A stretch of DNA of 64,000 nucleotides from Escherichia phage Ec_Makalu_001. The notes under the pieces were generated by a model. It was not told where the DNA came from. It made no database searches and was given only the letters and a program-made list of their open reading frames with translations. The translations under genes were made by a program, and so were the position numbers. Where the stretch lies: the sequence record MN894885.1. One strand, written 5' to 3'. This document shows, one piece after another, positions 1-64,000 of this stretch. Position 1 is the first letter of the stretch. Every line of letters begins with the position of its first letter.

Positions 1-878
1 CTTGTTGCAACTTCTACTGTTTCATCTTCGATCTGTTGATATAGTTTAGCAACACACCAGAATTTGGCTGTGTCATCGTAAGTAGCACTCTCTTTGAACA
101 GATGACCGTCTAGCATGATAGAAAATCCTTCCAGTGCTTCGCCGACCTCACTACCGATTAGAGTCGGTGACAGTTGTCCTTCGCGCTGCAAATACCAGTT
201 ATGTTTGATCGTCAATGTAGGCATACCGCTAGAATCGCCTACAATGTCCTCTGACACAACATAATTAAGTGAGATCTCATTACCTAGTGCCACGGTCTTT
301 GATTCCACCACATCCTGTTCTACGTTCATTGTTGCCAGCATGATTTTAGTCGATGCGCTATCGGCTGAATCTTCCGACTCACCCCACACTTTTACAGTAT
401 ACACGCCGTTTTTATCTGCTGTAAATTTTTGGATCGTAATATCCTGTGTTGTGTCTATAACTTCTTCGCCCTTACTCCAACTATAATGTAGTTCATAGTT
501 GTCTGCTGGAGTCTTCCCACCCGAAAATTTTACTGTTGCATGTAATTCTACGTTTGTTTGTGATGATACGTAGAATTGCTGCGGTTCGGTGATATTTACG
601 ATTAATTCAGCTTCTTCCATGAGGAAAACTTCAGATTCTACTGATTCCATCGTATCGGTATCTTGTACCGTTACTTTATAGCTACCCGCATTTTCACTTG
701 TTGCGTCTGCTACAGTTAGCGTAGCTGTGCTATTTTCATGCGGTTGGTCGTCTTTTGTCCATGTATATGTCAAATTGCTGGGTAATGGTTCGTCACCCGC
801 TACAGTCGCCGTTAAGGTGAAACCATCTCCAGCAAGAAAACATCTTTTGTTGGATTGTATTGATACTGTGAAAGCCAT
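1..878 (-). CDS. hoc: Hoc-like head outer capsid decoration protein with Ig-like repeats (partial; 3' end lies beyond window start)
   Basis: Manual minus-strand translation from ATG at 876-878 (MAFTVSIQSNKR...) spot-checked at both ends; remains open at position 1; N-terminus resembles T4 Hoc (MTFTVDI...); synteny hoc-inh-uvsW. Confidence 0.5.
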   Translation of the reverse strand, partial: MAFTVSIQSNKRCFLAGDGFTLTATVAGDEPLPSNLTYTWTKDDQPHENSTATLTVADATSENAGSYKVTVQDTDTMESVESEVFLMEEAELIVNITEPQQFYVSSQTNVELHATVKFSGGKTPADNYELHYSWSKGEEVIDTTQDITIQKFTADKNGVYTVKVWGESEDSADSASTKIMLATMNVEQDVVESKTVALGNEISLNYVVSEDIVGDSSGMPTLTIKHNWYLQREGQLSPTLIGSEVGEALEGFSIMLDGHLFKESATYDDTAKFWCVAKLYQQIEDETVEVAT

Positions 879-973
879 ATAAAGCCACTCCCATAGAAAA
901 TCCGAATTTAATTAATTGAAATAGTTGATTGCCATCAACCAGATAACCATTGCGAGATTCCAATACATGAGTA

Positions 974-1138
974 TTAGAATAGTGATGTAACGAGGCCGAA
1001 ATAGTATCGATCTCGTCTTGGTATTTGTTCTGTTATAAAGTCTGCTGTACTAACAACAATCTTTAACAGAAGTGGATGACCAACGGAGCCATAAACCGGA
1101 CCTTCTGTTTGATGTAATACATTGATTTTGTTAGACAT
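974..1138 (-). CDS. hypothetical small protein (54 aa)
   Basis: Manually found ORF below the 60-aa track cutoff; ATG at 1136-1138; position between hoc and inh. Confidence 0.25.
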   Translation of the reverse strand: MSNKINVLHQTEGPVYGSVGHPLLLKIVVSTADFITEQIPRRDRYYFGLVTSLF

Positions 1139-1216
1139 GTAGTATCCTCTTTTAATTGCATAACGGAACTACAATTAAAATTATAACAAATATTTCACAA
1201 CTTTTATCACCCAAAA

Positions 1217-1942
1217 TTACTTGAGTGTGTGGAATTGGCTATGTTTAGTCTCTCGCACCTTGACAGACCCATCGCGTTTGATATAATAGATCAGTGACTT
1301 GAGGGTGTCGTGTACATACGCGTGCGGGAAACGCTCTGGATACTTCTTCCAATCTGGAGTATTAACGATCCAGTCGAAAATCCACCACGGGCAGGAGTAG
1401 TAACCACGACCGCCACCGATCAAGCAAATGGTCGGACGGAAACCAGTAAGATCACAAAATGAATCAGTGTCATGTGCAGGAGAACGATGCTCTGCTTCGT
1501 CAGAGAAAATGTTTGCTACCGGAGATTCCACTTTAACTTCCGGTGCTTCTTCAACATCTGACTTAACTTCTTCGACCACTGGTTCAACTGCTGGAGATTC
1601 TTCTTTTGTTTCTTCAATGACGATCTCAGGTTCTTTCATTGCTTCAACCAGAGACGGATCAACTTCGTCGAATACCACTTTATCATCTGCGGTATCTGCT
1701 GCCAGAATAAGGTCGTTAATACTGGTTCCTTCTGCCGGAGTTTCTTCTTCCATTTCGGAAGCCAGTTTAGTTAATTCGGTTTCTACGAACTCGATCATGT
1801 TCTCTAGTGATAAAGTCTTTTTGACCTTGATATCAAATTGTTTTGCATAGTCTGCTAATTCTGTTTTAGCTGTTTTCTGTGCTTCTTTGTCGTCGGACGC
1901 CGCAATAGCGCGGAGTTCTTCGAAATATTCTTTATCAAACAT
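1217..1942 (-). CDS. acidic protein, possible Inh-like inhibitor of prohead protease
   Basis: 241-aa ORF; position between hoc and uvsW as for T4 inh; acidic central region; no strong motif recognised. Confidence 0.35.
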   Translation of the reverse strand: MFDKEYFEELRAIAASDDKEAQKTAKTELADYAKQFDIKVKKTLSLENMIEFVETELTKLASEMEEETPAEGTSINDLILAADTADDKVVFDEVDPSLVEAMKEPEIVIEETKEESPAVEPVVEEVKSDVEEAPEVKVESPVANIFSDEAEHRSPAHDTDSFCDLTGFRPTICLIGGGRGYYSCPWWIFDWIVNTPDWKKYPERFPHAYVHDTLKSLIYYIKRDGSVKVRETKHSQFHTLK

Positions 1943-1968
1943 GCTATTCTCCTGATTGGGGGTGTTTG

Positions 1969-1976
1969 TATAAATA
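1969..1976 (+). promoter_or_regulatory. T4-type late promoter motif TATAAATA upstream of uvsW
   Basis: Exact TATAAATA ~20 nt upstream of uvsW ATG. Confidence 0.5.
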
Positions 1977-1997
1977 TTTGTATACTGTATTTATTGA

Positions 1998-3515
1998 GTG
2001 AGGCTATTCGCTATGCAAGATATTAAAATTCACTTTCTGAACTACTCCCACGTTCAAATTGAATGTAGCGATTCAATTTTATTAGAAATGCGAGATTATT
2101 TTAGTTTTGAAGTCGAGGGAGCGCGGTTTCAAAAAAGATTTAAGTATGGCGGATGGGATGGGCGTATTCGTCTTTTAGATTACAATGGAAAGTTGCCAAT
2201 CGGACTAACTAAAACCGTTGGTATCTTCGCTAAAAATATGGGTTATTCTGTTTGGGTAGACCCTCGCTTATTCGAGAAAGAACAGGTTACAGAAGAAGAG
2301 ATCACAAAATGGTGTAACGACTTAGAATTATATTCCGGTGCTAACAGGATCACCCCGCATTGGTATCAATCAAAGGCTGTCTTTGAAGGTATTCATCATA
2401 AACGCCGTATGTTAGTTTTGCCTACGTCCGCTGGTAAATCTGCGATTGCTTGTATGTTGTCTCGCTGGTACTTAGAGAACTACGAAGGGAAAGTGCTGAT
2501 CATCGTTCCTACCACGTCTCTAGTGCTGCAAATGCGAGATGACTTTGTTGATTATCGCCAGTTTCCTTATGAAGCAATTCATACTATCATGAGCGGTACT
2601 AGTAAACACGTAGGTGATCGCCTGATCGTTGTTAGTACGTGGCAATCTGCATGTAAACAACCTCGTGAGTGGTTCCAACAATTCGGGATGGTTATTGTTG
2701 ACGAATGTCACAAGGCCACGGCTAAAAACCTGCTAAACATCGTTACTGATATGGATCATTGCCAATTTAAGATCGGTATGACTGGTTCCCCTCGTGACGG
2801 GAAAGCTAACATGATGCAGTATGTCGGGCTTTTCGGTGATATTTCTAAGATCGTGAGTATTGACCGCCTGATGGAAGAAGGTCAAGTGACAAAACTGAAA
2901 ATTAACTGTCTTTTTCTTCGTTATACCGATGAGGAATGTAGCGCGGTTAAGGGGAGAGAATATGCGGAAGAGATCAAGTATATTACATCTAACCCACGAC
3001 GTAATAAGTTTGCTTGCAATTTGGCGCTAAAACTCGCTAAGAAGGGCGAAAACGTATTCCTGATGTTCCGCAACACTAAGCACGGAAAACTTATGTATGA
3101 TGCGTTACAGAAGGTACATGACAAGGTTTATTATATTGACGGTGGAGTTAAGACAGAAGAACGTGATGAATTTAAGAAAATGGCGGAAGGTGACACCGGG
3201 ATCATTTGTGTTGCGTCTTATGGTGTGTTCTCTACTGGTGTTTCCATCAAGAACTTGCATCATGTTATTTTCGGTCATCCAGTGAAGGAATCAACCATCG
3301 TTCGTCAGAGTATCGGTCGTGCATTGCGTAAACATGGTTCTAAGGATATTGCTACCGTTTGGGATCTTATCGATCATTTGGCGGTGAAGACAAAGAGCAA
3401 GAATGCTAAGAAACAGTTTAGTCACCTTAATTATGCTCTTAAACACGCGCTTTTGAGGATACAGCTTTACAATACCGATAAATTTGAGTATGCCACGAAA
3501 ACCATCGAGATTTAA
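1998..3515 (+). CDS. uvsW: UvsW RNA-DNA and DNA-DNA helicase (SF2)
   Basis: 505 aa; strong similarity to T4 UvsW along whole length (Walker A LPTSAGKS, DECH box, helicase C motifs); TATAAATA late-promoter motif upstream. Confidence 0.9.
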   Translation: MRLFAMQDIKIHFLNYSHVQIECSDSILLEMRDYFSFEVEGARFQKRFKYGGWDGRIRLLDYNGKLPIGLTKTVGIFAKNMGYSVWVDPRLFEKEQVTEEEITKWCNDLELYSGANRITPHWYQSKAVFEGIHHKRRMLVLPTSAGKSAIACMLSRWYLENYEGKVLIIVPTTSLVLQMRDDFVDYRQFPYEAIHTIMSGTSKHVGDRLIVVSTWQSACKQPREWFQQFGMVIVDECHKATAKNLLNIVTDMDHCQFKIGMTGSPRDGKANMMQYVGLFGDISKIVSIDRLMEEGQVTKLKINCLFLRYTDEECSAVKGREYAEEIKYITSNPRRNKFACNLALKLAKKGENVFLMFRNTKHGKLMYDALQKVHDKVYYIDGGVKTEERDEFKKMAEGDTGIICVASYGVFSTGVSIKNLHHVIFGHPVKESTIVRQSIGRALRKHGSKDIATVWDLIDHLAVKTKSKNAKKQFSHLNYALKHALLRIQLYNTDKFEYATKTIEI

Positions 3516-3558
3516 TAAATAGGGGCTTTAATGCCCCTTTATTCTACGGAGATTAAAA

Positions 3559-3795
3559 ATGATTAGCTTTAAACGTTTTTTGGTTGAGGCCGCTATTGAC
3601 GGTTTCATGAGTAAGATTTATTCTTGTAATACTATCGAGGGATTGAATGAACTTGAGGCATATTATGAGAAGCGCAAGAAAGAAACAGAATTGAAACCTG
3701 CTGATGATATTTCGATCCGTGATGCCATCGCCGGACGCCGTAAGCAACTGGAGGCCGACAACGAGCCAGAAGAGGAGCCGGAAGAGGATTTTTAA
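3559..3795 (+). CDS. uvsW.1: UvsW.1-like small acidic protein
   Basis: 78-aa ORF immediately downstream of uvsW, separated by a stop codon and hairpin; position-based. Confidence 0.5.
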   Translation: MISFKRFLVEAAIDGFMSKIYSCNTIEGLNELEAYYEKRKKETELKPADDISIRDAIAGRRKQLEADNEPEEEPEEDF

Positions 3796-3858
3796 GATAT
3801 AAAAAAGCCCCATCAATGATGGGGCAAAATAAACCAATTAAAATCGGTTATCAACAAA

Positions 3859-4035
3859 TTACATTAACAGCATTGTTTGCTCTACGAGTTGTTCTTGTTC
3901 TTCGCCGTTCGCATCTTCACTAATCGAACGTTCTGTTACTAGCTGTAAGCAGTAGCCAGTGTGAACAACGCCGTTTTCTGTCTGGACGGCTAACGCATCC
4001 TCGACAGGTTGTTTACAACAAATACAGATTTTCAT
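3859..4035 (-). CDS. hypothetical Cys-rich small protein (58 aa)
   Basis: Manual ORF, ATG 4033-4035 with GGAGG RBS; downstream of uvsY on same strand; followed by a minus-strand hairpin plus T-run at ~3807-3825. Confidence 0.3.
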   Translation of the reverse strand: MKICICCKQPVEDALAVQTENGVVHTGYCLQLVTERSISEDANGEEQEQLVEQTMLLM

Positions 4036-4055
4036 AAAATTCCTCCTGCATGTAT

Positions 4056-4463
4056 TTAGCGACCAGATTCCAGCATACGCAATTCTATTGCATTCTTGAT
4101 CGCAAAGCCACGAGATTTAACGATATCAAGTGCGCGACCAGCGAAATCCATTACCATCTGGTAATATGCAATTTTCGTATCAAGTGGTAAGATCTCGTCA
4201 TCTGCTGCCATGACAACTTTCAATTCTGATTTCTCATACTCAGCGCGACACCAGTCATCACTACGGTTAGTGTAAAAGTCAAGACGATTTTTCATAGCCT
4301 TTTTCTTTTTAGCCTCAAGAGCAATCGTCTCTCGCTTCGCCTCGCTGTAAATCCTTAACCACTTTGAGTATACTACCGGATTATTCAGCGCCTCCCATTG
4401 CAACTTAGTCGCATCGATCTTCATGTCAGCTTCTAATTGTTCTTTCAAATCGTTTAGGTCCAT
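4056..4463 (-). CDS. uvsY: UvsY recombination mediator protein
   Basis: 135 aa; similarity to T4 UvsY (DLxxLxExL... KSRGFAIK motif); conserved position upstream of gene 25. Confidence 0.8.
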   Translation of the reverse strand: MDLNDLKEQLEADMKIDATKLQWEALNNPVVYSKWLRIYSEAKRETIALEAKKKKAMKNRLDFYTNRSDDWCRAEYEKSELKVVMAADDEILPLDTKIAYYQMVMDFAGRALDIVKSRGFAIKNAIELRMLESGR

Positions 4464-4510
4464 AATATCCCCTTATTCACACTAAGACCTATATCATATC
4501 ACACGCAAAA

Positions 4511-4909
4511 TCATTTTGCAAGTCTTATGCGTAGTTGTTCAAGATCATCTGGGTTATCTATTACTGAAAAGTAGATTGATACTATGATTGAATTATCGTC
4601 GTACTGCGGAGTTACTTCTACTGTCAGGTTTCGGACCCGTGGTTCATAGTTTCGGATTGCCTCATTAATGTTTTTTGATAAGGTATCCACTGTCAGTGGG
4701 TTCATGTTCTCAAACAGTGATTTATTGAGGTCACATCCAAACAGTGGATCAAATGGACGAGATCCCTTGCGAGTAGTCACGATCAGTAGAATAGAATCCT
4801 TAACCGCTTTAATTCCTATGTTCTTTTTAACGTCGTTATTCCACGATCTGGATATATTGAGATCCAAATCAGTATACATCTGATTAATTGTTGCCATGTT
4901 ATACCTCAA
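4511..4909 (-). CDS. 25: baseplate wedge subunit gp25
   Basis: 132 aa, same length as T4 gp25; strong similarity (TRKGSRPFDP.FGCDL, YFSVIDNPDD). Confidence 0.85.
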   Translation of the reverse strand: MRYNMATINQMYTDLDLNISRSWNNDVKKNIGIKAVKDSILLIVTTRKGSRPFDPLFGCDLNKSLFENMNPLTVDTLSKNINEAIRNYEPRVRNLTVEVTPQYDDNSIIVSIYFSVIDNPDDLEQLRIRLAK

Positions 4910-5535
4910 AGAATTTTAAGGAAACTGGATAGACCTGATAATGAATATACACCAGATTCCCCGCATTCGCATTTGATCGGTACTGCCAGCGTGATTTGAT
5001 TTCTTGTTAGCTCGTCGATCACTTCTTCCACTTTATCCGTGGTAAGCATATCCAACACGCGGTCAAAGTCCTGCGCGTTCAGGTCGTCTATATTGAATTG
5101 CTGATCGCCGATCACGATATATTCGATACATGCAATTACCATCTGCATAATATCAACATCTTCTGTAAACTTAGGTTGACGAAACTTGATTTTTACTTGT
5201 CCTAAGTCTAGAATATACGGTTCGACTTCTGGTATCTGTGTGCGTGAAACATCAAGAGAATATACTTTCTCTTTATTGCATACACCACACACCCAAGTAG
5301 CATCAATTTTCATCTTATTGAGGCTGTGACACCATAAGAGAAGAAAAATATATTCTGCTTCGCATTTCTCTAGCTCTAATGCATTGATCCCCGTACATTC
5401 GTATATAATCTCTATAACAACATCTGACAGCTTGCCAGTCTCTTTTGCTGCTACCAGTTTTTGAAATTCGCCGAAGGTGAAAGCACGGGCGTGTATCAAC
5501 TTTTCGCCTATTTGGATCTTGAAAAAGTATTGCAT
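4906..5535 (-). CDS. 26: baseplate hub subunit gp26
   Basis: 209 aa; ATGA overlap with gene 25; T4 synteny. Confidence 0.6.
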   Translation of the reverse strand: MQYFFKIQIGEKLIHARAFTFGEFQKLVAAKETGKLSDVVIEIIYECTGINALELEKCEAEYIFLLLWCHSLNKMKIDATWVCGVCNKEKVYSLDVSRTQIPEVEPYILDLGQVKIKFRQPKFTEDVDIMQMVIACIEYIVIGDQQFNIDDLNAQDFDRVLDMLTTDKVEEVIDELTRNQITLAVPIKCECGESGVYSLSGLSSFLKIL

Positions 5536-5577
5536 AATAAAACACCCTTTATAAACACATAGAATTATTTAGTATTT

Positions 5578-5585
5578 TATAAATA
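5578..5585 (+). promoter_or_regulatory. T4-type late promoter motif TATAAATA upstream of gene 51
   Basis: Exact TATAAATA ~20 nt upstream of ATG at 5606. Confidence 0.5.
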
Positions 5586-5605
5586 CCCGAAAGGGGGATT
5601 ATACC

Positions 5606-6376
5606 ATGAATATTATCCGAATAAAACTACCGGAAGGTGTACAGCGATTTAAACCATTCACGGTAAAAGATTATAGAGATTTCCTTCTGGTGTCAACTGA
5701 AATTAAGATGAATCCAGAAGAAGAACAAACTATACTGGATGAGCTACTAGAAGAAATATATCCAGACGTAGACCCTGCATTTCGTGAATATATTTTCCTG
5801 AACGTTTTTACTAGCTCAATAGGTAAAACAAAGATACCGCTTTGCTTTACTTGCCCGACTTGCAACAAAGAAAGAAAAATGTTGCTCAACTTACAGGTCG
5901 AAGCACTAAAACCAATCGTTCTGGAGGCCGCAGGGCTTAAAATAACTTTCCGGTATGTGAAACCATCAACCGACTATGCAAAAACGTTTCTAGATGCGAT
6001 AGAGCGTGTCTCTGATGGTGTTAATGATTATCTATGGACTGAATTACCGGAAGAAGTTAGAGATCAGGTTATCGATTCAATCTCATTTGCTGAATTTGAA
6101 GAAGTTGTTAAGCAGATGCACACGATCAAGATCGAACAAAAGATATCTTGCTGTGAAAGTCATGACCTGAAATACATAGGTCTTCTTCCATTATTCAAAT
6201 TGTTGTTGAATCCAGATGAGTTATTCATCTTTTATCGAATAAACCATCTATTGGCAAAATCAAATTATTCTATCAGTGATCTTATGGACATGTTACCCGT
6301 CGAGAGAAACATTGCACTGACACTGGTCGAGAAAGACGTAAAAGAGGCAAACAATGCAAAGAACGGGGTTTCCTAA
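5606..6376 (+). CDS. 51: baseplate hub assembly catalyst gp51
   Basis: 256 aa; divergent from 26; TATAAATA late promoter at 5578-5585; T4 synteny. Confidence 0.6.
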   Translation: MNIIRIKLPEGVQRFKPFTVKDYRDFLLVSTEIKMNPEEEQTILDELLEEIYPDVDPAFREYIFLNVFTSSIGKTKIPLCFTCPTCNKERKMLLNLQVEALKPIVLEAAGLKITFRYVKPSTDYAKTFLDAIERVSDGVNDYLWTELPEEVRDQVIDSISFAEFEEVVKQMHTIKIEQKISCCESHDLKYIGLLPLFKLLLNPDELFIFYRINHLLAKSNYSISDLMDMLPVERNIALTLVEKDVKEANNAKNGVS

Positions 6377-7463
6377 TGTCTCAATAAAACTTTATCAGGA
6401 TTATGAGGCATTTCTAAATCATCGCTTTATAGAATTGGGTGCTACCTTTGTTACAATGACTCTGCGTGATTCGATTCGTGGGGTGAACGAAGGATTGTTG
6501 CAATTCTATGATAATAAAGCGATGCATACAAAATTAAACGGGCGGGAGATCATTCAGATTTCGTTATCTACTGCCAACACAGATGAAGTGTTCAACCGAA
6601 TCTATGGGATCTCTCATAGTAATGTAACGATTGACCAAAAATCCGACAACATTTTAACATTCCAGTTAAAGAGCTATCACGAAACACTAAACCTTAAATT
6701 TTCTCGCGCATTGACAAATAACGCTGTTAATAACGTAACCAGTATGATTGATGCCATCTATAAGGAAGTCCCTTTATGGAAACCAGCTATAAAAGGTGAT
6801 AACGTTGTTATTCCTCGTTGTCCGTGGGTTAGTACCATAAATGACTATATGGATTTTGTGAGGGCATACGGGCAAAGCGTAGAAACCGAGTCTTTCGTGT
6901 ATTGTTGGGAAGATTTTGATGGTATAACTATAGCCGGACACGATACAATATTAAAAAATGAGCCAATACCAGCTATAATCTGTGAGCCTAGACTCATGGG
7001 GCAATTTATTGATATGTCACCTAATCTGATGGTTTTTAATTTCGAGTGGCAGACTAAGAGCAATGCTAAAGTTAAAAATTCATTTAACAATGTGACATAC
7101 ACGACTATTGATTTTGTTACTAAGCAGTATAATAAAATTGTTGTTGGTAACGGGGATAACATTGCTCATTTTGCACATGGTGGCGCTTATGGGGAGTTGA
7201 CTTATAAGAATGCATTTTTGGAAGGTTCTAAACTTGCCACAATAGAACAGTATGATTCATATGCTACCGCCGTGTGTCATGGTAATTTTTCATTGCGTCC
7301 TGGTATGGTAATTCGATTCTTTGACGAGAAGCAACAAGCACGCAATGATTTTATTGTTGACGAAGTGGTGCATGAAATTAGCCGAGAACAATCATTAACT
7401 CACCTGTATATGATCGGTAACAGCGAAGAATTACAGGAAGTCAAATTTGAAGGTAAGATATAA
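6354..7463 (+). CDS. 27: baseplate hub subunit gp27
   Basis: 369 aa; T4 synteny 51-27-28-29; size close to T4 gp27. Confidence 0.65.
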   Translation: MQRTGFPNVSIKLYQDYEAFLNHRFIELGATFVTMTLRDSIRGVNEGLLQFYDNKAMHTKLNGREIIQISLSTANTDEVFNRIYGISHSNVTIDQKSDNILTFQLKSYHETLNLKFSRALTNNAVNNVTSMIDAIYKEVPLWKPAIKGDNVVIPRCPWVSTINDYMDFVRAYGQSVETESFVYCWEDFDGITIAGHDTILKNEPIPAIICEPRLMGQFIDMSPNLMVFNFEWQTKSNAKVKNSFNNVTYTTIDFVTKQYNKIVVGNGDNIAHFAHGGAYGELTYKNAFLEGSKLATIEQYDSYATAVCHGNFSLRPGMVIRFFDEKQQARNDFIVDEVVHEISREQSLTHLYMIGNSEELQEVKFEGKI

Positions 7464-7981
7464 TGACAGAAACTAAACCTATGTTAAAATTTGTTGTTCC
7501 TGTAAAAACTTTAGAGATAAACGGGAAACATATCAAGATCCCAAAAATGGGTATTAAGCAACATCGATTATTAAAAGATGTTCGTAGCTGCGATGAAACA
7601 TTAAAGATTCTTCTTGATTCAATCTGCCCTGGGTTAAACGCTGCTGAGTCTGAATTGGTTATGCTTAATCTTTGTGCGTTTAATGGTAAATGTCTGGAAG
7701 AAAAAGACGGTCTTAAACTATCTGATGTGTATATTTGTACAGAAACTGAATTTGATTTAAATGGCAAAACATTTAAATTTAAAAATCCGATGTATACTTC
7801 TGACCCCATTATCGATGACGCTGATTTCTTGAGTCATCATTATCACGATCCTAGTGTAGACTTCCATGACTTCCCAGCTTTTATTATGGATTGGGCTACA
7901 GGATTAAGAAAAACTATTGCACTGGATACGCCGGAAGGTACTATCTATGGTGGAATTAACATATTGGATCGCCTATCATGA
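7463..7981 (+). CDS. 28: baseplate hub distal subunit gp28
   Basis: 172 aa; overlapping start/stop with gene 27; T4 synteny. Confidence 0.6.
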   Translation: MTETKPMLKFVVPVKTLEINGKHIKIPKMGIKQHRLLKDVRSCDETLKILLDSICPGLNAAESELVMLNLCAFNGKCLEEKDGLKLSDVYICTETEFDLNGKTFKFKNPMYTSDPIIDDADFLSHHYHDPSVDFHDFPAFIMDWATGLRKTIALDTPEGTIYGGINILDRLS

Positions 7982-9711
7982 ATGACGCATTAACATCATT
8001 TCGCGGGATGCGCAAGGAAGCGGAAGAAAATCCGATTGATAAACTTAACAAATTAGATAAACTTGATTCTATTGATAATTTGCAAGCCGCTACCGAATTG
8101 GTGGCGGAGACAGTAGAACAAAAATCTAATGAAGTTGTTGGTGCGGTAGAGGATAACACCGCAGCCAATGAATTAACGGCAGAGAATACACAATCTACCG
8201 CTGGCAATACCCAAAAAACTTATGAAGAATTGCAAAAACTCAATAATTTCTCTTCTCAGATGAATGAGAAATTACGTGGTTTTGGCGTTATGATGGAACG
8301 TAGATTTGGTGTTGTCAGTAAAATGGCGAGCGGTATTGGTGCGATTGAAGAAGCACTGAAAAAACCGGAACAACCGCAAACAATGCCATCACCTCAGCCA
8401 GTTTTGCCTACTGTACCGGAACAGCCTAATAATGACAACTATCAAGGTCTTCCAAAGAAAAAACCAGATGTTGATGACCGAAAGAAAAAGAACGCCACAG
8501 ATAAGCGTAATGCGGATTCTATGGAGAATCTTATTAAAGTTGTTCGTGGTGGATTTAAAGAAACCATAGGAATCTCTAATAAGGTCTTAGGGATGTTATT
8601 TAAGATCACCTTAACCGCAATGGCAGAAGCCGCAAAATGGGGTGCTATTTTGATGGGTATTGTTTTCGTCATTGATACCCTGATGGTTCATTTCAGATAT
8701 TGGAGCGATTTATTCGAAACAAAATTCGATGATTTTATGGATAAGGCCGGAGAATGGGCTGGACCAATTAGTGATATTCTAACAACTATTCGTCAAGTTC
8801 GAGATTATTGGTCTAAAGGCGAATATGGAGAATTAATTAAATCTCTTGTTATGGGTATTGGTGATGCATTCTATAAAACCTTTATCCAACTTGATCGAAT
8901 TATCACTACTGGTATTGCTAAAATTCTTCGCATGATTCCTGGTATGGGTGATTATGCCGATAAGTTAGAATATGGTGCTTTAAAATCTGCTGTCGCTCAA
9001 GGATATACGCCAAATGAAAGAGAACTCGAATTAATGGATAAGGTCGAGTCTGAACACGAAAAAGACAAGTATGGAGAGCGCACAGGGTGGACCGGAAAAG
9101 CCCGTGATATTGGCGAAGCTATCGGGGATTCTATTAAGGATAAAGTTAACGAAGGTCTTGTTAGTCTGGGTTGGCGAGATCAAAAGGATGTTGACGCAGA
9201 GAAGCGACAAGAAGAATTAAAGCGCGGAGAATATGAGTCTGTTTCTGCTGAACAACGATCTGCTAGTCGTAAACTTAGAATTAAAAGTGAGGGCGCGATC
9301 AACAATATTAATGAAGTTATGGAGAATTTGAGCGGTGACTATGACAAAGAAAGAATGGGAGAGTTGAAAAAGGATATTGATGTTTACCGTGAGAAAGTTC
9401 AAGATCCTACATTAGTTGAAAGTGATCGTTCTCAGTTAGAGCGTCTTATTGAAAAATTTGATGAGATGTATGCTGATAAAACTAAGGGTGTTGTGCAAAC
9501 ACAGCCAGTTCCTGCAACTGAAACGGAAACAGCAAAACAAGCGGAACGTACTGAACAAATGCAGAAACAAGCTGCAATCCAGCAACAAACGACAAATCAG
9601 ACCTCAAACGTAAATAATACACAAATTGTAACAAACAATAGAACTATTAAACAGGGTGCACCAACAACTAGAATTGATGCCCCAGGTACAATTAATATGG
9701 GGAACTTTTAA
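7978..9711 (+). CDS. 29: baseplate hub subunit / tail length determinator gp29
   Basis: 577 aa (T4 gp29 ~590 aa); coiled-coil-rich, Q/N-rich C-terminus; synteny. Confidence 0.7.
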   Translation: MNDALTSFRGMRKEAEENPIDKLNKLDKLDSIDNLQAATELVAETVEQKSNEVVGAVEDNTAANELTAENTQSTAGNTQKTYEELQKLNNFSSQMNEKLRGFGVMMERRFGVVSKMASGIGAIEEALKKPEQPQTMPSPQPVLPTVPEQPNNDNYQGLPKKKPDVDDRKKKNATDKRNADSMENLIKVVRGGFKETIGISNKVLGMLFKITLTAMAEAAKWGAILMGIVFVIDTLMVHFRYWSDLFETKFDDFMDKAGEWAGPISDILTTIRQVRDYWSKGEYGELIKSLVMGIGDAFYKTFIQLDRIITTGIAKILRMIPGMGDYADKLEYGALKSAVAQGYTPNERELELMDKVESEHEKDKYGERTGWTGKARDIGEAIGDSIKDKVNEGLVSLGWRDQKDVDAEKRQEELKRGEYESVSAEQRSASRKLRIKSEGAINNINEVMENLSGDYDKERMGELKKDIDVYREKVQDPTLVESDRSQLERLIEKFDEMYADKTKGVVQTQPVPATETETAKQAERTEQMQKQAAIQQQTTNQTSNVNNTQIVTNNRTIKQGAPTTRIDAPGTINMGNF

Positions 9712-10769
9712 TGAAAATTAGTGTTATCAATGATGCCGTTGATAGCTTTAAAGCGGGGGTTAAAACCTCCGCTGGTTTTACCTCAAAAAATAAAGGGAAA
9801 ACATTAACCGCTCAATTCCCCGCTGAACGTGCTAGCGGTAATGATGCTAGCGGTTATTATATCAACGACTTATATAATAATGGTCTGTTATTCACTGCAT
9901 ACGATTATACATCTCGTACTACCGGATCGTTGCGTGATTTCAGGAAAAAGAAAAATGTTGCTAGTGGTTTTGGTGGTAGCGTTAATATCGCTGGTTTTGA
10001 TTTAAATTTGGGTGGGAGAAATGCTGCATTTGACCGAGAGGCAATTGCTAATATTCTTCTTCCTCGTAGTCAATCTGACGTTGACGCTGCTAGCCATAAG
10101 TTTAATGATGTTGGTGAATCTGTTATTTCTCGCGGTGGTGGTACTTTAGGAGGTGCTCTTTCTAATATGGCATCTACTGCCGTTTTTGGTGGTATCGAAA
10201 GTATTACTGGTGGATATCTTGCCGATCACGGTGAACAGATTTATAATACTGCTCGAAGCATGTATGCTGGTGCTGACGCACGAACTAAAAACTACGTATG
10301 GCATCTAACCCCACGTAGTATTGAAGACCTTCGCAATATTCTAATCATATACGAAACGTTTTTAGAATTGTCTTATGGTTCTAGTGGTATTTCCAGCACC
10401 GCAAAAGAATTAAAAGCGGAAGTTGATGCGTGGTATAAAAATACACTATTGAGAAAATCCACCCCAGAGGAAGCGAAGAGAAACGATACTCTGTTTGAAG
10501 GGATCACCGATTTTCTATCAAACGTAATTACTGTATCTAACCCGACAATATGGATGATCTCTAACTTCGGCAAGCGTACATCGTTTGAAGGGCGTAGCGA
10601 TGCATTTGGTCCCGCTCAGATCTCAAGTGTACGTCTGGACAAGTCGCCTGATGGTAAGTTTAATGGCCTTGCTATTTCTCCTAACTTGCCGAGTACCTTT
10701 GTTCTGGAAGTATCATTTAGAGAGATCTTGACACTTTCCCGTGGTACTATATTTGGGAGTGCGGCATAA
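9711..10769 (+). CDS. 48: baseplate tail tube cap gp48
   Basis: 352 aa; ATGA overlap with gene 29; T4 synteny. Confidence 0.7.
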   Translation: MKISVINDAVDSFKAGVKTSAGFTSKNKGKTLTAQFPAERASGNDASGYYINDLYNNGLLFTAYDYTSRTTGSLRDFRKKKNVASGFGGSVNIAGFDLNLGGRNAAFDREAIANILLPRSQSDVDAASHKFNDVGESVISRGGGTLGGALSNMASTAVFGGIESITGGYLADHGEQIYNTARSMYAGADARTKNYVWHLTPRSIEDLRNILIIYETFLELSYGSSGISSTAKELKAEVDAWYKNTLLRKSTPEEAKRNDTLFEGITDFLSNVITVSNPTIWMISNFGKRTSFEGRSDAFGPAQISSVRLDKSPDGKFNGLAISPNLPSTFVLEVSFREILTLSRGTIFGSAA

Positions 10770-11701
10770 TGTTTGATTTAAATGACTTTAACGAACAAGC
10801 CGCTAACCTTGACTTTCAGCGATCTAACTTATTCAGCGTGGCATTTGCCACCACTCCAAGTAATAAGACACAAGCGATCCTAGAAAGTATGGGCGGTGCG
10901 GTATATGATATTATACCAAATGCATTAAATGACTATTTCGGGATTACTCGTGGTGATTATACTGACGCATTAACAAATCTTGCTGTACAGGGTGTTAGGC
11001 GTGCTGTTGATTCATCCGGTGTCAAAAAGTATCTTTTAGGTGCAATGTCATCCCGCGTAGTTCAATCTCTTCTGGGGCAATTTGATGTTGGTACATATGC
11101 GCTTGACTGGTTCAATATGGCATATAAGACAAGCGGTCTTCTGGTGTATGCTGTTAAGGTTCCAGAAAACAGATTGAATTATGAAATAGACCGTAACCAC
11201 AATGCGCCAAACATTCGAATTACCGGACGTGATTTTGATCCGCTTGTATTGAGCTTTAGAATGGACTCTAGCGCATCAAACTATAGAGCAATGCAGGATT
11301 GGGTTAACTCAGTAGAAGACCCAGTTACAGGGCTTCGTGCGCTTCCTGTTGACGTTGAAGCAGATATTCAGGTTAACTTACATAACCGAATGGGAGTTCC
11401 TCACACGATCATGATGTTTAATGGTTGTGTTCCTGTTGGTGTGAGTGCACCGGAATTAACCTATGAAAATAACAACGAAATTACAACATTCGATGTTACT
11501 TTTGCGTATAGGACTATGCAAACTGGTGCTGTAGGAGAGCAAGCCGCGCGAGAATGGATTGAGGATAAGGCAATAAACGCAATAACAAACACTTTCGGCA
11601 ACAATTTACTTGATAGTGGGTTATCTGCTGCTGGTAATGCTTTATCGCGTCTAAATGGCGTCGGTGGGCGTGTGGTGAATACTGTCACTAACTGGTTCTG
11701 A
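10769..11701 (+). CDS. 54: baseplate tail tube initiator gp54
   Basis: 310 aa; ATGA overlap with gene 48; T4 synteny; followed by terminator hairpin. Confidence 0.7.
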   Translation: MFDLNDFNEQAANLDFQRSNLFSVAFATTPSNKTQAILESMGGAVYDIIPNALNDYFGITRGDYTDALTNLAVQGVRRAVDSSGVKKYLLGAMSSRVVQSLLGQFDVGTYALDWFNMAYKTSGLLVYAVKVPENRLNYEIDRNHNAPNIRITGRDFDPLVLSFRMDSSASNYRAMQDWVNSVEDPVTGLRALPVDVEADIQVNLHNRMGVPHTIMMFNGCVPVGVSAPELTYENNNEITTFDVTFAYRTMQTGAVGEQAAREWIEDKAINAITNTFGNNLLDSGLSAAGNALSRLNGVGGRVVNTVTNWF

Positions 11702-11708
11702 TAAGCGA

Positions 11709-11737
11709 AAGGCGGGGACAATCACCCGCCTTTTTAT
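11709..11737. terminator. rho-independent terminator hairpin between convergent gene 54 and lipoprotein gene
   Basis: GGCGGG-loop-CCCGCC followed by T-run. Confidence 0.6.
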
Positions 11738-12219
11738 TTTGCTAAATCATTGCAATATTTTAGTGCCTTAGTTTGAAACTCTGCGCTGTTAAGTTCTTCA
11801 TAACGGTCATAATCACCGTTTAATGCTGCCTTTCTTGCTTCTTGTTCTATCTGCATGTCAGACATGATAATACAACGATCCCGCGCTTTCATCTTCTCAA
11901 GTTGTATAGACTCTTCTTGTTGCTTGCGCAATTCTTCTTGATGCTTCTTTTCTTCTCGTGCTTTCTCTTCCCGCGCTTCTTTGATTGCATCTTTGAACAT
12001 CTGCGTTTGTGGTGCTAAACCAACTTTAACGCGATCCACGTCTCGACGTTCCATTTTAGAAATAAAGCATGATTCGATCTGGTCATCGCTTGCATATGCT
12101 GCTTTACATTCACGAAGCAAGAAAACCGGATCTGATTTAGCATTCATCATAGCTTCCATGTTAGTACAACCAGTAAGCATGAATGCAGCCGCAAGACCAA
12201 TCAGTTTAATCATTTTCAT
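11734..12219 (-). CDS. putative lipoprotein (signal peptide with lipobox LTGC)
   Basis: 161 aa; N-terminus MKMIKLIGLAAAFMLTGC; charged coiled-coil-like remainder. Confidence 0.5.
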   Translation of the reverse strand: MKMIKLIGLAAAFMLTGCTNMEAMMNAKSDPVFLLRECKAAYASDDQIESCFISKMERRDVDRVKVGLAPQTQMFKDAIKEAREEKAREEKKHQEELRKQQEESIQLEKMKARDRCIIMSDMQIEQEARKAALNGDYDRYEELNSAEFQTKALKYCNDLAK

Positions 12220-13040
12220 TTAGTCACCTCACCGAAAATTGTAAATTGTCTACGATTCTCATCGCCGAAAGATTCTACTACGTCGTTTACCTTGATGCAA
12301 GTCCCGCGCGGTAAAATTACTTCACATTCGCAAGGATTCCATGCAATAGACCCAACAACAAAACCTTTATGATCTTTTACGTCAATTACCCATGATACAT
12401 TACAAGAATGTTGCATCTTTCCGGTCATTGATTCATATCGATTCTCACAATAAAGGCTAGTGCTGTTTGAAAGCCATCCTCCAAAGATGATCGGTGTCAT
12501 GCTGGTCGATACAAAGTTTTTAAAGGTAAATTCCTTATCTTCAATAATACGCTCTATTGTCTGAATGTCAAGATGTTGACCGCGATAAAGAGTACCGTTT
12601 AACTTTTCGGTTTTATCCATGACACAATCCATCAAATCGACAATCTCTGATATCTCATCGGTCATGTCTTCTTCCCCTAAGAGAGCACCATTTACCCATT
12701 CGTATTGTTCAGACACATAATCGCAGATTGCATTATATTCTGCTGGGGTTATGTTGTTATGTTTGTAATGTTTGAATACATTATCTCCAAAATCTTCGGA
12801 ATGTACTTCATACATCACATTAATGATTTTCTTGACAAATCCATAATCTTGCGTTTCTCGCTCAAGGAAACGGATAACTTTCACGTAATCATCAAAGTTA
12901 ATATGATCGCTGATCATTTCAGTGATCATGTAACCATTAATCCCCTCAATGCCATATGTTTCGATGTAATTATCCATACGTTCCATCATTGATTCGCGTG
13001 ATTCTTCTGAAAGGCGAAAATCCTGTAATTTCTTGAACAT
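12216..13040 (-). CDS. ADP-ribosyltransferase domain protein (Alt/Mod-like, short form)
   Basis: 274 aa; R-S-E triad pattern shared with adjacent Alt: LYRG, FVSTS, CECEVILPRG. Confidence 0.6.
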   Translation of the reverse strand: MFKKLQDFRLSEESRESMMERMDNYIETYGIEGINGYMITEMISDHINFDDYVKVIRFLERETQDYGFVKKIINVMYEVHSEDFGDNVFKHYKHNNITPAEYNAICDYVSEQYEWVNGALLGEEDMTDEISEIVDLMDCVMDKTEKLNGTLYRGQHLDIQTIERIIEDKEFTFKNFVSTSMTPIIFGGWLSNSTSLYCENRYESMTGKMQHSCNVSWVIDVKDHKGFVVGSIAWNPCECEVILPRGTCIKVNDVVESFGDENRRQFTIFGEVTK

Positions 13041-13059
13041 TTTAAACCTCCCATATAAC

Positions 13060-13093
13060 AGAAAACGGGGCTAGTATAAAACTAGTCCCCGTT
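13060..13093 (-). terminator. rho-independent terminator after alt
   Basis: Stem AACGGGGCTAGT / ACTAGTCCCCGTT with T-run on minus strand. Confidence 0.5.
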
Positions 13094-13119
13094 TGAGTCA
13101 ACCATTATTTCTTAAAAAA

Positions 13120-15171
13120 TTACATTTTAAATTTATCCGGCATAGCGTCTACAGACACAAGATCAGCGATAAGCTGACGTAGAGTTGCCTTATCTGCTTT
13201 CTTACGTTCGGTTTTAGCTTCGGTAATGAAGCTGGAGAAAGACAGGTCAGAAGCAGGTTTAACAACACCTTCACGGATGAATGCATCACCGTCCGCGATC
13301 ATCTCACCAGATTCTTGTAATGCTGCCAGTTCATTTTTGTTCATAATATGTGCCTCGATGTAATAAGTTTCTTGTGAATCCGTCGATGCCGTAGCACGAG
13401 TTACCGTATCAAAGGATAACACAACACCGCGAGGAAGTAAAATCTCGCATTCTTTGTAAGCAAATGCTTTGTTACCTACTGGCAATACAGGGATGTTTTC
13501 CGCGCCAGCAATGGAGAAAGCAACATTAGCGCCACCTTCACCGCGAGATCCAGCCATAGAATCAACACCAGCAACGGCACTAGCCACGTTTGCATTCCAT
13601 CCACCAAAAATATTAGGTGCAAGGGAAGTGCTCACATAGTTTTTAAAGTAAAACGCTTTTTGCTTACGTGCAGTTTCCCACATTTGAGAACGGAAGTCCA
13701 TACCACGATACAAGATAGTACCTGGATCAAGTTTAACACCATAGTTAGCAAATGCGTTATCCAGTGCATCACACATCTTGACCAATTCTTCTGGGTCTGC
13801 GATGCCTTCAAACTCTTCCAGCTTACGGTCGGTTAGGAAGTTGTTCATATTGATGTATGCTGCATCCGCATATTCGCTCAACACAAAACCTTCCGCGCCA
13901 GGCAGATCAAGATCAATATCTGCCATCATTTCACCCATGTTGCTAGCAATTGCTTCAAACATACCGGAAGCAACATTACGCAGGGCATCGGTTTTAATCT
14001 GCGTGATGTGACTACGCAGCATTTCAGCTTTTACATCTGCTGGCATAGACTGGTCGACGCGATCCATTGCTAGGGCGGTGATCTTGTTTTCAAACACTTC
14101 TTCATTCATGATTTCTTTTAAGCGTTTGATTGATGCTGCGATAACTTCCGCAGACAACGGATCATATTGATCCTGAACTTTTACCAGTTCGCTTACTGCG
14201 TATTTTGCATCGGCTTCGCTTTCAAAAATAGTACGCATGAAACCATAGCGAGTGATAATATCACTTGTCCAGTCATTCAGAGAACGGGCGGTTGAACGTT
14301 CTAAGGCTTGACGGTCAATCAGAGTATTAAACTGTTTCTTAGGTTCTGCTTCGGTGATATCTTCTTCCGGTTTAAGATTAATTTTTTCTGGATGATTCAC
14401 ATAGTCGCTGTTATAGGTCGCTTGAGTTTTCAGCATTTCTTCTTTAGTCAAACGAGATTTAGCCGCTACGCGTTGTTCTGCTTCCGCGTTTCGTTCTTCT
14501 TCTGACACAAGACTAGCCGCATACGCCTCATCTTTAGTCAGAGATTCACCAGTAGCCTTAGATACCCAGCGATCACCTAAATCACTTTCTACTTTAGTGA
14601 ACAGGGATTCATCGAGTTTAATCCCTTTAATCTTATCAATCGCCATCCCGCGACGTTTGACAACAACTAAAGCGATCTTTTTGCTGGTCATTACTTCCTG
14701 CTGGAATACTTCAAACTTCGGTGTACGACGCACCAAACGCTCTATAACGCGCTTAACCAGTTCGGTCTTACCTTTCATGCGGGATACGTTAAAACGGAAC
14801 ATAACAGCGTCTAATTGCGCTTTACGGGCTGTTTCCATAACCACATCAAAAGCACTTGACATAACTGCAATTGGGTTATCTCCTAGACCATTTTTAAGCT
14901 GTACAATACGACCGCTTTTGTTCATTTCGCACAGTACAACATGTGCGGTCTTGTCACCCATACGAATGATTTTAGGTGTTTTGTTGGTGAAGTTACAAAG
15001 ACGGACAATCACATCTTTATCGCGTGTCTGTACTGCAAAAAGCTGTTTAGGATTCTGCTTAGGCTTTAAGCACTGTACCGGAGCAATACTGCCAAAGTTT
15101 TCTTCCTCTTCCGTCAACAGCCATTTCTCGAAAGATTCAATCATTAGATCGTCGATTTCTAAGTTAAACAT
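13120..15171 (-). CDS. alt: Alt ADP-ribosyltransferase (packaged, RNA polymerase-modifying)
   Basis: 683 aa (T4 Alt 682 aa); motifs YRG / YVSTSL / ECEILLPRG; T4 synteny. Confidence 0.85.
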   Translation of the reverse strand: MFNLEIDDLMIESFEKWLLTEEEENFGSIAPVQCLKPKQNPKQLFAVQTRDKDVIVRLCNFTNKTPKIIRMGDKTAHVVLCEMNKSGRIVQLKNGLGDNPIAVMSSAFDVVMETARKAQLDAVMFRFNVSRMKGKTELVKRVIERLVRRTPKFEVFQQEVMTSKKIALVVVKRRGMAIDKIKGIKLDESLFTKVESDLGDRWVSKATGESLTKDEAYAASLVSEEERNAEAEQRVAAKSRLTKEEMLKTQATYNSDYVNHPEKINLKPEEDITEAEPKKQFNTLIDRQALERSTARSLNDWTSDIITRYGFMRTIFESEADAKYAVSELVKVQDQYDPLSAEVIAASIKRLKEIMNEEVFENKITALAMDRVDQSMPADVKAEMLRSHITQIKTDALRNVASGMFEAIASNMGEMMADIDLDLPGAEGFVLSEYADAAYINMNNFLTDRKLEEFEGIADPEELVKMCDALDNAFANYGVKLDPGTILYRGMDFRSQMWETARKQKAFYFKNYVSTSLAPNIFGGWNANVASAVAGVDSMAGSRGEGGANVAFSIAGAENIPVLPVGNKAFAYKECEILLPRGVVLSFDTVTRATASTDSQETYYIEAHIMNKNELAALQESGEMIADGDAFIREGVVKPASDLSFSSFITEAKTERKKADKATLRQLIADLVSVDAMPDKFKM

Positions 15172-15210
15172 TTTATATCCTCTAGTTGATAACCTATAAA
15201 CCTATATTTA

Positions 15211-15233
15211 TGAAAAAGGGGCTTAACGCCCCC
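15211..15233 (-). terminator. rho-independent terminator (GGGGC-TTAAC-GCCCC)
   Basis: Hairpin followed by T-run on minus strand; same hairpin core recurs at ~19234-19255. Confidence 0.5.
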
Positions 15234-15238
15234 ATTTA

Positions 15239-15451
15239 TTATAATGCACCATCGAGCAATTGCTCTAAGGTGTATCCTGAATAGTCTTTTTCAATCAGGA
15301 TATATTTTCCTACTCGTTTAATACAACCGCGCATTTCAACGTATTCTGCGTAGTTGATGGTGCGAGTTGTTCCATCTTCTAGTAAAGCAGTACCGATTTC
15401 GTTAATGCGGTCATAAGTTACGTCGGTAATGATGATTTCGATGTTAGCCAT
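15239..15451 (-). CDS. hypothetical protein (70 aa)
   Basis: ORF with RBS and upstream early promoter-like motif; hairpin terminator downstream at ~15211-15233. Confidence 0.4.
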   Translation of the reverse strand: MANIEIIITDVTYDRINEIGTALLEDGTTRTINYAEYVEMRGCIKRVGKYILIEKDYSGYTLEQLLDGAL

Positions 15452-15522
15452 TTGATACTCCTTAGTAGTTCGTTTCGGTATGGGTGTATTATGATATACA
15501 CCCTCTGTTATGTCAACAACTT

Positions 15523-15702
15523 TTAGAACATTTTTGAAATTAATTCTGCTTTGATTTCGCAGAGAACATCTAAAGATTTCTCGTCACCCGCTTTTGCTGC
15601 TTCTGCTTGCATTTTTGAAATGGCTTCAATGTCAGTGCAATTATAAGCCGCTTGAACTTTAGCGATTGCGATGATTGCCGATTCGATGGTTAAGTGTTTC
15701 AT
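15523..15702 (-). CDS. hypothetical protein (59 aa)
   Basis: Manual ORF below track cutoff; ATG 15700-15702 preceded by GGAGAATCA RBS and promoter 15735-15763. Confidence 0.35.
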   Translation of the reverse strand: MKHLTIESAIIAIAKVQAAYNCTDIEAISKMQAEAAKAGDEKSLDVLCEIKAELISKMF

Positions 15703-15734
15703 GTTTGATTCTCCTTTCGTTTCGGTATGTGTGC

Positions 15735-15763
15735 AGTACAGGGGATCGCCGATCCCCTGTCAA
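15735..15763 (-). promoter_or_regulatory. early sigma70-like promoter, palindromic spacer (TTGACA-GGGGATCGGCGATCCCC-TGTACT)
   Basis: Read on minus strand; -35 consensus, 17-bp inverted-repeat spacer with two GATC, weak -10. Confidence 0.45.
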
Positions 15764-15770
15764 CAACTTT

Positions 15771-16289
15771 TTAGTTATTTTTTAATTGCTCATCTTGCAA
15801 TAGGGCAATCACATGCTGGCGATGTTCTTCCGATTGAGGAACACCGAAAAAGTTTGTTTTGTAGAAATACTCTAATCGGTCTTCTCGTGTGCTCTCTTCC
15901 ATCATGATCGCGGGTAGTCCGAGATTTCGGAAACGTCGCTTTTCTGCTGGCGTAAAATCACTGTAATACAACATAGAATCATCATTACCAGCAATGCTAA
16001 ACTCATCCTTCATAAAGGAGAATATTGCGTTTAAACGCTGTTTACCGTCCACGATTTCGATCTCATAGCGAGAGCCATCATCAATCTTAGCCATTGCGAT
16101 AGCACCAACCGGAAAATCATTAATCAGGTTTTCGATAAACATACGTTTGTTTTCGGTGTCCCATACCAAAGGACGCTGATAATCTGGGTTCATGTTGATA
16201 TAGCCATCTTCTAACCACGCCTCATAAACAGAGATGACAAAGTTTTTAGTATTGGTATAGTAACGGCGTTTAGGCGTTAAACGGTTCAT
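15771..16289 (-). CDS. DUF262 / ParB-like (GmrSD N-terminal type) domain protein
   Basis: Motifs NPDYQRPLVW and IVDGKQRLNAI match the DUF262 signature (xQRxxxW ... DGQQR); start chosen at internal ATG 16287-16289 with AGGAG RBS, overlapping upstream stop. Confidence 0.55.
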   Translation of the reverse strand: MNRLTPKRRYYTNTKNFVISVYEAWLEDGYINMNPDYQRPLVWDTENKRMFIENLINDFPVGAIAMAKIDDGSRYEIEIVDGKQRLNAIFSFMKDEFSIAGNDDSMLYYSDFTPAEKRRFRNLGLPAIMMEESTREDRLEYFYKTNFFGVPQSEEHRQHVIALLQDEQLKNN

Positions 16290-16290
16290 G

Positions 16291-16623
16291 TTATAGTCTC
16301 CTGAATGGATCATCACGTAAATCAATATCTTTTAAGAACTCATCCCATGAATGGCGGATATTGTTCTTAATTCTCCAGATAAGCGCAGGGATTGAACGCT
16401 CTCCCATCTGGAAGTAAGGATCATATGATCCATATGCCCAATATGCTACTACAATTCCACAATCGGCGCAATAATATTCTATTTCACTTGCTGGCGACCA
16501 AAGTCCATCAATATGATCACGGATCTTGCTTTCGATGTTATGGCTATGGCAATCAGGGCAACGGATGCAATGACCTTGTTTATCGTAATTTGACGTTAGC
16601 GAATACTTAAACAATCTCATCAT
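16291..16623 (-). CDS. zinc-ribbon protein (CxxC...CxxC)
   Basis: 110 aa; CIRCPDCHSH ... CADCG; ATGA overlap with upstream gene. Confidence 0.45.
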   Translation of the reverse strand: MMRLFKYSLTSNYDKQGHCIRCPDCHSHNIESKIRDHIDGLWSPASEIEYYCADCGIVVAYWAYGSYDPYFQMGERSIPALIWRIKNNIRHSWDEFLKDIDLRDDPFRRL

Positions 16624-17336
16624 AGATCCTTATTGGCTTCAAATACTGCCTTTGCGAATCCTCGCGGGGTAAGTGACCTGATAGTCTTTGTTCTGGTTCC
16701 TTTCCCGCCTAGCTTAGAATGCTGTTTACTGTACCCTTTATTAATCTGCAACGGTTTCTTTTCTGGCATTATAAAGCCTTGTCCGGTCCATAAGCAAGTC
16801 TTTTTCGGGTACATATCACGGGCGGCAATATACTCAGGAAACGTAGGATGCTTATCATCTTCCGGCAAATAACCGCCATATTCCCACGGATGGAACATGT
16901 AATCAGGCTTACGCCACATGCTAGAGATAACGCTTACAGGATTCTCTATCATGTAGGGAACTCCTAGCCATTCACCCAAATAAGCGGTTATTTTAGCTGC
17001 CCTTACATCATGAACTTGAATTAATGGTCCTTGTTCTCGTTTCTTTCGTTCAAAGTGCGCAGCGCCACTAACAGCTAAATTGGTGCATGGTGGGAATGCA
17101 AAGATAATATCCGGTTTCCCCCATTCAAGGTCCATTGCTCTTTCCAGCCAATTTAAATCAATCCATGTGTTTACATATGTAATGTTTGGATGTTCAAATC
17201 GGGTATTATATTTTTTGTATGTACCGTGGTCGCCATCGTCAGCATTAAAGCAGATCACCTTATGACCTGCTTTAGCCCATTCTAACCCCATTATCCCCGA
17301 TCCGTCAAAGTTGCAGAATATTAATTTTTGTTTCAT
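16620..17336 (-). CDS. putative DNA (cytosine-5) methyltransferase-like protein (short)
   Basis: 238 aa; motif I-like FCNFDGSG, motif IV-like FAFPPCTNLAVSG (Pro-Cys), motif VI-like MIENP; no clear motif VIII/X. Confidence 0.4.
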   Translation of the reverse strand: MKQKLIFCNFDGSGIMGLEWAKAGHKVICFNADDGDHGTYKKYNTRFEHPNITYVNTWIDLNWLERAMDLEWGKPDIIFAFPPCTNLAVSGAAHFERKKREQGPLIQVHDVRAAKITAYLGEWLGVPYMIENPVSVISSMWRKPDYMFHPWEYGGYLPEDDKHPTFPEYIAARDMYPKKTCLWTGQGFIMPEKKPLQINKGYSKQHSKLGGKGTRTKTIRSLTPRGFAKAVFEANKDL

Positions 17337-17578
17337 ATACGCCCCTTTAACCCAACACAGATTTTAGAAGGTTCTTTGCCGTGCCACATTAAGTAAATTC
17401 CGTTAATGCGTCCTTGTTTTGTATATGATTCTTTTCTGATCTTCTTATAGTGTCGTGCTTCCTCAGCCGATTGTTTAGAATGTCGATCATAAAGGAAGAG
17501 GAACAAAGGCCAACCATTAGCGGCCTTAATGCAGTTATTCAAAAATTCCTTATTTCGTTTAATTAATTTTCTTTTCAC
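17333..17578 (-). CDS. hypothetical basic protein (81 aa)
   Basis: ATGA overlap on both sides; member of the coupled cassette. Confidence 0.4.
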   Translation of the reverse strand: MKRKLIKRNKEFLNNCIKAANGWPLFLFLYDRHSKQSAEEARHYKKIRKESYTKQGRINGIYLMWHGKEPSKICVGLKGRI

Positions 17579-17826
17579 GCTGCCCCCATTGGTTTGATAG
17601 TAACAGAATCTAAAAGACCTTTGTTAGCCAGTTCGCGGCAAGTTTTCAGATCCGCAACTTCCCAGCCAGCCGCAATAAGGTTATCAATGAGGCTGTTAGC
17701 AACTTCTTCGCTCATGAAAGAGCACTGTTTGCCGATGGTGTAGCGTACACGCTGTAATTTCAGTTTACGGAAGCCTTTAACGTTCAGGTCTTTAGCGATT
17801 TTCTTTGCGGTTTCGATGTTAGCCAT
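17575..17826 (-). CDS. hypothetical protein (83 aa), first gene of coupled cassette
   Basis: RBS GGAGAATCA; promoter 17867-17895 upstream. Confidence 0.45.
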   Translation of the reverse strand: MANIETAKKIAKDLNVKGFRKLKLQRVRYTIGKQCSFMSEEVANSLIDNLIAAGWEVADLKTCRELANKGLLDSVTIKPMGAA

Positions 17827-17866
17827 TGTTTGATTCTCCTAAGTGGTATCTCGTCTTGATGGTTGT

Positions 17867-17895
17867 ATTGTAGGGGAGTTATCCTCCCCTGTCAA
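17867..17895 (-). promoter_or_regulatory. early sigma70-like promoter, palindromic spacer (TTGACA-GGGGAGGATAACTCCCC-TACAAT); drives 5-gene cassette
   Basis: Minus-strand -35/-10 with 17-bp inverted-repeat spacer, A-rich UP region. Confidence 0.55.
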
Positions 17896-17909
17896 CACTT
17901 TTTATAAAA

Positions 17910-18077
17910 TTATTTGTTAATTTCTGGTGCGTTGCTAGGATAGTAACCTTCTTTAACTCCGAGGTATTTCGCAACCATCCCTACAATCTTCTGTGCTACT
18001 ACAATGTCAAATTTCAGATAATCTTCGCCGTGGGTTTCAATGATATATGCTTCACATGCTGCTTTAGTCTCGAACAT
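17910..18077 (-). CDS. hypothetical protein (55 aa), duplicate copy A
   Basis: Manual ORF MFETKAACEAYIIETHGEDYLKFDIVVAQKIVGMVAKYLGVKEGYYPSNAPEINK; near-identical to 21193-21360. Confidence 0.45.
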   Translation of the reverse strand: MFETKAACEAYIIETHGEDYLKFDIVVAQKIVGMVAKYLGVKEGYYPSNAPEINK

Positions 18078-18110
18078 TTTGATTCTCCTATTTCGTTTCG
18101 GTATGTGTGT

Positions 18111-18139
18111 ATTATAGGGGATCTCCCGATCCCCGTCAA
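18111..18139 (-). promoter_or_regulatory. early sigma70-like promoter, palindromic spacer (TTGACG-GGGATCGGGAGATCCCC-TATAAT)
   Basis: Minus-strand; consensus -10; two GATC in spacer. Confidence 0.55.
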
Positions 18140-18153
18140 CAACTTTTTTAAAA

Positions 18154-18435
18154 TTATTCGTGATTAGTTTCGATATTGTGCATTTTGCACCAGTTCAGCC
18201 AATCGCCAAGATCTTGATAGTTGATGCTTTTATCTGCTGCCATCGTTTTTGTCTTGATACCCATATGTGCGTTATGAGTAAGCATTTTTACAGTGAACTC
18301 AATTTTATCGCCTTTAGCTTTAACATCAACCAGTTTGGTCCACTGGCTACCAGCACCGCGAATGTTCATACCAACGATGTTTCCGATGTATGCTTCTTTG
18401 TTGTTCAGGATTTCGGTTGCTTTGATGAATTTCAT
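18154..18435 (-). CDS. hypothetical protein (93 aa)
   Basis: ORF with RBS and upstream promoter 18111-18139. Confidence 0.45.
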   Translation of the reverse strand: MKFIKATEILNNKEAYIGNIVGMNIRGAGSQWTKLVDVKAKGDKIEFTVKMLTHNAHMGIKTKTMAADKSINYQDLGDWLNWCKMHNIETNHE

Positions 18436-18505
18436 TTTTGATTCTCCAGTTCGTTTCGGTATGGGTGTATTATGCTATGTTCTTACTTTGGTGTCAACAA
18501 CTTTT

Positions 18506-18775
18506 TTAGATATTTTCAGAAATAAATTTTAAAACTTGACGTAAATGTTTCTCATCTTTGATAGTCGCCGGAAGTTCTTCTTTTACTTCCTGTGCAAGAT
18601 AGATATTTCCGTTCCAAGTGAAAGACCCGTCTTCGTTTACGCGATAGCTGAACATCCATTCGCAATCATTTTCGATTTCATATACACACAGAAGGGTGTA
18701 ATCTTCAAAGCTATTGATTTCAAGGTCGAAGCCGTGGCGTTTTGCAAAGTTGGTAGTGGTTTTAGTCAGTGCCAT
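18506..18775 (-). CDS. hypothetical protein (89 aa)
   Basis: ORF with GGAGAATCA RBS and upstream promoter-like motif. Confidence 0.45.
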   Translation of the reverse strand: MALTKTTTNFAKRHGFDLEINSFEDYTLLCVYEIENDCEWMFSYRVNEDGSFTWNGNIYLAQEVKEELPATIKDEKHLRQVLKFISENI

Positions 18776-18901
18776 TGTTTGATTCTCCTAAGTGGTATCT
18801 CGTTTCGATGGGTGTATTATGCTATAGGCGTGATCAGGTGTCAATGCCTTTTTTAAAATTTTATGCAATAAAAAAGCCGACACTAAGGTCGGCTAATAAA
18901 A

Positions 18902-19210
18902 TCATTTAGGCAAATAATCATTCAGTGCAATCCGGTCGGCATGTTCCGGCGTTACATCAATCGCAATCACTTTAACGCGTGCTTTCTTGCGACCTGGGTT
19001 TTCTCGTAACCAGTGCTCATGACCGTGAACATTTTTATACTGCGATGCTTCTTCGAAGGTACGGATCGGACCAGGGTAATCAGCGTAAAGGATCTCTAGG
19101 TCATCGGTGATGTAAAAATATACGTTGTAATTACTGTTCTCTAGCTTAAGCAGAGACTTTCGGAACATTGGGAGATTTTCGCGGGTAAATTCAAAAGTAA
19201 TATCTTTCAT
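18902..19210 (-). CDS. HxHW-family small protein (paralogue A)
   Basis: Start chosen at ATG 19208-19210 with RBS; motif HGHEHW ... VIAIDV. Confidence 0.4.
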   Translation of the reverse strand: MKDITFEFTRENLPMFRKSLLKLENSNYNVYFYITDDLEILYADYPGPIRTFEEASQYKNVHGHEHWLRENPGRKKARVKVIAIDVTPEHADRIALNDYLPK

Positions 19211-19233
19211 AGTATTATCCTCAATAGTTGGAT

Positions 19234-19255
19234 GAAAAGGGGGCTTAACGCCCCA
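19234..19255 (-). terminator. rho-independent terminator (repeat of GGGGCTTAACGCCCC hairpin)
   Basis: Hairpin followed by T-run on minus strand. Confidence 0.5.
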
Positions 19256-19259
19256 TATA

Positions 19260-19547
19260 TTAAAACAGTCCTTCCTGTACACCGTAGTAGAGTTCGTCGC
19301 TGATAATTTCATTAATGCGACGGTGTGCATATTCCTGATTTGCGAAGTTGTCAGCAAGTTCTACTTTAGTTTCACCGTCATGAGTCCATTTAGTGATAAC
19401 TTTACCATCTGCAAATTTGAAGTTGAACTCTTTAGCTACTGCATCGCGTACCAGACGTGCGAACTTGTTGTTACGGATTGCATTATCGGTTTCGTGTGCA
19501 GCGTGAGCAAATTTGTTAACTTTCAGAGTGATAGTGATGTATGCCAT
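19260..19547 (-). CDS. hypothetical protein (95 aa)
   Basis: ORF with GGAGAATCA RBS; hairpin terminator downstream. Confidence 0.45.
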   Translation of the reverse strand: MAYITITLKVNKFAHAAHETDNAIRNNKFARLVRDAVAKEFNFKFADGKVITKWTHDGETKVELADNFANQEYAHRRINEIISDELYYGVQEGLF

Positions 19548-19630
19548 AATTTGATTCTCCTAGTTAGAAAGTGTATCTCGTTTCGATGGGTGTATTATGC
19601 TATACACCCGATCTTATGTCAACACTTTTT

Positions 19631-19909
19631 TTATAAAATAATTTTTTGATATTTTTCTATGATGTTTGTGTAATCCACATCAACCGCTATCACCGTTGCT
19701 TCGAATCCACCGTTTAGCCAATGGCTATGGTCATGATCGTGAAAGAAACCAAGACCAGTACGAAGACCTTCTTTATATTCGGCGCGTACATTTAGATCAT
19801 CATCGATAAACAGATAAAACCATGAATTTTTACTAGGATTGATGATACAACCTTTCAGATTAGGGAGAATATCACGACTAAGAATAAACTTATCACCTAC
19901 TTTGAACAT
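19631..19909 (-). CDS. HxHW-family small protein (paralogue B)
   Basis: Start at ATG 19907-19909 with GAGGA RBS; motif HDHSHW ... VIAVDV. Confidence 0.45.
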   Translation of the reverse strand: MFKVGDKFILSRDILPNLKGCIINPSKNSWFYLFIDDDLNVRAEYKEGLRTGLGFFHDHDHSHWLNGGFEATVIAVDVDYTNIIEKYQKIIL

Positions 19910-19913
19910 AATA

Positions 19914-20234
19914 TTAGTCCTCACTTATAAGGTCAAACCAATTGTTTTTCGCATAATGCTTAATGCGTGCTTGATCTGCTTCCGCTGGTGATAGATTCCA
20001 TGCAACCACTACAACTTCTGACGCGTCGTCATCCGTTTCTGATACCCAATGATTGTGATTCATACAGTTATTTGCGATCGAGTGAGCAAATGATTTCATC
20101 ACTGGAGACGTATAATCATAGTAACGGATTTTCAGATTTTCATCAACATACAAGTAGATCGTATAAGGTTTATATTCAGTAACCAGTAACAGACAGTTAC
20201 GCAATTCTGGGAAAATCTTTTTAGTTAATTTCAT
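19914..20234 (-). CDS. HxHW-family small protein (paralogue C)
   Basis: Start at ATG 20232-20234 with GAGGA RBS; motif NHNHW ... VVVVAW. Confidence 0.4.
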   Translation of the reverse strand: MKLTKKIFPELRNCLLLVTEYKPYTIYLYVDENLKIRYYDYTSPVMKSFAHSIANNCMNHNHWVSETDDDASEVVVVAWNLSPAEADQARIKHYAKNNWFDLISED

Positions 20235-20235
20235 T

Positions 20236-20454
20236 TTATAATCCTCGGTCGCGGCTATAGTACACGGTACGCCATACAATTTCATGTTTCGTGTCGCTCC
20301 AGCACACGATCTCATTTACTCTTAAATCTTTGTTATCAACAAAAGATGAACATTGTGACGCTTCTTTCATCATTTTATCTGCTGTTTTCTCATCAAATAC
20401 AGCACAGATTTCTTTATACACTCGATAATCTTTGAATTGACTCTGGATACCCAT
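20236..20454 (-). CDS. hypothetical protein, paralogue of 20414-20671
   Basis: Shared pattern QFKDYRVYKEICAVFDEKTADKMMKEASQC vs KFKDYKAYQQILRVYDAEFAEKMMEDASKC; start assigned to internal ATG. Confidence 0.35.
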   Translation of the reverse strand: MGIQSQFKDYRVYKEICAVFDEKTADKMMKEASQCSSFVDNKDLRVNEIVCWSDTKHEIVWRTVYYSRDRGL

Positions 20455-20671
20455 AATTAACACCATTCCAACCAATTGTTTTTGAGAAAACGTTTATCCA
20501 CTGTTGAGTGTAGCATGTTTCTTTCCATGATACAATACGAGTAGAATAATGGTTTTTGTTTCCAGAAAAGGACGGGCATTTTGATGCATCTTCCATCATC
20601 TTTTCGGCGAACTCCGCGTCATATACCCGCAGGATCTGTTGATATGCTTTATAATCTTTAAATTTGCTCAT
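20414..20671 (-). CDS. hypothetical protein, paralogue of 20236-20454
   Basis: 85-aa ORF; tandem paralogue pair. Confidence 0.4.
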   Translation of the reverse strand: MSKFKDYKAYQQILRVYDAEFAEKMMEDASKCPSFSGNKNHYSTRIVSWKETCYTQQWINVFSKTIGWNGVNYGYPESIQRLSSV

Positions 20672-20936
20672 AATTGTTAACTACCTTATCAGCTTCTTTT
20701 ATTGTTTTTACATCAACTGCGATAATCCGTAAAGGTTCGTCGAAGGTCCACCAGTGGTCATGAATATCAGCTTGTGATTTATCACCAAAGGAATCACGAA
20801 TATCATTTTTACATTTATAGCTAATATGGCCTTCATAGTCAACATAAAGGTAATTATCGAAAATCGGCGTTTTTAAGATCATACCGAAAAATCTTTCTTT
20901 GTGTGTCTTATCCAGTGTTGCAGTAATTCGCATCAT
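20658..20936 (-). CDS. HxHW-family small protein (paralogue D)
   Basis: 92 aa; motif HDHWW ... IIAVDV; GAGGA RBS. Confidence 0.45.
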   Translation of the reverse strand: MMRITATLDKTHKERFFGMILKTPIFDNYLYVDYEGHISYKCKNDIRDSFGDKSQADIHDHWWTFDEPLRIIAVDVKTIKEADKVVNNYEQI

Positions 20937-20948
20937 AATATATTCCTC

Positions 20949-21128
20949 TTAGAAAGGGATGGTCATTTCTTGAGCTTGTACATTCTCGTTAGGATTAAAC
21001 TTCATCCAACCGATATTGTCTACCAGCATATGTACATTTTTATCATATCCTACGTGAGTAGTCAACACTAAATGTGCTTTGCCTTCAACGATGATTTCCA
21101 TGTACTTCTGAACTTCGATAGCTTTCAT
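20949..21128 (-). CDS. hypothetical protein (59 aa)
   Basis: Manual ORF below track cutoff; GGAGAATCA RBS; promoter-like motif upstream. Confidence 0.3.
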   Translation of the reverse strand: MKAIEVQKYMEIIVEGKAHLVLTTHVGYDKNVHMLVDNIGWMKFNPNENVQAQEMTIPF

Positions 21129-21192
21129 TTTGATTCTCCGTTTGTTTTCTTGATGGGAGTATCTTACTACTCCCTTTAATCATTGTCAACTA

Positions 21193-21360
21193 TTATTTGT
21201 TAATTTCTGGTGCGTTGCTCGGATAGTAACCTTCTTTAACACCCAGATATTTTGCAACCATTCCGGTGATCTTCTGTGCTACTACGATATCGAATTTCAG
21301 GTAGTCTTCACCGTGGTTTGCTACAATGTATGCTTCGCATTCTGCTTTAGTCTCGAACAT
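21193..21360 (-). CDS. hypothetical protein (55 aa), duplicate copy B
   Basis: MFETKAECEAYIVANHGEDYLKFDIVVAQKITGMVAKYLGVKEGYYPSNAPEINK; start at ATG 21358-21360 with GGAGAATCA RBS; promoter 21395-21423. Confidence 0.45.
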   Translation of the reverse strand: MFETKAECEAYIVANHGEDYLKFDIVVAQKITGMVAKYLGVKEGYYPSNAPEINK

Positions 21361-21394
21361 TTTTGATTCTCCTATATCTCGTTGGTATGTGTGT

Positions 21395-21423
21395 AGTATA
21401 GGGGATCTGCGATCCCCTGTCAA
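21395..21423 (-). promoter_or_regulatory. early sigma70-like promoter, palindromic spacer (TTGACA-GGGGATCGCAGATCCCC-TATACT)
   Basis: Minus-strand; upstream of duplicate copy B. Confidence 0.5.
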
Positions 21424-21428
21424 CAACT

Positions 21429-21723
21429 TTATAATGCTTTATACGCGTATTTCATAAATTTGTCTGCCACTTCATTGGCATGTTCAGATTCTACGCCTGA
21501 TTCGAGAACAATAGCTAGGTCGGTTTCGTCATTCCCGCCGTACCAATGATTTGATGTTCGATTTTTTTCAATTGGAAATTGGTCACTTTTATCTGTGCGA
21601 CAAAATACATCTAAATGCTCGTCGATGTAAAAGATCCAATCTTCATAAAGAATAACGGTATTAGCAAGATTTTTATTGCCTTCAACGAAAGGTTCCGCGA
21701 CAAATAGCTTAGTTTGTTCCATA
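21429..21723 (-). CDS. HxHW-family-like small protein (paralogue E, divergent)
   Basis: Motif YIDEHL ... SNHWYGG ... LAIVLE; start at ATG 21721-21723 with GAGGA RBS. Confidence 0.35.
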
Positions 21724-21738
21724 GTAATTTCCTCAAAA

Positions 21739-21930
21739 TTATACAGTTTCGTAAACTTCCCAATGTTCAGCGCCAACACGCTTAACGAAAAGGTTTTCTT
21801 TGATGTTATTCATAAACGTCTGGATGGATTTAATGCGGTTTGAAGGTTTCCATTCTTCGTTGGCATTGCGTCGATACATCATAACATTACCAGTTCGCTT
21901 ATATTCAGCAACCATTTTAAGACCACACAT
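21739..21930 (-). CDS. hypothetical protein (63 aa)
   Basis: ORF with GAGGA RBS. Confidence 0.3.
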   Translation of the reverse strand: MCGLKMVAEYKRTGNVMMYRRNANEEWKPSNRIKSIQTFMNNIKENLFVKRVGAEHWEVYETV

Positions 21931-21987
21931 AATATTATCCTCAATTTGTGGGAGAGTATTACCCCTCCCAATGATTGTTATGTTATA

Positions 21988-22308
21988 TCACACAAAATGG
22001 CGTGTCAATGCTTCTTTTGCGGTTCCGCTAAGACTTTCAATCTCGCCTGGCATAACATCAACCGCCAGAACTTCTACAACATCTTCGGACCCTAACCAGT
22101 GAGTATGGCCTTTGTAGAACTTGATAACCAGACCACCTTCCTCGTCCCATTTAACGCTATCGCTAGCCCACCACACATCACCGTCGATAAAGTTGATGTA
22201 AAGCACACTACGCCACATTGAATTAATTACTTTCAATACTGCGCCTTTCATCTCTTCCACGGTATGGTCTTCCATTTTGAAGACCTCACCTACCTGAACT
22301 TTTGCCAT
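21988..22308 (-). CDS. HxHW-family small protein (paralogue F)
   Basis: 106 aa; motif GHTHW ... VLAVDV; GAGGTGA RBS. Confidence 0.45.
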   Translation of the reverse strand: MAKVQVGEVFKMEDHTVEEMKGAVLKVINSMWRSVLYINFIDGDVWWASDSVKWDEEGGLVIKFYKGHTHWLGSEDVVEVLAVDVMPGEIESLSGTAKEALTRHFV

Positions 22309-22325
22309 TTAGTCACCTCTCTTTA

Positions 22326-22505
22326 TTACATAACAATCACGCCAGCCGTTGAAAGTTGATGTTTCAACTGAGCATTTTCTGCTACCGTCAAATCAATGAT
22401 TTCTTGTGACGCTGCAATCATATATCCATTGGTGATATTGTTTTGCATCAGTTCAATGGTCTCTTCGTTGTAGCGGATTTTAGCGATGATTTCGTTGAAG
22501 TTCAT
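22326..22505 (-). CDS. hypothetical protein (59 aa)
   Basis: Manual ORF below track cutoff; promoter 22540-22569 and GGAGAATCA RBS. Confidence 0.3.
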   Translation of the reverse strand: MNFNEIIAKIRYNEETIELMQNNITNGYMIAASQEIIDLTVAENAQLKHQLSTAGVIVM

Positions 22506-22539
22506 GTTTGATTCTCCTAGTTCGTTTCGGTATGTGTGT

Positions 22540-22569
22540 ATTATAGGGGAGTTTAACCTCCCCTGTCAA
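22540..22569 (-). promoter_or_regulatory. early sigma70-like promoter, palindromic spacer (TTGACA-GGGGAGGTTAAACTCCCC-TATAAT)
   Basis: Minus-strand; 18-bp inverted-repeat spacer. Confidence 0.5.
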
Positions 22570-22577
22570 CAACTTTT

Positions 22578-22889
22578 TTAAAGTTTTTCCATGATAACGG
22601 TCATAATTACATCTTCTGCGCGAGCGGTCAGATTATCAGCGTCAGTATGTGGGCGGTTGGTTGTTACAGAGATAACACCGTTGCGCACTGGTTTGATATT
22701 GATATCAAGATGATCCGCGAAACGTTCGCCAGTTACAGAATGAATTTTGGTGTTAAATTCTTTTGCCAGTGCCTTGCGAACTTCACGAATCAGGATAGCG
22801 TTTTTCAGTTGGTTCTCCGCGCTCATGGTCTTCTGAGTGTTCATGGTTCCGTCGAAGTCAATCATTGGCAGCGTTACGATGTATTTCAT
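22578..22889 (-). CDS. hypothetical protein (103 aa)
   Basis: ORF with GGAGAATCA RBS; promoter 22935-22963. Confidence 0.45.
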   Translation of the reverse strand: MKYIVTLPMIDFDGTMNTQKTMSAENQLKNAILIREVRKALAKEFNTKIHSVTGERFADHLDINIKPVRNGVISVTTNRPHTDADNLTARAEDVIMTVIMEKL

Positions 22890-22934
22890 TTTTGATTCTC
22901 CGTTTAAGAAAGTGTGTTTCGTTTTGATGTGTGT

Positions 22935-22963
22935 AGTATAGGGGATACGTGATCCCCTGTCAA
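22935..22963 (-). promoter_or_regulatory. early sigma70-like promoter, palindromic spacer (TTGACA-GGGGATCACGTATCCCC-TATACT)
   Basis: Minus-strand; upstream of 103-aa gene. Confidence 0.5.
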
Positions 22964-22976
22964 CAACTTTTTTGAA

Positions 22977-23453
22977 TTATTTTTCTTGATGCTCGCGCTC
23001 GTACTTTTCGAAATAAAATTCTACTGGCTGGTCATGAATTGACAGCAAGCCAAAGCGTTTAGCCGCTCGCAATCCCATATTGCGCTGAATGTACTTCTGG
23101 AAGTTCTCGCGTATACACTTACGCCAGTATTCTAAGCCCATACAGCTTTTATAAAGATTGCATTGCACACACGCCGGATTCATGTTATCAAGTATATCAT
23201 GCTCCGGTTTATGCATTCCTACAACCTTATACTTCCACGATCCATCATCGTTACGGGCAATGCGACCATTTTCATCATAGACTACTTTTGAGCGTCGTAA
23301 TACTGGTTTGATGTGGTCTGCGTGCCAGCGATCCCCTAGTTCCTCACCACAATAGGCACAACGTCCACCGTATTTCATTTTCAGGATCTGGCGTTGCTCT
23401 TTCTTTGACAATTTTTTAGGTTTAGGGGCTTTCGCCCCTTCATTATCACACAT
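22977..23453 (-). CDS. HNH endonuclease
   Basis: 158 aa; CAYCGEELGDRWHADHIKPV ... N ... CVQCNLYK (Cys4 / H-N-H pattern). Confidence 0.6.
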   Translation of the reverse strand: MCDNEGAKAPKPKKLSKKEQRQILKMKYGGRCAYCGEELGDRWHADHIKPVLRRSKVVYDENGRIARNDDGSWKYKVVGMHKPEHDILDNMNPACVQCNLYKSCMGLEYWRKCIRENFQKYIQRNMGLRAAKRFGLLSIHDQPVEFYFEKYEREHQEK

Positions 23454-24948
23454 CGAATACCTCTTTTACTGTATTTGCAGTGGTCTTGTCGTAGCGAATA
23501 CGTTTGATGATTGGGAGAAATAAAGAGAACTCCGGTTCATCTTCTTTACGTGATTTGCTGCGAATGTACCCGTTGCATGTCATCTCAATGACTTTTCCAA
23601 TCAGGTTATGACGGTCAGCCCATAACATTTCTCGGTCGAGTTCATTTCGACGATCGAACGGAATTACACGTTCAATACCATCATCATCTTTTTCGGTTGT
23701 GGTGTCGGTCAATCCCGATCCGGTGTTAGTCGTCATTCGTCCGCACGCACTACGGACAGTAAAACCGCCTACCTTGTTAGGATCTTTACTATGCGGATAT
23801 ACATCAACAATTTCCGCGTCGAAGTCAATCACTTCTTTAAATTTAACCTGATCTTTACTGCGACGATCTTCAAATACACCATGTAAATTTTTAAGGATAA
23901 TACCTTCCAATCCCATGTTTACATAGCGATGATATACTTCGCGAGCTTCATCGATATTGTTAACTACAGTGTTTTCGATTATCTGAACACGAGGATCGTT
24001 AAGTTCTTCAACAATCTGTTTTAGTTCTTCGAATCGATCTTTATATTGCTTCGTTGCTTTCTCGTTTCCGTAATACACATCACGGTCGATAACATCCCAG
24101 ACAGTGTAAACAATACATTGGGCTTCTTCTTTTGGAATAGTTCCTTTCAGTGATTTGTTGAGGATACCATTTCCGGTCTGACGGTCTGCAACAACGGATT
24201 CTTTCACTGCTTCCGCTACTGGCGTTAATGGCATTTCCTCTTCTTCAAATATCCATGATAGAGTACCATCATAAACGCTCTCAACGAAGTTCTGCGCTGG
24301 TGTTTGAGAAAGGGTAGGCATATATACCAACTCACCATCTAAAACAATTCCACGGCCTCGTAGACGCTCTAAAACAGCAAACAAATCATCCAGCCCCTGA
24401 TAGGTATTACCTGAACGGGTATAGATTGCTAATGTTTCTCCGTCAATATCAGCCATACCACGAGCGCCATCGCTTTTAAGTTGTGCATACGCCGGATATT
24501 TGATATTGGCAATAGTCTTATCAGAACATGACGATGCAAGGTGGCAAGGTTGCTGAGGAATCAGCTTCTTCCATACCTTGTTTGCGGTGGTAGCGGAACA
24601 ACCGCATTCCAGATCACGATTCAGGACCATCATTGCAACTTTAGCATCATCTTCTGACAAGCAAGTCAGAGTATCGGTAACTAGCTGTAATGCAGCATTA
24701 CCAGTTACTTGACGCGTGGCAAGTTTATTTTTAAAGACCTGTAATGCACCGGATAAAGACAATACAGACGAATAGCGAGACGGTTTATCGTATTTCTTTA
24801 CGCCAAACGTAACCTGCTTGCAATATGCCAGATAAAAGCATTCTTTCAGCGTTTCATTGCTTGCAGATTCTTTCAGGATCTTTTCTTTCAGCGATGTTTT
24901 GTCAGTGGCTGCAAGCTGATTAATGATATTAAGAATTGACATTTTCAC
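23446..24948 (-). CDS. 30: ATP-dependent DNA ligase gp30
   Basis: 500 aa; similarity to T4 DNA ligase incl. FPAYAQLKSDGARG (KxDG adenylation motif) and DGELVY. Confidence 0.9.
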   Translation of the reverse strand: MKMSILNIINQLAATDKTSLKEKILKESASNETLKECFYLAYCKQVTFGVKKYDKPSRYSSVLSLSGALQVFKNKLATRQVTGNAALQLVTDTLTCLSEDDAKVAMMVLNRDLECGCSATTANKVWKKLIPQQPCHLASSCSDKTIANIKYPAYAQLKSDGARGMADIDGETLAIYTRSGNTYQGLDDLFAVLERLRGRGIVLDGELVYMPTLSQTPAQNFVESVYDGTLSWIFEEEEMPLTPVAEAVKESVVADRQTGNGILNKSLKGTIPKEEAQCIVYTVWDVIDRDVYYGNEKATKQYKDRFEELKQIVEELNDPRVQIIENTVVNNIDEAREVYHRYVNMGLEGIILKNLHGVFEDRRSKDQVKFKEVIDFDAEIVDVYPHSKDPNKVGGFTVRSACGRMTTNTGSGLTDTTTEKDDDGIERVIPFDRRNELDREMLWADRHNLIGKVIEMTCNGYIRSKSRKEDEPEFSLFLPIIKRIRYDKTTANTVKEVFDV

Positions 24949-25408
24949 CTCGTTTTGTTAAACGTTCACGAATATCGTTTAGGATACTACAAAATTCCGA
25001 TTCGGTCAATATGGTCTTTAACGGATCAGTTCCACCTATGCTATGACGCAATTTCTTATTTCCGGTAGCGAGCAATGCTTTACAAAAATCTGGGTTATTT
25101 CGTGCCATCGTAACAAATGCCAGATGTACCAGTCTGTAATAATGCTCACTCATTCGATGAATCGGGCGACCCTGAAAATATAGCATGTGATTCTCTATCT
25201 TTTCAGTCCTTCCGGTTCTTTTTGCTTTGCAGCCGTGCATCAAAAAGATTTCTCTTTGTCTCTGAGGGTTCTTAAATCTTAGCCCCTGTAAAAATCCTTC
25301 TGTGCTGTTAATATCGCAACCAAATAGACGGAATGGCCTTTTATTGAAATTACTCAACTCGCCAGATGGATAAGGTCCACCCGCATAGATATCAATTTCA
25401 GAAGTCAT
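24929..25408 (-). CDS. NADAR / YbiA-like domain protein
   Basis: 159 aa; pattern resembling E. coli YbiA family (SNF...F, EGFLQ, ALLATGNKKL). Confidence 0.45.
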   Translation of the reverse strand: MTSEIDIYAGGPYPSGELSNFNKRPFRLFGCDINSTEGFLQGLRFKNPQRQREIFLMHGCKAKRTGRTEKIENHMLYFQGRPIHRMSEHYYRLVHLAFVTMARNNPDFCKALLATGNKKLRHSIGGTDPLKTILTESEFCSILNDIRERLTKRGENVNS

Positions 25409-25562
25409 TGAAACTAATCTCGCTAATCAGAGAGAACGGATCATAATCGTCATGAGGAATATCGATAGTAATCGAGTGAGGATTTACCCATACACCAAAC
25501 TGGTCTTCTTCGGTGAATACTTCGGTATGGATTTCGTGGATGTTTACATTCATAGTTTTCAT
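25398..25562 (-). CDS. hypothetical protein (54 aa)
   Basis: Manual ORF below track cutoff; AGGAA RBS; overlaps start of downstream NADAR-like gene. Confidence 0.3.
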   Translation of the reverse strand: MKTMNVNIHEIHTEVFTEEDQFGVWVNPHSITIDIPHDDYDPFSLISEISFNDF

Positions 25563-25645
25563 AATAAAAATTCCTTAATAATCAATAACTTACAAAATCA
25601 TATAGCCAAAATATAGGCGGGATTATTTCCCGCCGTTTAAACTCA

Positions 25646-25969
25646 TTAACCGTAAACTACCACAATATTCTGTTTGTGTGTTACAGTCCATTTCAGGTCG
25701 ATCTCTTCTTCCTTCTTAACGCCGTTAATAACGTCTGGATGAGGAACTTTATTCATCTTGCCGTGTGGCAGTAGAACAGTTTTACCCAGCAATTCTTTAT
25801 CTACAGTTTCACCAATATCAATAATCTTACCTACCAGCGGAATCTCGCCCATAGTGCGCTTTTGCTCAATAATGATCCCCATAGAGCTTTTTACTTCGGT
25901 TCCTGCGCTTTCTGCTTTAGCTTCGATAATTACATAATCACCAAGTGCTTTAGGAGTTTTAACGGTCAT
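25646..25969 (-). CDS. 31: co-chaperonin gp31 (GroES-like)
   Basis: 107 aa; similarity to T4 gp31 (GDYVII, VPHPDV); synteny with cd and pseT. Confidence 0.75.
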   Translation of the reverse strand: MTVKTPKALGDYVIIEAKAESAGTEVKSSMGIIIEQKRTMGEIPLVGKIIDIGETVDKELLGKTVLLPHGKMNKVPHPDVINGVKKEEEIDLKWTVTHKQNIVVVYG

Positions 25970-26009
25970 AATTTCTTACCTCTTCAAATCAATACAGTTT
26001 AATGATGAA

Positions 26010-26330
26010 TTATTTATAAATTTCGACGATCTGCGCTGGAGTCAGCCCGTCTACATTAATCAGACTATCAAGCCCAAAACTACGGAAACCTTCAACTGCA
26101 ATTTCATATACTGGCAAAGATGTTTCTGATTCTTTACGCGGTTTTTCTACATTAGGAACTAACCATTTTTCGTATGTTTCAAAAGGCATCAGTACCGGAT
26201 CTCGCGTGGCGATCATCTCGCGGACAGTACCATCTTTCTTAGTAAACTGCAAAGAGTGAGTACCGACCGAAAACATTTTCTTTAGTGCTTCACGAAGTGC
26301 GATAATATCAATTTGTTCAGTCATTATCAA
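26010..26330 (-). CDS. hypothetical protein (106 aa; 31.1 position)
   Basis: ORF between cd and 31. Confidence 0.4.
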   Translation of the reverse strand: MIMTEQIDIIALREALKKMFSVGTHSLQFTKKDGTVREMIATRDPVLMPFETYEKWLVPNVEKPRKESETSLPVYEIAVEGFRSFGLDSLINVDGLTPAQIVEIYK

Positions 26331-26844
26331 TACCCTTCAAATCAGTCAGTAATGCTTTTGGAATACGCGTAACCGTAATGTCAGCTTTATCCAAAATATC
26401 AGCCCAATCACGCCCACCATTTCGATCATATGTGTCGCAATAGTATAGATGTTTAATTCCACTGTTTGCAATTGCTTTAGCGCAATCTGGACACGGTGAA
26501 GCCGTACACCACATACTAGCTCCTTCAATCGATACACCGCTACGGGCAGCAAACAAAATAGCATTTAATTCAGCATGGATCTCGTTTTTCTGTGACCATG
26601 CACTATGCTCTGGTCGTTTTTCTGGGATCATTTTACCTTCATCATCCAGCCAACCGCTTTTATGTGCATGACAGCTACAGTTTTCTTGTCCTGCTGGAGT
26701 ACCATTAAATCCAGTAGAAATGATTCGCCCGTCTTTTTCAATTAGTGCGCCTACCTTCCACGAAACACATTTAGAGTTCTTTGCGATCAGGTAGGCGATC
26801 TGCATGTAAGTTTGTGATAACATAATATAATCCTCACATATCAA
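26317..26844 (-). CDS. cd: dCMP deaminase
   Basis: 175 aa; zinc-binding deaminase motifs CSCHAH/HAELNA and SPCPDCAKAI. Confidence 0.85.
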   Translation of the reverse strand: MICEDYIMLSQTYMQIAYLIAKNSKCVSWKVGALIEKDGRIISTGFNGTPAGQENCSCHAHKSGWLDDEGKMIPEKRPEHSAWSQKNEIHAELNAILFAARSGVSIEGASMWCTASPCPDCAKAIANSGIKHLYYCDTYDRNGGRDWADILDKADITVTRIPKALLTDLKGIDND

Positions 26845-27048
26845 TTAACCGTATACGCGAAAGTATTCTACTGACCCGTCGCTATACTGTTTTACATTGA
26901 ATGTATTCACACCATGATTATTTCTCATGATGACATATAAACTACGACGTTCATCGCTAAACGGCATAACTGGTGCTGGTTCAATGTCAACATTAAAACC
27001 ACGTTTAGCAAGTGCTTCGCCTAATTTCTTGATTTTATCGGTAAACAT
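26845..27048 (-). CDS. hypothetical protein (67 aa)
   Basis: ORF abutting cd and pseT. Confidence 0.35.
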   Translation of the reverse strand: MFTDKIKKLGEALAKRGFNVDIEPAPVMPFSDERRSLYVIMRNNHGVNTFNVKQYSDGSVEYFRVYG

Positions 27049-27926
27049 TAAAAGTCTCCGTAGTTAACCTGAAAACATTCTACACCGATTGTGCGGTACA
27101 TGTCAACCACTTGGTCACGGTCATCCACTGCCAAAACAACATGATAACGTGGTGCAATTTCCGAGAAAAAGATCTCTTTCTTCACTTCATGATCTGGACG
27201 TCGATCATTAGTTTCACGCTGGAAGTGATCGCTAGGTTCAATACCCTGTTCACGCAACCATTGCAGCGTATCTTCTTCGCAAACATCCTCACGCCCTGAG
27301 CATGTAATGATACGATAACCATTATCACGATACAGTTTAAGCATTTCGATCACTTGCGGACGCGGTTTATCTTCTTTGACCTTTGTCCAGTCAAACGGAT
27401 GACGACCGCCCTTATCCGCTAATGTTCCATCAATATCAAAGATCACTGCCTTTGGCAGCATGGTATTCGGTTTGTATACTTCTTGACCCATATATTCCTG
27501 CATCAGATAAAATTGGTTACGCAAATGAGATAGCGGAATTGCTTTCTCGCCGCGATAGAAATTACGTTTCTTTAGTGTCTCAAACGGTTCATTGAACACT
27601 TGTTCAGTATACACCGCATTAAATTCTTTTGCAAGTTCTTTGTAGAATACACGATGTTTTTCTTTCAGGTTGGTATCAGAGATAATGATACTCAATCCGC
27701 GTGATAGAGTCTCGCGAGCAATCATTCTCTGAACAGACTCTACCAGCTTTTCCTTTTCCTTAGTATATTTGTATTTCAAAGGTGAGTCAACACCAAACAA
27801 CATAAGACGAAGATCATCACGATTCACATTACGATAATTACTAAACCGTTTACACGTTTCCATAGCCCATGTAGTTTTACCGGACCCAGAACAACCAACG
27901 GTTAAAATCACTTCACATTTCGGCAT
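27048..27926 (-). CDS. pseT: polynucleotide 5'-kinase / 3'-phosphatase
   Basis: 292 aa; strong similarity to T4 Pnk (P-loop GCSGSGKTTWA; phosphatase motif VIFDIDGTLA; C-terminus GVECFQV). Confidence 0.9.
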   Translation of the reverse strand: MPKCEVILTVGCSGSGKTTWAMETCKRFSNYRNVNRDDLRLMLFGVDSPLKYKYTKEKEKLVESVQRMIARETLSRGLSIIISDTNLKEKHRVFYKELAKEFNAVYTEQVFNEPFETLKKRNFYRGEKAIPLSHLRNQFYLMQEYMGQEVYKPNTMLPKAVIFDIDGTLADKGGRHPFDWTKVKEDKPRPQVIEMLKLYRDNGYRIITCSGREDVCEEDTLQWLREQGIEPSDHFQRETNDRRPDHEVKKEIFFSEIAPRYHVVLAVDDRDQVVDMYRTIGVECFQVNYGDF

Positions 27927-28378
27927 TATTTCTCCTTCGGTTTACACCGTTCCTCATTGAGTTCTTTGCGATAATAACACATGATCAACTTACTTTCAAG
28001 TGTATATCTCTTAATATCAGCCAACCAGACTCTAAATTTTTGGGAGTCCTCCCATGACATAGAAACTCTAGGCTTACCGTCTATTGTATCCACATTCAGG
28101 TCAATGTCAACTTTTTCTATTGGTGCTGGTAGTGGTGGATGTAATTTCGGTTCCTGTGAATAATGGTCCAGTGTACACGAAGAAAGAGCAAATACAATAG
28201 GCACAGCGAAGACATGGATTATGGCGGTCTGAAAATTCTTATGTGTTTTCTTAAATATCCAGTGTATCACGAAAATTGAAAACACCATCAGGATAATAAT
28301 GCTTGCACCTATCCACAGATAATCAACCAGATTAAAATTGCTTATCTGCTCTTGCGTAGGCAATATTTCTATGCTCAT
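27926..28378 (-). CDS. membrane protein (one N-terminal TM helix)
   Basis: 150 aa; hydrophobic segment LWIGASIIILMVFSIFVIHWIF. Confidence 0.45.
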   Translation of the reverse strand: MSIEILPTQEQISNFNLVDYLWIGASIIILMVFSIFVIHWIFKKTHKNFQTAIIHVFAVPIVFALSSCTLDHYSQEPKLHPPLPAPIEKVDIDLNVDTIDGKPRVSMSWEDSQKFRVWLADIKRYTLESKLIMCYYRKELNEERCKPKEK

Positions 28379-28698
28379 TTAGTAGCCTCCTTTAATTCTT
28401 CGGTAAACTCCTTAAATGAGTCATTAAGCTGTTTCTCTACCAACTTGGGTTTTTGTGCTACTACATAGCCTCGTGTAGCGTCTTTCATTGCTTTGTTTTG
28501 TTCTTCTGCAAACTTAGTTCTTATTCCGTACATATCCTTTTGTAGTGAGTCTACGACCTTCATCTTTTCATCTGTCTTTTTCTTATACTCTGTAAATTCC
28601 TGATTCAGTCGATCTACCTCCTTTTTATTTTCCCACCACATATTGCCACCTACCCCCAGCAACACAGATATGATAACAATGTATATCAGCTTTGACAT
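28375..28698 (-). CDS. membrane-anchored coiled-coil protein
   Basis: Start assigned to internal ATG 28696-28698 (MSKLIYIVIISVLLGVGG...). Confidence 0.4.
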   Translation of the reverse strand: MSKLIYIVIISVLLGVGGNMWWENKKEVDRLNQEFTEYKKKTDEKMKVVDSLQKDMYGIRTKFAEEQNKAMKDATRGYVVAQKPKLVEKQLNDSFKEFTEELKEATK

Positions 28699-28742
28699 AT
28701 TACCCCCAACGACAAAAGGCGGGGAACTAGCCCCGCTTATTA

Positions 28743-29912
28743 TTACCAATCAATCTTATCAGCCGGAATAAGTTTCTTATAATTCCGTAGATAGTAAGTT
28801 TTCATTGAATCCAGAATACGGTCATAATCAAGGCCATCAAATGCAATCATCAGACACATGAAAATATATGCTTGTGCATCACCATGTTTACGTGATTCGA
28901 TAGTCGCATTTGATGCATATGTCTTTCTGTCTTCTCCAGCGTGTGCGTTATAAAATTCTGTTGCTGTCGTGAAGGCATTGCGAAGAATAGACCTGAATGC
29001 TTCCTCGAATAGCTCGATTCGTTCCAGTGCTCCCGGTTCGCCTTCATATGCAGCACGCAAATCATCGGTTTCGCTTTCTACGACATAGTAGATCAAGTTA
29101 TTAGGAAACATCGATGTATTTTTAATGTTATGCACACCAATATACCATTCACTTTTCACCTTGAACATCTGTCCGTCTTTGGTTCGTGCAACAATTCCTT
29201 CGATACCTTCTGCGGTCCGAACTTCGTCAAGAATATTGCCAAAACGCGCTGAATCAACCTGTAACGCATTTACCAGATGAGGACGTAGGATTGCGTCAGC
29301 AAATAGCATTTGATGCGGTACGTACTCTCCTGTGACGTTATGGCGTACATTCAGAAGTGTTAGCGACGGTTCAGAATATTCTACAACAATTCGGTTGCTG
29401 GGTGCTGTATATTCAAAGTTGAAAGTATAATCAGATCCAATATCGGCGATCTTAGCACGTAGTTCCGCATACTTCTCTGAATACAGAAGACCGTTTGCTC
29501 TCTCTGCCTGGCTTGAGTACAAGGCCGCTTTAGACTTCAACTGAACATAGCCGTTATCAATGTATGTGCTTACTAGACTACCGTCCATTTTGTCCATGAC
29601 CATTTCCACATCTTCCGGCTTAAAGCGAGCGCGATCATTCTCGCCTAAATTAAAAAACTTCTCCATAGGACGAGATGCAATGCGGACCGGACGACCTTTA
29701 TCGTCAATTTCAAACATGATCCCGCGACACTCTAACGCATCTGGTTTATTCCACATTTCCGGTTTGCTCAAGTACAGATAGCTAAAAATGCGCATACGGG
29801 TTTGCATCGCCGTAATTTCATCTTTGTAATAGAACGTATCAGATCCGTCACATAGTGCCATCAGATTTTTGAACAATGCTAAAACTTTTTTGTTGTTTTC
29901 TTTTGTTGACAT
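28743..29912 (-). CDS. rnlA: RNA ligase 1
   Basis: 389 aa; strong similarity to T4 Rnl1 (DALECRGIMFE, RIASRPMEKFFNL, KxDGSLVS). Confidence 0.85.
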   Translation of the reverse strand: MSTKENNKKVLALFKNLMALCDGSDTFYYKDEITAMQTRMRIFSYLYLSKPEMWNKPDALECRGIMFEIDDKGRPVRIASRPMEKFFNLGENDRARFKPEDVEMVMDKMDGSLVSTYIDNGYVQLKSKAALYSSQAERANGLLYSEKYAELRAKIADIGSDYTFNFEYTAPSNRIVVEYSEPSLTLLNVRHNVTGEYVPHQMLFADAILRPHLVNALQVDSARFGNILDEVRTAEGIEGIVARTKDGQMFKVKSEWYIGVHNIKNTSMFPNNLIYYVVESETDDLRAAYEGEPGALERIELFEEAFRSILRNAFTTATEFYNAHAGEDRKTYASNATIESRKHGDAQAYIFMCLMIAFDGLDYDRILDSMKTYYLRNYKKLIPADKIDW

Positions 29913-30309
29913 AATTTGTGTTCCATTCTGGTTTAAATTTGGTGATCAAAACAGGTTCTTCGATATCGGCAGTGCTTATAATATCCTTACCCGTTGGATT
30001 CTCAATATATAACTCAAAGCACTGGCGGTAATAGAATGTTACTGTCTTACCTTCCTCTAGCGCCTTATGAATATTCTTACTCTTGCGAGTATCCGCTGTT
30101 GGTGTTTGTCTGTTAATGCTAGTCCGATAATAATTGATCCTCTTTCTGAGATTGACAGTCTGACCAATGTATACCAGTTCATCATCAACCGCAATAGCGT
30201 AAAGAACGTTTAAACGGTTCTTCTGAGGAGGCAGAATCACATCACCATCTTTACACTCTAAACATGAATATTTAACGAATCCATAGTTTTCTATTAGCTC
30301 ATTAACCAT
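29848..30309 (-). CDS. denA: endonuclease II (GIY-YIG family)
   Basis: 153 aa; near-identical core to T4 DenA (NVLYAIAVDDELVYIGQTVNLRKRINYYRT). Confidence 0.85.
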   Translation of the reverse strand: MVNELIENYGFVKYSCLECKDGDVILPPQKNRLNVLYAIAVDDELVYIGQTVNLRKRINYYRTSINRQTPTADTRKSKNIHKALEEGKTVTFYYRQCFELYIENPTGKDIISTADIEEPVLITKFKPEWNTNYVNKRKQQKSFSIVQKSDGTM

Positions 30310-30359
30310 TATCCTTTCCTCACGTCACAACAAAGGCGGGATTTCTCCCGCCCACCTTA

Positions 30360-30758
30360 TTAACTTTCCAGAATATCGCGAGCTTCGTTACGCTCCTTGA
30401 TGATTTTCAGGACAAATTCCAGTTTTTCTTTGTTTAGTGTTCCGTTTTCCATTGCTTCTTTGACGGTAAACACTCCGCCACCTTGCCCGTATACAGTGAC
30501 AGTGATTTCACCTAACATCGTGGTATGAAAACCTCCAATTTTCGGTGATTCGAAAGAAACAATTACCTCGCGGACAGTATTACCGTCGTTGATTTCTGAG
30601 AGGGTAATGTCGTTTTTGTAGGCGGTTGCTTTAACCATACGGATCAACATAGTCTGATCTGGGGAGATGGTCATTTTGTCCATTGCATGTTGCAATGCAG
30701 CGTAACCGAAAACTTTAACGAAGTCCAGAACGTCTTTGCGAGTTTGAAATTTAATCAT
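30360..30758 (-). CDS. hypothetical protein (132 aa)
   Basis: ORF with RBS; promoter-like motif upstream; hairpin terminator downstream. Confidence 0.45.
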   Translation of the reverse strand: MIKFQTRKDVLDFVKVFGYAALQHAMDKMTISPDQTMLIRMVKATAYKNDITLSEINDGNTVREVIVSFESPKIGGFHTTMLGEITVTVYGQGGGVFTVKEAMENGTLNKEKLEFVLKIIKERNEARDILES

Positions 30759-30828
30759 CTTGATACTCCTTAGTTGTTTTGGGATGGGAGTATCTTACTA
30801 CTCCCGTGATATGCTGTCAACTGCTTTT

Positions 30829-30978
30829 TTATGCAACCGCAAACATCAACATTTGAACATTCTTGGCTGTCTGGCTTTCAAAGTTCTGACATTCTTTGAT
30901 AATGTCCTCTACTTTCTCGCCGGAGATCTCCGCGTAAGTTTCGATTGCCATTTTCAGTACCGCGTCAAAGTTGTTCAT
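30829..30978 (-). CDS. hypothetical protein (49 aa)
   Basis: Manual ORF; GGAGAATCA RBS; promoter-like motif upstream. Confidence 0.25.
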   Translation of the reverse strand: MNNFDAVLKMAIETYAEISGEKVEDIIKECQNFESQTAKNVQMLMFAVA

Positions 30979-31045
30979 TTGATTCTCCTTAAAGTGTATT
31001 TCGTTTCGATGGGGGTATATTACTACCCCCGTTTCATGCTGTCAA

Positions 31046-31264
31046 CTACTTTTTAATGACAAGTTCGAATTTTGCTACCTTGCGTCCTCGTTTATTGAAA
31101 GCAACCCACGGACGGTTTTCAATGTAGAACAATTCTTCGCCAATAATGAATACTGGCTGATTGTAAAGGCGACCCATCAGGTCACGCTGGCGAATGGTAT
31201 TAGATTCGTATACTTCGCCTACTACAAAGTGCTTGCTGATAGAGTCGGTGCAAGTAAATTTCAT
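31046..31264 (-). CDS. hypothetical protein (72 aa)
   Basis: ORF with GGAGAATCA RBS and promoter-like motif. Confidence 0.4.
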   Translation of the reverse strand: MKFTCTDSISKHFVVGEVYESNTIRQRDLMGRLYNQPVFIIGEELFYIENRPWVAFNKRGRKVAKFELVIKK

Positions 31265-31333
31265 TTTGATTCTCCTTTGTTTCGTTTCGATGGGAGTATC
31301 TTACAACTCCCAATATTCAGTGTCAACTGCTTT

Positions 31334-31552
31334 TTACTTGTTGTATTCATTCCACCAACGAGTAAGTTTATCGATTATTTTTGTGTTTCTATCCAATTTC
31401 TCCCACCGTTTACGCGGGTTTATAAGCCGGAATAGGTAGGGTGTACTTGTTAAGTGAACTCGGTCAAAATAATGGTTGATAAGCTGGCATTCAATTCTCA
31501 ATTTCATCTTTTTACGATGAAAATATGCAATTACTTGTTCTTCTGTTTCCAT
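31334..31552 (-). CDS. hypothetical protein (72 aa)
   Basis: ORF with RBS and promoter-like motif. Confidence 0.35.
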   Translation of the reverse strand: METEEQVIAYFHRKKMKLRIECQLINHYFDRVHLTSTPYLFRLINPRKRWEKLDRNTKIIDKLTRWWNEYNK

Positions 31553-31652
31553 ATGTTCCTCCGTTTCGATGCGTGCATTATGCTATGGCAAGATCCGATT
31601 GTCAACACCCAATAACAAAAAAGTCGCCACTATGGGCGACTTAGGTTAAACA

Positions 31653-32129
31653 TTAATCATGACCGTGGTTGGCAAGATCCGCTCGTGTCTTATCTTTGTG
31701 ATTTCCTACGTCAAAGACACGATAGCCGTTTTCTCGGAGAACTTTAATCACTTCTGGGTTATCCTCAAAGACTCCCACCACTTCATCTTTATCAAATGAT
31801 TTAATTACCTCTAATTTGATGTGATAGTCTTTACGGGAATCGGTACGGCCTCTCATAAAGATTTTATCAAAACGCACCCCGTTAGAAATTAACCAATCAA
31901 TTGTTTCCATGTAAGCATGTGAACTTCGTCCGGTGAGGATGTAAATCAAATGACCGTTGTCCGAAAGAGCATTGATAACACGAATTACATCGTAAATGGG
32001 GGAATCTCCCCCACATGCCTTGTTATATTCGATCCATGACTCGACTTTATCAAGATTTTCGGTTGGCATCTTTGCTAGTCGATGCGTTGGATCTGTGATC
32101 GTAAAATCTAAATCGACAAAATATATCAT
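31653..32129 (-). CDS. HAD-like phosphatase
   Basis: 158 aa; N-terminal DxD-type motif FVDLDFTIT and GR-type motif ILTGRS; coupled to nrdB. Confidence 0.45.
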   Translation of the reverse strand: MIYFVDLDFTITDPTHRLAKMPTENLDKVESWIEYNKACGGDSPIYDVIRVINALSDNGHLIYILTGRSSHAYMETIDWLISNGVRFDKIFMRGRTDSRKDYHIKLEVIKSFDKDEVVGVFEDNPEVIKVLRENGYRVFDVGNHKDKTRADLANHGHD

Positions 32130-33286
32130 AGATATTTCCCGAATCGGTTGTAGTCGTCGTCTGTTAAATCGGTATTAACCTGAGATACCAGATACATAAT
32201 CTCTACTTCTTGCGCCGCGTTTTGAACTTCGTCAGAGTTTAACCACTTACGCATCCACGGTAAAGGATGACGACGAACACTAAACGGGCTTTTCAGTCCG
32301 GCAGCACGCATACGGGAATCTGCCAGGTATTCTACATAGGTTTTCAGAATTTCCGGTGACAGGTTAGGAATTGCCCCCATTGCGAATAAGTGATCTACCC
32401 ATTCTTTTTCTTGCTCGACAACATCCAGAAAGATTTTCGTTGCTTCGTCTTCAAGTTCTTCCGCAATCTGTTTCCACTCATCACCATCAGCCCCCGTTTG
32501 CCATTGACGAATAATGTATTGTGTTCCTTTTAAGTGAAGTTGTTCATCACGCGCAATAAATTTCATGATCTTCGCGTTACCTTCCAGTAAACCACGTTCG
32601 GCAAAGCTGAAAGTACATGCAAAGGACACATAAAAACGGATTGCTTCCAAAGCATTAACGCAGTGTGCACACAGATAAATCGACGCCATCAGATCTCGTT
32701 TTGTATCTTCAAAAACTCTTCTTGCATCATCTAATGCTGTCTGGTCGTCTCGTTCTTCCCAATAGCGGAGATCTTCTTTTGCGTTCTCATACTTACGAAT
32801 CCAATAAAGAACATCATCATAATATTGCCCGATAGATTCCGCTCGCTTCATGATAGCAGGGTTATCGATGATCTGGTCAAACTCACTAGCCGGATCAATG
32901 AAACAGTTACGCATAATGTGAGTATAACTGCGGCTATGAATTGTCTCGCTGAATGTCCAGGTTTGTAACCATGTATCGAGAGTTGGATCAGATACAATTG
33001 GACCAAATGCTGCGGACGGTGCGCGACCTTGAATAGAATCAAGTAATGTCTGATACTTCAAGTTTTCTGTAAAGAAACGTTTTTCAACATCGCCCATATT
33101 CAGATATTGAATGCGGTCGGTTGCAAGTGAAATCTCTTCTGGACGCCAGAAAAATGACAGAGATTTTTCAATTAATTCTTCAAATACTTGATGACGCTGA
33201 ATGTCATAGCGAGCAATCCCTAAATCACTACCCAGAAACATTGGTTCGTTCATAATATCAACATGTTCGCGGTTAAATACGCTCAT
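32126..33286 (-). CDS. nrdB: ribonucleotide reductase small subunit (class Ia beta)
   Basis: 386 aa; di-iron ligand regions and C-terminal tail typical of NrdB; uninterrupted ORF. Confidence 0.9.
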   Translation of the reverse strand: MSVFNREHVDIMNEPMFLGSDLGIARYDIQRHQVFEELIEKSLSFFWRPEEISLATDRIQYLNMGDVEKRFFTENLKYQTLLDSIQGRAPSAAFGPIVSDPTLDTWLQTWTFSETIHSRSYTHIMRNCFIDPASEFDQIIDNPAIMKRAESIGQYYDDVLYWIRKYENAKEDLRYWEERDDQTALDDARRVFEDTKRDLMASIYLCAHCVNALEAIRFYVSFACTFSFAERGLLEGNAKIMKFIARDEQLHLKGTQYIIRQWQTGADGDEWKQIAEELEDEATKIFLDVVEQEKEWVDHLFAMGAIPNLSPEILKTYVEYLADSRMRAAGLKSPFSVRRHPLPWMRKWLNSDEVQNAAQEVEIMYLVSQVNTDLTDDDYNRFGKYL

Positions 33287-33301
33287 TAATTCACCTCACT
33301 A

Positions 33302-33469
33302 TCACTTTTTAATACAAAAGAACTTAGTATTTCTGTTTATGTCTCTATCCTGTTGCAATTCCTGCATGGCTTCAAAACAACTTTGATGTGATGAAAACTC
33401 TACGCTGGTAACAGTTCCTTTATTATATACCCCGACACTAACGGAAAGCAATAACCATAATGTAGCCAT
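33302..33469 (-). CDS. small hydrophobic-N-terminus protein (55 aa), tandem paralogue 1
   Basis: Manual ORF MATLWLLLSVSVGVYNKG...; TAATG start/stop overlap with paralogue 2. Confidence 0.35.
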   Translation of the reverse strand: MATLWLLLSVSVGVYNKGTVTSVEFSSHQSCFEAMQELQQDRDINRNTKFFCIKK

Positions 33470-33642
33470 TAGTTCACCTTCTGCTTTTCAATGCAATACA
33501 GATTCATAAAGCGTTTATTGTCTTCGCGGATAATCTCGCGAGCTTTAACGCAATCCTGCTTTGTTGCAAACTCAATGCTTGACATATTTCCGTAATTATA
33601 CATTGAATTGCTTATTGCAATCAATAACCATACAGTAGCCAT
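33469..33642 (-). CDS. small hydrophobic-N-terminus protein (57 aa), tandem paralogue 2
   Basis: Manual ORF MATVWLLIAISNSMYNYG...; TAATG overlap with upstream 76-aa ORF. Confidence 0.35.
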   Translation of the reverse strand: MATVWLLIAISNSMYNYGNMSSIEFATKQDCVKAREIIREDNKRFMNLYCIEKQKVN

Positions 33643-33872
33643 TATCCGACAACCTCAAAACATTTATCATCAGGAAGAATAGCCCATTCTACGCCGTATT
33701 CATCCTTAACGTAGTAGCAAGTCCCATCATGTCGAGCATCATATTCATCACCGACAACAAAGCTATCAGCTAGCTCAAAATCTACAGCAACACATTTTAA
33801 TTTTGCCATAATAAAATCCTCATTTGTTTTTGATGGTTGCATTATAGCGGGGATTTCTCCCCGCGTCAACAC
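33642..33872 (-). CDS. hypothetical protein (76 aa)
   Basis: ORF with promoter (TTGACG - palindromic spacer - TATAAT) at ~33845-33875. Confidence 0.4.
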   Translation of the reverse strand: MLTRGEIPAIMQPSKTNEDFIMAKLKCVAVDFELADSFVVGDEYDARHDGTCYYVKDEYGVEWAILPDDKCFEVVG

Positions 33873-33877
33873 TTATT

Positions 33878-36121
33878 TTACAGTTTGCAAGATGAACATT
33901 CGCTAGCGTCTTCCGTACCATCAGCACCATCACGCACGTTAGCGTAATACAGTGTCTTGAGGCCGTAATATTGAGCAAACAGCATATCATCTAACACATC
34001 AGCAATATCGACTTTACCAGTCTTATAAGTGCTTGGATCGTAGGATGTATTGGAACTAATCGCCTGATCTACAAACTTCTGCATGATCGCTGCCAGTGTC
34101 AGATAAGGTTTGTTACCTTTCTTGATCAGTGTCCAAAGCAGGTCAATAACATCAGCATTATTCTCTACGTTCGGAATAACCTGATTAAATTGTCCTTCCT
34201 TTGATCCTTTAACCGATACAATCCCGCGAGGCGGTTCTATTCCATTGGTGCTATTAGATACCTGAGAAGACGACTCACAAGGCATCAGCGCCGATAGTGT
34301 ACTGTTACGAATGCCATATTTTTTCAGGTCTTCGCGCAGTTCTTCCCAATCCATCTCATACACCGGGTCAACCAGTTCATCTACTGTCTTTTTGTACCAG
34401 TCAATAGGAAGTTCACCGCGACCATAACGTGTTTCGTGCATCAGTTCGCAAGCGCCCTTCTCTTTTGCTAGCTGCACACTAGCTTTAATCAGAGCATATT
34501 GCAAGCGTTCAAACGTTTTATGCGTAAACTCGTTAGCGTCTTCATATGTGAAGAAATTATCCGCCAGATATGATGCAAAGTTAGTCACACCAACACCCAG
34601 AGAGCGACGTTTCTTAGCTGTCAGTGCTTGTTTTACAGGATAATCCTGATAATCTAACAGGTTATCAAGTGCACGCACCATAACCATAGCGATCCGCTCT
34701 ACTTCTTCCATGTTTTCGATATCGAAATTACCTAAAACATATGCTGCCAAAGTGCATAGGCTGATCTCTGAATCATCACGACCCATCGGTTTTGTCGGCA
34801 GAGCGATTTCACAACACAGGTTAGATTGTTTAATCGGTGCTACATTACGAATAAACGCCCCGTGATTGTTCATGTTGTCTGTGAACGCTGGATAGATTCG
34901 ACCAGTGTTAAAACGTTCAATTGCCACCGCTAAAAACAGGTCTTCGGCTTTAACACGAGTTTTACGAACACTCGGATCTTTTTCCAGTTTTTCATAAAGC
35001 TGGCGGAATCCTTCCTCATCTCGGAAGTACAGATCCCACAACAAGCCACCCGCAACATCTGGACTAAACAGAGTAATGTAATCACGTTTAAGGAATCGCT
35101 CTACCATCAGGTTATTAATCTGTACGCCGTAATCAAGATGACGAATGCGGTTATCTTCTACCCCTTTGTTGTTCTTCAACACAATAAGACTTTCAAACTC
35201 TAAATGCCACATTGGGTAATAGAGAGTCGCCGCCCCGCCACGAATACCGCCTTGTGAGCATGACTTAACGGCAGTCTGAAAATGTTTCCAGAATGGGATA
35301 ACGCCAGTATGACGAACTTCACCATGCCCGATCTTAGATCCTTCCGCTCGAATCATACCAGCATTGATACCGATACCAGCACGCTTACTAATATACTTGA
35401 TGATTGCATTTGCTGTTTCGTTGATGCCCTGCAATGAGTCATCACTTTCAATCACCACACACGAACTAAATTGTCGTGTTGGAGTACGCACACCAGCCAT
35501 AATCGGAGTAGGCAGAGAAATTTGCTTATTCGCAACAGCATTATAAAAATCAATCACATGTTCAAGTCGATTTTCTGTCTCTTCTTGATGTAAGCACATA
35601 CCGATCAGCATATAAGCAAATTGCGGTGTTTCAATGATTTTCTTAGTGCTGCGATCCTGAACAAGATATTTCTCTTTTAACTGCATTGCACCAGCATAGG
35701 TCATTTTAAAGTCAAGTTTATGGTCGATGAATTTCTCCAGATATTCCACTTCTTCACGGGAATACTTTTGCAGAATTTCGCGATCATATTTTCCGGTTGC
35801 AATATTACGCTCAATATGGCTGTAAAAATCAATTGGTTGGAATTGACCGTATACTGATTTACGAAGCGCGAACATTGCAAGGTTACTTGCTACATATTGA
35901 TAATCAGGTGTTTCTACAGTAATGTTATCTGCGGCGACCTTAATCAATACTTTCTGGATATCGTTAGTAGACATACCTTCTGTCAGAAGTGGTTCAACCA
36001 TATCAAACAATTCATATGGATCAACGTTATGACCTTCGGCTGCCGCTTCCAGAATTTTCATTACTTTTTCTCTTTCAAACGGAACAGTCAGACCGGAAGA
36101 CTTAACAACATTTTTAATCAT
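33878..36121 (-). CDS. nrdA: ribonucleotide reductase large subunit (class Ia alpha)
   Basis: 747 aa; catalytic NLCCEIALP region, C-terminal CSSC-type tail. Confidence 0.9.
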   Translation of the reverse strand: MIKNVVKSSGLTVPFEREKVMKILEAAAEGHNVDPYELFDMVEPLLTEGMSTNDIQKVLIKVAADNITVETPDYQYVASNLAMFALRKSVYGQFQPIDFYSHIERNIATGKYDREILQKYSREEVEYLEKFIDHKLDFKMTYAGAMQLKEKYLVQDRSTKKIIETPQFAYMLIGMCLHQEETENRLEHVIDFYNAVANKQISLPTPIMAGVRTPTRQFSSCVVIESDDSLQGINETANAIIKYISKRAGIGINAGMIRAEGSKIGHGEVRHTGVIPFWKHFQTAVKSCSQGGIRGGAATLYYPMWHLEFESLIVLKNNKGVEDNRIRHLDYGVQINNLMVERFLKRDYITLFSPDVAGGLLWDLYFRDEEGFRQLYEKLEKDPSVRKTRVKAEDLFLAVAIERFNTGRIYPAFTDNMNNHGAFIRNVAPIKQSNLCCEIALPTKPMGRDDSEISLCTLAAYVLGNFDIENMEEVERIAMVMVRALDNLLDYQDYPVKQALTAKKRRSLGVGVTNFASYLADNFFTYEDANEFTHKTFERLQYALIKASVQLAKEKGACELMHETRYGRGELPIDWYKKTVDELVDPVYEMDWEELREDLKKYGIRNSTLSALMPCESSSQVSNSTNGIEPPRGIVSVKGSKEGQFNQVIPNVENNADVIDLLWTLIKKGNKPYLTLAAIMQKFVDQAISSNTSYDPSTYKTGKVDIADVLDDMLFAQYYGLKTLYYANVRDGADGTEDASECSSCKL

Positions 36122-36132
36122 ATTACCTCACT

Positions 36133-36435
36133 TCATATATCAAGCGTATTTTCTGGAGTATCGCCGAAAACTCTATTAACGAGATCCGCCAATACTTCAC
36201 CGTGGCATTTCTTAGGGTAGCAAGTACAACCTAAGCGCATATGTCTTAATACTTCTAAATGCGCCCGTGTTATCTCACCATTTCGAATCTTATTATACAA
36301 CCACTCTTTGTATAATGCAATAGCTTTCTCTCGTCCGTATTCTTTGGCGGTGTATGGATTTCCCCACATAGTACCACGCTGAATATTAACATCAAAATCG
36401 CTATTGTATTTGTTTACAACGCGGCATATTTTCAT
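36133..36435 (-). CDS. hypothetical protein (100 aa)
   Basis: ORF between td and nrdA; Cys/His cluster CTCYPKKCH. Confidence 0.4.
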   Translation of the reverse strand: MKICRVVNKYNSDFDVNIQRGTMWGNPYTAKEYGREKAIALYKEWLYNKIRNGEITRAHLEVLRHMRLGCTCYPKKCHGEVLADLVNRVFGDTPENTLDI

Positions 36436-36471
36436 TTGATACTCCTTGCGGGGATTCCTCCCCGCATTTGT

Positions 36472-37704
36472 TTATACTGCCATTTGAGCGGTGATTGCCG
36501 GATGGCTTTGATAGTTGTGAATTTTAAAGTCTTTCGGAGTTTTTGTCAATACCTCATCTAAAGATTTAAATTCCGGCAACTCAATTGTTGGTTTATCAAA
36601 CGGAACACGGCTTAACTGTTCCATCACTTGGTCAAAGTGATTTTTGTAAATGTGAGTATCTCCGCCGGAGAAAATCAGTTCTCCTACTTCGAGATCACAC
36701 ATTTTCGCTATGATGTGAGTTAACAGCGCATAGCTGGCGACGTTAAAGGGCAAGCCCAAAAAGCTGTCTACGCTTCGCTGAAACCACATACAAGACAGTT
36801 TACCCTCATTGACATAGAATTGCACGAACGGATGACATACACCTAATACAGCATTATGTGTTCCTTGTACGTTCCATGAGTCAATGATGATACGTCGATC
36901 CGTTGGATTGTTTTTAATTTGTTCAATCACGTTTTGTAACTGGTCTTCCCAAATCTTCGGGCGATAGACATATTCTTCATCGTCTTTAGTGCTCGATGTG
37001 TCTATGTCCATACTAGCAAAGATCGTGGTATCTGGCGCTAAAATATCCCCGCCTAGATAATCACTATCAAGCAGATAACCGAAATAACCATCATCTACCC
37101 ATTCCTGGAATCCCCACAAGCAATATGCATCATTAACAAAATTAGATTGAGTCTTCCAGTGGTCTGCTACTAAGAATTGATTATATTCAGAATCAAACTC
37201 TTCATAACGCATACCACGCCAGATAGCACATAAACGGTCTTCTGTGTCGTTGGTTGGCGTAAAGTCTTCTACCCACGGGTGTTTAAATGTATGTGTATAT
37301 TTGCTCTTAACGCGCTTAATTTTGATTTCACCGTGTGGATGAATCGGTTTGCGTCGCCACGCCATACCATACATATTGCCGACATTATAACCATTGAATC
37401 GCAAGGGATTCTTTTCTTTCATATCAAGACAGTTGCCGCGCCAAATATCAAATGCTTCCTCGTCAAACTTTCCGCGTGTAATTTCCTGTAAGCGACGGCG
37501 GTCAAGTGATCCCTCCATAAACCATAGCAATTCGCCAATTACAGAGGCTGTAGCCATCTTTTTAGTGGTCAGTAATGGGAAACCCTTGCTTAAATCAATT
37601 CGCATCTCTGTGCCGAATTTAGAGAGCGTACCTACCCCCGTTCGGTCTTCACGAGGCCAGCCATTATCAAGAACATCACGCAATAGTTTCAAATATTCTT
37701 TCAT
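36472..37704 (-). CDS. td: thymidylate synthase with large internal insertion
   Basis: 410 aa; N- and C-terminal thirds align to ThyA/T4 Td (DRTGVGT, catalytic Cys in LGVCHPFVQFY, LGLPFNVASYALL, C-terminus PKDFKIHNYQSHPAITAQMAV); ~120 extra residues between WRRKP and DRRIIIDSWN. Confidence 0.8.
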   Translation of the reverse strand: MKEYLKLLRDVLDNGWPREDRTGVGTLSKFGTEMRIDLSKGFPLLTTKKMATASVIGELLWFMEGSLDRRRLQEITRGKFDEEAFDIWRGNCLDMKEKNPLRFNGYNVGNMYGMAWRRKPIHPHGEIKIKRVKSKYTHTFKHPWVEDFTPTNDTEDRLCAIWRGMRYEEFDSEYNQFLVADHWKTQSNFVNDAYCLWGFQEWVDDGYFGYLLDSDYLGGDILAPDTTIFASMDIDTSSTKDDEEYVYRPKIWEDQLQNVIEQIKNNPTDRRIIIDSWNVQGTHNAVLGVCHPFVQFYVNEGKLSCMWFQRSVDSFLGLPFNVASYALLTHIIAKMCDLEVGELIFSGGDTHIYKNHFDQVMEQLSRVPFDKPTIELPEFKSLDEVLTKTPKDFKIHNYQSHPAITAQMAV

Positions 37705-37945
37705 CCCACATCACCTTTTTCTTATTGATTGCTTTCTTACGCAGTTTTGCTACTGTCTCGTCAATATCGATAAAGACAACGCCACGGTCGAATATAGTAG
37801 CAGGTCTTGAGATATCGCTATTTTCTTGCACAGGAAGCCATGATGCGCTCGCTTCATCATAGAGATATTGTAAACCGTAATAATCTACGGCTACTGCGTA
37901 GTTTTCACTGGTAGCCGTCCATAATTGAATAATACCGACTTTCAT
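37676..37945 (-). CDS. hypothetical protein (89 aa from internal ATG)
   Basis: ORF overlapping td start; start assigned at ATG 37943-37945. Confidence 0.3.
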   Translation of the reverse strand: MKVGIIQLWTATSENYAVAVDYYGLQYLYDEASASWLPVQENSDISRPATIFDRGVVFIDIDETVAKLRKKAINKKKVMWDERIFETIA

Positions 37946-38037
37946 TATTGTTCCCGTCCGCAATGTAAACACCGACTACCAGCAAACATCAAAGATTCAC
38001 CACAATGTTTGCACTCATAATCTGTAAGAATTTTCAT
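37945..38037 (-). CDS. mini zinc-ribbon protein (30 aa)
   Basis: Manual ORF MKILTDYECKHCGESLMFAGSRCLHCGREQ; tightly spaced between frd stop and next gene. Confidence 0.25.
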   Translation of the reverse strand: MKILTDYECKHCGESLMFAGSRCLHCGREQ

Positions 38038-38038
38038 G

Positions 38039-38608
38039 TTACGCCTTCTTACGTTCTAAAATTTGTTCGCTGATCAGGTAATTATCAAGGAAGTAATTAT
38101 GTTCTTCTTTGGTTACAAAGTCAAAATACAATTCCTGAATCATTTCCTTAGAGATACCAACATCATATTCAAATGGATCGTTGATCCCTGAACGCTGAAC
38201 ATACGTTAACACAATACGGTCCGCAAAGTCAACCGCTTTTTCAATCAGGGAAGGTCCTCCGATAACACTTACCAAACCTTGCGTTTTCTCCAGGACTTTT
38301 AACAGATCCTTTAATTCAATTCCAGTATACACATTAGGCTGGTCGCCGTTTTTGGCTTTCGGTGTCGGCTTGCTGGCATCGGTACTAATAACCACATTAA
38401 GACGACCTTCCAGTGCTTTAGGGAGACTTTCAAAGGTATTACGTCCCATTACAACCGCCGCAAGATCAACATCTCCCATAGTGCGCATTTTAAAGTTTTC
38501 CATGTCCTTTTTGATTGGACGACCCCACGGTAAACCGCCTTTAAAACCAAAAGCCCAATTTTCATCTGACATTTTAGTGTCACCAATCGCAAATACACAT
38601 TGAATCAT
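38039..38608 (-). CDS. frd: dihydrofolate reductase
   Basis: 189 aa; DHFR motifs (N-terminal AIG, GGLPW, VMGRNTFESLP). Confidence 0.85.
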   Translation of the reverse strand: MIQCVFAIGDTKMSDENWAFGFKGGLPWGRPIKKDMENFKMRTMGDVDLAAVVMGRNTFESLPKALEGRLNVVISTDASKPTPKAKNGDQPNVYTGIELKDLLKVLEKTQGLVSVIGGPSLIEKAVDFADRIVLTYVQRSGINDPFEYDVGISKEMIQELYFDFVTKEEHNYFLDNYLISEQILERKKA

Positions 38609-38623
38609 AATATAAATCTCCCA

Positions 38624-38953
38624 TCAAATCAGTTTGAAATAGTTTTCGTTTACATTTTCTTCTGTGATTGCTGTCTTAAATTCTTGACCGTTATCCGGTG
38701 TGATGAAATAACGGTCAGAATAATCACGAAAACGTTTTAAGTGAGATACCCCAACATTAACACCATTTTCCCAAAAACGAAAGGTAATCATTTTTGGTTC
38801 ATATCGATAGTCGCTGGTTAACACAGTGCCATCACCGCGACGGGCTTCATAAACCATAATACATTCACGGTTAGCGGCTTTAATACATTCTTCAATAGTG
38901 CCACATGCGATAATACTTACTGTTTCATCTACGATTTGTTCTACAGTCCACAT
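38624..38953 (-). CDS. hypothetical protein (109 aa)
   Basis: ORF with promoter-like motif at ~38960-39010. Confidence 0.4.
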   Translation of the reverse strand: MWTVEQIVDETVSIIACGTIEECIKAANRECIMVYEARRGDGTVLTSDYRYEPKMITFRFWENGVNVGVSHLKRFRDYSDRYFITPDNGQEFKTAITEENVNENYFKLI

Positions 38954-39008
38954 AATATAATCCTCACTTTGTTTCGATGTTTGTATTATACATCATCTGT
39001 GTTCGGCG

Positions 39009-39338
39009 TCAACCTTTTTGTTCCATGAAAAGCGGTGCTGTTTCTTCTTTCAGTTTAATAACTAGCGCGGAAACTTCATCAAGAAAATCTTTTTCCATAT
39101 GAGCAAGCAATGATTTAGAATCTTTGATAACTTTCAAAGAATATTCACTTAGATTTCCTTTTCCTAACAATAATGCAGGGTACACACTATGCGGTATCTC
39201 GATTTCATGATATTCACTCATAGTATAATATTTGTGAATTTTTAAATCTATATTTCTTCGTTGTACGTCTACATCAGCAATGACATACAGAAGTTCGATT
39301 TTATCACTTTTCTGGGAAAGGGTAGCATTCAAAAACAT
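39009..39338 (-). CDS. hypothetical protein (109 aa)
   Basis: ORF with promoter-like motif at ~39345-39400. Confidence 0.4.
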   Translation of the reverse strand: MFLNATLSQKSDKIELLYVIADVDVQRRNIDLKIHKYYTMSEYHEIEIPHSVYPALLLGKGNLSEYSLKVIKDSKSLLAHMEKDFLDEVSALVIKLKEETAPLFMEQKG

Positions 39339-39383
39339 TGTTAATCCTCCGTTGTTTCGATGAGTTCATTATACACTATTGGG

Positions 39384-40607
39384 TTACGCTGTCAACTCTT
39401 TTTCAAAAGATTTTACGATATACATGATAGTGCTCAATTCAGACGGCGCTACTGTTTCGGTGTAGCCATCCGGCATATCTTCTTTCGAGATATAGGAAGT
39501 CTTGCCTTTCATCGCTTCCTTGATCTTGTTCTCTAATTCTAAGATCTTTTGACCGTCTTGTAAAGTCAATTCATAAAAGATCTCGTGACCGAACTTTGAA
39601 ACACGAGATTGGTTTCTCATGCGCTCATGTGTTTCTTTGTTTGTTATTCCAAATTTCACGCCAACAAAGGAATCATTGTTGGTTAATTTCTGTATATAAA
39701 GAGTTCCTGTCTTTAATGCCTGATAACCATGCTTAGAACACAACGGGCAGCGTGTTCCGCGATTAACAAAATTATCAATAGTTACATCCCATTCATGGTT
39801 ACGTTCGCATGTCAGAAGTATTCTTGTTAATGCACCTTTCCACTTTCCTGAAATCCCAATAAATTTTAGTCTGTTGGTTTCGCATATTTTTTCAATTTGT
39901 TTTAATCGGTCACTTTTTGTTATTGGTGCTGTTCCGCTACATTTGCGACACCGACGACCTAGTTTGAACTTATCATAACTTTGTTCGTAAATGTGATTAT
40001 TAGGACACTCAAATTTAAGTTTAGTTTTTGTTCCTCTCCATTCCCCAATTATACCCAAAAATTTATAATCTCCTTTATTTTCATTTATATAAGATAAGGA
40101 ATCTTCTTTATCATGCATCTTGCCCCCGTTACATAAAGGACATCTTGTTTTTTGATGAATGAAATCTGTATATGTTGGTTGGTATGTGTGTCCGTTTGTA
40201 CAGTTCATAATGAGTCTTGTTCTGCTATTTTTATACTCCCCACCAACAAAACCAACAAATACATCGTTTGTTTCTTGTTTTATTCTTTCTATCACATTGT
40301 TTGGGTTTAATCTTTGAGAATCAACCACACATTTCTTACACGAAACTTTTTTCCTGATATTTGCTAGAGTTGATGTGTATTCATGCTTGTTATTACATAA
40401 TATAAGAGCTTTTGTTTTGAGACCAGACCATTCTCCAACAAACCCCATGAAAGAATAACCAACTTCCAAACATGAATTTTTTACAACATTTTCCCAATAG
40501 AAGGGAGTTTTCGTGTTTCCTTTTATTTCTATACGAATCTCATGTGCTTGACGTACTAACATATTTTTATCCTCCGTTGTTTCGATGTGTGTATTATACA
40601 TTACCAC
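39384..40607 (-). CDS. protein with four tandem zinc-ribbon modules and C-terminal GIY-YIG-like (T5orf172-type) domain; putative homing-endonuclease-like
   Basis: 407 aa; four ~55-aa repeats each F/I-x-G-x-x-G-E/K-W ... C-x-x-x-H ... C-x-x-C; C-terminus LYIQKL...VGVKFGITNKETHERMRNQ. Confidence 0.45.
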   Translation of the reverse strand: MVMYNTHIETTEDKNMLVRQAHEIRIEIKGNTKTPFYWENVVKNSCLEVGYSFMGFVGEWSGLKTKALILCNNKHEYTSTLANIRKKVSCKKCVVDSQRLNPNNVIERIKQETNDVFVGFVGGEYKNSRTRLIMNCTNGHTYQPTYTDFIHQKTRCPLCNGGKMHDKEDSLSYINENKGDYKFLGIIGEWRGTKTKLKFECPNNHIYEQSYDKFKLGRRCRKCSGTAPITKSDRLKQIEKICETNRLKFIGISGKWKGALTRILLTCERNHEWDVTIDNFVNRGTRCPLCSKHGYQALKTGTLYIQKLTNNDSFVGVKFGITNKETHERMRNQSRVSKFGHEIFYELTLQDGQKILELENKIKEAMKGKTSYISKEDMPDGYTETVAPSELSTIMYIVKSFEKELTA

Positions 40608-40648
40608 ATCAGCACGTCAACACCTTTTTCATAAAATTTTAGGCAATA

Positions 40649-40672
40649 AAAAAGCCTCCCCGAAGGGAGGCT
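40649..40672 (-). terminator. rho-independent terminator after gene 32
   Basis: GCCTCCC-CGAA-GGGAGGC followed by T-run on minus strand. Confidence 0.6.
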
Positions 40673-40682
40673 TTAAAATTCA

Positions 40683-41630
40683 TTACATCGCTAACAGAGA
40701 ATCCAGGTCATCCAGATCAGAAGCGGAGGAAGTACCGCCACTCAGGTCCAGAGATGCCATCAGGTCATCAGCGGAAGAATCTAACGCCGTGCTAGCGGCG
40801 GTAGTACCAGCGTCGAATGCATTCATCTGTGCGTCAAAATCGTCAAGCTGGCTGTTAATCGCTGCCGCAGCACTGGAAGCCGCAGCACCAGCTACCATAG
40901 ACACGCCCATAGTTTTCTTAAATTTGGTTTCCAGTTCGTCAAACGGTTTAAACTGGCTAGGTGCTACAATCTCACCCAAATCAACCATGTTTTCCATCAG
41001 ATATTTCTGGTATGCTTCGTCTTCAATTTTCGGAAGCTGTGATTGCTGCATGAAACGAGAATCATCATAGTTCTGGTGTTTATCAACCTTCTTAGCTTTC
41101 AGGAGGAAGTTAGCGCCAGAGAACACACAAGTTACATCTACCGGAACTTCGCCCATGTCGGTATTCACGTTCACCATCGCAACGATCTTATCATAAATTT
41201 TCTGACCGAAGCGGAATTTAAATACCTTGCCTTCGTTTTCTGGTGCTTGAGGATCTTTCAGTACCAGAATGTTTGCGTAGTAAGACGCTTTACGCTTAAT
41301 CAGTTGCCATTCGGTTTTATCGGTATTGTACAAATCTTTTTCGTTAATATATTTGCACACAGGGCAAGAATCAAAATCACCGTGGGTGCTGGAGCAGTTT
41401 TCCCAATACCATTTTCCATTAACTTTGAAGGAATGGTTTACCAGTTTCACAATCGGCAGACCGTCTTCTGTCTTAGACGGCAGGAAGCGAATCAGGGCTT
41501 CACCGTTACCTGCTGCATCAGTCTTAATCTTCCACTCTTTCGGGTCTTCTTTGGAGAAACCGTTGCCACCTTTCAGTGCGGCCAGTTGAGCTTGCAGTTT
41601 GGAAGAATCTTGGCGTTTAAACATATTCAC
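40683..41630 (-). CDS. 32: single-stranded DNA-binding protein gp32
   Basis: 315 aa; strong similarity to T4 gp32 ([22 protein letters not shown], acidic C-terminus). Confidence 0.9.
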
Positions 41631-41642
41631 TATTCCTTCTTT

Positions 41643-41690
41643 TGATTAATTTACGAGACTATTATACAGATTTAAATTTACTTGTCAACT
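41643..41690 (-). promoter_or_regulatory. sigma70-like promoter upstream of gene 32 (TTGACA-16 bp-TATAAT)
   Basis: Minus-strand reading TTGACAagtaaatttaaatctgTATAAT; coordinates approximate. Confidence 0.45.
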
Positions 41691-42365
41691 ATTTGTTTCG
41701 GCTTTTAATTGAGATATTTCTTTACACTCTTTAACGACTTTAACAAATAATGCTCTTGCTTTTGCGGCGTCAATAACAAGTAGTTTCTTGTACGCCTTCA
41801 TTTTAACACTATAAGTTTGCCAAATCAAGTCTTTGGCTACCTTGTCGTGTTCGTCGATTATATTTAGAAAGCTATCTAACAACATAAACGACTCAAACGA
41901 TATAATCCGATTTTGCAGTAGTTTAAAGATACCGCTAGTTTCGGTTGCGGGATTGTATGTAATTAGCTCTTTAAGAGTAACCCCGCGTTTCTCGGAGAAG
42001 TATACCAGACTTTTAATGTCATCGTCAAATCGTGTTGCCGCATCGGTTATCTTTCCTATGTATTCCATATAAAAGCCGTATGCGTCAACATCAGTGATTT
42101 CACCTACCCATGCATCGGTATTAGCTACCAGATTGCTTAGGAATAGGAAGTATAATTCTCTTAGATTGTACTTTTCCGCTAATTTCGCGAAATAATACTT
42201 ATCTCTGCGTTTATTGAATGCGGCATCAGATAACCGCATCCTCCAATTGTATTTTACGCAATCATAACGCCCGTTCATATGAGCTTTCATCATGCAATAT
42301 AACATATACACAGATTTAGCATTAATTCGCATATCTGGATCTGGAGGAAGACGGTTTCTGATCAT
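41685..42365 (-). CDS. 59: helicase loader gp59
   Basis: 226 aa; similarity to T4 gp59 (KSVYMLYCMMKAHMNGRYD, KYNW.MR.SDAA..KRRDKY). Confidence 0.85.
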   Translation of the reverse strand: MIRNRLPPDPDMRINAKSVYMLYCMMKAHMNGRYDCVKYNWRMRLSDAAFNKRRDKYYFAKLAEKYNLRELYFLFLSNLVANTDAWVGEITDVDAYGFYMEYIGKITDAATRFDDDIKSLVYFSEKRGVTLKELITYNPATETSGIFKLLQNRIISFESFMLLDSFLNIIDEHDKVAKDLIWQTYSVKMKAYKKLLVIDAAKARALFVKVVKECKEISQLKAETNS

Positions 42366-42374
42366 ACATACCCC

Positions 42375-42644
42375 TTAAATATCGAGAGTGTTGGTCGGTT
42401 CGTCGATCACTCCCTTCCTGAGCGTTCTATTTACTATACATTCTTGTGTGATCTTGTCAATAATGGACACCGGAATATACTTCTGATAGTGACCATATTC
42501 GATAGAGTTTTCCTCTACAAACTGCGTTGTCGCTTCAAGATAAGTCAATCCCTCTTCAACAACCAGTTTTTCGATTGCAAGACCGTTTGCTGTTTTGTTC
42601 GCGGCTTTTACCGCATGTTCATTAAGCATTGAACACCCGATCAT
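42375..42644 (-). CDS. possible gp33 late transcription accessory protein (position-based)
   Basis: 89 aa; position between 59 and rnh region as in T4; no motif confirmed. Confidence 0.3.
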   Translation of the reverse strand: MIGCSMLNEHAVKAANKTANGLAIEKLVVEEGLTYLEATTQFVEENSIEYGHYQKYIPVSIIDKITQECIVNRTLRKGVIDEPTNTLDI

Positions 42645-42897
42645 AGAGTTCTACCGCTTCGTCGCGTTCTGCTTCGAAGGTTTCGCGCTGTTGCTGGTGA
42701 TATAGTTTAAACAGAATACCCCACATTTTACCATCTACGCCTAATTCTTCTTTAGCACGCTGTTTGATCTCTTTGATCTTATCGCCGTATGCTTCTTGAA
42801 TGGTTTTCTGATCGCTGGCTTCTTTAATCAGTTGTGCCAGGGTATTTCCGTGCACTGCTTCGTCAAATACTACTTTTTCTTTTTTCTGTTCAGTCAT
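42622..42897 (-). CDS. possible DsbA dsDNA-binding protein (position-based)
   Basis: 91 aa; size and position as T4 dsbA; no motif confirmed. Confidence 0.3.
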   Translation of the reverse strand: MTEQKKEKVVFDEAVHGNTLAQLIKEASDQKTIQEAYGDKIKEIKQRAKEELGVDGKMWGILFKLYHQQQRETFEAERDEAVELYDRVFNA

Positions 42898-42901
42898 AAT
42901 A

Positions 42902-43501
42902 TTAACCCTCTTTAGTCATTAATTGAAAACCACGTTCAGCTTTTGAGATTTCGCTAGGACGTAAATCATCATCTACATATTCTAGCATCATTTCTCTGAT
43001 AATGTCAAGTGCTTTTTCATCACCTGATTTTAACTCGAACTCAAGTTCATAATGAGCAGTGTCGCCCAATCCTTCGCCTACTTTGCCATAATAGAAAGTG
43101 TCTTTGCACATTTCCACTATACCACAACCCATATCTAGAGTCAATGACTTGCGATATGTCATTACTTGCATTATTGTAGTGATATAGTCTGAGTTTACCC
43201 CTAGACTATCAATAAAATGGACGAACTCATCCCAATTTGAAAATGTCATTTCCTCGCGGTTGAATAGTCCAGATTCATTATCACCCATTTTGACCATGAT
43301 CTCTGATTTTCTACAGTCAAGTCGTGCATAAATTCCTTTTTGACGTAGCGCATGGTCTTCGGTATCATAATAAAATTCGTGTTTTAATATGTTATCTCGA
43401 TCTACGATATTATAACCGTCATACATTGCCACCCACAAATCACAGATGGTTTCGACGCCAATTTGTGAGTGTGCATAGTATTTTAACTCAAGTTCTTTCA
43501 T
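42902..43501 (-). CDS. CYTH-like (triphosphate tunnel metalloenzyme) domain protein
   Basis: 199 aa; N-terminal ExExK (ELELK), later acidic strand YELEFELK; absent from the canonical T4 dsbA-rnh interval. Confidence 0.4.
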   Translation of the reverse strand: MKELELKYYAHSQIGVETICDLWVAMYDGYNIVDRDNILKHEFYYDTEDHALRQKGIYARLDCRKSEIMVKMGDNESGLFNREEMTFSNWDEFVHFIDSLGVNSDYITTIMQVMTYRKSLTLDMGCGIVEMCKDTFYYGKVGEGLGDTAHYELEFELKSGDEKALDIIREMMLEYVDDDLRPSEISKAERGFQLMTKEG

Positions 43502-43511
43502 GTGTCAACCC

Positions 43512-44459
43512 TTAGAACTCACCAATTTTCTGCAACATTTTAACTAGCGCATTTGTTACAAAATAGTTATAAATTTTACCGCGTGGTGCTGGTTTAGATT
43601 TTTCCCATGCTAACAAAATTTCATATTCGATGTTATCAGGAATAAATTCAAAATCAATAAGTTCGCGGTTTTCGTCAAAGCGTCGTGCTTCTTCCTCTGT
43701 CATCAAAGACTTTGGATCTTCGGCATCGAAAATTTGCTCTAACCATTTGGTTGCAATTGGTTTAGCTCGTTCCCCTTCCAGCCGTGAGATAATGAAATCA
43801 CTACGGCACTTGATAGAAGCTACACCGTCTTTTGCGTCACCCTTAACACATTTTACCATAAGGTCTTTGTAAGGACTACCATATTTGCATTTCTTCCATG
43901 CTTTCTGTACTGGTGCCCACTGTTTCACATTTTTGTATTTGTGCAACTGTGTGTAGTCACCATCGCCGGAGTTGATTAGCACCTGGCGACCTTCTACAGA
44001 AAACTTTTTAGTTAACACAGCGATTATATCATCTGCCTCAACTTTGTCAACCTTAATAACGTGATAAGGCATGTTCTCTTTAAACTCTTCGGTGATCTTA
44101 TTGATTGCAGCAAAGATCATCTCCCAATCACGCGGATCTGCGTCTCGCTTTTCCTTACGGTTACGCTTGTAATAAGGTGCGATATCACGTCGCCAGTAAC
44201 CTTTGCTAGAGTCAAAGGCAAGTACCGTAATCGGGTATTGCTCTTTGAATTTTGTCATATTATAACGCATGGTGTCAAGGATAAGATGACGAATCATACC
44301 TTCGCTAATCGGATCTTCCGGCTTAAATGTATGAGAGATAGTAGCAATCATAAGCTGCGACATATCAATCAAATGCACACCTTCCGGCAGTTTATCTTCT
44401 GGATCGTCGAAGAAATCATTAAGTGTAGCGGTAGTTTTTGTAAACGGGTTATACGTCAT
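43512..44459 (-). CDS. rnh: RNase H / flap endonuclease
   Basis: 315 aa; similarity to T4 RNase H (GYWRRD..YYKRNR, DGDYTQL, KPAPRGKIY). Confidence 0.85.
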   Translation of the reverse strand: MTYNPFTKTTATLNDFFDDPEDKLPEGVHLIDMSQLMIATISHTFKPEDPISEGMIRHLILDTMRYNMTKFKEQYPITVLAFDSSKGYWRRDIAPYYKRNRKEKRDADPRDWEMIFAAINKITEEFKENMPYHVIKVDKVEADDIIAVLTKKFSVEGRQVLINSGDGDYTQLHKYKNVKQWAPVQKAWKKCKYGSPYKDLMVKCVKGDAKDGVASIKCRSDFIISRLEGERAKPIATKWLEQIFDAEDPKSLMTEEEARRFDENRELIDFEFIPDNIEYEILLAWEKSKPAPRGKIYNYFVTNALVKMLQKIGEF

Positions 44460-44461
44460 AA

Positions 44462-44674
44462 TTAAGTTCTCTCCACTCTCACAACAACATATTCGCCAAA
44501 CGAGTTAGATACTTCACGGTCATACCCGTATTTCTCCATAACTCGCAGAATTGCATTGTTTAATTCAGCACGGAAATAATTGTAATCCTTATCTGGGATT
44601 CTGTCAACTATCCATTTTGCACCGTCTGACAAATCAACTTTAACCATAATATCATCCTCTTTTGTTTCTATCAA
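44462..44674 (-). CDS. hypothetical protein (70 aa)
   Basis: ORF abutting rnh start. Confidence 0.4.
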   Translation of the reverse strand: MIETKEDDIMVKVDLSDGAKWIVDRIPDKDYNYFRAELNNAILRVMEKYGYDREVSNSFGEYVVVRVERT

Positions 44675-44683
44675 GCCTCATTT

Positions 44684-44691
44684 TATAAATA
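44684..44691 (+). promoter_or_regulatory. T4-type late promoter motif TATAAATA upstream of gene 34
   Basis: Exact TATAAATA ~28 nt upstream of ATG at 44720. Confidence 0.55.
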
Positions 44692-44719
44692 TGAACATAC
44701 TATAAAAGGAGACCCAATA

Positions 44720-47700
44720 ATGGCAGATTTTTCTCAACATTTCAAGGCCACATTTGGCTTTGACGCTGGTAATGAAAAGGTCGTCAATGTAGCATTGGCT
44801 GATAAGAATGTCAACACCGATGCGGTCAACGTTGAATTTTTCAATTACCATAATGGTATTACTCAGTATGACACAACTCGCGGTTATGATCAATACGGAA
44901 CTACAATCTATCAAAACCGTCCGTATTATGCAAAAGAAGATATCACAAAGCCAGCAGGTGATTTTGACCCGACTAAATGGCAAGCACTGCGCACGGACCC
45001 ACGTTGGGATTATATTGCAGCAACTTCCGGTGATACTCCTTTAAAGTCTGGTGATTATATCGCAGCAGATGGTCAATTTGCAAACTTGACTTTCTCTATG
45101 CCAACTAAACCAGCAGAGGGAGACACTATAACAGTAAAAGATATCGGTGGCAAGTGTGGTGTTAACGAATTATCGTTCTTGAGTTCAGGACATGAGTTTT
45201 ACCATAACGGTAATGTGTATAACCGAAAATGGTATTGCACTACCCCGTATGCAATGAACTATTTCATCTTTGTTCGTAATCGTTGGCATGTTTATCAGAC
45301 AGGAACAGAGCCACGCGGTGTGTACGCACAGCCAGCGATTGATGCTATTCAAATGCAGAATGGTGACCAGGTATTTCGTCGTAGTTCGTTGGGTAATATT
45401 ACCTTAGTGCTTCCTAAGTTTGCCAACAATGGCGACATGATCCAGACTACAGACCTTGACGGATTAACCGCAACCAACCACGTTACGGTTAAAGTTCATG
45501 AGCACGCAGAAGAACAATCAATTGGCACGTCCGGTCTAAAAGAGATTATCGGTAAGCGTAGCGGTCATGGTGTATTCATCTTTGACAAGACGGAAAACTT
45601 ATGGCGTTTGTGGGATGGTGATCAGTCTGTTCGTCTTAAACCGATCATCGATGACACTCGCTTGCAACCTAATAGCTATGTTGCTGTATTTGGTGATCGT
45701 GATGTTACTCTGACGCTGCCGACCAATGTCGAGCCGGGTGATCGTATTCAAGTTTCTATGCAGTATATGAACGGAAACCAGAATTGCCGTATTATCACCG
45801 CCACAGAGGATACAAAAATCCTTATGCAGAAAAACATGGTTCAGTTTCCTAAGCGTAGCGAGTACCCATTCAATGGGACCGATACATGGACGGGAGTATC
45901 TGAATTGTCTTTCAACGCTGCAAATGATTATGTACCTTATCTGGAGTTCTCTTATTCAGAAGGTGATGATGGTAAGAAATACTGGTTGGTGGCACATGCT
46001 CACCCGATTGTAGAACGAGTAGATCCGACTCGTAAAGATCGTGTTGGTGTAATTGCACTGGCTACCCAGACTGAAACGAATAAAAACCATGAAGAGAATC
46101 CTAGCGACGAAGTTGCGGTGACTCCAAAGGTTCTGGCTAATAAAACAGCCAACGAAACTAGACGCGGTATTGCTCGCATTGCGACTCAAGCGGAAACGCA
46201 TCAAGATACTGGTTCTATCTTCCTGGATGATGTTATCGTTACGCCTAAAAAGTTAAATGATTGTGTTGCTACCGAAGCCCGTCGTGGCGTGATGGAAATT
46301 GCAACCCAGCACGAAACAAATGAAGGTTTAGACGATACCCGCGCTATTACTCCTAAGAAATTAGAAGAACGTCGCGCTTCCGAAGATCTCGCTGGTATTG
46401 CTGAAATTGTTCAGGCTGGCGGTAGTGCTGCCGCTCGACGTGGCGAAGCTGGTACAGGGATCTATAACATCAACGACCATGTTAAAATTGTTACGCCACA
46501 AAACATCAACGAAGTCAAGGCGACCGAAACTTCCCGTGGTGTTGGCTATCTGGCAACTGACGCGGAAGTGCAAGGGGCTACAGAATCAACCCCGCAAGAT
46601 GCTTTACTAATCACGACTCGCACGCTAACGAAACGTACTGCTACCGAATCGCGCACTGGTATCGCTGAAATTGCAACTCAGGAAGAAACAAACTTAGGTC
46701 AAAGTGATAACCATATCATCACGCCTAAAAAGCTGCATACTCGCCGCGCAACGGAAACTTTACATGGTTTAGCAGAAATTGCAACTCAGCCGGAATTTGA
46801 CGCAGGTCTTGACGATGCTCGCATTTCTACCCCATTGAAGATTAAAACCTTCTTTGAGAATGCACAGCGTTTGAAAGTAGATCCGACTCAGGGGCTTAAC
46901 CTTACTGGTGATTTGTGGCAAGGTATCATGATTCGCGGTCTGGATGCAACAGAAGACACAAAAGGTGTCGCTAAAGTTGCTACTACTCAGCTTACTGACG
47001 CTGGTCAAGATGATACTACAATCATCACTCCTAAAAAGCTGCAAGGCAAAAAGGCCACCGAAGGTAAAGAAGGTATTATCCGAGTTGGTACTCAAGCCGA
47101 AACCGTGGCTGGTACACTGGCTAATGTAGCAATTTCTCCGAAGAACTTCAAATATGTTGTTCAGACAGAGGATACATGGAAAGCAACCGAAGCTCGTCGT
47201 GGTTTCTTGAAAGTTGCTACTCAGGAAAACTGTTTTGTTGGTGACAATCTGCAAGGTTCTACTCAAGAACTAGGAAACTACCAGCATGACGGAATTGCTG
47301 TTACTCCGAAAGGATTAAACTACGCACTTGCTAATTTCTTGCCTAAGATGGCAACCGCTCAGAATAGTTTGAAATTGGGTAACGTAGAGGCCGCTAAATG
47401 GGCGCGTAGAGACATTGACCAGACCATAGAGAGCAATTACACGTTTAATAAAAACGTTAACGTGAAGGGCGATTTAGAGTGCTTAAAATCAGGTTCCTTT
47501 GAAACTCTGTATGTGACTAAGAACTCTACTGATGATCCGAGTAATGGTCATCTGGTGTTGGGTGAGCGTGGAGTTGACGGTCACACCGGAATTACTCTGC
47601 ATGGCACAACCGCATCGGAAGGCATGAAAAACTCCTGGTCTATTATCGTTGGTGGTACTGGAACGGCGCAAGCAGTTAATAGTGGCGCTATCGCTTTCGG

Positions 47701-48460
47701 TCAAATCAATGATGGTGGAGTCGTCGAGCATTACGCCTTTGCTATGGAACACAATGGCGACGCGACAGCATATAGAGACTTTATTGCAGGTCGTAACCTG
47801 TATGCGAAACAAGGCGGTTTATACATTGTTGACCAGTCTAATCCGGCAATGACTCGTTCCCCAGATGGTATGCTGAATATCGGTCACGGTGGAAGTGTTA
47901 ACATCAAGGCAGGTTCTCAAACGTTAACTACAGAGATCGCCGGACAGAAATATCAGATCGTACACGCAGGAAACGCCGACGAAGTTCTTAACCGTCGGTT
48001 TGTTAAGAATGCTGGCGATACAATGGTCGGTAAGCTGACTATGGATAATGCGCCTATTGTTTCTGTTAAACATGAAGCTAGCGCGGCAACCGCTCCGGCA
48101 ATTGGTAACATCGGTTTCTGGAATATGCGAGTTACTACCCAGAACATCAAAGAAACTTATCCAGAGAAGAAAAACGGTACTCTGATGCAATGGGGTACTG
48201 ACGCGGACGGGCTTACCCAGCTTTGGTCCCCTGATGGTACTCATAAACATTATATCCGTTCCGGTACTGGTGGTCAATGGACCGCATGGGGTGAAATTTA
48301 CACCAAACAGAATAAGCCTACCGCTCAGGAAATCGGGGCGGTAGTTGCAGAAGGTGGTTTAATGAACTCTATGACGGTTCGTGATTGGATTAAAGTTGGT
48401 AATGTTAAAATCATCGCCAATAATCTGACTCGTACCGTAGACTTTATCTGGGAAGACTAA
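44720..48460 (+). CDS. 34: long tail fibre proximal subunit gp34
   Basis: 1246 aa; MADFSQHFKATFGFDAGNEK N-terminus; repeated TPKKL..ATE..GIAEIATQ.E motifs; TATAAATA late promoter at 44684-44691. Confidence 0.8.
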   Translation: MADFSQHFKATFGFDAGNEKVVNVALADKNVNTDAVNVEFFNYHNGITQYDTTRGYDQYGTTIYQNRPYYAKEDITKPAGDFDPTKWQALRTDPRWDYIAATSGDTPLKSGDYIAADGQFANLTFSMPTKPAEGDTITVKDIGGKCGVNELSFLSSGHEFYHNGNVYNRKWYCTTPYAMNYFIFVRNRWHVYQTGTEPRGVYAQPAIDAIQMQNGDQVFRRSSLGNITLVLPKFANNGDMIQTTDLDGLTATNHVTVKVHEHAEEQSIGTSGLKEIIGKRSGHGVFIFDKTENLWRLWDGDQSVRLKPIIDDTRLQPNSYVAVFGDRDVTLTLPTNVEPGDRIQVSMQYMNGNQNCRIITATEDTKILMQKNMVQFPKRSEYPFNGTDTWTGVSELSFNAANDYVPYLEFSYSEGDDGKKYWLVAHAHPIVERVDPTRKDRVGVIALATQTETNKNHEENPSDEVAVTPKVLANKTANETRRGIARIATQAETHQDTGSIFLDDVIVTPKKLNDCVATEARRGVMEIATQHETNEGLDDTRAITPKKLEERRASEDLAGIAEIVQAGGSAAARRGEAGTGIYNINDHVKIVTPQNINEVKATETSRGVGYLATDAEVQGATESTPQDALLITTRTLTKRTATESRTGIAEIATQEETNLGQSDNHIITPKKLHTRRATETLHGLAEIATQPEFDAGLDDARISTPLKIKTFFENAQRLKVDPTQGLNLTGDLWQGIMIRGLDATEDTKGVAKVATTQLTDAGQDDTTIITPKKLQGKKATEGKEGIIRVGTQAETVAGTLANVAISPKNFKYVVQTEDTWKATEARRGFLKVATQENCFVGDNLQGSTQELGNYQHDGIAVTPKGLNYALANFLPKMATAQNSLKLGNVEAAKWARRDIDQTIESNYTFNKNVNVKGDLECLKSGSFETLYVTKNSTDDPSNGHLVLGERGVDGHTGITLHGTTASEGMKNSWSIIVGGTGTAQAVNSGAIAFGQINDGGVVEHYAFAMEHNGDATAYRDFIAGRNLYAKQGGLYIVDQSNPAMTRSPDGMLNIGHGGSVNIKAGSQTLTTEIAGQKYQIVHAGNADEVLNRRFVKNAGDTMVGKLTMDNAPIVSVKHEASAATAPAIGNIGFWNMRVTTQNIKETYPEKKNGTLMQWGTDADGLTQLWSPDGTHKHYIRSGTGGQWTAWGEIYTKQNKPTAQEIGAVVAEGGLMNSMTVRDWIKVGNVKIIANNLTRTVDFIWED

Positions 48461-48493
48461 TTAAAGGGGGCGAAAGCCCCCTATGGGGTTATT

Positions 48494-49633
48494 ATGACAC
48501 AAGAGATAGAATTACGCAACACTGGAATTAGGTTTGCGCATTTCGATGAGGACTCCGCGACATTTACCAGCATTTCAGAAAACAACTCTGTGATGTATAA
48601 GCTGGAAGTGCGCGGATCTAATGCGGATTCTACCAAACCAGCAAGGATTAGATTTAATGGAGTGGAGATCGTTGGTACTGGCTATGAAAATGGCCTAAAT
48701 TTTAAAGTTCTTACTCCAACTGGACAACTACACGAAGAAAAGGTATTCTATGGTCGCGGTGCTGTTTTGGCAATGCGTGATTATCTTTCTTTGCTGAAAG
48801 GTGACTATATCATTGCGATGGCAACGCATGGAGAATTGTTTGCAGATCCGGTAAGTGATGTTGTATTTTCTAAGCTGGGATCTGTATCATTCCCGAATCA
48901 CATTTTGTTACAGCAAATGCCTCGTGTATCCTATGCAGCAATTTATTCTACGAAAATGGGTAAAATTGTGTGCGAAGGTATGCAAGCGACCCACGGGGAA
49001 GGACAAGATTCATCTATACAAATTGAGAAAGTCTATGATACTATAGATGATCTTGCTATAACAGGAACACCACAACGATTTTTAGATTATCCGGTTGAGT
49101 ATGTTAGCGAAGATGCCGAACATTTCGAGCTAATACAATGGCCTCACGATGAGATCAGCGCCCCACTTGAGGATTTTAACATAAAGGCAGGTGACAAACT
49201 ATCAATATCCTTTGAATTGTTCCGTGATAGTGCCGCAGCCGCAGCCAACGTAACAGCGCGTTTCTATCACAACTACTTCACCGATGGACAATATAAAACT
49301 GGTGTTCGATACAATGCCAGCAAAAAAGATCAATGGGAAAAGTTTGAAGCCGTCTATACCGTACCGGAAGGAGTTGATAGTGTAGTAACTGGTTGTATCA
49401 GATATCCAACCAACTCAAATGAAGGTATTGTTAAAATTAGAAACATACTAATAACGCCGATCAGTGGAGTCGTCAAAACTACTGGTCCTACTTCATTTGG
49501 TGTTAATGGTGTTAGAACAACTCATATTCAGGATAACGGTGATTTTACTAACCCTGTAATGAGTCTTCTTAAGCTGCCTAGAGACAATAAACATATCACA
49601 TCCAACAACTTTAAAGAGTTCGATGTTGATTAA
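48494..49633 (+). CDS. 35: long tail fibre hinge connector gp35
   Basis: 379 aa; position between 34 and 36. Confidence 0.6.
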   Translation: MTQEIELRNTGIRFAHFDEDSATFTSISENNSVMYKLEVRGSNADSTKPARIRFNGVEIVGTGYENGLNFKVLTPTGQLHEEKVFYGRGAVLAMRDYLSLLKGDYIIAMATHGELFADPVSDVVFSKLGSVSFPNHILLQQMPRVSYAAIYSTKMGKIVCEGMQATHGEGQDSSIQIEKVYDTIDDLAITGTPQRFLDYPVEYVSEDAEHFELIQWPHDEISAPLEDFNIKAGDKLSISFELFRDSAAAAANVTARFYHNYFTDGQYKTGVRYNASKKDQWEKFEAVYTVPEGVDSVVTGCIRYPTNSNEGIVKIRNILITPISGVVKTTGPTSFGVNGVRTTHIQDNGDFTNPVMSLLKLPRDNKHITSNNFKEFDVD

Positions 49634-49643
49634 CATTTTTTAC

Positions 49644-49674
49644 AAGCCGATCCATGTGGTCGGCTTTATTTTTA
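49644..49674 (+). terminator. rho-independent terminator after gene 35
   Basis: AGCCGA-loop-TCGGCT followed by TTTATTTTT. Confidence 0.55.
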
Positions 49675-49794
49675 TACAGTTGGTTAAAATGTAACCAAAA
49701 CGAAGAAAGATCTTTAGAATAATAGAAAATTTGTTTCGGTTAAAAATTAGTCAGTGCCTACGGCACGTCGCGAAGCGATATTTTGTTAACATTC

Positions 49795-49802
49795 TATAAA
49801 TA
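49795..49802 (+). promoter_or_regulatory. T4-type late promoter motif TATAAATA upstream of gene 36
   Basis: Exact TATAAATA ~33 nt upstream of ATG at 49836. Confidence 0.55.
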
Positions 49803-49835
49803 CTCGGAACTATAACTAATTTTTGAGGTTACTTT

Positions 49836-51326
49836 ATGGCAGATTTGAAATATGGATCTACTGTAGGTGGATCTCCCATTTGGACGCAAGGAAACTTGAC
49901 GATCCAGCCAGCGGGGGATCAGCTTTTCTACAAAGGTCATAAAATCTATACCGCTTTTGATAGACCTTCGGCTACCGATTTTGATGCTGTTAGTGCATCC
50001 GAAGGTGGCACATTTCAAAAGCAAGTTCATTTCGAGGAAGGTTTAAGCGTAGGTAGCGCATCGGCTGGAGAAACCAAAAAGAATGGTATCTTTAAAGGTC
50101 AGAGTGACGCTGCTAATTTTGACGGTGTAAGCTGGGGTTTGCATTCATGGAAGTCAATCGGCTTTGTTAATGCCCGTGATGGCGTTATCATGGCTTATAT
50201 TGACACCACAACGGGCGAATTTAAGTCTAAAGGGACTATCGAAGGGACAACCATTAAAGACACAGGTCAACGCGTCTATAGCCCTGTTAATAAACCAACG
50301 AATAATGATTTAGATTTGGTGTCTCGTCGCGGTGATACCCTCACAGGAACATATAATTTAAACACTGTCACTGTTAAACTATCGGTTGATTCGAAATTAA
50401 TTGCAAGGGAACGTGATTTAATTAATTTTGATGCGACTAAGATCTATTATGGTAACGTTCTTGATACGTTGGTATTCCGAAGTAAAGATGAGCCTACCAT
50501 TTTTGTTAATGGCAAAGAAGGTCGTTTTTATCACACCAACAATAAACCAACTAAAGCCGATGTGGGACTAGGCAATGTCACCAATGATGCACAGGTTAAA
50601 CGTGCTGGTGATATTATGGAAGGTAACTTGCAAGCGCCTAGAATGTTGGCGACAAACGATCCTGCTGGTCCGAATGAATTGGTTCGTTTGAGCTACTTTG
50701 AGAGAAAATCAATGGTAGCAAATCCAACCATCATAGGAAACGTTGATTGGAACACTCTTATTAATCGCGGTATCTATCGTGTGGAAAATGCGGGATCAGG
50801 TACTAATAAACCGTCTGATAGCTATTATAACGGCGTTTTGATGGTATACCGACCAGAAGATGCGGTCGGTACTCGTCGAATTGTTCAGGTGTATTATCCT
50901 GAATCTATTGACCATCCGATGTGCTGGCGTTCTTGTTCTAATGAATCGTGGACTGCATGGAACTATGTGGATCACCGTAAATTAGCCGATATTCGCTATG
51001 TTAACGTAACTGGAGATACCATGACAGGGCCGTTAACTGTTCCGGCTGCAAATGGCGTTAGAACGGCTAGAGGTGCATATAATGGTGATAACTACTATGC
51101 TGGGTTAAATAGTGCCGATGGCACGGCTATGATTCACCGTATCAGCGATATTAAAGCCACCGAAAAATTGGGGATCACCCACGACTCAAAGGTCGTGTTT
51201 TTCCGTTCTAGAAACAATACTCAAACCGTGGATCGCTATCAGCTTTATCATGAAGGTAATAAACCTACTCCGGCTGATGTTGGTGCGGTTCCACTTAATG
51301 CGGTGATTGATTTTGGTACTTTCTAA
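49836..51326 (+). CDS. 36: long tail fibre distal connector gp36 (enlarged)
   Basis: 496 aa; N-terminus MADLKYGSTVGGSPIWTQGN resembles T4 gp36 MADLKVGSTTGGSVIWHQGN; TATAAATA late promoter at 49795-49802. Confidence 0.7.
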   Translation: MADLKYGSTVGGSPIWTQGNLTIQPAGDQLFYKGHKIYTAFDRPSATDFDAVSASEGGTFQKQVHFEEGLSVGSASAGETKKNGIFKGQSDAANFDGVSWGLHSWKSIGFVNARDGVIMAYIDTTTGEFKSKGTIEGTTIKDTGQRVYSPVNKPTNNDLDLVSRRGDTLTGTYNLNTVTVKLSVDSKLIARERDLINFDATKIYYGNVLDTLVFRSKDEPTIFVNGKEGRFYHTNNKPTKADVGLGNVTNDAQVKRAGDIMEGNLQAPRMLATNDPAGPNELVRLSYFERKSMVANPTIIGNVDWNTLINRGIYRVENAGSGTNKPSDSYYNGVLMVYRPEDAVGTRRIVQVYYPESIDHPMCWRSCSNESWTAWNYVDHRKLADIRYVNVTGDTMTGPLTVPAANGVRTARGAYNGDNYYAGLNSADGTAMIHRISDIKATEKLGITHDSKVVFFRSRNNTQTVDRYQLYHEGNKPTPADVGAVPLNAVIDFGTF

Positions 51327-51330
51327 TTTT

Positions 51331-51355
51331 AGCGGGGATTCTCTCCCCGCTTTTC
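51331..51355 (+). terminator. rho-independent terminator after gene 36
   Basis: GCGGGGA-TTCTC-TCCCCGC followed by TTTT. Confidence 0.6.
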
Positions 51356-51396
51356 TAAATAATATTATTCTAATAACCGTTTAAGGATTTTATAAA

Positions 51397-54339
51397 ATGG
51401 CAGATTTAAGCAGAATCCAATTTAAACGTACTAGCACTAAAGGCCGTCGACCTGATGCTGGTACGATGAATCCGGGGGAATTGGCAATCAACCTTGCGGA
51501 TCAATATCTTCTTACTAAAAATGATTCCGGCGCTATTATCAATTTAAGTTGTCCTCCGGTTTATGACCGTGATGTTACAATGGCGGGTAAGGTTAAAGGA
51601 AATAATTATATTTTAAGTAAAACCGCCAATTATCTGGAAGACCAGACAGCGAGAGATCTTAACTACTTTGGTGCTTTCCGTACCAATAGTCTAGATGGAC
51701 TCATGGATCTAACCCTTAACGTTCCTCACTCTTCCGGTAAAGCGCATGGTCGAGGATTTACTTTCCGTTATGGGACTGGCGGATCTCGTGTTGAAACCTA
51801 TGGTTTTGATGTTCAGGGACAAAAAGCATTTAGTTATAAAATGTATCATGAAGGGGATAAACCGACTCCCTCAGAATTGAACGTTTATAGCAAACAAGAA
51901 GTTGACCGTATGTTTGTTAAAACCGTTAAACTTGCTACAGTTCCTGTTGATATCGTTGACGGTTATTTTAAATTAGCAACTGCATTGATTCCGCAAAACG
52001 GTCGTAGTGTATTTTTCCGTATTCATGGTGGTAACGGATATAACGTTACTGCATACGATCAAGTTGATATTGTAGAAATTGTTATTCGCAGTGGAAATAA
52101 TCGTCCTAAAGGTGTTAACGTTATTGCATACCGCCGAAATACAAACAAAGCATTTGATGTTTTGGCTGTTAATACTTCTGGTGATAACTATGATATCTAC
52201 GTGAAATATCAGCGTTACACTGATAACGTTATTGTTGAATTTGGTAAAAGTGTTGATGTTGATCTGGTGGTTCATGACGTTCCAGACTTTGTTGTTGATC
52301 GTCCTGTTGGTGATAATGTTATTGGCGGTCGCGCGGTAACTCTTTTTAACACCGAAAACAAACGAGGTGTGTTGAGTTTTGACGATAACACACAAAATAG
52401 TTATGATATTGTTCACTTGAGTAATGATAAAGGTACTGGAAGGAAATATATTCGTAAATTCCGTAGTAACTATAATGAAATGATCTGGCATGAGACGGTT
52501 CAAGGTTCCAGTTATCGACTCGCCACGGGTAGTACAGATGCTCAGGAAATTATAACTATTGAATCTAGTAGCTCAATTGCTGGAACTCATAAAGGTAATA
52601 TTATTTCTGGTCGTATGCTGTTAAATGGCGGATCTAATGCCATTACACTACGCCGACCTGCTGGTCAGTCTAATCATATCGCTTTTCAGGATAACCGCAC
52701 CGGAGATATTACTCGTCAAGGATGGATCGGTTATGCAAACGCTGATACTAACGTTTTTGAATGGTATAGTGATGTAGGCGGTAGTTCTATTCGTCAACAT
52801 ATTGACGGCCAGATAGAACTTCAAACTGGCAATATGAAGCGAGTTTATACTAACGCTCAATTCATCTCAATGAATAGCGACGCCTACCGTATGCTCTATG
52901 GTAATTATGGTGCATTCTGGCGTAATGACGGCGTTAAAGTTTATCTTCTTTCTACTGCCGAAAATGATAAATTGGGCGGATGGAATACTTATCGTCCATT
53001 CATTTATGATTTAACTTCCGGTAACGTTCAATTAGGTGGTGATGGTAACGAAGATGCATTAACTTTAGAATGTGCTTCTCGTGCCGCTCGCTTTAGTAAT
53101 GACGTTTACATTAAGAAAGGGCTTTTGACTTTCGACGCTGGGCGCGCTGGGTCTCGCGATTATATTCGATTTAATCATTGGGGTGATAGCAATAATGCTC
53201 GTGATAACGTTTTGTACATAGAAGATAGTCAAGGCCGACATTTTAGCACAGAACGTGCGATGGGTACTGGTGCTCTTAAAGCATACTTCTTAGGCGATCT
53301 TGAAGTCGGTGGTAAGTTTACTTGGGGTAAAAATACAGCTACATCTAGCTTTAATATTCGTGCATGGGGTAGTGATTCTCGTAAGCAAGTATTAGAATGC
53401 GCGGATGAAAGTGGTTGGCATTGGTATACCCAGCGACCGGGCGGTCCGGGTACTTCGGCAATTGAGTTTGCCATCAACGGTACTGTTAAGCCTCAAGCAA
53501 TTCATACTGGCGGCAATATTCTTTTGAACGGTGCCGATATTGAATTTCGTCGCACCGGTAATAAGCATTTGTGGTTTAGAGATCCAGACGGTTTAGAGTT
53601 AGGCTTGATGTACTGCGATGATGCTGGTGCTATTCGCTTCCGTGGTCAGAAACAAGCCCAGACGTGGAAATTTGCAGATAAAATGATCCAGTTGGAATCT
53701 GGTACTGTATCTGGTGGCGGTAATGGCCTGATTCGTGGTGAAGTTGCTGGCGGTAGTTGGGCTAGCTGGCGTGACCGTCCTGCTGGTCTTATGGTTGGGT
53801 GTCCTCAATCCGTTGACTCGGCACATAACGTATGGAAAGCGACGCATTGGGGTAAATATCATATCGCAGCAATGGGTGTACATGTTCCTAGTGGTACTAT
53901 TACCAATGCTTTAGCTCGCCTAAACGTTCATGACGCCAACTTTGACTTTAGCGCCTCCGGTGACCTGTCGGTAGGTCGTAATGGTTCGTTTAACGATGTT
54001 TATATTCGTTCTGATGCTCGCCTTAAAATCAACAAAGAAGAGTATAAAGAGAATGCCACCGATAAAGTTAATCGCTTGACGGTATACACCTATGACAAGG
54101 TTAAATCTTTAACCGACCGTACTGTCATTGCTCATGAAGTTGGTATTATTGCTCAGGAACTTGAAAAAGAATTGCCGGAAGCAGTAACAACTTCTAAGGT
54201 CGGCGATCCTGATAAGCCAGAAGAGATCTTAACAATTTCTAACTCTGCTGTCAACGCTCTTTTAATTAAGGCGTTTCAGGAAATGAGCGAAGAATTGAAA
54301 GCCGTTAAAGCTGAACTAGCGGAACTTAAAAAGAATTAA
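51397..54339 (+). CDS. 37: long tail fibre distal subunit gp37 with C-terminal intramolecular chaperone-like domain
   Basis: 980 aa; position after 36; C-terminal ~120 aa (SDARLKINKEEY...VGIIAQELEKELPEAV...coiled-coil) resembles the self-cleaving chaperone domain of endosialidase/T5 pb1-type fibres. Confidence 0.7.
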   Translation: MADLSRIQFKRTSTKGRRPDAGTMNPGELAINLADQYLLTKNDSGAIINLSCPPVYDRDVTMAGKVKGNNYILSKTANYLEDQTARDLNYFGAFRTNSLDGLMDLTLNVPHSSGKAHGRGFTFRYGTGGSRVETYGFDVQGQKAFSYKMYHEGDKPTPSELNVYSKQEVDRMFVKTVKLATVPVDIVDGYFKLATALIPQNGRSVFFRIHGGNGYNVTAYDQVDIVEIVIRSGNNRPKGVNVIAYRRNTNKAFDVLAVNTSGDNYDIYVKYQRYTDNVIVEFGKSVDVDLVVHDVPDFVVDRPVGDNVIGGRAVTLFNTENKRGVLSFDDNTQNSYDIVHLSNDKGTGRKYIRKFRSNYNEMIWHETVQGSSYRLATGSTDAQEIITIESSSSIAGTHKGNIISGRMLLNGGSNAITLRRPAGQSNHIAFQDNRTGDITRQGWIGYANADTNVFEWYSDVGGSSIRQHIDGQIELQTGNMKRVYTNAQFISMNSDAYRMLYGNYGAFWRNDGVKVYLLSTAENDKLGGWNTYRPFIYDLTSGNVQLGGDGNEDALTLECASRAARFSNDVYIKKGLLTFDAGRAGSRDYIRFNHWGDSNNARDNVLYIEDSQGRHFSTERAMGTGALKAYFLGDLEVGGKFTWGKNTATSSFNIRAWGSDSRKQVLECADESGWHWYTQRPGGPGTSAIEFAINGTVKPQAIHTGGNILLNGADIEFRRTGNKHLWFRDPDGLELGLMYCDDAGAIRFRGQKQAQTWKFADKMIQLESGTVSGGGNGLIRGEVAGGSWASWRDRPAGLMVGCPQSVDSAHNVWKATHWGKYHIAAMGVHVPSGTITNALARLNVHDANFDFSASGDLSVGRNGSFNDVYIRSDARLKINKEEYKENATDKVNRLTVYTYDKVKSLTDRTVIAHEVGIIAQELEKELPEAVTTSKVGDPDKPEEILTISNSAVNALLIKAFQEMSEELKAVKAELAELKKN

Positions 54340-54379
54340 GGAAACTCCCAGGGAAGGGAACTACTAAGGAGAAACGGCT

Positions 54380-54619
54380 ATGGTCTATAATATCGTCATT
54401 GGTGCTTTGTCTAATTTCGGAATGAAATTATTGTCAAAGTTAATTAGTGAAAAGATGCTCACTAAAATTTTCTTCTATTGCGCTCGTCGTCTTGCGGCTT
54501 ATACCAATACGCCAATTGATGATCGTTTTGTGGAAGAACTTTATAAGGAGTTTAATAAAGATCAGTCGGAAGATAGTAACGAGCAAGATAAACCTAGTGA
54601 TAGTCAACTACCTAAATAA
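54380..54619 (+). CDS. hypothetical protein (79 aa), hydrophobic N-terminus
   Basis: ORF between 37 and t; no similarity to gp38 recognised. Confidence 0.35.
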   Translation: MVYNIVIGALSNFGMKLLSKLISEKMLTKIFFYCARRLAAYTNTPIDDRFVEELYKEFNKDQSEDSNEQDKPSDSQLPK

Positions 54620-54652
54620 GAGTACACTGTCATAGTTATCTTAGGGCATTAT

Positions 54653-55309
54653 ATGCAAGTTTCTGAAAAAGGGAAAGACTTTGCTATCTCAAATGTCCTG
54701 CGCGCTATTTTCACAACTAAAAGCACGGAGTTGCTCGTACTTCGTGTTTTTGCTGCCGTCGTGTTGTCCATATTAGCATTTGTCGTTTATAGTAAAAACG
54801 AGTTATTCGCGCTTTATAAAGAGACTCGTTATGAGACTTATGCTCACATTCTCCAGGTAGAGAAAGACCGCAATTTTGATAATGCAGCACAGGAGCAGTT
54901 ACAGATAGTTCATGTATCGGCTGATGCCGATTTTTCTGCTGTTTTTAGTTTTCGTCCGAAAAACCTAAACTATTTTGTTGATTTGGTGGCATATGAAGGA
55001 AAGCTACCGCATACAATCGATGAAAAAAATTTAGGCGGATTCCCTATCAATAAAACGAGTGAAGAATATCGTAGGCATCTTTTAGGTAAATCCTATTTTA
55101 CCGATAAAGATTTCCAGTATATTCCATCGAGGGAGAAAAAATTAGAGAATATTGATATAGGGTTTATGTATTCTTGTCCTATATTCAATCTCGATAATGT
55201 CTATTCTGGTAGTATTGCCATTTCATGGAAGAATAAACCAGATATTGATATCGAGAATTTAGATACTCTTTGTAATCAATCTGCCAGAATCCTCGGAAGG
55301 ATTAGATAA
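54653..55309 (+). CDS. t: holin (T-type)
   Basis: 218 aa, same length as T4 T; strong similarity (ETRYETYAHIL, QIVHVSADADFSAVFSFRPKNLNYFVDLVAYEGKLP, CNQSARILGR). Confidence 0.85.
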   Translation: MQVSEKGKDFAISNVLRAIFTTKSTELLVLRVFAAVVLSILAFVVYSKNELFALYKETRYETYAHILQVEKDRNFDNAAQEQLQIVHVSADADFSAVFSFRPKNLNYFVDLVAYEGKLPHTIDEKNLGGFPINKTSEEYRRHLLGKSYFTDKDFQYIPSREKKLENIDIGFMYSCPIFNLDNVYSGSIAISWKNKPDIDIENLDTLCNQSARILGRIR

Positions 55310-55313
55310 CTTA

Positions 55314-55347
55314 AAGGGGAAGCCTTTCGGCCTCCCCTTCTTTTTTA
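55314..55347. terminator. terminator hairpin after holin t (possibly bidirectional)
   Basis: GGGGAAGCC-TTTC-GGCCTCCCC followed by T-run; convergent genes on both sides. Confidence 0.55.
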
Positions 55348-55593
55348 TTGGCGCATAGAATCCCCTGAATCACATTTTGACGCTGTATGATGAAAACAGG
55401 TAGCGTACCAGTCATCGGCTTGTTTGTCTTCGTCAGAAAACGCGTAATTTCGTTGTATGCCGTTTTCTACTTTGACCAGTGCAATAGCTGTTTCTGGAAG
55501 ATCGATCAATCGGACAAAATCACCATCTTCCCACTCTACACGAGCAATATCATAGCCCATCTCAAAGTATACAATCGCTTGTTCTAGTTTCAT
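55345..55593 (-). CDS. hypothetical protein (82 aa)
   Basis: ORF. Confidence 0.35.
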   Translation of the reverse strand: MKLEQAIVYFEMGYDIARVEWEDGDFVRLIDLPETAIALVKVENGIQRNYAFSDEDKQADDWYATCFHHTASKCDSGDSMRQ

Positions 55594-55922
55594 TTTGGAA
55601 ACTTCCCGTAAATGTTTTCTGCCAGCTTACGTGCATCGATGATAATGTCATTCATGCTATGCCCGTAGTGTTCAGCCATTGACATAATACAATCAACAAA
55701 GAAATTATATCGGCAACGATTCAAGATTTGCTCTTTGCTGTAAACTTCATACTTGACGGTCGCGTGTACTTTCTCGATTGCCTTAATCGCTGTATTGACT
55801 TCACTGATAATGGTTTTCGCATTGTATGCACCACGACGGATCAGGATTTGAGTCAATTCTCTTGCAATATCTTGCATTTCTTCATATTCATGTTCAAGCA
55901 TAATTAACCTCTCAAAATACAA
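55590..55922 (-). CDS. hypothetical protein (110 aa)
   Basis: ORF, ATGA-coupled to downstream gene. Confidence 0.4.
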   Translation of the reverse strand: MYFERLIMLEHEYEEMQDIARELTQILIRRGAYNAKTIISEVNTAIKAIEKVHATVKYEVYSKEQILNRCRYNFFVDCIMSMAEHYGHSMNDIIIDARKLAENIYGKFPK

Positions 55923-55925
55923 TAA

Positions 55926-56258
55926 TTACAGATGAAACCCTGTTACGATCACCGCGTCGATCATACCGCTAGGGATAAACGGTTCACCCTCTTTTATCTC
56001 AACTTTGAATTGATGCCATTTCGCTAATACTTCTTCCGGTACACCCAGCGATTCGGCATCTGCTTTAGTTTCATCCATAATCCAGCTAGGCTGCATGAGA
56101 GCATAGTTTACATAGTCCATTTCTGGGGTCATGTCATCAATGTTAATATATTTGCAGTTGACGCGTTTCAGAATTTCAAATTCTTTTTCATCAACCTGTA
56201 TCATGTATAATTCAGTAGTTTCTGGAATCAGTTCCCACACAATCAGTACATTTTTCAT
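55926..56258 (-). CDS. hypothetical protein (110 aa)
   Basis: ORF. Confidence 0.4.
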   Translation of the reverse strand: MKNVLIVWELIPETTELYMIQVDEKEFEILKRVNCKYINIDDMTPEMDYVNYALMQPSWIMDETKADAESLGVPEEVLAKWHQFKVEIKEGEPFIPSGMIDAVIVTGFHL

Positions 56259-56266
56259 AGTTCACC

Positions 56267-56635
56267 TCACTTAACAAAGATTTTCTTTAATGCTTTCAGG
56301 ATCGTTGCTTCCGGCGCTTCTTCCGGTGGAGGAAGCAATTCTACCACTTCCTCTTCCAACTCGATATAGTCTACCAGATATTCTACATAGAATGCAAGTG
56401 CTTCCATGAAATTAGATGCTACATCCGATTCACCACAAGCGCCTACATGCATTGTATAAACGTCACTGCGATCAAGTTTGTGGATGCTTCCCAGATAGTT
56501 CCGGTTATACCAGACTTCCCACACTTTCAGTTTTCCGGTTTTGGTTGCTGTCTTATAATCTGTTTCGTAGTGGTGCAGTTGACGTTGCAGATCATTGATA
56601 ATAACACATTTTTCGTAATTGTTTTGAATTTCCAT
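56267..56635 (-). CDS. hypothetical protein (122 aa)
   Basis: ORF. Confidence 0.4.
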   Translation of the reverse strand: MEIQNNYEKCVIINDLQRQLHHYETDYKTATKTGKLKVWEVWYNRNYLGSIHKLDRSDVYTMHVGACGESDVASNFMEALAFYVEYLVDYIELEEEVVELLPPPEEAPEATILKALKKIFVK

Positions 56636-56645
56636 GATGTAATCC

Positions 56646-56837
56646 TCACTTATCGTTAAGAAGTTCTAAAACTTTCTGTCGTACTTTGTCAATATTAGTT
56701 GACTCAAATACTGTACGGTATCCACAACTTTGACCGTATGATCGAGAGCAATCCCCGTATCCCCATTGTTCAACCTGATAGTATTCAAGGAATGGGTGTT
56801 GCCGAACTATGATACCATCGCGATTAAAAATTACCAT
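56646..56837 (-). CDS. hypothetical protein (63 aa)
   Basis: ORF. Confidence 0.3.
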   Translation of the reverse strand: MVIFNRDGIIVRQHPFLEYYQVEQWGYGDCSRSYGQSCGYRTVFESTNIDKVRQKVLELLNDK

Positions 56838-56860
56838 AATATAATCCTCACGTCAACAAA

Positions 56861-57139
56861 CTATTTTCGGTTATACTTCTGCCACTTTCGGTAATACTGC
56901 TTGTAATGTTGTTTAATGTTTGGCGGTTCGTCACTATACATGTTATCAACCATCATGTCAATAAGACCCTCCGGTGTTTGATAGCTCCCCGCTCGAATAA
57001 GTTCCTTAATTAAAAGATCTTGCGTCGCTTTATACTCTACAATAACAACTGTCTTTTCTGCCTTTCCAATTCCGATCCGGTCGTTAGCTCTCATAGCATC
57101 CCACCAGTCTTTTTTAAACTTCATGTTATTGAATTGCAT
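56861..57139 (-). CDS. hypothetical protein (92 aa)
   Basis: ORF. Confidence 0.4.
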   Translation of the reverse strand: MQFNNMKFKKDWWDAMRANDRIGIGKAEKTVVIVEYKATQDLLIKELIRAGSYQTPEGLIDMMVDNMYSDEPPNIKQHYKQYYRKWQKYNRK

Positions 57140-57150
57140 AATTTAACCTC

Positions 57151-57909
57151 TTACTTGCAAACGTATTGATCTACATCAATTGCGCCACCGAATGTAGGAT
57201 GACGTTTTTCAAATCGAATCGTTCCGTCGTTTGGTTCGAAAACGGAGTATTCATATAGATCTTTCTTGCCAACATTCTTATAAAACCCGCCTTTAGTCAT
57301 AACGGTTTCTTGTACGTTTGCTTTGTGTACATTGTATTCATCAATGTACACAAAATCAACCATCTTCCCATTTTTAATAGTTACTTTAAGATCCCCTGGC
57401 TGGTTTCCATATTTTGCATACAGTGGAGATTCTTTAATTTTGGTGGAAATTCCATCTTTCATACTCCACTCATAACGAACGGTGCATTGATAGGTAAAAG
57501 TTTCGACCTTCGGTTCTTCCACCACTTTTTCTTCCTGTTTCGGTTGTTCTTCTTCAATCTTCGCAGAAGTCTCTGAATCGCTTTCTGACGCGGTTTCTTC
57601 TTTAGGTAATACATTCATTAAGTTTTGGATTTGAGCGTTATATACAGCCTCCAGTGGCTGAATCTGCCCGATATTGATCATTGTATCACGAACAGTTTTA
57701 TTCCAGTTGCGTTGCTCTTGTTTCAGAGACGGATCAATCTTAACAGCCTTAACATATACTTCATGAAGTTTAGAATCAAGTGCGGAGATTGACTCGTTAG
57801 CACAAATAAACTTCTCTGATTTGGTAGTAGCCTTAGTGCAATCAAAGGACGCAGCATTAGCACCGATGGCAGTAGCAGAAAGAAAGATAGCAGCGATAAT
57901 GTTTTTCAT
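57151..57909 (-). CDS. secreted protein with N-terminal DUF1311 / LprI-like (lysozyme-inhibitor-like) domain
   Basis: 252 aa; signal peptide MKNIIAAIFLSATAIGANA; pattern C..A....E.FIC....L..LD..L..VY ... EQRNW; promoter-like motif upstream. Confidence 0.45.
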   Translation of the reverse strand: MKNIIAAIFLSATAIGANAASFDCTKATTKSEKFICANESISALDSKLHEVYVKAVKIDPSLKQEQRNWNKTVRDTMINIGQIQPLEAVYNAQIQNLMNVLPKEETASESDSETSAKIEEEQPKQEEKVVEEPKVETFTYQCTVRYEWSMKDGISTKIKESPLYAKYGNQPGDLKVTIKNGKMVDFVYIDEYNVHKANVQETVMTKGGFYKNVGKKDLYEYSVFEPNDGTIRFEKRHPTFGGAIDVDQYVCK

Positions 57910-57979
57910 AATATATTCCTCAATGTCTTGTCTTGATGGGAGTATCTTACTACTCCCTTAATCCGGTGTCAACTACTTT

Positions 57980-58135
57980 TTAAATTTCTTCTACAGTAAA
58001 GTCTTCAATGTTGTTGTGCTCGGAGAACGTTGCCAGACCAGCATTCCATGCATCATCCTCAGAGAAGAATACACCGTAACGTTCATATCCTTTAGCGCCT
58101 TCAAATTTAATCATTAATTTGTGAGTATGTTTCAT
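57980..58135 (-). CDS. hypothetical protein (51 aa)
   Basis: Manual ORF; GGAGAATCA RBS; promoter 58167-58195. Confidence 0.3.
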   Translation of the reverse strand: MKHTHKLMIKFEGAKGYERYGVFFSEDDAWNAGLATFSEHNNIEDFTVEEI

Positions 58136-58166
58136 TTTGATTCTCCATCGTTGTCTTGATGAGTTT

Positions 58167-58195
58167 AGTATAGGGGATCACCGATCCCCTGTCAA
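58167..58195 (-). promoter_or_regulatory. early sigma70-like promoter, palindromic spacer (TTGACA-GGGGATCGGTGATCCCC-TATACT)
   Basis: Minus-strand; upstream of 51-aa gene. Confidence 0.5.
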
Positions 58196-58204
58196 CAACT
58201 ATTT

Positions 58205-58417
58205 TTAATTTTTACCCACGCGTAAATTAATGCGCATTTTCTGCATAGCCATGATCTGGTTTACTGCTTCTTCTTTACGCTCTTTCGTGATAATGTGACC
58301 AGATTCCGCAAACGCTTCCGCAACTTCTTCTACGATCTCGCGAACTTGAGAACGTCCAAAGATGCGATTTCCTTCGTAGCTCATAAACTCTGTTACTACT
58401 TGCTCAATAGATTTCAT
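58205..58417 (-). CDS. hypothetical protein (70 aa)
   Basis: ORF with RBS and promoter-like motif. Confidence 0.4.
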   Translation of the reverse strand: MKSIEQVVTEFMSYEGNRIFGRSQVREIVEEVAEAFAESGHIITKERKEEAVNQIMAMQKMRINLRVGKN

Positions 58418-58482
58418 GTGATTCTCCTTTCGTTTGGTATGGGAGTATCTTACTACTCCCTTTTCTTTACGTCAACTGGTTT

Positions 58483-58724
58483 TTAGAAATTTTTCGCTTC
58501 TTCTTCGGTCATCATAACCGAGCATTCGTGCATAACTTTGAAAACCGGGTCAATCATGTCGAATGCTTCGCGGGACAGTTTACGAGAAGCGATTTTGATT
58601 GCTTCTACGTCTTCTACTACAGGAACAAAAACAGTTTTCAGTTCATCGAGCACAGCAGCTTCTTTTTCATTCAGGAAGATCCCAGCGTCGTACAGTGCAA
58701 CTTCGATAACATTAACTTTAACCA
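58483..58724 (-). CDS. hypothetical protein (80 aa from internal ATG)
   Basis: Start assigned at ATG 58722-58724 with GGAGG RBS. Confidence 0.4.
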
Positions 58725-58788
58725 TTTTTATTTCCTCCAGTTCGTTTCGGTATGGGAGTATAATACTACCGATGACCTTTGGCGTCAA

Positions 58789-58989
58789 CTAGTTTTTATT
58801 ATTTTCGTGAAAATTTTTCGTCGCCTCATGTGCTTTTCGCTGGGCTTCTTGTTGTGCTTGCTGGCGTGCTGCCTCTTGTGAAGCCATAACGGAAGCATTT
58901 GCAGCAGTTACAGCCGCTACCATCGCTGCGGTATTAGCATTTACAGTACATGCACTAGCCAGCAAAGCAATTGCAATCATTTTCTTCAT
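58789..58989 (-). CDS. small secreted protein (66 aa) with signal peptide
   Basis: MKKMIAIALLASACTVNA...; Q/A-rich mature part. Confidence 0.4.
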   Translation of the reverse strand: MKKMIAIALLASACTVNANTAAMVAAVTAANASVMASQEAARQQAQQEAQRKAHEATKNFHENNKN

Positions 58990-59171
58990 AGTTTCCCCTT
59001 TAGGTTATCTTCGACCTTCATCCATTCCGAGTATTCTTGCGCAGCTACTTTCGGATTTAGTCCGTCTTCGTACATTGCATCGAGTAATTCTTCGTCGGTG
59101 GGCTTATACCCTAGATAAGCCTCCACCTGATTTTTCCAAATTTTATACCAGTTCATATTATCACCAATCAA
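58986..59171 (-). CDS. hypothetical protein (61 aa)
   Basis: ORF, ATGA-coupled. Confidence 0.35.
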   Translation of the reverse strand: MIGDNMNWYKIWKNQVEAYLGYKPTDEELLDAMYEDGLNPKVAAQEYSEWMKVEDNLKGKL

Positions 59172-59433
59172 GAGCGCGTGTCTCTGCGTCTTCCCATGCT
59201 TGATCCATTACAGCCTTAAAAACATACTCTAAGGTATCATCTTTAGAGAATCCGAAGACTTTAGACGGAATATCTTCGATTGCCACTCCCGCAACTTCTG
59301 CATTACGCGCTTGGCAATAATGCAACTCTAAGTTATCGAGATAGCGACCGCCTAATTTCTCCATATCGTCCCAGCATTTCCAATAACCGACTTTATCGGC
59401 AATTGCTAACACTTTGCTGTTTTTGTTGCTCAT
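59161..59433 (-). CDS. hypothetical protein (90 aa from internal ATG)
   Basis: Start assigned at ATG 59431-59433 with GGAGAATCA RBS. Confidence 0.4.
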   Translation of the reverse strand: MSNKNSKVLAIADKVGYWKCWDDMEKLGGRYLDNLELHYCQARNAEVAGVAIEDIPSKVFGFSKDDTLEYVFKAVMDQAWEDAETRALDW

Positions 59434-59499
59434 CTTTGATTCTCCTTTTGTTTGGTGTGGGAGTATTTTACTACTCCCTTGTTCTGGTGTCAATAGACT

Positions 59500-59706
59500 T
59501 TATTTGATTATTTCAAATTTTGCTACCGGGTCGCCGTTTCTTTTGTTGGCAGTAAGTTGTTGCTTGTCAAAGTAAAACCAAATATAGTCACCATGAACTA
59601 CATCAAATGTATTTCCGCTATTGTCCGTGAATACATCAACATCATAATCACACCCGACACTAAAGCTATAATTGATGTGGTCGGTTTCAATGCAACGTAC
59701 TTTCAT
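59500..59706 (-). CDS. hypothetical protein (68 aa from internal ATG)
   Basis: Start assigned at ATG 59704-59706 with RBS. Confidence 0.35.
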   Translation of the reverse strand: MKVRCIETDHINYSFSVGCDYDVDVFTDNSGNTFDVVHGDYIWFYFDKQQLTANKRNGDPVAKFEIIK

Positions 59707-59817
59707 TTTTTGATTCTCCTGTTGTTTCAGTTTGGGTGTATTATGCAATGTTTGATTATGGGAGTCAACAACTTTTCAAATAAAAAAGCCGACCACAAGG
59801 ATCGGCTTAATAATCAA

Positions 59818-60213
59818 TTACTTACTAAATTTCTTTTTGGCTTCGTCTACTGCATGAGATGCTAGTACCGCTGCCGCATGTGCACTTTTATCTGTGTTAC
59901 AGAGAACACCCAGATAAACATCACGCCAAAGTTTAATCATCTCGTAGATCATATCAATATCATTTTCTTGTTTGTTGGCGATGCTATTCGTCGTTATCTG
60001 GTAAGGCAACGGCTTGATCTGTACTGGTTCCGCCATCGGGCTAATCGGTTTCGGATCGGTCATAATAGGTGCTGTTGTCGGTGATGTTTTCCATACGCCA
60101 TTATCCCACGGTTTAATCGTTGTATCGTACAGTTTATAAGGATTTTTGTCTGGATTAACCATCCATGCATGATGATTACCCAAACCATTTGCAGTGATGC
60201 GTCGTTCAGTCAT
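59818..60213 (-). CDS. hypothetical protein (131 aa)
   Basis: ORF downstream of 52 operon. Confidence 0.4.
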   Translation of the reverse strand: MTERRITANGLGNHHAWMVNPDKNPYKLYDTTIKPWDNGVWKTSPTTAPIMTDPKPISPMAEPVQIKPLPYQITTNSIANKQENDIDMIYEMIKLWRDVYLGVLCNTDKSAHAAAVLASHAVDEAKKKFSK

Positions 60214-60216
60214 AAT

Positions 60217-60420
60217 TTATTTCCTCTCTGATAATTCTTTCATCAAGCTGTCGATCTTTGCTCTGTGTTCTGGCGTGTTTGTCATCTCTGCTAATTTGCT
60301 CAGAGATTCACTGGTGATCCGGTTGGATTCTTCCAGTGTTTCAACGACCATTGGCACAATCTTTTTATTTTTGTACACAAATGCAATATAACCTCCTTCT
60401 GGATACTCTTTCATAATCAA
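60217..60420 (-). CDS. hypothetical protein (67 aa)
   Basis: ORF coupled to gene 52. Confidence 0.4.
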   Translation of the reverse strand: MIMKEYPEGGYIAFVYKNKKIVPMVVETLEESNRITSESLSKLAEMTNTPEHRAKIDSLMKELSERK

Positions 60421-61796
60421 CCCTTCTTAAGTTCTTTAAGATCTTTCTTATATTCCTTCATTGCGGTCGTCTTTGTCCAATACTCATATTCACTATGATG
60501 TTTATCGGCATCTTTGACCAGTCGATCATACTCTTCTTGGGTAACGCTGTACAATGGCATAGAAACTAGCTTATCGGCGTATGGACGCAGTTTTTCATGT
60601 CCATTGATGGATTGCATTACCTCGGACTTTTTCTTTCCCTGTAGCTCGATTTCGCCCTTAATTACGCGATCGATAAATTCTGCTTTAGCCATTGCATAAT
60701 TGTATGCTTCCAGTGTTTCGGCTTGCATCAATTCAATGCGTTTATCTACATAGCCTAATCGGATTTCGACGAATCGACGGATCAGATCGCTCGCTTTCTC
60801 GAATACTTCAACTAAACCACGTTCGTTAACTACTACGATATTTTGGGCTACTAACTGCGTTAGTTTAAAATCCTTCATGATTTGCTCATGTCGAGCGGAT
60901 TCATCTTCGCTTTTGAAATAATCGCGTTTCAGTGTTACTTCAAATCTGAATCCATCCTTAGAGCAACGGTCATTATACGATACAATCAGATCTTTTTCTT
61001 CCAGTGCATCCAGTACCGCTACATATTCTTCACGGTCGAACTTATAAGGAACTTCTGATATTGTCAGCTTAGTCTTGCCGTTTAGTTCATATGTACCCTC
61101 AAGAATCACACCATCGCGATCATCTCGCGGGATAACTTTACCCGTGAATTTCGGGAATTGAACAGTAGGTTCTTTATCCAGTTTTCCGGCAAGTGCTAGC
61201 TCTGTGCATTCGATGAGGCTTTCCAGTGAATGCGGTAAAATGTCAGTTTTATACCCGGTAGCAATACCACTAATACCATTAGCCAATACCATTGGTACAA
61301 CTGGCAAGTAGAATGCTGGCGGGATGTGTTCCAGATCTTCGTGCTTAGGTGCGCAATTCATATCTTTATAGATTTTAAAGAAGTTTTCATGCACACGAGC
61401 AAAGATATAACGTGCTGCCCCCGCTTTCTGGACTAAACGCGATCCAAAGTTACCTTGACCGTCAAGCAGGGGAGTATTATTGCTCCATGTATTCGCCATG
61501 AGTGATCCGGCTTCGACCGCGTTAGTTTCGCCGTGGTGATACCCCAACTCAGCAACACCAGATCCAATATCTGCCATCTTACGGAATTTCTTACGGTCGC
61601 CTTTACTCTTTTGTAAAGCACATTCCATAACAAAGCGTTGCACTGGTTTAAGCCCATCTACTAATTGAGGAATCCCGCGTTCCTCGGCAGAATAGATCGC
61701 ATATTCCTTAGCTTCATTGTGTACAATGCTTTCAAGGCTACGGTAAGTAATTGTGTTTATAATTTGACTAATTTTATCCATCTTCACCTCATACAC
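60417..61796 (-). CDS. 52: DNA topoisomerase II medium subunit gp52
   Basis: 459 aa; strong similarity to T4 gp52 (DGLKPVQRFV, LGYHHGE, LLDGQGNFGSR, ARYIFAR, HIPPAFYLP). Confidence 0.9.
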   Translation of the reverse strand: MYEVKMDKISQIINTITYRSLESIVHNEAKEYAIYSAEERGIPQLVDGLKPVQRFVMECALQKSKGDRKKFRKMADIGSGVAELGYHHGETNAVEAGSLMANTWSNNTPLLDGQGNFGSRLVQKAGAARYIFARVHENFFKIYKDMNCAPKHEDLEHIPPAFYLPVVPMVLANGISGIATGYKTDILPHSLESLIECTELALAGKLDKEPTVQFPKFTGKVIPRDDRDGVILEGTYELNGKTKLTISEVPYKFDREEYVAVLDALEEKDLIVSYNDRCSKDGFRFEVTLKRDYFKSEDESARHEQIMKDFKLTQLVAQNIVVVNERGLVEVFEKASDLIRRFVEIRLGYVDKRIELMQAETLEAYNYAMAKAEFIDRVIKGEIELQGKKKSEVMQSINGHEKLRPYADKLVSMPLYSVTQEEYDRLVKDADKHHSEYEYWTKTTAMKEYKKDLKELKKG

Positions 61797-62151
61797 GCTT
61801 ACAAATCACATTCTTGACTTTATCAGATTTATCAGCCCAATCCAATAGCCATTTTAACGGAAGGATGGAAACAATAAACGGGGCAGCAATCAAAGCAAAC
61901 ATGATACACCGGATAATCAGGAAAACGCAAGTAACAAAGCTAGCGATAGTGATCCCGACAAAACAAAATACCATAGAAAACAGAGTAATGATATAGAAAG
62001 GCCAGAATACCCACTCCCGCATCTTAACGCCTTTGTATTCCCTGAATTGCTTAAAGTCTACAAACAATTCGCGGATAGACGCATACAGAACAGAAAAATC
62101 ATCTTTCATTGCTCTGAATGAGCAATCTTCTATTTTAGAATGACCTAGCAT
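61789..62151 (-). CDS. membrane protein (two predicted TM helices)
   Basis: 120 aa; hydrophobic stretches WVFWPFYIITLFSMVFCFVGITIASFV and IMFALIAAPFIVSILPL. Confidence 0.45.
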   Translation of the reverse strand: MLGHSKIEDCSFRAMKDDFSVLYASIRELFVDFKQFREYKGVKMREWVFWPFYIITLFSMVFCFVGITIASFVTCVFLIIRCIMFALIAAPFIVSILPLKWLLDWADKSDKVKNVICKRV

Positions 62152-62153
62152 TA

Positions 62154-62447
62154 TTAACCGCCTTTCATCATTGATACTGGAATTGTTTTCTGGTTTGTGT
62201 ATAGGTGTCCTACTTCAAATTTTTCTTGAATCACCACAACGTTACAATATCCGCTGTCTTTAAGTTTTCTGATAATGTCTCGCTTTTGTTCGTCGGTGAT
62301 AGGATTGACGGTTCGAACAAGTTCACCGCAAATAATAGCACCATCTTTACAATTACCAGTAACTTTCATGCTACGACCGTGAACAACAACCACATCACCG
62401 TAAATCACATTTTCGTCGTCGTATTTGGTAATAATCGTGACCGTCAT
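62154..62447 (-). CDS. hypothetical protein (97 aa)
   Basis: ORF. Confidence 0.4.
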   Translation of the reverse strand: MTVTIITKYDDENVIYGDVVVVHGRSMKVTGNCKDGAIICGELVRTVNPITDEQKRDIIRKLKDSGYCNVVVIQEKFEVGHLYTNQKTIPVSMMKGG

Positions 62448-62492
62448 AATATATTCCCTCTAAGAAAGGCCGCGCAAAGCGGCCTACGTTGA

Positions 62493-62816
62493 TTATTGTT
62501 CTACAGTATAACCGTTGTTTTCAAGCCATGCAATAACAATCTTTTCGCCAATTTCATCGAGCATTTCATCAGCGCCATATTCTTTAATGAAAGTCGATGG
62601 ATCATTATTGCTTACTACATGCTGAATAACAACATGTTCAGGGATTGCGTCTAACAGTTCATCATGGTCATACTCGTTAGCAATATCTTCAACGGTAACA
62701 TTATTAGCCAGATCCACATCGTCTAAAGTCACCGTAACGCGATGAGATGGATATAATACCTGTTCTACTTCAACATGTGCACTTTCGCAAGTAACCTTCA
62801 TATCAATCATAATCAA
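62493..62816 (-). CDS. hypothetical acidic protein (107 aa)
   Basis: ORF. Confidence 0.4.
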   Translation of the reverse strand: MIMIDMKVTCESAHVEVEQVLYPSHRVTVTLDDVDLANNVTVEDIANEYDHDELLDAIPEHVVIQHVVSNNDPSTFIKEYGADEMLDEIGEKIVIAWLENNGYTVEQ

Positions 62817-62824
62817 TTCCTCTG

Positions 62825-63826
62825 TTAGTAATGGCTAAAACCTTCGGTTACATCTTCAACCACATAGTAACGATGACAGCGCATTTTGGCATTCGCATAA
62901 TCTTTCGGGATACTTACAACGTGACGCGGGTCAACTTTACATTTAATGATTCGGCCTCGTCCACCGCCATAGTGTGGAATATAGTGTTTCGCTGCAACGT
63001 GGAGGCCATTAGAGCAAGTGCGATCATCATCTGGGTCCACGTCTTTACGCTTCATTTTAACCGTGCGCCCTGGGCTATTATCAAACGTATGCGTAAAGAA
63101 ATCTTTATAATCAACATCAACACGTTTCCATGCATAGAAACAACCATCTTCCCCGATCTCAATGTCGTTGTGCTCTAAGAAGTCAAACAGACGATCTACC
63201 GCCTTAAGGCTAGGATTCTTCTTGCACTTCTCAAAGAAGTTCAGATAGTGCGTATATGGCTTATTCTCTTTAATCGACTCAACAACTCGACGAGTCAGAT
63301 TATTATCAAGAACAATATTATGATAATACACAATACCATTTTCGATACGGAAAGCGCCGTGATAATATACTTCAACCGCTTTCTTAATGTCAATCAGCGT
63401 AATAGCTTTGATGAAATCATTTTGTTTAATCGCTTCCAGTGCTTCATTAAAGTTAACATGTGATGGGTCAGCAGTATAAACAATGTCACCACATGTAATA
63501 GTAATGAATTTAGATGAGGCTATTGCTACGATTTTTGAGGAAGTGGTCACGGGCTTTTTTGCGCGTTCACCGCCTTTTCCTTTACTGGTTTTACGGCGTG
63601 CTTTACGGTTTTCCAGTGCCTTGCGACCTTCCGCTACTGCGTCTTTCTGAATCAGTAATACACGGGAGGCAGTGCGACGAGATACACCAAATGCTGCCGC
63701 AAGTGCTTCGCGGGTAGTAAACTTACCTTCGCCCCACTGTTTAGCCAGTTTGATTTGTTTCGCAGAGTCTAGGCATTGAACGTTACGGTCAGAGACGGTG
63801 ATTTTTGCTTTAGTCATAGTATTCAT
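62825..63826 (-). CDS. putative DNA-binding protein with N-terminal helix-turn-helix
   Basis: 333 aa; HTH-like segment TTREALAAAFGVSRRTASRVL; Cys/His-containing C-terminus. Confidence 0.4.
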   Translation of the reverse strand: MNTMTKAKITVSDRNVQCLDSAKQIKLAKQWGEGKFTTREALAAAFGVSRRTASRVLLIQKDAVAEGRKALENRKARRKTSKGKGGERAKKPVTTSSKIVAIASSKFITITCGDIVYTADPSHVNFNEALEAIKQNDFIKAITLIDIKKAVEVYYHGAFRIENGIVYYHNIVLDNNLTRRVVESIKENKPYTHYLNFFEKCKKNPSLKAVDRLFDFLEHNDIEIGEDGCFYAWKRVDVDYKDFFTHTFDNSPGRTVKMKRKDVDPDDDRTCSNGLHVAAKHYIPHYGGGRGRIIKCKVDPRHVVSIPKDYANAKMRCHRYYVVEDVTEGFSHY

Positions 63827-63879
63827 TCCTCTATTAGTGGGCGACTATCGCCGCCCGATTCACAACATTATACCCGAAT

Positions 63880-64000
63880 TATTTTGCTTCGACAACCTTG
63901 CGGATCGTGCGGTCTGATACATTATAGATTCGTGCCAGTTCGCCTTTAGTCAAGCCGCGAGCGTATTGTTTACGGATGGTTTCTTTCTGGATAGCGGTCA
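63880..64000 (-). CDS. HTH-domain protein (partial, C-terminal 39 codons; 5' end beyond window)
   Basis: Manual translation ...LTKGELARIYNVSDRTIRKVVEAK*; HTH-like. Confidence 0.3.

Follow-up and report, generated by a model that had tools for sequence, protein, structure and literature searches.

The question raised by the locus described here is what might be achieved, in the phages related to RB49, by a gene that converges on gene 54, is predicted to encode an outer-membrane lipoprotein, and is both universally kept and present as strongly differing alleles. The window (the whole stretch of 64,000 nucleotides of Escherichia phage Ec_Makalu_001 that was analysed, from record MN894885.1) is at positions 7700-16200 99.7% identical in DNA sequence to Escherichia phage Ec_Makalu_002, and this is a Krischvirus (RB49-like, Straboviridae) coliphage region. 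The order of genes on the plus strand near the locus is uvsY, 25, 26, 51, 27, 28, 29, 48, 54, while converging on gene 54 from the minus strand are the lipoprotein ORF, a gene for a 274-aa ADP-ribosyltransferase (ART), alt, and an extended series of small ORFs of early type. The lipoprotein gene itself occupies 11734..12219 on the minus strand (161 codons plus stop, starting with ATG) and corresponds to RB49p182, Makalu002_184 and phrog_16112. The start codon shares two nucleotides with the TGA stop codon of the ART gene that precedes it (as ATGA, 12216-12219), and a Shine-Dalgarno sequence GAGGTG can be read on the minus strand at 12225..12230, 5 nt 5' of the ATG, where a ribosome-binding site is annotated also.

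This ORF is a real, conserved Krischvirus gene. A chance origin is ruled out by the full-length match to phrog_16112 (E=3.8e-108, aligning residues 1-161 with positions 1-161 of the profile), by its presence in 58 of 58 genomes, by a dN/dS of 0.12 relative to an 84%-identical homologue on a 170-kb human-gut contig, indicating purifying selection, and by the invariant lipobox and cysteines discussed below. The count of genomes deserves a word of explanation: tblastn finds the gene in 58 phage records, and the number of Krischvirus genomes in the same collection, judged by gp5, is likewise 58, so that the gene has been lost from none of those in the collection. Comparisons made within an allele type also give purifying values (omega 0.12-0.24). 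In the databases the protein goes under the names “hypothetical protein” (RB49p182), “putative lipoprotein” (W115) and “Lipoprotein” (KFS-EC, in UniRef), the function of phrog_16112 is listed as unknown, and the literature searched yielded no functional or expression data for RB49p182, or for a Krischvirus lipoprotein or exclusion.

The first 18 codons (12166..12219, minus strand, with the codon of Cys18 at 12166-12168) specify a signal peptide with a lipobox, which may be written MKMIKLIGLAAAFM-LTG-C18. It comprises an n-region MKMIK, an h-region LIGLAAAFM (mean Kyte-Doolittle value 2.04) and the lipobox LTGC, and so agrees with the PROSITE PS51257-type rule ([LVI][ASTVI][GAS]C with its Cys between positions 15 and 35, preceded by a positively charged n-region and an uncharged, hydrophobic h-region). 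Within the lipobox G17-C18 is invariant across the family; the strict rule is not satisfied by one group of alleles, in which the lipobox reads LNGC. The stretch encoding the signal peptide is nearly invariant even between alleles that are 24% identical, being part of a block of upstream DNA of about 97% identity. Outside the family, matches are found only to the signal peptides of lipoproteins (TraV, Cor, Lpp and others), none of them extending past about residue 45. The residue at +2 relative to the lipidated cysteine is A, T or S, and never Asp, in all 16 of the members examined, from which sorting to the outer membrane is predicted by the Lol avoidance rule. On these sequence features, RB49p182 and its relatives are almost certainly periplasmic lipoproteins anchored in the outer membrane, both lipidation and outer-membrane sorting being predicted.

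The mature protein would have 144 residues and a pI of 5.4, and charged residues make up 40% of the whole and 57-60% of the stretch 71-110; hydropathy analysis found no transmembrane segment in it (maximum KD19 0.15). An AlphaFold2 model of the window protein (pLDDT 88) is all-helical, with a long helix at residues 72-133, and the corresponding model of the Whisky (type B) allele (pLDDT 86) has the same order of helices despite only 24% identity; in both models two short helices are followed by one continuous helix of 62-63 residues and then by two further short helices. The mature part can be divided, at putative boundaries, into three portions. The N-terminal portion, residues 19-82 (11974..12165, minus strand), contains helices at 31-41 and 45-65 and the start of the long helix, together with the invariant residues C38 and C51 and a conserved motif [KR][KR]D-x4-R-x-G that includes D60 and G67. 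The middle of the long helix, residues 83-103 (11911..11973, minus strand), is rich in Glu, Lys and Arg and almost without hydrophobic residues, and may serve as a stalk or spacer; its length differs between alleles, P0032 having an 11-aa duplication and P0006 a 5-aa deletion. The C-terminal portion, residues 104-161 (11737..11910, minus strand), contains the invariant C116 and C156 as well as G135 and Y137. The sequence-only reading of this stretch had proposed a 161-aa ORF with an LTGC lipobox signal peptide followed by a highly charged helical region, and both elements were borne out, the former by the rule match and its conservation in the family, the latter by the charge content and the helix model.

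The residues that stay the same throughout the family, even in members only 21% identical, are G17-C18, C38, C51, C116, C156, D60, G67 and G135, and the spacing between C116 and C156 is exactly 40 residues in 14 of the 16 members examined. Judging from the positions of the helices and the spacing of the cysteines, there are probably two disulfides, C38-C51 and C116-C156, one in each helical unit. The last residue of the protein is Lys in 10 of 12 lineages and Asn in 2; the replacement is seen in Whisky/JK32, P0048 and P0031, implying that the C-terminal Lys is not essential. Four invariant cysteines in addition to the lipidated Cys18 are what one would expect of a protein in an oxidising compartment.

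Relatives of this protein are few. When 1.84 billion representative proteins were searched exhaustively by HMM, just 11 matched at E <= 0.001, comprising nine full-length lipoproteins (155-174 aa, with lipobox), one 103-aa fragment and one spurious eukaryotic protein. Pfam gave no match, sequence-profile searches of NCBIfam and the PDB gave matches at the level of the signal peptide only, and in PADLOC neither the lipoprotein nor the neighbouring ART is matched. Searches with the predicted structure gave a similar picture, Foldseek against the PDB returning nothing below E=1 and the BFVD search returning family members only. As modelled, then, the lipoprotein is an orphan helical fold, without a relative in sequence or fold outside its tiny family in the PDB, BFVD or the 1.84 billion proteins. 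A gene product hitherto known in the databases as a hypothetical protein or lipoprotein is predicted to join the phage-encoded outer-membrane lipoproteins, unrelated to any that has been characterised.

The setting of the gene is likewise conserved. The small Alt-like ART (12216..13040, minus strand; 274 aa, PF03496, phrog_15144) lies directly upstream in every family context examined, the two genes overlapping or nearly abutting. In a survey of synteny that covered contigs from distant lineages (n=7) and cultured phages, the order alt, then an ART of 264-282 aa (PF03496), then the lipoprotein, converging on gene 54, was seen in seven distant lineages as well as in the cultured phages (on the short contig L005 the neighbours were not identifiable). 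Between alt and the ART gene, and heading the cassette formed by ART and lipoprotein, is a PeSL-type regulatory element (13041..13119, minus strand) that has an AT-rich stretch, a promoter-like TTGACT-17-TATACT (13101..13073), a GGGG...CCCC stem-loop over the -10 box and a T-run; several further intergenic elements on the minus strand of the window have the same architecture. Arbiol et al. (2010, PMC2839356) showed for RB49 and phi1 that PeSLs act as strong promoters of sigma70 type and as terminators. A second promoter-like site, TTGACA-16-TATTAT (12544..12571, minus strand; 11 of 12 consensus matches), lies inside the ART gene and, going by its consensus match, could drive the lipoprotein gene alone. 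The late promoter TATAAATA has no minus-strand match within about 14 kb upstream of the lipoprotein gene. The PeSL-type promoter and this absence of TATAAATA upstream on the minus strand together make it likely that the lipoprotein gene is transcribed early, as predicted from these signals. At the other end of the gene a GC-rich hairpin (11707..11734) is common to the convergent transcripts of gene 54 and the lipoprotein; it scores as a terminator on the plus strand, and its U-tract is weak on the minus strand.

Perhaps the most telling property of the gene is the manner in which its alleles differ. Eight of the 58 Krischvirus genomes carry alleles that are only 29-32% identical overall to the window protein, and for the mature part the figure in Whisky and JK32 is 24% amino-acid identity. 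Seven type-B genomes were compared in detail, namely Whisky, JK32, PTE-Eco09, AV108, 011D4, E26 and G37-3. In the first four of these the upstream DNA (alt, ART and signal peptide) is about 97% identical to that of the window up to 12163-12187, where the signal peptide ends, the mature domain is unalignable, and genes 54, 48 and 29 are 74-80% identical to the window. The remaining three (011D4, E26 and G37-3) share about 97.4% identity with the window on either flank, and all that has been exchanged is a segment of about 430 bp encoding the mature domain. The 5' breakpoint of the exchange is the junction between signal peptide and mature protein, and the 3' edge of the swapped cassette is the hairpin at 11707..11734 (homology resumes at 11750). 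Over the first 50 kb or so of the window E26 aligns at 94-98%, and the lipoprotein is the clearest like-for-like replacement, the other interruptions being presence/absence indels apart from one short segment at 31335-31563. In the swapped-allele genomes Alt is 99-100%, the small ART 97-99% and gp5 at least 98.8% identical. The type-B alleles are themselves mosaic, the N-terminal unit plus stalk having a different history from the C-terminal unit; the 011D4 and PTE-Eco09 proteins, for instance, are 98% identical in the N-domain and 76% in the C-domain.

A gene that is never lost, is conserved within types and is swapped at a domain boundary shows the pattern expected of a specificity determinant in some conflict, and it is to such a role that these sequence comparisons point. 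The hyper-variability could instead reflect rapid evolution combined with recombination from diverged lineages, without selection; of the seven type-B genomes, four have a diverged gp54/48/29 block as well, and the three genomes with identical flanks (011D4, E26 and G37-3) may stem from a single event. No co-variation of the lipoprotein alleles with the tip of the long tail fibre (LTF) or with gp5 was found, so that no partner emerges from these comparisons. It may be added that PeSL-plus-ORFan cassettes of RB49 and phi1 (PMC2839356) resemble the ART and lipoprotein unit in that the latter is headed by a PeSL and is situated at the margin of a hyperplastic early region. They differ in that exchange of the lipoprotein allele is not from PeSL to PeSL, its breakpoints being instead the end of the signal peptide and the shared terminator.

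What is understood of superinfection exclusion among T4-type phages comes, to our knowledge, from only two proteins of T4, Imm and Spackle (Sp, gene 61.3). The annotation of RB49 has neither imm nor sp in the syntenic slots (61-41 and uvsX-43), and when T4 Sp and Imm were searched by tblastn in RB49 (0-95 kb) and in the window, only noise came back (about 4 kb of RB49, at roughly 95-99 kb and carrying structural genes, lay outside this search). At the level of BLAST, then, the RB49-like phages are apparently without Imm and Sp, leaving the role of exclusion vacant. Given in addition a predicted outer-membrane lipoprotein encoded in an early cassette, never lost, and having swappable, hyper-variable alleles, a role in exclusion is a reasonable guess. 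The reading we tentatively prefer, as possible without rating it probable, is that the lipoprotein acts early on the envelope as an exclusion or competition factor, that is, in superinfection exclusion in the broad sense. Under this proposal the protein would be made early from the sigma70/PeSL-type promoter, as the product of the second gene after the small Alt-like ART; its precursor would leave the cytoplasm through Sec, acquire its lipid at Cys18 and be processed by signal peptidase II. The N- and C-terminal helical units, each with one disulfide (C38-C51 and C116-C156 respectively), would be joined by the 62-residue helix, and the variable-length, Glu/Lys/Arg-rich stalk would place the C-terminal unit at a depth of several nanometres beneath the outer membrane. 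By altering the infected cell's envelope the protein would exclude other phages or put them at a disadvantage, and it would more likely do so through a target located in the periplasm or passing through it than by masking the LTF receptor. Two observations run counter to this reading: there is no homology or fold similarity to the characterised exclusion proteins Llp/Cor or Sp, and the alleles co-vary with neither the LTF tip nor gp5.

More specific versions of this idea can be weighed against the same evidence. The sequence-only reading had suggested exclusion of the kind mediated by Llp, in which a phage lipoprotein masks a receptor; of this the broad part, exclusion, stands as a reasonable guess, while masking of the phage's own receptor finds no backing in homology, linkage or co-variation. 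Under such a scheme the lipoprotein would bind, from the periplasmic side, the outer-membrane receptor used by its own phage (OmpA on K-12), so as to block adsorption of sister phages and spare the progeny from loss on cell debris. Llp is about 60 aa in length, and proteins of the Llp and Cor kind have roughly 60-80 aa; the mature lipoprotein, helical and of 144 aa, is thus more than twice the size of Llp. T5 Llp and the Cor proteins (T1/phi80/N15-type) do offer a precedent for receptor-masking lipoproteins (PMC9586334), and they are like RB49p182 in being lipobox-bearing phage products with a predicted location in the inner leaflet of the outer membrane and an apparent early-type promoter in a virulent phage. 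That the present protein is a predicted outer-membrane lipoprotein in an early-type cassette, and that OmpA, the protein used by RB49-like phages, possesses a domain in the periplasm (PMC9569957), are both in favour. However, its mature part, all-helical, stalked and with four conserved cysteines, has no similarity to Llp or Cor past the signal peptide: the Cor family phrog_1119 matches residues 1-45 only (E=0.008), the NCBIfam Cor model matched one of 12 family members (E=0.058), and profile searches gave no match to the Llp family. Nor is the gene beside that for a receptor-binding protein, since it lies between gene 54 and the alt side, about 40 kb from gp37 (in the window) and about 65 kb from gp38 (in RB49). 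Each allele type, moreover, pairs with several types of gp37 tip, and vice versa. Expressed as identity to the tip encoded in the window (itself at most 94% identical to any record in the phage collection), type B1 includes Whisky at 93.7% and JK32 at 60.9%, type B2 is at 82-85% in most cases with G37-3 at 46.9%, and type A runs from 94% to 47%, with Makalu_002 at 60.2% and ECD7 at 93.4%. Published receptor use is equally indifferent to the allele, OmpA being needed on K-12 by RB49 and Cognac49 (both type A) and by Whisky49 (type B1) but not by Brandy49 (type A) (PMC9569957). Because the alleles track neither the LTF tip, gp5 nor published receptor use, the masking of a receptor is weakened as an explanation, and we consider it distinctly unlikely. 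A mode of action resembling that of Spackle, in which the lipoprotein would replace T4 Sp/Imm by blocking some part of the tail that crosses the periplasm (the gp5 lysozyme, the spike, or the tape-measure/hub) and so keep superinfecting phages from penetrating, is unlikely too. It is consistent with the failure to detect a homologue of Sp or Imm in RB49, with the predicted periplasmic location and a modelled stalk that would reach toward the peptidoglycan, and with a gene that adjoins the hub/tube genes 29-48-54, the diverged block of which is inherited along with the allele in four type-B genomes. T4 Sp and Imm are similarly small, early, envelope-located products of a T4-type phage. They differ in that Sp is soluble in the periplasm and Imm resides in the inner membrane, and neither is similar to RB49p182 in sequence or fold; with Sp, hhalign aligned the signal peptides only, and Foldseek gave no similarity. 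Counting further against a Spackle-like action, gp5 is at least 98.8% identical throughout the 58 genomes, irrespective of the allele they carry, and 011D4, E26 and G37-3 combine a type-B allele with type-A gp29/48/54, so that there is no strict co-variation with any tail-tip protein tested.

Other explanations would take the protein out of competition between phages altogether. Its N-terminal lipid anchor and helix of 62-63 residues, close in length to the helix of Lpp, suggest a strut between the outer membrane and the peptidoglycan, attached possibly through the C-terminal Lys, that would strengthen the envelope, change the spacing of the periplasm or adjust lysis or lysis inhibition rather than exclude phages. 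Like Lpp/OprI, most lineages (10 of 12) end in Lys, and RB49 has rI, rIIA/B and t, so that the circuitry of lysis inhibition is present. Unlike Lpp/OprI, RB49p182 has extra helical units, predicted to contain disulfides, at both ends; its mature part has no homology to Lpp (hhalign again aligned only signal peptides), its C-terminal Lys is not invariant, and a housekeeping role would not obviously drive the cassette-like replacement of alleles. An Lpp-like function therefore seems decidedly improbable. Spanins are the commonest class of phage outer-membrane lipoprotein (PMC6139136), and on that ground an o-spanin or u-spanin, the outer-membrane part of the lysis machinery, might come to mind. 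The window, however, already encodes a T4-type PseT.3/PseT.2 pair at 27926..28749 (28375..28749 and 27926..28378; phrog_739 and phrog_812, E=8e-27 and 2e-31), and RB49, Phi1 and JSE are listed in T4-type spanin families (PMC6139136). An o-spanin of the T4 PseT.2 type is alike in being an outer-membrane lipoprotein of a T4-type phage with conserved periplasmic cysteines, but the lipoprotein gene has no adjacent i-spanin (the gene upstream being that for ART), its product has no C-terminal transmembrane domain, and its promoter context is of early rather than late type, with no late-promoter match nearby on its strand; a spanin function is so improbable that it may be taken as effectively refuted. 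Finally, the lipoprotein might be a partner of the small ART, or have some other role in host takeover or anti-defence outside competition between phages. The pairing of the two genes is kept in all the lineages examined, down to 21-24% identity, and both genes are confined to the same clade. The ART, however, has no signal peptide, which would put the two proteins in different compartments; the ART of Whisky/JK32 is 97-99% identical to that of the window as against 24% for the lipoprotein, so that the two genes do not co-evolve; and neither protein matches PADLOC. A low probability is accordingly all that such a partnership or takeover role can be given.

Returning to exclusion in the broad sense, a bolder and unlikely form of it would have the protein act, in place of T4's Imm and Spackle, as a modular “periplasmic strut” of the RB49-like phages, intercepting the DNA-delivery apparatus of competitors or some other envelope-crossing machine, with the swapping of alleles serving to retarget its specificity. 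The conserved lipid anchor and the rigid, charged helix would then present an exchangeable C-terminal (and N-terminal) helical unit. If true, the phage exclusion factors would gain a new structural class, one in which specificity is exchanged in the manner of a cassette. More generally, a lipoprotein that is universally kept, predicted to be targeted to the envelope and swapped in its mature domain between near-identical genomes is a concrete candidate for competition between phages or for another envelope function. RB49-like phages are common in samples from gut and sewage and are widely proposed for therapeutic use, and should the alleles confer different exclusion specificities this would matter for the composition of phage cocktails, in which several Krischvirus isolates are often combined. 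Should they not, the protein would still be an orphan fold with a clear, if predicted, cellular address.

A last point concerns the arrangement of the locus in comparison with T4, from which its position, convergent to gene 54, had been thought in the sequence-only reading to differ. As regards orientation this did not hold, since in T4 gene 54 is followed on the opposite strand by alt.-3, alt.-2, alt.-1 and alt in the same convergent layout, and an alt cluster converges on gene 54 in T4 and four other T4-like genera; as regards gene content, the difference is genuine. In four other enterobacterial T4-like phages the slot beside gene 54 holds a gene of 92-97 aa, labelled alt.3-like in Shf125875. 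A relation between the lipoprotein and T4 alt.-3 was considered and rejected, Alt.-3 being a protein of 96 aa that has no signal peptide and is not a lipoprotein. What distinguishes Krischvirus is the content of the slot, a small ART together with a lipoprotein, and not its orientation.

The gene for the 161-aa lipoprotein has a constant partner, namely the gene for a stand-alone Alt-like ADP-ribosyltransferase (ART) of 274 aa (phrog_15144), which lies at 12216..13040 (-) in the window. In every context examined the ART gene is upstream and the lipoprotein gene follows; in most cases the two overlap or abut. The full-length form of the ART is restricted to the Krischvirus-type clade. In phage E26 (MN655998), the GenBank record has no annotation in the interval that separates gene 54 from the ART gene; this interval is occupied by an intact lipoprotein gene of type B2, one of the alleles with a diverged mature domain, at 112026-112565 of the record.

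Gene 29 (tape-measure/hub gp29; 7978..9711, (+)) is strikingly divergent within the genus: the product encoded in the window shares 53% of its amino acids with that of JK32, and 72% (omega 0.18) with that of the Hadza gut contig, in contrast to gp5, which is at least 98.8% identical. The tip of the long tail fibre, encoded by gene 37 (51397..54339, (+)), is highly mosaic across Krischviruses: the window and Makalu_002, which share 99.7% identity around the lipoprotein locus, share only 60% in the C-terminus of gp37; in RB49 gene 37 and the gp38 adhesin gene (45367-46143 of the record) are far apart. Besides the lipoprotein locus, a second short segment, at 31335..31563 in the window, has no alignment to E26 (32392-32744 in the fetched E26 locus L023), although the flanks on both sides do align; it may represent either another replaced allele or an indel within a small early ORF.

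As to the exclusion genes known from T4-type phages, no homologues of T4 spackle or imm were detectable by BLAST in RB49 (NC_005066, 1-95000) or in the window, nor are these genes annotated in the syntenic positions. There is a second candidate early lipoprotein, identified by its lipobox (LASAC), in the form of a 66-aa ORF at 58789..58989 (-), with the N-terminus MKKMIAIALLASAC|TVNAN... and an Ala/Gln-rich mature part of roughly 52 aa; it belongs to a head-to-tail, minus-strand array of tightly spaced small ORFs, and is nearer in size to the known exclusion lipoproteins Llp and Cor than is the 161-aa protein. Searches with it against PHROG and PADLOC gave no matches, as did tblastn, in the latter case probably as a result of the low-complexity filter. 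The o-spanin also carries a lipobox (FALSSC), at about residues 63-68 of its longest ORF (150 aa; 27926..28378, (-)), and since the PHROG match begins at residue 53, the true start is probably internal to that ORF.

Finally, elements of the form TTGACA-GGGG...CCCC-TATACT recur on the minus strand at 58195, 31045, 22963, 22569, 21423, 17895 and 13101, and in each of them the hexamers of a sigma70-type promoter flank a stem-loop or are overlapped by one; these elements correspond to the PeSL (promoter-early/stem-loop) mobile regulatory cassettes known from RB49 and phi1 (PMC2839356).

Follow-up and report, generated by a model that had tools for sequence, protein, structure and literature searches.

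The sequence analysed, referred to here as the window, was a 64,000-nucleotide stretch of Escherichia phage Ec_Makalu_001 (MN894885.1), a Krischvirus (RB49-like coliphage) that is 99.5% identical to Ec_Makalu_003 and approximately 97% identical to RB49. Two neighbouring genes on its minus strand were predicted to encode ADP-ribosyltransferases (ARTs): alt, whose counterpart in RB49 is annotated as alt, and a short Alt-like gene (Table 1). Two adjacent ART genes, with products of 683 and 274 amino acids, had been recognised in the initial annotation; open reading frames were present exactly at these positions, and both products exceeded the PF03496 gathering score (23.4).

The short gene is the orthologue of RB49p183/ORF183c (NP_891754.1), from which its product differs by three amino-acid changes (98.9% protein identity) and which occupies the same place, between alt and ORF182/gene 54. 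RefSeq labels RB49p183 'ADP-ribosyltransferase; similar to C-terminal part of T4 Alt', and Nolan et al. (2006) entered ORF183c as a paralogous duplication of alt. The pair was previously known from these two sources and is a correct, ordinary finding, to which the present analysis contributes confirmation and regulatory detail. What is new is the fold of the short ART, its dN/dS, its separate clade and loops, the PeSL nature of the terminator between the genes, and the late-promoter layout ahead of alt. Literature searches found no experimental work on an RB49p183-type protein (expression, virion-proteome or enzymatic), nor Krischvirus ART experiments or virion proteomes of this phage group. 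Both genes are real and, judged from their sequences, probably functional.

Table 1. Positions of genes and of predicted regulatory features around alt in the window
Feature	Position	Strand	Evidence
alt, Alt-type ADP-ribosyltransferase, full length, 683 aa	13120..15171	-	phrog_802, PF03496, T4 Alt homology, RB49 annotation
Short Alt-like ADP-ribosyltransferase, 274 aa	12216..13040	-	PF03496, phrog_15144, AF2, Foldseek, dN/dS, own clade
Predicted lipoprotein gene, 161 aa, lipobox LTGC	11734..12219	-	ORF list; phrog_16112 (unknown function)
Late-promoter-like CATAAATA	15205..15212	-	Sequence; 33 nt 5' of alt start codon
Terminator hairpin GGGGGCGTTAAGCCCC + T-run, 5' of alt	15217..15233	-	Terminator scan
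PeSL-type cassette between alt and short gene	13057..13110	-	Promoter scan, fold, conservation
-35 TTGACT; 17-nt spacer; -10 TATACT	13101-13096; 13078-13073	-	Promoter scan, 10 of 12
Cassette hairpin	13094-13063	-	Core G4/C4 stem, inner 5-bp stem, one-base bulge
T-rich tail of cassette	13065-13057	-	Sequence
Shine-Dalgarno GGGAGG	13047..13052	-	Read from sequence; 6 nt before short-gene ATG
Bidirectional terminator hairpin	11707..11734	.	Terminator scan: 10-bp stem, 6 GC pairs, T-run

Protein architecture and predicted fold

Alt from the window matched both phrog_802 ('Alt-like', PHROGs; E = 1e-179) and T4 Alt (26% identity, 695 aa, E = 6e-60) from end to end, and matched PF03496 (ADPrib_exo_Tox) on residues 426–610 (36.2 bits, E = 5e-9). 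It comprises an N-terminal alpha/beta domain (approximately residues 30–250), a disordered linker (255–340), a helical region with the ART core (approximately 340–610) and a C-terminal tail ending MPDKFKM; the AF2 model covered residues 1–340. The N-terminal Alt domain was recognised through this complete coverage of phrog_802 and through PF26846 (Tevenvirinae_ADPRT) in a 46%-identical relative, L004. The tail (YDGD...ETG ... [ML]PxKF) was found in the window Alt, T4 Alt, P0007 and P0008.

The short ART matched PF03496 more strongly (58.1 bits, E = 1e-15) and phrog_15144 ('ADP-ribosyltransferase', PHROGs) over its full length (E = 2.5e-196). It had been described as an Alt paralogue that keeps the catalytic core and lacks the long N-terminal region, and this description was borne out: the protein is colinear with phrog_802 positions 331–602, it lacks approximately 330 N-terminal residues of Alt, and no N-terminal Alt domain (PF26846) was recognised in it. 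The loss extends to the other end, since the C-terminal tail of Alt, about 85 residues ending MPxKF, is also missing, as it is from all seven short-clade proteins.

The R-S-E catalytic pattern attributed to both proteins was located in each, at Y488-R489-G490, S514-T-S516 and E574-C-E576-ILLPRG in Alt, and at Y152-R153-G154, S178-T-S180 and E238-C-E240-VILPRG in the short ART. In an alignment of 63 family sequences, the arginine, the first serine and the threonine of S-T-S and both glutamates were invariant, while the last serine was conserved in at least 90%. Structural modelling of the short protein had been proposed as a check on its NAD-binding residues; the AF2 model (pLDDT 92.1, pTM 0.89) adopted a C3/VIP2-like ART fold with R153, S178-T-S180 and E238/E240 all present. 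Foldseek matched this model to C3bot, Vis, CDTa, Certhrax, iota-Ia and C2-I (probability 1.0, E = 1e-10 to 1e-9), while a sequence search of the PDB returned marginal matches only (Tre1, E = 0.06; SpvB; Vis) and no solved Alt-family structure. From these motifs, both enzymes are predicted to be arginine-specific mono-ADP-ribosyltransferases of the E-x-E type, belonging to the Alt/VIP2 clade.

Positions invariant in the short clade that are variable or different among Alts clustered at residues 189–217 and 226–235, corresponding to the PN and ARTT loops. When loop differences are read as substrate specificity, by analogy with C3-like toxins, these conserved loops probably give the short ART a set of substrates unlike that of Alt. 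The idea in the initial annotation that the short ART may act on a host protein other than RNA polymerase alpha is compatible with these clade-specific residues. NCBIfam and PADLOC produced no match for Alt, the short ART or the lipoprotein.

Descent and selection

BLASTP aligned the short ART with the window Alt at 37% identity over 109 aa (E = 1e-16). The similarity to T4 Alt anticipated in the initial annotation was present (31% identity with residues 413–593), whereas the alignment to the T4 Mod proteins proposed with it failed; ModA was matched at E = 8.3 and ModB had no match at E up to 10. Likewise, tblastn of ModA and ModB against the whole window gave chance-level matches only. For the short ART, T4 Alt was a better-scoring match (87 bits) than the neighbouring Alt (67 bits). 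In the phylogenetic analysis, the short clade received 100% bootstrap, as did the resident Alts, while the two combined received only 18.5%. This low joint support, with the higher score to T4 Alt, ruled out a recent local duplication of the resident alt, and a common origin with the T-even-like second alt copy (P0007, P0009–P0016) received 0% bootstrap. Between lineages, the short proteins were 44–48% identical and their Alts 41–46%, indicating that both genes were inherited together. The short gene is an old paralogue of alt and no recent copy.

It is also under strong purifying selection. Relative to RB49, there were 24 synonymous and 3 non-synonymous changes (dN/dS = 0.027); relative to an 83%-identical relative, dN/dS was 0.12. 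The reading frame was intact in 58 Krischvirus genomes, with at least 97.8% protein identity; six metagenomic lineages, with identities as low as 44%, also kept it intact.

Sequences upstream of alt

Five perfect late promoters (TATAAATA) occur in the window, none of them before either ART gene. The site before alt, CATAAATA, has one mismatch to TATAAATA, at the first base of the late-promoter consensus. T4 late promoters tolerate single deviations, most often at -13, where A replaces T at 9 of 50 sites (PMC2988020). The corresponding site is CATAAATA in RB49 and AATAAATA in L004, and a hairpin followed by TATAAATA precedes alt in T4 and in L007. Thus, a hairpin followed by [T/C/A]ATAAATA is common to T4, L007, L004, RB49 and the window, and from this conserved arrangement alt would be a late gene; by analogy with T4, its product is probably both late and packaged. 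A terminator 5' of alt is kept in five of six T4-like genomes (PMC1524935), and the hairpin found here is predicted to insulate alt from the early unit upstream.

A PeSL-type cassette between the genes

The initial annotation had placed a terminator between the two genes. Folding confirmed it within the 79-nt spacer, where the hairpin AAACGGGG-A-CTAGT / ACTAG-CCCCGTTT is followed by a T-rich stretch; the minimum free energy of an 85-nt stretch (the spacer plus the end of alt) was -20.9 kcal/mol (z = -2.1). The hairpin was missed by a simple terminator scan, which the one-base bulge in its stem probably explains. It is overlapped by a sigma70-type promoter, itself preceded by AT-rich TTTTTTAAGAAATAATGG, and the terminator belongs to a PeSL-type cassette.

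PeSL elements are defined by a Gn-loop-Cn stem-loop that lies between the -35 and -10 boxes or overlaps the -10 (PMC2839356, PMC4122927). Both sequence features of this definition were found: a near-consensus sigma70 promoter with a 17-nt spacer and an AT-rich stretch ahead of it, and a Gn-loop-Cn stem-loop followed by a Shine-Dalgarno sequence and ATG. The cassettes of RB49 and phi1 (Arbiol et al. 2010; Comeau et al. 2014) are composed likewise of an AT-rich stretch, near-consensus sigma70 promoter, Gn-loop-Cn overlapping the -10, Shine-Dalgarno sequence and ATG, and lacZ fusions demonstrated promoter and terminator activity for other RB49/phi1 copies, namely PeSL193/192, 206/205 and 211/210 (PMC2839356). 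The copy between alt and the short gene is not mentioned in the PeSL literature examined.

About 20 similar cassettes occur in the window ahead of other early-strand genes. Compared with most of these, the present stem is longer and bulged, and among TTGAC-17-TAnnnT sites in the window this cassette has the strongest hairpin. The cassette is conserved across lineages with flanking proteins only 45% identical, being kept in seven of eight. In the cassette alignment, 95.6% of cells were paired and two pairs showed compensatory changes; the covariation score was reached by none of 500 shuffles. The Shine-Dalgarno position was purine-rich (GGGAGG or a variant) in all seven related spacers aligned. 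The exception was L006, which has no cassette and in which only 26 nt lie between the short gene and an upstream alt-like ORF that is cut by the contig end; here, to judge by the spacing, co-transcription of the short gene with alt is possible. No late-promoter motif was found ahead of the short gene. Independent expression of the short gene, which the initial annotation had deduced from the terminator, is strengthened by this conserved cassette, with TTGACT-17-TATACT and an adjoining Shine-Dalgarno sequence. As regards early timing, a point on the other side is that the short-gene promoter is a consensus match.

The lipoprotein gene and the end of the operon

The start of the lipoprotein gene overlaps the stop of the short ART by 4 nt (ATGA), and it is therefore probably the second gene of a short-ART early operon. 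An ORF of 159–174 aa lay 3' of the short ART in all six contigs that extend beyond it (L004, L005, L006, L009, L011 and L012); the L010 contig stops at the short gene and so falls outside this count. The lipoprotein gene had a dN/dS of 0.11. Its homologues were found in phages only, and they provided no domain and no useful name. A bidirectional hairpin separates this minus-strand gene from gene 54 on the plus strand, and is likely, from its sequence, to be the end of the short-ART operon.

Interpretation

The locus is likely to contain two functional ARTs that differ in timing, Alt acting as a late, packaged protein and the short enzyme as an early, intracellular one, with probably distinct substrates. 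Under this explanation, alt would be transcribed late from the CATAAATA variant of the T4 late promoter, behind a terminator hairpin as in T4, and its product, like T4 Alt, would presumably be carried in the head and enter the cell with the DNA. The 274-aa gene would descend from an old duplication of alt, keeping the helical and catalytic part and having lost the N-terminal domain and C-terminal tail. Transcripts arriving from alt would meet the complete G4/C4 hairpin and T-run and stop, while host sigma70 RNA polymerase would initiate approximately 7 nt past the -10, within the 3' arm of the same hairpin, so that the new transcript would not contain it. This transcript would run through the short ART and the overlapping lipoprotein gene to the terminator at 11707–11734. 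PeSL-driven transcription implies that the short enzyme would be made inside the cell early in infection and presumably be absent from the virion; it would resemble T4 ModA and ModB in timing and Alt by descent, and would ADP-ribosylate one or more host proteins on arginine.

It is unlikely that the short enzyme is instead a second late, head-packaged effector, made by read-through from the alt late promoter (possibly also early), then injected and acting with Alt in the first seconds. The short gene lies in the alt-to-baseplate-gene context, in which Alt-family ARTs have been linked with late production and packaging (PMC5512222, PMC9503650), and in L006 the 26-nt gap holds no cassette. Elsewhere, read-through would have to pass a strong hairpin and T-run, joined to a near-consensus sigma70 promoter, that seven of eight lineages conserve, although a degree of read-through may occur, given that such hairpins have been characterised as terminators or attenuators (PMC2839356); moreover, the short gene has no late-promoter motif of its own. 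Also missing from the short protein are the N-terminal domain and the MPxKF tail, both of which the Alts of T4, the window, L004 and L007 keep, and the tail is retained even by the split second copy P0007 and by the 316-aa P0008. A review of the T4 head is silent on what targets Alt to the capsid, and loss of the N-terminal domain is no proof that virions lack the short protein.

Rather improbable is a role in early counter-defence, or as a non-canonical transferase, in which the short enzyme would act on a host toxin or defence protein, or attach NAD-capped RNA, perhaps together with the lipoprotein. The ART-lipoprotein operon structure is conserved wherever a relative's contig continues beyond the short gene, and the substrate loops are clade-specific, but neither gene has a PADLOC or NCBIfam match, the enzyme is linked to no particular defence system, and the lipoprotein, which has no recognisable domain, would sit outside the cytoplasm. 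T4 Alt reportedly modifies MazF. T4 ModB attaches NAD-capped RNA to proteins (PMC9503650, PMC10468400), so R-S-E phage ARTs are able to use such RNA; however, the short ART has no sequence similarity to ModB.

That the short gene is a functionless, decaying remnant of an alt duplication, as T4 alt.-1 and alt.-2 in the same position are annotated to be, and as split second copies in other T4-like phages (L007; BFVD 'split RNA polymerase ADP-ribosylase') might suggest, is scarcely credible and was ruled out by dN/dS (0.03–0.12) and by conservation of the frame, of all catalytic residues, and of its own promoter and Shine-Dalgarno sequence, besides the confident fold.

Returning to an early, intracellular short enzyme, a more specific version is put forward tentatively: an early Alt derivative may act on a host substrate unlike those of Alt and Mod (such as a protein of defence or stress response, or NAD-capped-RNA targets) and form a conserved, early two-gene module with the lipoprotein, such that Krischviruses, unlike T4, would split ADP-ribosylation among three enzymes. 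Phage ARTs seize host transcription and translation, and have received renewed attention since the discovery of RNA-to-protein attachment by ModB. Krischviruses are frequent in collections of E. coli phages, including those for therapy. The target of the short enzyme would reveal how a duplicated, injected effector became an early, intracellular one.

Comparison with known systems

T4 Alt has the same R-S-E core and helical pre-domain as the short ART, which differs in lacking the N-terminal domain, the linker and the C-terminal tail, and in forming a separate clade. The promoters also differ, being of sigma70 type for the short gene and late for T4 alt. Head packaging and the Arg265 target on the RNA polymerase alpha subunit are known for T4 Alt only (T4 roles of Alt and Mod are taken from PMC2988021).

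The short ART resembles T4 ModA and ModB in being small, in carrying R-S-E motifs and in its predicted early expression, driven by a promoter of host type. Membership of the Mod family was rejected nonetheless, because sequence similarity to ModA and ModB is lacking, the genome position is different and a true Mod orthologue exists elsewhere. In RB49 this is RB49p014 (167 aa), which adjoins srd, carries LYRG, MSFT and ERE, and lies outside the region corresponding to the window. Given this Mod-type early ART, no Mod function is left vacant for the short enzyme to take on, and its candidacy as a stand-in for absent Mod genes was dismissed. The Krischvirus set of ARTs comprises Alt, a short enzyme derived from Alt, and a single Mod, a combination unlike that of T4.

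Alt-derived ORFs between alt and gene 54 are also seen as T4 alt.-1/alt.-2, 44RR ORF187c/188c, in Acinetobacter phage ZZ1 and as the split copies of L007; such tandem duplicates of other phages are lineages independent of the short clade. What is retained of the second copy differs: T4 has only N-terminal remnants, L007 both halves, and Krischvirus only the catalytic half, compact and conserved.

The best structural matches were C3 exoenzymes, Vis, CDTa/iota-Ia and VIP2-like toxins, which share the R / S-T-S / E-x-E arrangement with the short ART at 15–20% sequence identity. The C3/VIP2-like bacterial toxins are secreted and have eukaryotic targets, and C3 itself has Q-x-E and modifies asparagine.

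Two adjacent ADP-ribosyltransferase genes

Full-length matches to the region 11500-15600 were found in 58 phage records, all of them Krischvirus (RB49-like "pseudo-T-even" coliphages); the closest was Escherichia phage Ec_Makalu_003 (99.5% identity), and RB49 was 97.2% identical. Genes 48 and 54 on the plus strand were followed, on the minus strand, by a 161-aa ORF, a 274-aa ORF, alt and several small early-strand ORFs. Just upstream of the alt unit lay two further ORFs of 184 and 238 aa; the RB49 counterpart of the first is a hypothetical protein annotated from a later start, and that of the second is annotated as a DNA methyltransferase. Coordinates are collected in the table.

The initial annotation had described two ADP-ribosyltransferase (ART) genes with an R-S-E catalytic pattern, and both its observation and its interpretation were correct: ORF positions placed both genes on the minus strand at the coordinates given, the catalytic motifs were located in each protein, and each matched Pfam PF03496 (ADPrib_exo_Tox) above the gathering score. 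The core of this finding is known, since RefSeq describes the RB49 orthologue, RB49p183, as 'ADP-ribosyltransferase; similar to C-terminal part of T4 Alt', and RB49ORF183c, 44RRORF188c and T4 alt.-1/alt.-2 have been reported as apparent paralogous duplications of the adjacent alt in a study that also described a terminator ahead of alt as conserved in five of six T4-like genomes (Nolan et al. 2006; PMC1524935). The gene pair is therefore already annotated and published. What is added here is the prediction of an intact, constrained short enzyme, its placement in an old, separate clade, a conserved, predicted promoter-terminator cassette, the T4-like late-promoter layout apparently kept by alt, and a third, Mod-type enzyme elsewhere in the genome.

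Features of the alt region and PeSL (promoter-early stem-loop) sites in the window, with residues of the two ART proteins
Feature	Position	Strand	Remarks
Predicted lipoprotein, 161 aa (MKMIKLIGLAAAFMLTGC...)	11734-12219	-	start codon overlaps short ART stop (ATGA)
Short ART, 274 aa	12216-13040	-	R153; S-T-S S178-S180; E-x-E E238/E240
alt, 683 aa	13120-15171	-	R489; S-T-S S514-S516; E-x-E E574/E576
Late-promoter-like CATAAATA	15212-15205	-	after hairpin, 33 nt ahead of alt start codon
Terminator hairpin and T-run before alt	15233-15217	-	terminator scan
70-aa ORF upstream of alt	15239-15451
Cassette of 70-aa ORF	15488-15516	-	TTGACA-17-CATAAT
184-aa ORF	15771-16325	-
238-aa ORF	16620-17336	-
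PeSL sites, examples	17895, 18139, 21189, 21423, 22569, 22963, 30820, 31045	-	before small early-strand ORFs
PeSL sites, further examples	31326, 33869, 57972, 58195, 58475, 59493	-	others exist
Short-clade residues after S-T-S	W189, S193-T-S195, C198, E199, N200, Y202, K208, N214, W217
Short-clade residues before E-x-E	G226, V229, W234, N235
Short-clade residues, third cluster	last strands

The short protein as a predicted enzyme

Alt and the short protein were homologous, with 37% identity across the catalytic core (E 1e-16). PHROGs assigned the 683-aa protein to the Alt family (E 1e-179) and the 274-aa protein to phrog_15144, 'ADP-ribosyltransferase', both over their full length, and the R, S-T-S and E-x-E positions were invariant or nearly so across 63 aligned members of the family. 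As had been proposed, the short paralogue kept the catalytic core and lacked the N-terminal region of Alt; it was colinear only with Alt-profile positions 331-602, and is therefore without the N-terminal third to half of that protein. The C-terminal tail of Alt (~85 residues, ending in a conserved [ML]PxKF) was also missing. The loss of the N-terminal domain suggests that packaging does not extend to the short enzyme; the literature found names no signal that brings Alt into the head.

From the same 63-sequence alignment AlphaFold2 gave a confident model (mean pLDDT 92.1, pTM 0.89), in which a helical N-terminal part (residues 1-143) leads into a beta core. Foldseek matched it in the PDB to C3 exoenzymes, Vis, CDTa, Certhrax, iota-Ia and C2-I (probability 1.0, E ~1e-10); a sequence search for solved structures returned none close to the short protein, the best being Tre1 (E 0.06). 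Among predicted viral structures the top match was its own orthologue; next came Alt-like proteins, either short or split, from T4-like phages of Acinetobacter, Aeromonas and Citrobacter. The short gene differed from that of RB49 by 24 synonymous and 3 non-synonymous substitutions (dN/dS = 0.027), being as constrained as alt (0.038), and dN/dS against a metagenomic relative with 83% identity was 0.12. These ratios, the confident fold and the conserved motifs ruled out a decaying remnant, and the short gene is predicted to encode a constrained, intact enzyme.

Residues that were invariant in the seven proteins of the short clade but differed or varied among 55 full-length Alts formed three clusters, the first two corresponding to the PN loop and the ARTT loop. 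These loops choose the substrate in C3-like enzymes, and the pattern would fit a short clade with its own conserved substrate preference. In C3, the Q-x-E variant of the ARTT motif goes with asparagine. The E-x-E form is that of T4 Alt, ModA and ModB, which modify arginine (PMC2988021).

Origin of the short gene

Among cultured phages, full-length close homologues of the short protein occurred only in 58 Krischvirus records, all with at least 97.8% protein identity; a large protein database contributed six further metagenomic lineages (271-288 aa, 44-83% identity). The readable contigs of relatives shared one gene order, with alt (or a fragment of it) followed by a spacer, the short ART, an ORF of 159-174 aa, and then gene 54 on the opposite strand; one contig (L010) stops at the short gene, and the comparison there covers the upstream side. 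Between lineages, the short proteins were 44-48% identical and the neighbouring Alts 41-46%; given these similar values, the pair was therefore inherited together. When catalytic domains were placed in a neighbour-joining tree (67 sequences, 200 bootstraps), the seven short proteins fell into one clade and the three resident Alts into a separate clade, each with 100% support, and these two clades were joined at only 18.5%. This evidence puts the short enzyme in an old, separate clade, and the duplication predates the divergence of these phages, its source being placed no closer than the Alt family.

Extra alt-derived ORFs at the position beside alt are a recurring theme. T4 has alt.-1 and alt.-2, which its annotation derives, as remnants, from the first part of alt. 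In L007, a 166-kb T-even-like metagenomic genome, alt (697 aa) is followed by a second copy in two pieces, a 273-aa N-terminal ORF and a 415-aa catalytic ORF (3086-7248 in all). The product of the latter grouped in the tree with a full-length lineage of 684-686 aa (P0009-P0016), not with the short clade. Proteins of this second lineage were abundant, one of them (P0014) representing 772 member sequences; it therefore seems that two full Alt paralogues are present in many T-even relatives, T4 retaining just alt.-1 and alt.-2 of the second.

A predicted promoter-terminator cassette between the genes

The 79-nt spacer between alt and the short ART reads, on the minus strand, TTTTTTAAGAAATAATGG TTGACT CAAACGGGGACTAGTTT TATACT AGCCCCGTTTTCTGTTATATGGGAGGTTTAAA ATG. 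The terminator that had been said to separate the two genes was found here, as a hairpin with an outer stem AAACGGGG / CCCCGTTT, a one-base bulge and an inner stem CTAGT / ACTAG, followed by a T-rich stretch; an 85-nt stretch folded around it had an MFE of -20.9 kcal/mol. A sigma70-type promoter (10/12 consensus positions, 17-nt spacer) overlapped the hairpin, and a Shine-Dalgarno sequence, GGGAGG, lay between these elements and the short gene. The same arrangement is known from the PeSL cassettes of RB49 and phi1, in which an AT-rich upstream stretch and a near-consensus sigma70 promoter, with a Gn-loop-Cn stem-loop between -35 and -10 or over -10, precede the Shine-Dalgarno sequence and start codon; lacZ fusions gave promoter and terminator activities for other copies (PMC2839356; PMC4122927).

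A scan of the window identified ~20 PeSL-like cassettes before minus-strand genes, the strongest hairpin being the one before the short ART. These cassettes comprise TTGACA, a G-rich/C-rich hairpin and a TATAAT-like -10, then ...GGAGAATCAAAATG; their hairpins were of two types, GGGGA..TCCCC between -35 and -10, and GGGAGTAGTAAGATACTCCC with the -10 within the loop. The 70-aa ORF upstream of alt has its own cassette, with a hairpin GGGTGTAT..ATACACCC over the -10.

The cassette before the short ART was kept in 7/8 lineages, including those with a short protein only 45-48% identical. Two stem pairs carried compensatory double substitutions (C:G to T:A or A:T; T:A to C:G), 95.6% of cells in the hairpin alignment were paired, and the covariation score exceeded all 500 shuffles; sliding the partner strand by 1-3 columns brought pairing down to 33-54%. 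Covariation across seven sequences is consistent, moderate evidence for a conserved stem. The cassette was absent from one relative (L006, short ART 44% identical), where a 26-nt gap that includes a TTGACA remnant (1504-1529) separates the short ART from an upstream alt-like ORF, suggesting that the two may be co-transcribed.

The cassette implies early, separate expression of the short ART together with the lipoprotein gene, as predicted from sequence; the independent expression anticipated in the initial annotation holds as a prediction, the hairpin being part of a conserved promoter-terminator cassette. The middle of the predicted lipoprotein is coiled-coil-like and has many E, K and R residues, and an ORF of 159-174 aa followed the short ART in every relative with a contig reaching that far. 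Pfam, NCBIfam and PADLOC gave no match for the lipoprotein and its homologues were phage-only, the sole hint being that its N-terminal part weakly matched Cor superinfection-exclusion proteins (E 0.008).

Late-promoter-like layout and proposed expression model

The order of hairpin and then promoter ahead of alt is also that of T4 alt and of alt in L007, both with the consensus late promoter TATAAATA; at the same position, RB49 has the sequence of the window and another relative (L004) has AATAAATA. Some T4 late promoters differ from consensus at a single base, most commonly the first (A for T at -13, 9/50 sites; PMC2988020). No sigma70-like site was detected by the promoter scan between the upstream hairpin and alt, and the window scan found no perfect late promoter before the short gene. 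It appears that alt keeps a T4-like late-promoter layout.

[quoted passage not shown] Late transcripts from alt would end at the hairpin after alt. Early, host RNA polymerase would initiate at the PeSL promoter, ~7 nt after the -10 and so near 13066; this start would lie inside the 3' arm of the hairpin, so that the new RNA could not form the terminator and would run through the short ART and lipoprotein gene to a bidirectional terminator at 11707-11734.

Comparison with the Mod enzymes

The short enzyme was rejected as a replacement for ModA/ModB, RB49 having a separate Mod-type gene next to srd. This single Mod-type ART (RB49p014, annotated modB; 8917-9420 in the RB49 genome and outside the window) adjoins srd as in T4, and its LYRG, S and E-R-E motifs are intact. 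At 167 aa it is shorter than T4 ModA (200 aa) and ModB (207 aa), and it is closer to ModB (33% identity) than to ModA (23%); neither ModA nor ModB showed similarity to the short protein. Krischviruses therefore have one Mod beside Alt and the short enzyme derived from Alt, whereas T4 has Alt, ModA and ModB.

Follow-up and report, generated by a model that had tools for sequence, protein, structure and literature searches.

Promoter-early stem-loop (PeSL) cassettes have been described in the coliphages RB49 and phi1 (Arbiol, Comeau, Kutateladze, Adamia and Krisch 2010, Genome Biol Evol 2:140; PMC2839356), where the stem-loop, typically Gn-loop-Cn, takes one of five positions relative to the promoter and is most commonly located in the -35/-10 spacer, or overlaps the -10 (PMC2839356). 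In lacZ fusions, both promoter activity and stem-loop terminator/attenuator activity have been reported for these elements: PeSL206/205 of RB49, tested as a promoter, gave ~13,000 Miller units, the stem-loop of PeSL211/210 has been tested as a terminator, and the expression drop caused by one stem-loop was comparable to that caused by rrnB T1 (PMC2839356). Mini-circles from cassette exchanges have been detected in RB49 and phi1 by inverse PCR, for ORF192 and ORF210; the ORF192 insertion site and ORF210 have also served as examples in that study (PMC2839356). For RB49, the consensus of the early promoters is reported to be in agreement with the 5'-end mapping of early transcripts. The PeSLs/PmSLs of T4/PST and KVP40/nt-1 (Comeau, Arbiol and Krisch 2014; PMC4122927) likewise combine a promoter with a stem-loop, occur in hyperplastic regions and bound gene swaps.

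Here, we have analysed a window of 64,000 nucleotides from Escherichia phage Ec_Makalu_001 (MN894885.1), a Krischvirus with 95-99.5% identity to RB49, phi1, JSE, GEC-3S and Ec_Makalu_003. A preliminary description had flagged one stretch of this window for its palindrome-bearing early promoters, likening them to the PeSLs of RB49/phi1; the stretch, which separates alt from the gene of DNA ligase gp30, is orthologous to RB49 ORF185-212, i.e. to the hyperplastic region from which PeSLs were first defined (Arbiol et al. 2010, PMC2839356), and the likeness has turned out to be identity, with copies that are 94-100% identical to named RB49 PeSLs. The cassette at 22963 (each cassette is named here after the position of its -35 T) is identical to RB49 PeSL211/210 at 87/87 positions, the cassette at 18139 to PeSL192/191 at 75/76, with an identical core, and the cassette at 21423 to PeSL206/205 at 64/68 (94%). 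Judged by their sequences, the flagged repeats are the already described PeSL cassettes, and the finding is not new; we regard it as very probable that the elements of the window are the PeSL cassettes of Krischvirus, with the promoter, hairpin and recombination roles of the mechanism that is proposed below. The small additions of the present work are the covariation of the stems, the crossover points that vary between events and the in-promoter hairpins that have no U-tract.

The cassettes of the window share with the RB49/phi1 PeSLs the genus, the locus and the two dominant stem positions, as well as the architecture (AT-rich tract, sigma-70 consensus promoter, GN-loop-CN stem-loop, Shine-Dalgarno sequence and ATG) and the association with ORFan indels, including the ORF192 insertion site (window ~18150) and ORF210 (window 22578-22889). 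Nothing essential differs from the RB49 elements; the gene complement between the cassettes is this phage's own, as ORF192 and ORF211 are absent and extra genes are located at 39.0-39.4 kb and 59.5-59.7 kb. The elements of T4/PST and KVP40/nt-1, in contrast, have other promoter consensus sequences, TTTACW..TAYWAT and TTGYVH..TAWWAT, and AT-richer stems, A3-4G3-loop-C3T3-4 and AGNA-loop-TCNT (PMC4122927), whereas the window has a near-perfect TTGACA-N17-TATAAT and RB49-type GN/CN stems.

Copies, architecture and stem classes

With an nhmmer profile that was built from clear copies (cut-off E≤1e-5), 25 cassette copies are found in the window, all of them on the minus strand and each directly upstream of an ORF; 11 are located in or adjoin the flagged stretch. 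When up to 3 mismatches are allowed, the pattern AARNNGTTGACA-N17-TATAATAC is matched 19 times, always on the minus (i.e. the gene) strand, against 0.18 matches expected from shuffles. The repeated set of minus-strand promoters is real. The clusters are located in the hyperplastic regions alt-gp30, denA-nrdB and frd-gp32 and upstream of gp52, and the GEC-3S record has promoters annotated at orthologous sites. The earlier impression of a cassette between nearly every small ORF was overstated: of the 25 genes that separate alt from gp30, 11 have one, and the others are found in tightly packed multi-gene runs. Copies are indeed present in the further ranges that had been listed, while those at 15516, 31605 and 33869 fall outside all of them, and the three copies of the range 38960-40625 (39012, 39395 and 40620) have no stem in their promoters. 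Most of the downstream proteins tested have no Pfam match, and no Rfam covariance model matches at gathering threshold anywhere in the window.

Each cassette spans ~90-100 bp and is made up of four elements: a UP-like tract rich in A (typical motif aaaaagttgTTGACA; A/T fraction 0.55-0.90 over the 20 nt upstream of the -35), which contains the stop codon of the upstream gene; a sigma-70 promoter that is close to the consensus, TTGACA-N17-TAtAaT; a G-rich/C-rich hairpin, which sits across the spacer or around the -10; and a conserved, unstructured 5'UTR that ends in GGAGAATCAAA-ATG. A Shine-Dalgarno sequence, GGAG or GAGG, followed by ATG after 4-10 nt, is present in 25/25 cassettes.

Between the -35 and +10, 17/25 copies have a perfect stem that is 7 bp or longer; such stems occur in 0.8% of 45-mers after shuffling and in 2.1% of 45-nt windows of real sequence. 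The two classes that had been proposed are both present, as published: in class 1 (eight copies), the stem is a palindrome of the -35/-10 spacer, e.g. AGGGGATC-ggc-GATCCCCT or AGGGGAG-gataa-CTCCCCT, and in class 2 (seven copies, only one of which is located within the flagged interval), the stem GGGAGTA/TACTCCC surrounds a TAAGAT -10. A third type (two copies), with the stem GGGTGTAT/ATACACCC around a CATAAT -10, had been missed; it has four decayed, stemless relatives. A stable stem-loop is thus located within the promoter in 17 cassettes and upstream of it, as a hairpin with a T-run, in four; no hairpin occurs anywhere near the remaining four (18497, 39012, 39395 and 58788). The cassettes, and two probable extra ones, are as follows:

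15447..15541, minus: third type, predicted to drive ORF 15239-15451; -35 at 15516; stem GGGTGTAT-atcata-ATACACCC encloses the -10 CATAAT
15698..15785, minus: class 1, predicted to drive ORF 15523-15702; -35 at 15763; spacer palindrome ACAGGGGATC-ggc-GATCCCCTGT; weakened -10 TGTACT
17821..17916, minus: class 1, predicted to drive ORF 17575-17826; -35 at 17895; spacer palindrome AGGGGAG-gataa-CTCCCCT
18073..18163, minus: class 1; -35 at 18139; spacer palindrome GGGGATC-ggga-GATCCCC
18431..18524, minus: stemless relative of the third type, left arm lost; -35 at 18497; -10 CATAAT
18771..18894, minus: stemless relative of the third type; -35 at 18844; canonical terminator hairpin and T-run just upstream, 18894-18875
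19542..19639, minus: third type; -35 at 19622; stem GGGTGTAT-agcata-ATACACCC around the -10
21125..21210, minus: class 2; -35 at 21189; stem GGGAGTA-gtaaga-TACTCCC around the -10 TAAGAT
21353..21445, minus: class 1; -35 at 21423; spacer palindrome AGGGGATC-gca-GATCCCCT
22498..22594, minus: class 1; -35 at 22569; 18-nt spacer palindrome AGGGGAG-gttaaa-CTCCCCT; perfect TTGACA/TATAAT
22884..22982, minus: class 1; -35 at 22963; spacer palindrome AGGGGAT-cacgt-ATCCCCT
30751..31341, minus: three class 2 cassettes; -35 at 30820, 31045 (compensatory stem variant GGGGGTA/TACCCCC) and 31326
31549..31642, minus: stemless relative of the third type; -35 at 31605; terminator upstream, 31642-31621
33803..33895, minus: class 1, upstream of ORF 33673-33837 (orthologue of RB49 ORF233; nrdA has its start at 36121, further upstream); -35 at 33869; spacer palindrome GCGGGGA-gaaa-TCCCCGC
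38948..39421, minus: two stemless cassettes; -35 at 39012 and 39395; 16-nt spacers
40559..40674, minus: cassette without internal stem; -35 at 40620; terminator upstream, 40674-40651
57914..58813, minus: four cassettes; -35 at 57972 (class 2), 58195 (class 1), 58475 (class 2) and 58788 (decayed stem)
59428..59808, minus: two cassettes; -35 at 59493 (class 2) and 59768 (stemless relative of the third type; terminator upstream, 59808-59786)
13073..13123, minus: probable extra, divergent PeSL (weak profile match) between alt and the next ADP-ribosyltransferase gene; TTGACT-N17-TATACT, a 13-bp bulged stem that encloses the -10, then TTTTC; the orthologous site is annotated as a promoter in GEC-3S and as a terminator in Makalu_003
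21940..22022, minus: probable extra PeSL (weak profile match), of the subtype that has its stem-loop downstream of the -10; TTGACA-N17-TAACAT, followed by TGGGAG-gggtaatact-CTCCCA and next by GAGGATAATATTATG

The hairpin inside the promoter

Judging by the fit to the consensus and by the reporter test that has been published for orthologous cassettes, early transcription by the host RNA polymerase is predicted to start ~7 nt after the -10; the hairpin is then located upstream of the cassette's own start site and would be present only in RNA that is read through from the upstream gene. In this read-through RNA, it may end, attenuate or cap the upstream transcript, in which case each small gene or gene group would form an insulated unit; such a role is suggested by the covariation of the stems and by the swap with canonical terminators in hairpin-less copies.

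The in-promoter hairpins have stems of 7-10 bp and loops of 3-8 nt, with a dG of -9 to -16 kcal/mol and a mean fold z-score of -1.9. Paired substitutions occur at the same stem positions (GGGAGTA/TACTCCC, GGGGGTA/TACCCCC, GGGTGTAT/ATACACCC and GGGGATAT/ATATCCCC), the last of these being found in the RB49 orthologue of cassette 19622, which differs by two compensatory pairs; when the copies are treated as unrelated, the covariation score exceeds that of 500/500 shuffles. Five internal stem mismatches are of the wobble type (G.T or A.C), and read on the sense strand every one of them is G.T, never A.C, which fits RNA pairing in the sense transcript; two further internal mismatches are G.A. A U-tract is missing after each of the 17 hairpins (the 8 nt that follow contain 0-3 T), and the hairpins are therefore not canonical intrinsic terminators: rho-independent terminators resemble the cassettes in having a GC-rich hairpin that ends a transcription unit, but they need a U-rich tract, and the combination of the two is found only in the four separate hairpins upstream of cassettes that have a true terminator instead of an internal stem.

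The missing U-tract also favours an alternative that we consider possible rather than likely, according to which the promoter and recombination roles hold and the in-promoter hairpins are structures that protect or process 3' ends, or pause sites, in the read-through RNA, rather than terminators; the drop in lacZ activity that was published would, on this view, be due to the processing or stability of the RNA, the reporter assay being unable to separate processing from termination, and the RNA-level role in the sense transcript that is indicated by the G.T-only mismatches would be accounted for as well. This alternative is countered by the published reduction, comparable to that of rrnB T1 and obtained in a single reporter assay on one stem-loop (PMC2839356), and by the distribution of the true terminators, which are located immediately upstream of 4/8 hairpin-less and 0/17 hairpin-bearing cassettes (hypergeometric p=0.0055), suggesting that terminator and internal hairpin have an equivalent function. 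A further reading, again possible rather than likely, is that selection acts on the in-promoter hairpins as RNA, in the sense transcript, and that they are functionally interchangeable with canonical terminators in spite of having no U-tract; they would then be non-canonical stop or 3'-end-capping signals inside the next promoter, and each ORFan would travel together with its promoter and UTR as one completely insulated unit.

Probable recombination between cassettes

As ~25 near-identical units of 100 bp are located in direct orientation, the general homologous recombination of the phage is expected to cross over between them, and such crossovers would delete, duplicate or swap the intervening genes, a step for which the comparison with ten relatives provides the evidence. 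Of the 60 rearrangement boundaries taken from this comparison, 31 are located inside cassettes, which make up 5.9% of the window (p=1.6e-22), and in 11 of the 19 pure indels both ends are located inside cassettes, mostly with an overlap of 3-46 nt at the equivalent register of two different cassettes. The cassette at 18139 is an insertion or deletion site in RB49, JSE, G2494, FL04, Cognac and JK32; the extra gene between the cassettes at 39012 and 39395 is absent in RB49, Phi1 and GEC-3S, and the gene between those at 59493 and 59768 is missing from RB49. The idea of recombination hotspots is upheld by these boundaries, with the restriction that the cassettes are preferred and not exclusive sites, since several indels occur at plain gene junctions: 7/19 pure indels have a cassette at neither end, and many are tight gene insertions at SD/ATG junctions.

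Such cassette-free insertions, together with the enrichment of breakpoints at cassette junctions within alt-gp30 alone, which is not significant (9/11 against 7/14 other gene junctions, p=0.11), would agree with the view that the repeats are only independently selected strong promoters, with which the indels coincide through shared, non-essential hyperplastic regions and without any causal role in recombination. We consider this view unlikely: the indels with both ends in cassettes share sequence at mostly equivalent positions, the variable genes are the cassette-flanked ones (genes flanked by two cassettes account for 6/8 single-gene presence/absence differences, the background being 14/82, p=5e-4), conservation runs over ~100 bp and includes the 5'UTR, beyond what a promoter needs, and exchange mini-circles have been detected experimentally in RB49 and phi1 (PMC2839356).

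The crossover points vary between events, being located in the right arm/-10/+1, in the 5'UTR or at the SD-ATG, which fits general homologous recombination and not a fixed cut site. It seems most improbable to us that a dimeric protein of phage or host uses the palindromes as its DNA sites, be it at an operator for early-promoter shut-off or as a site-specific recombinase by which the cassettes are mobilised. This speculation was raised by the original PeSL authors themselves and is favoured by the GGGG...CCCC symmetry of class 1, centred exactly in the spacer; against it stand the differing crossover points, stem sequences that change by compensation instead of being conserved, a stem whose position in relation to the promoter varies (around the -10, two registers occur), the tolerance of G.T intermediates, and stems of 7-10 bp with loops of 3-8 nt that are short for cruciform extrusion.

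Cassette modules also reassort among the copies, and the paralogues 17910-18077 and 21193-21360, which have 91% amino acid identity, are each preceded by a class 1 cassette.

The early promoter cassettes and their relation to known PeSLs

The promoter elements found between the small genes of the window are, judged by their sequence, already known PeSLs, some of them nucleotide-identical to the type examples. The window belongs to Krischvirus, and Ec_Makalu_003, KFS-EC, kvi, RB49, phi1, JSE and GEC-3S match it at 95-99.5% identity; the stretch 15700-22970 lies between alt (13120-15171) and the DNA ligase gene gp30 (23446-24948), and its counterpart is RB49 ORF185-212, the hyperplastic region where PeSLs were defined by Arbiol et al. 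2010 (PMC2839356). According to that study, a PeSL begins with an AT-rich tract, followed by a sigma-70 consensus promoter, a polyG/polyC-rich stem-loop, an SD and an ATG; phi1 holds 52 copies and RB49 holds 51, in five subclasses by stem position, the -35/-10 interval or an overlap with the -10 being the most frequent (PMC2839356).

The preliminary description had named the PeSLs of RB49 and phi1, and rightly so: the region is the same, and cassette 22963 (cassettes are named after the position of their -35 T) is identical to RB49 PeSL211/210 at 87/87 positions, while cassette 21423 matches PeSL206/205 at 64/68 and cassette 18139 corresponds to PeSL192/191. In published lacZ tests, the PeSL211/210 stem-loop reduced expression to much the same extent as rrnB T1, and PeSL206/205 gave about 13,000 Miller units (PMC2839356). 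In the GEC-3S record, the orthologous sites already bear annotated promoter, -35 and -10 features, and according to Nolan et al. 2006 the early-promoter consensus of RB49 matches the 5'-end mapping of early transcripts. Because of these identities, this annotation and this consensus, the finding correctly recognises an element already described, and its main value is confirmation, with the observation confirmed and its interpretation supported.

The repeated unit on the minus strand of 15700-22970 reads aaaaagttg-TTGACA-(17 nt)-TATAaT-ACACACATACCGAAACGAA..GGAGAATCAAA-ATG, between small ORFs. The strict pattern TTGAC-N17-19-TAnnnT matches 46 times on the minus strand vs 12 on the plus strand; an nhmmer profile built from clear cassette copies gives 25 matches at E<=1e-5, 25/25 on the minus strand, and a longer consensus with <=3 mismatches gives 19 matches vs 0.18 expected from dinucleotide shuffles. 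A chance origin of the cassettes is excluded. The count of at least 25 copies given earlier is thus correct, as are the outlying clusters named with it, but copies 15516, 31605 and 33869 had been left out, and their placement between nearly every small ORF was overstated, since a cassette precedes 11/25 genes between alt and gp30. Both stem classes described earlier are present, whereas the third type was missing from that description:

Class 1, 8 copies: palindrome from the last -35 base to the first -10 base, with stems GGGGATC-n3/4-GATCCCC; GGGGAG-n5/6-CTCCCC; GGGGAT-cacgt-ATCCCC; GCGGGGA-gaaa-TCCCCGC
Class 2, 7 copies: TAAGAT -10 inside GGGAGTA-gtaaga-TACTCCC or a variant
Third type, 2 copies (15516, 19622): CATAAT -10 inside GGGTGTAT-n6-ATACACCC
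Promoter without a stem >=7 bp: 8 copies

A perfect stem >=7 bp occurs in 17/25 copies, whereas shuffled 45-mers have one in 0.8% of cases and real windows of 45 nt in 2.1%. The GATC of the palindrome was rejected as a signal for Dam or restriction: the window has 326 sites vs 330 Markov-expected, neither depleted nor enriched, and only 13 lie within cassettes. Two PeSL-like elements, both divergent, escaped the profile:

13073-13123, minus strand: -10 enclosed by a bulged 13-bp stem, then TTTTC; located between alt and the next ADP-ribosyltransferase gene
21940-22022, minus strand: stem-loop downstream of the -10

Outside the genus, one cassette compared by BLAST with 50,697 phage records found full-length matches in Krischvirus only, while phages of Cronobacter, Klebsiella and Enterobacter gave UTR-like fragments of 31 nt; the exact class-1 pattern in IMG/VR matched two Krischvirus-like contigs only. 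The cassette sequence is, on these searches, restricted to Krischvirus. No Rfam family matched the window.

The stem-loop inside the promoter

The window and ten relatives together supply 143 cassette copies with 90 distinct cores, in which paired changes occur at equal stem positions (GGGAGTA/TACTCCC, GGGGGTA/TACCCCC, GGGTGTAT/ATACACCC), and the RB49 orthologue of cassette 19622 has the stem GGGGATAT/ATATCCCC, i.e. two compensatory pairs. In the mixed class 2/3 alignment (A1), which contains two stem registers with an offset of 2, each being the other's +/-2 "slide" control, the covariation score exceeds 500/500 shuffles in both registers, with a shuffle control that ignores the kinship of the copies; the class-1 MAFFT alignment (A2), in which varying loop length left the stems misaligned, was left out of the pair counts. 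The stem mismatches, tallied at internal positions only, as extension past the stem base gives "C.A" counts, are 5 G.T on the sense strand, 0 A.C and 2 G.A, a small sample that fits pairing in the sense-strand RNA. The covarying stems and their G.U intermediates point to a role at the RNA level.

In every case, the hairpin is located upstream of the predicted start site of its own cassette, so it would be present only in read-through transcripts that start upstream. Of the hairpin-less cassettes, 4/8 have a canonical terminator (hairpin and T-run) directly upstream, vs 0/17 of the hairpin-bearing ones (hypergeometric p=0.0055):

Cassette 18844: hairpin-less, terminator upstream
Cassette 31605: hairpin-less, terminator upstream
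Cassette 40620: hairpin-less, terminator upstream
Cassette 59768: hairpin-less, terminator upstream

The terminators adjoining these hairpin-less cassettes suggest that internal hairpin and terminator serve one function. Intrinsic terminators have a U-tract after the hairpin, whereas the 8 nt behind each internal hairpin (dG -9 to -16 kcal/mol) hold 0-3 T. The internal hairpins are therefore not canonical intrinsic terminators, and the label "terminator" is provisional for them; they may terminate, attenuate or simply cap the RNAs that come from upstream.

In the plus-strand reading, some class-2 hairpins (58441-58460 and 59459-59478) precede a tract rich in T, a result of the A-rich promoter spacer; they could thus stop antisense transcription. 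Two near-identical canonical terminators (GGGGCGTTAAGCCCC and T-run) follow unrelated small genes at 19254-19240 and 15233-15217 (minus strand), by sequence a second repeated regulatory module, with the promoter absent.

Recombination at the cassettes

The ten relatives aligned were RB49, phi1, GEC-3S, JSE, Ec_Makalu_003, JK32, G2494, FL04, phiS and Cognac, with breakpoints taken from stringent megablast, as permissive gaps bridged replaced segments and hid breakpoints. After merging, 30 distinct rearrangement events were left, with 31/60 boundaries inside the 5.9% of the window that cassettes occupy (binomial p=1.6e-22). The hotspot claim of the preliminary description holds to this extent, but in the alt-gp30 region alone the excess is not significant (broken junctions at 9/11 cassette vs 7/14 other junctions; p=0.11), and 7 of the 19 pure indels have neither end in a cassette; both ends lie in cassettes in 11 and one end in 1. 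Seven of the 11 both-ended indels are deletions that join two different cassettes, and the other four are insertions at one cassette, the ORF192 and ORF211 sites included:

15492/15716: between-cassette deletion
17861/18103: between-cassette deletion
22550/22927: between-cassette deletion of ORF210, the mini-circle example of Arbiol et al. 2010 (PMC2839356)
21372/22887: between-cassette deletion
30774/30999: between-cassette deletion
38992/39368: between-cassette deletion
59467/59733: between-cassette deletion

Single-gene presence or absence affects genes with cassettes on both sides in 6/8 cases, vs 14/82 genes overall (p=5e-4). Cassette modules also reassort within the window, the UTR insert ACACTTT being combined with each of the three stem types and CCACTT with two of them.

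At most junctions, 3-46 nt are common to both parental cassettes, in register, and the crossover place varies by event (right arm/-10/+1, mid-UTR, or SD-ATG); because crossover points differ within the cassette, the comparison favours general homologous recombination over a site-specific process at a fixed site. That the palindrome is a sequence-specific protein site or a site-specific recombination target is disfavoured by these varying crossover points, and also by the compensatory stem variation and the varying stem position. That the cassettes are promoters only, with recombination incidental, is contradicted by the junctions in register and the published mini-circles (PMC2839356).

The cassettes account for the gain and loss of small accessory genes by RB49-type phages with expression kept, and the two-genome model of 2010 stands with more Krischvirus genomes, about half of the boundaries falling in 6% of the sequence; the refinements are variable crossover points, stem covariation with G.U intermediates and hairpins without a U-tract.

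Insertions without a cassette, at tight SD/ATG-coupled genes, were found in FL04 at 16289, JSE at 22308 and phiS at 25987. The ORF189.1 deletion of JSE and JK32 (17335-17562, minus strand), with ends not in cassettes, is bounded by a near-repeat of 16 nt that stands at the starts of two consecutive genes (TGAAAAGAAAATTAAT / TGAAACAAAAATTAAT), and is by this sequence a microhomology-mediated loss.

Neighbouring genes and variable loci

The paralogues 17910-18077 and 21193-21360 (minus strand; 91% protein identity) each have a class-1 cassette ahead of them. A looser family of ~100 aa shares the motif HxHW...V(I/V)A(I/V)DV (blastp E 1e-12 to 1e-4; 18902-19210, 19631-19912, 19914-20234 and 21988-22308, minus strand). 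A run of three genes within the hyperplastic region (15771-17336, minus strand) may be tied to restriction or anti-restriction:

Within 15771-17336, minus strand: GmrSD_N (DUF262) domain protein, Pfam E=4e-20
Within 15771-17336, minus strand: small zinc-ribbon-like ORF, weak match under the Pfam cut-off
Within 15771-17336, minus strand: Dcm/C-5 cytosine methyltransferase by the annotation of relatives, no Pfam match at E<=0.01

Between td and nrdA, an extra 100-aa DUF4326 ORF (36133-36467, minus strand; Pfam E=6.5e-23), missing in RB49, Phi1 and GEC-3S, is preceded by a stem-loop with no promoter, GCGGGGA-ggaa-TCCCCGC, then AAGGAGTATCAAATG; the stem is that of cassette 33869, and the RB49 td/nrdA junction has a different hairpin (GGGGGCGAAAGCCCCC). 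The "endonuclease" gene at 39400-40560 (minus strand; RB49 ORF240), between cassettes 39395 and 40620, has for the most part been replaced in RB49 and Phi1, which have about 1.1-1.25 kb there vs about 0.95 kb in the window, and is probably a variable gene of homing-endonuclease type. Lastly, GEC-3S is without 327 bp of the gp27 baseplate hub gene (6395-6723, plus strand) that the window and RB49 have, a difference due either to a true in-frame deletion or to faulty assembly in that record.
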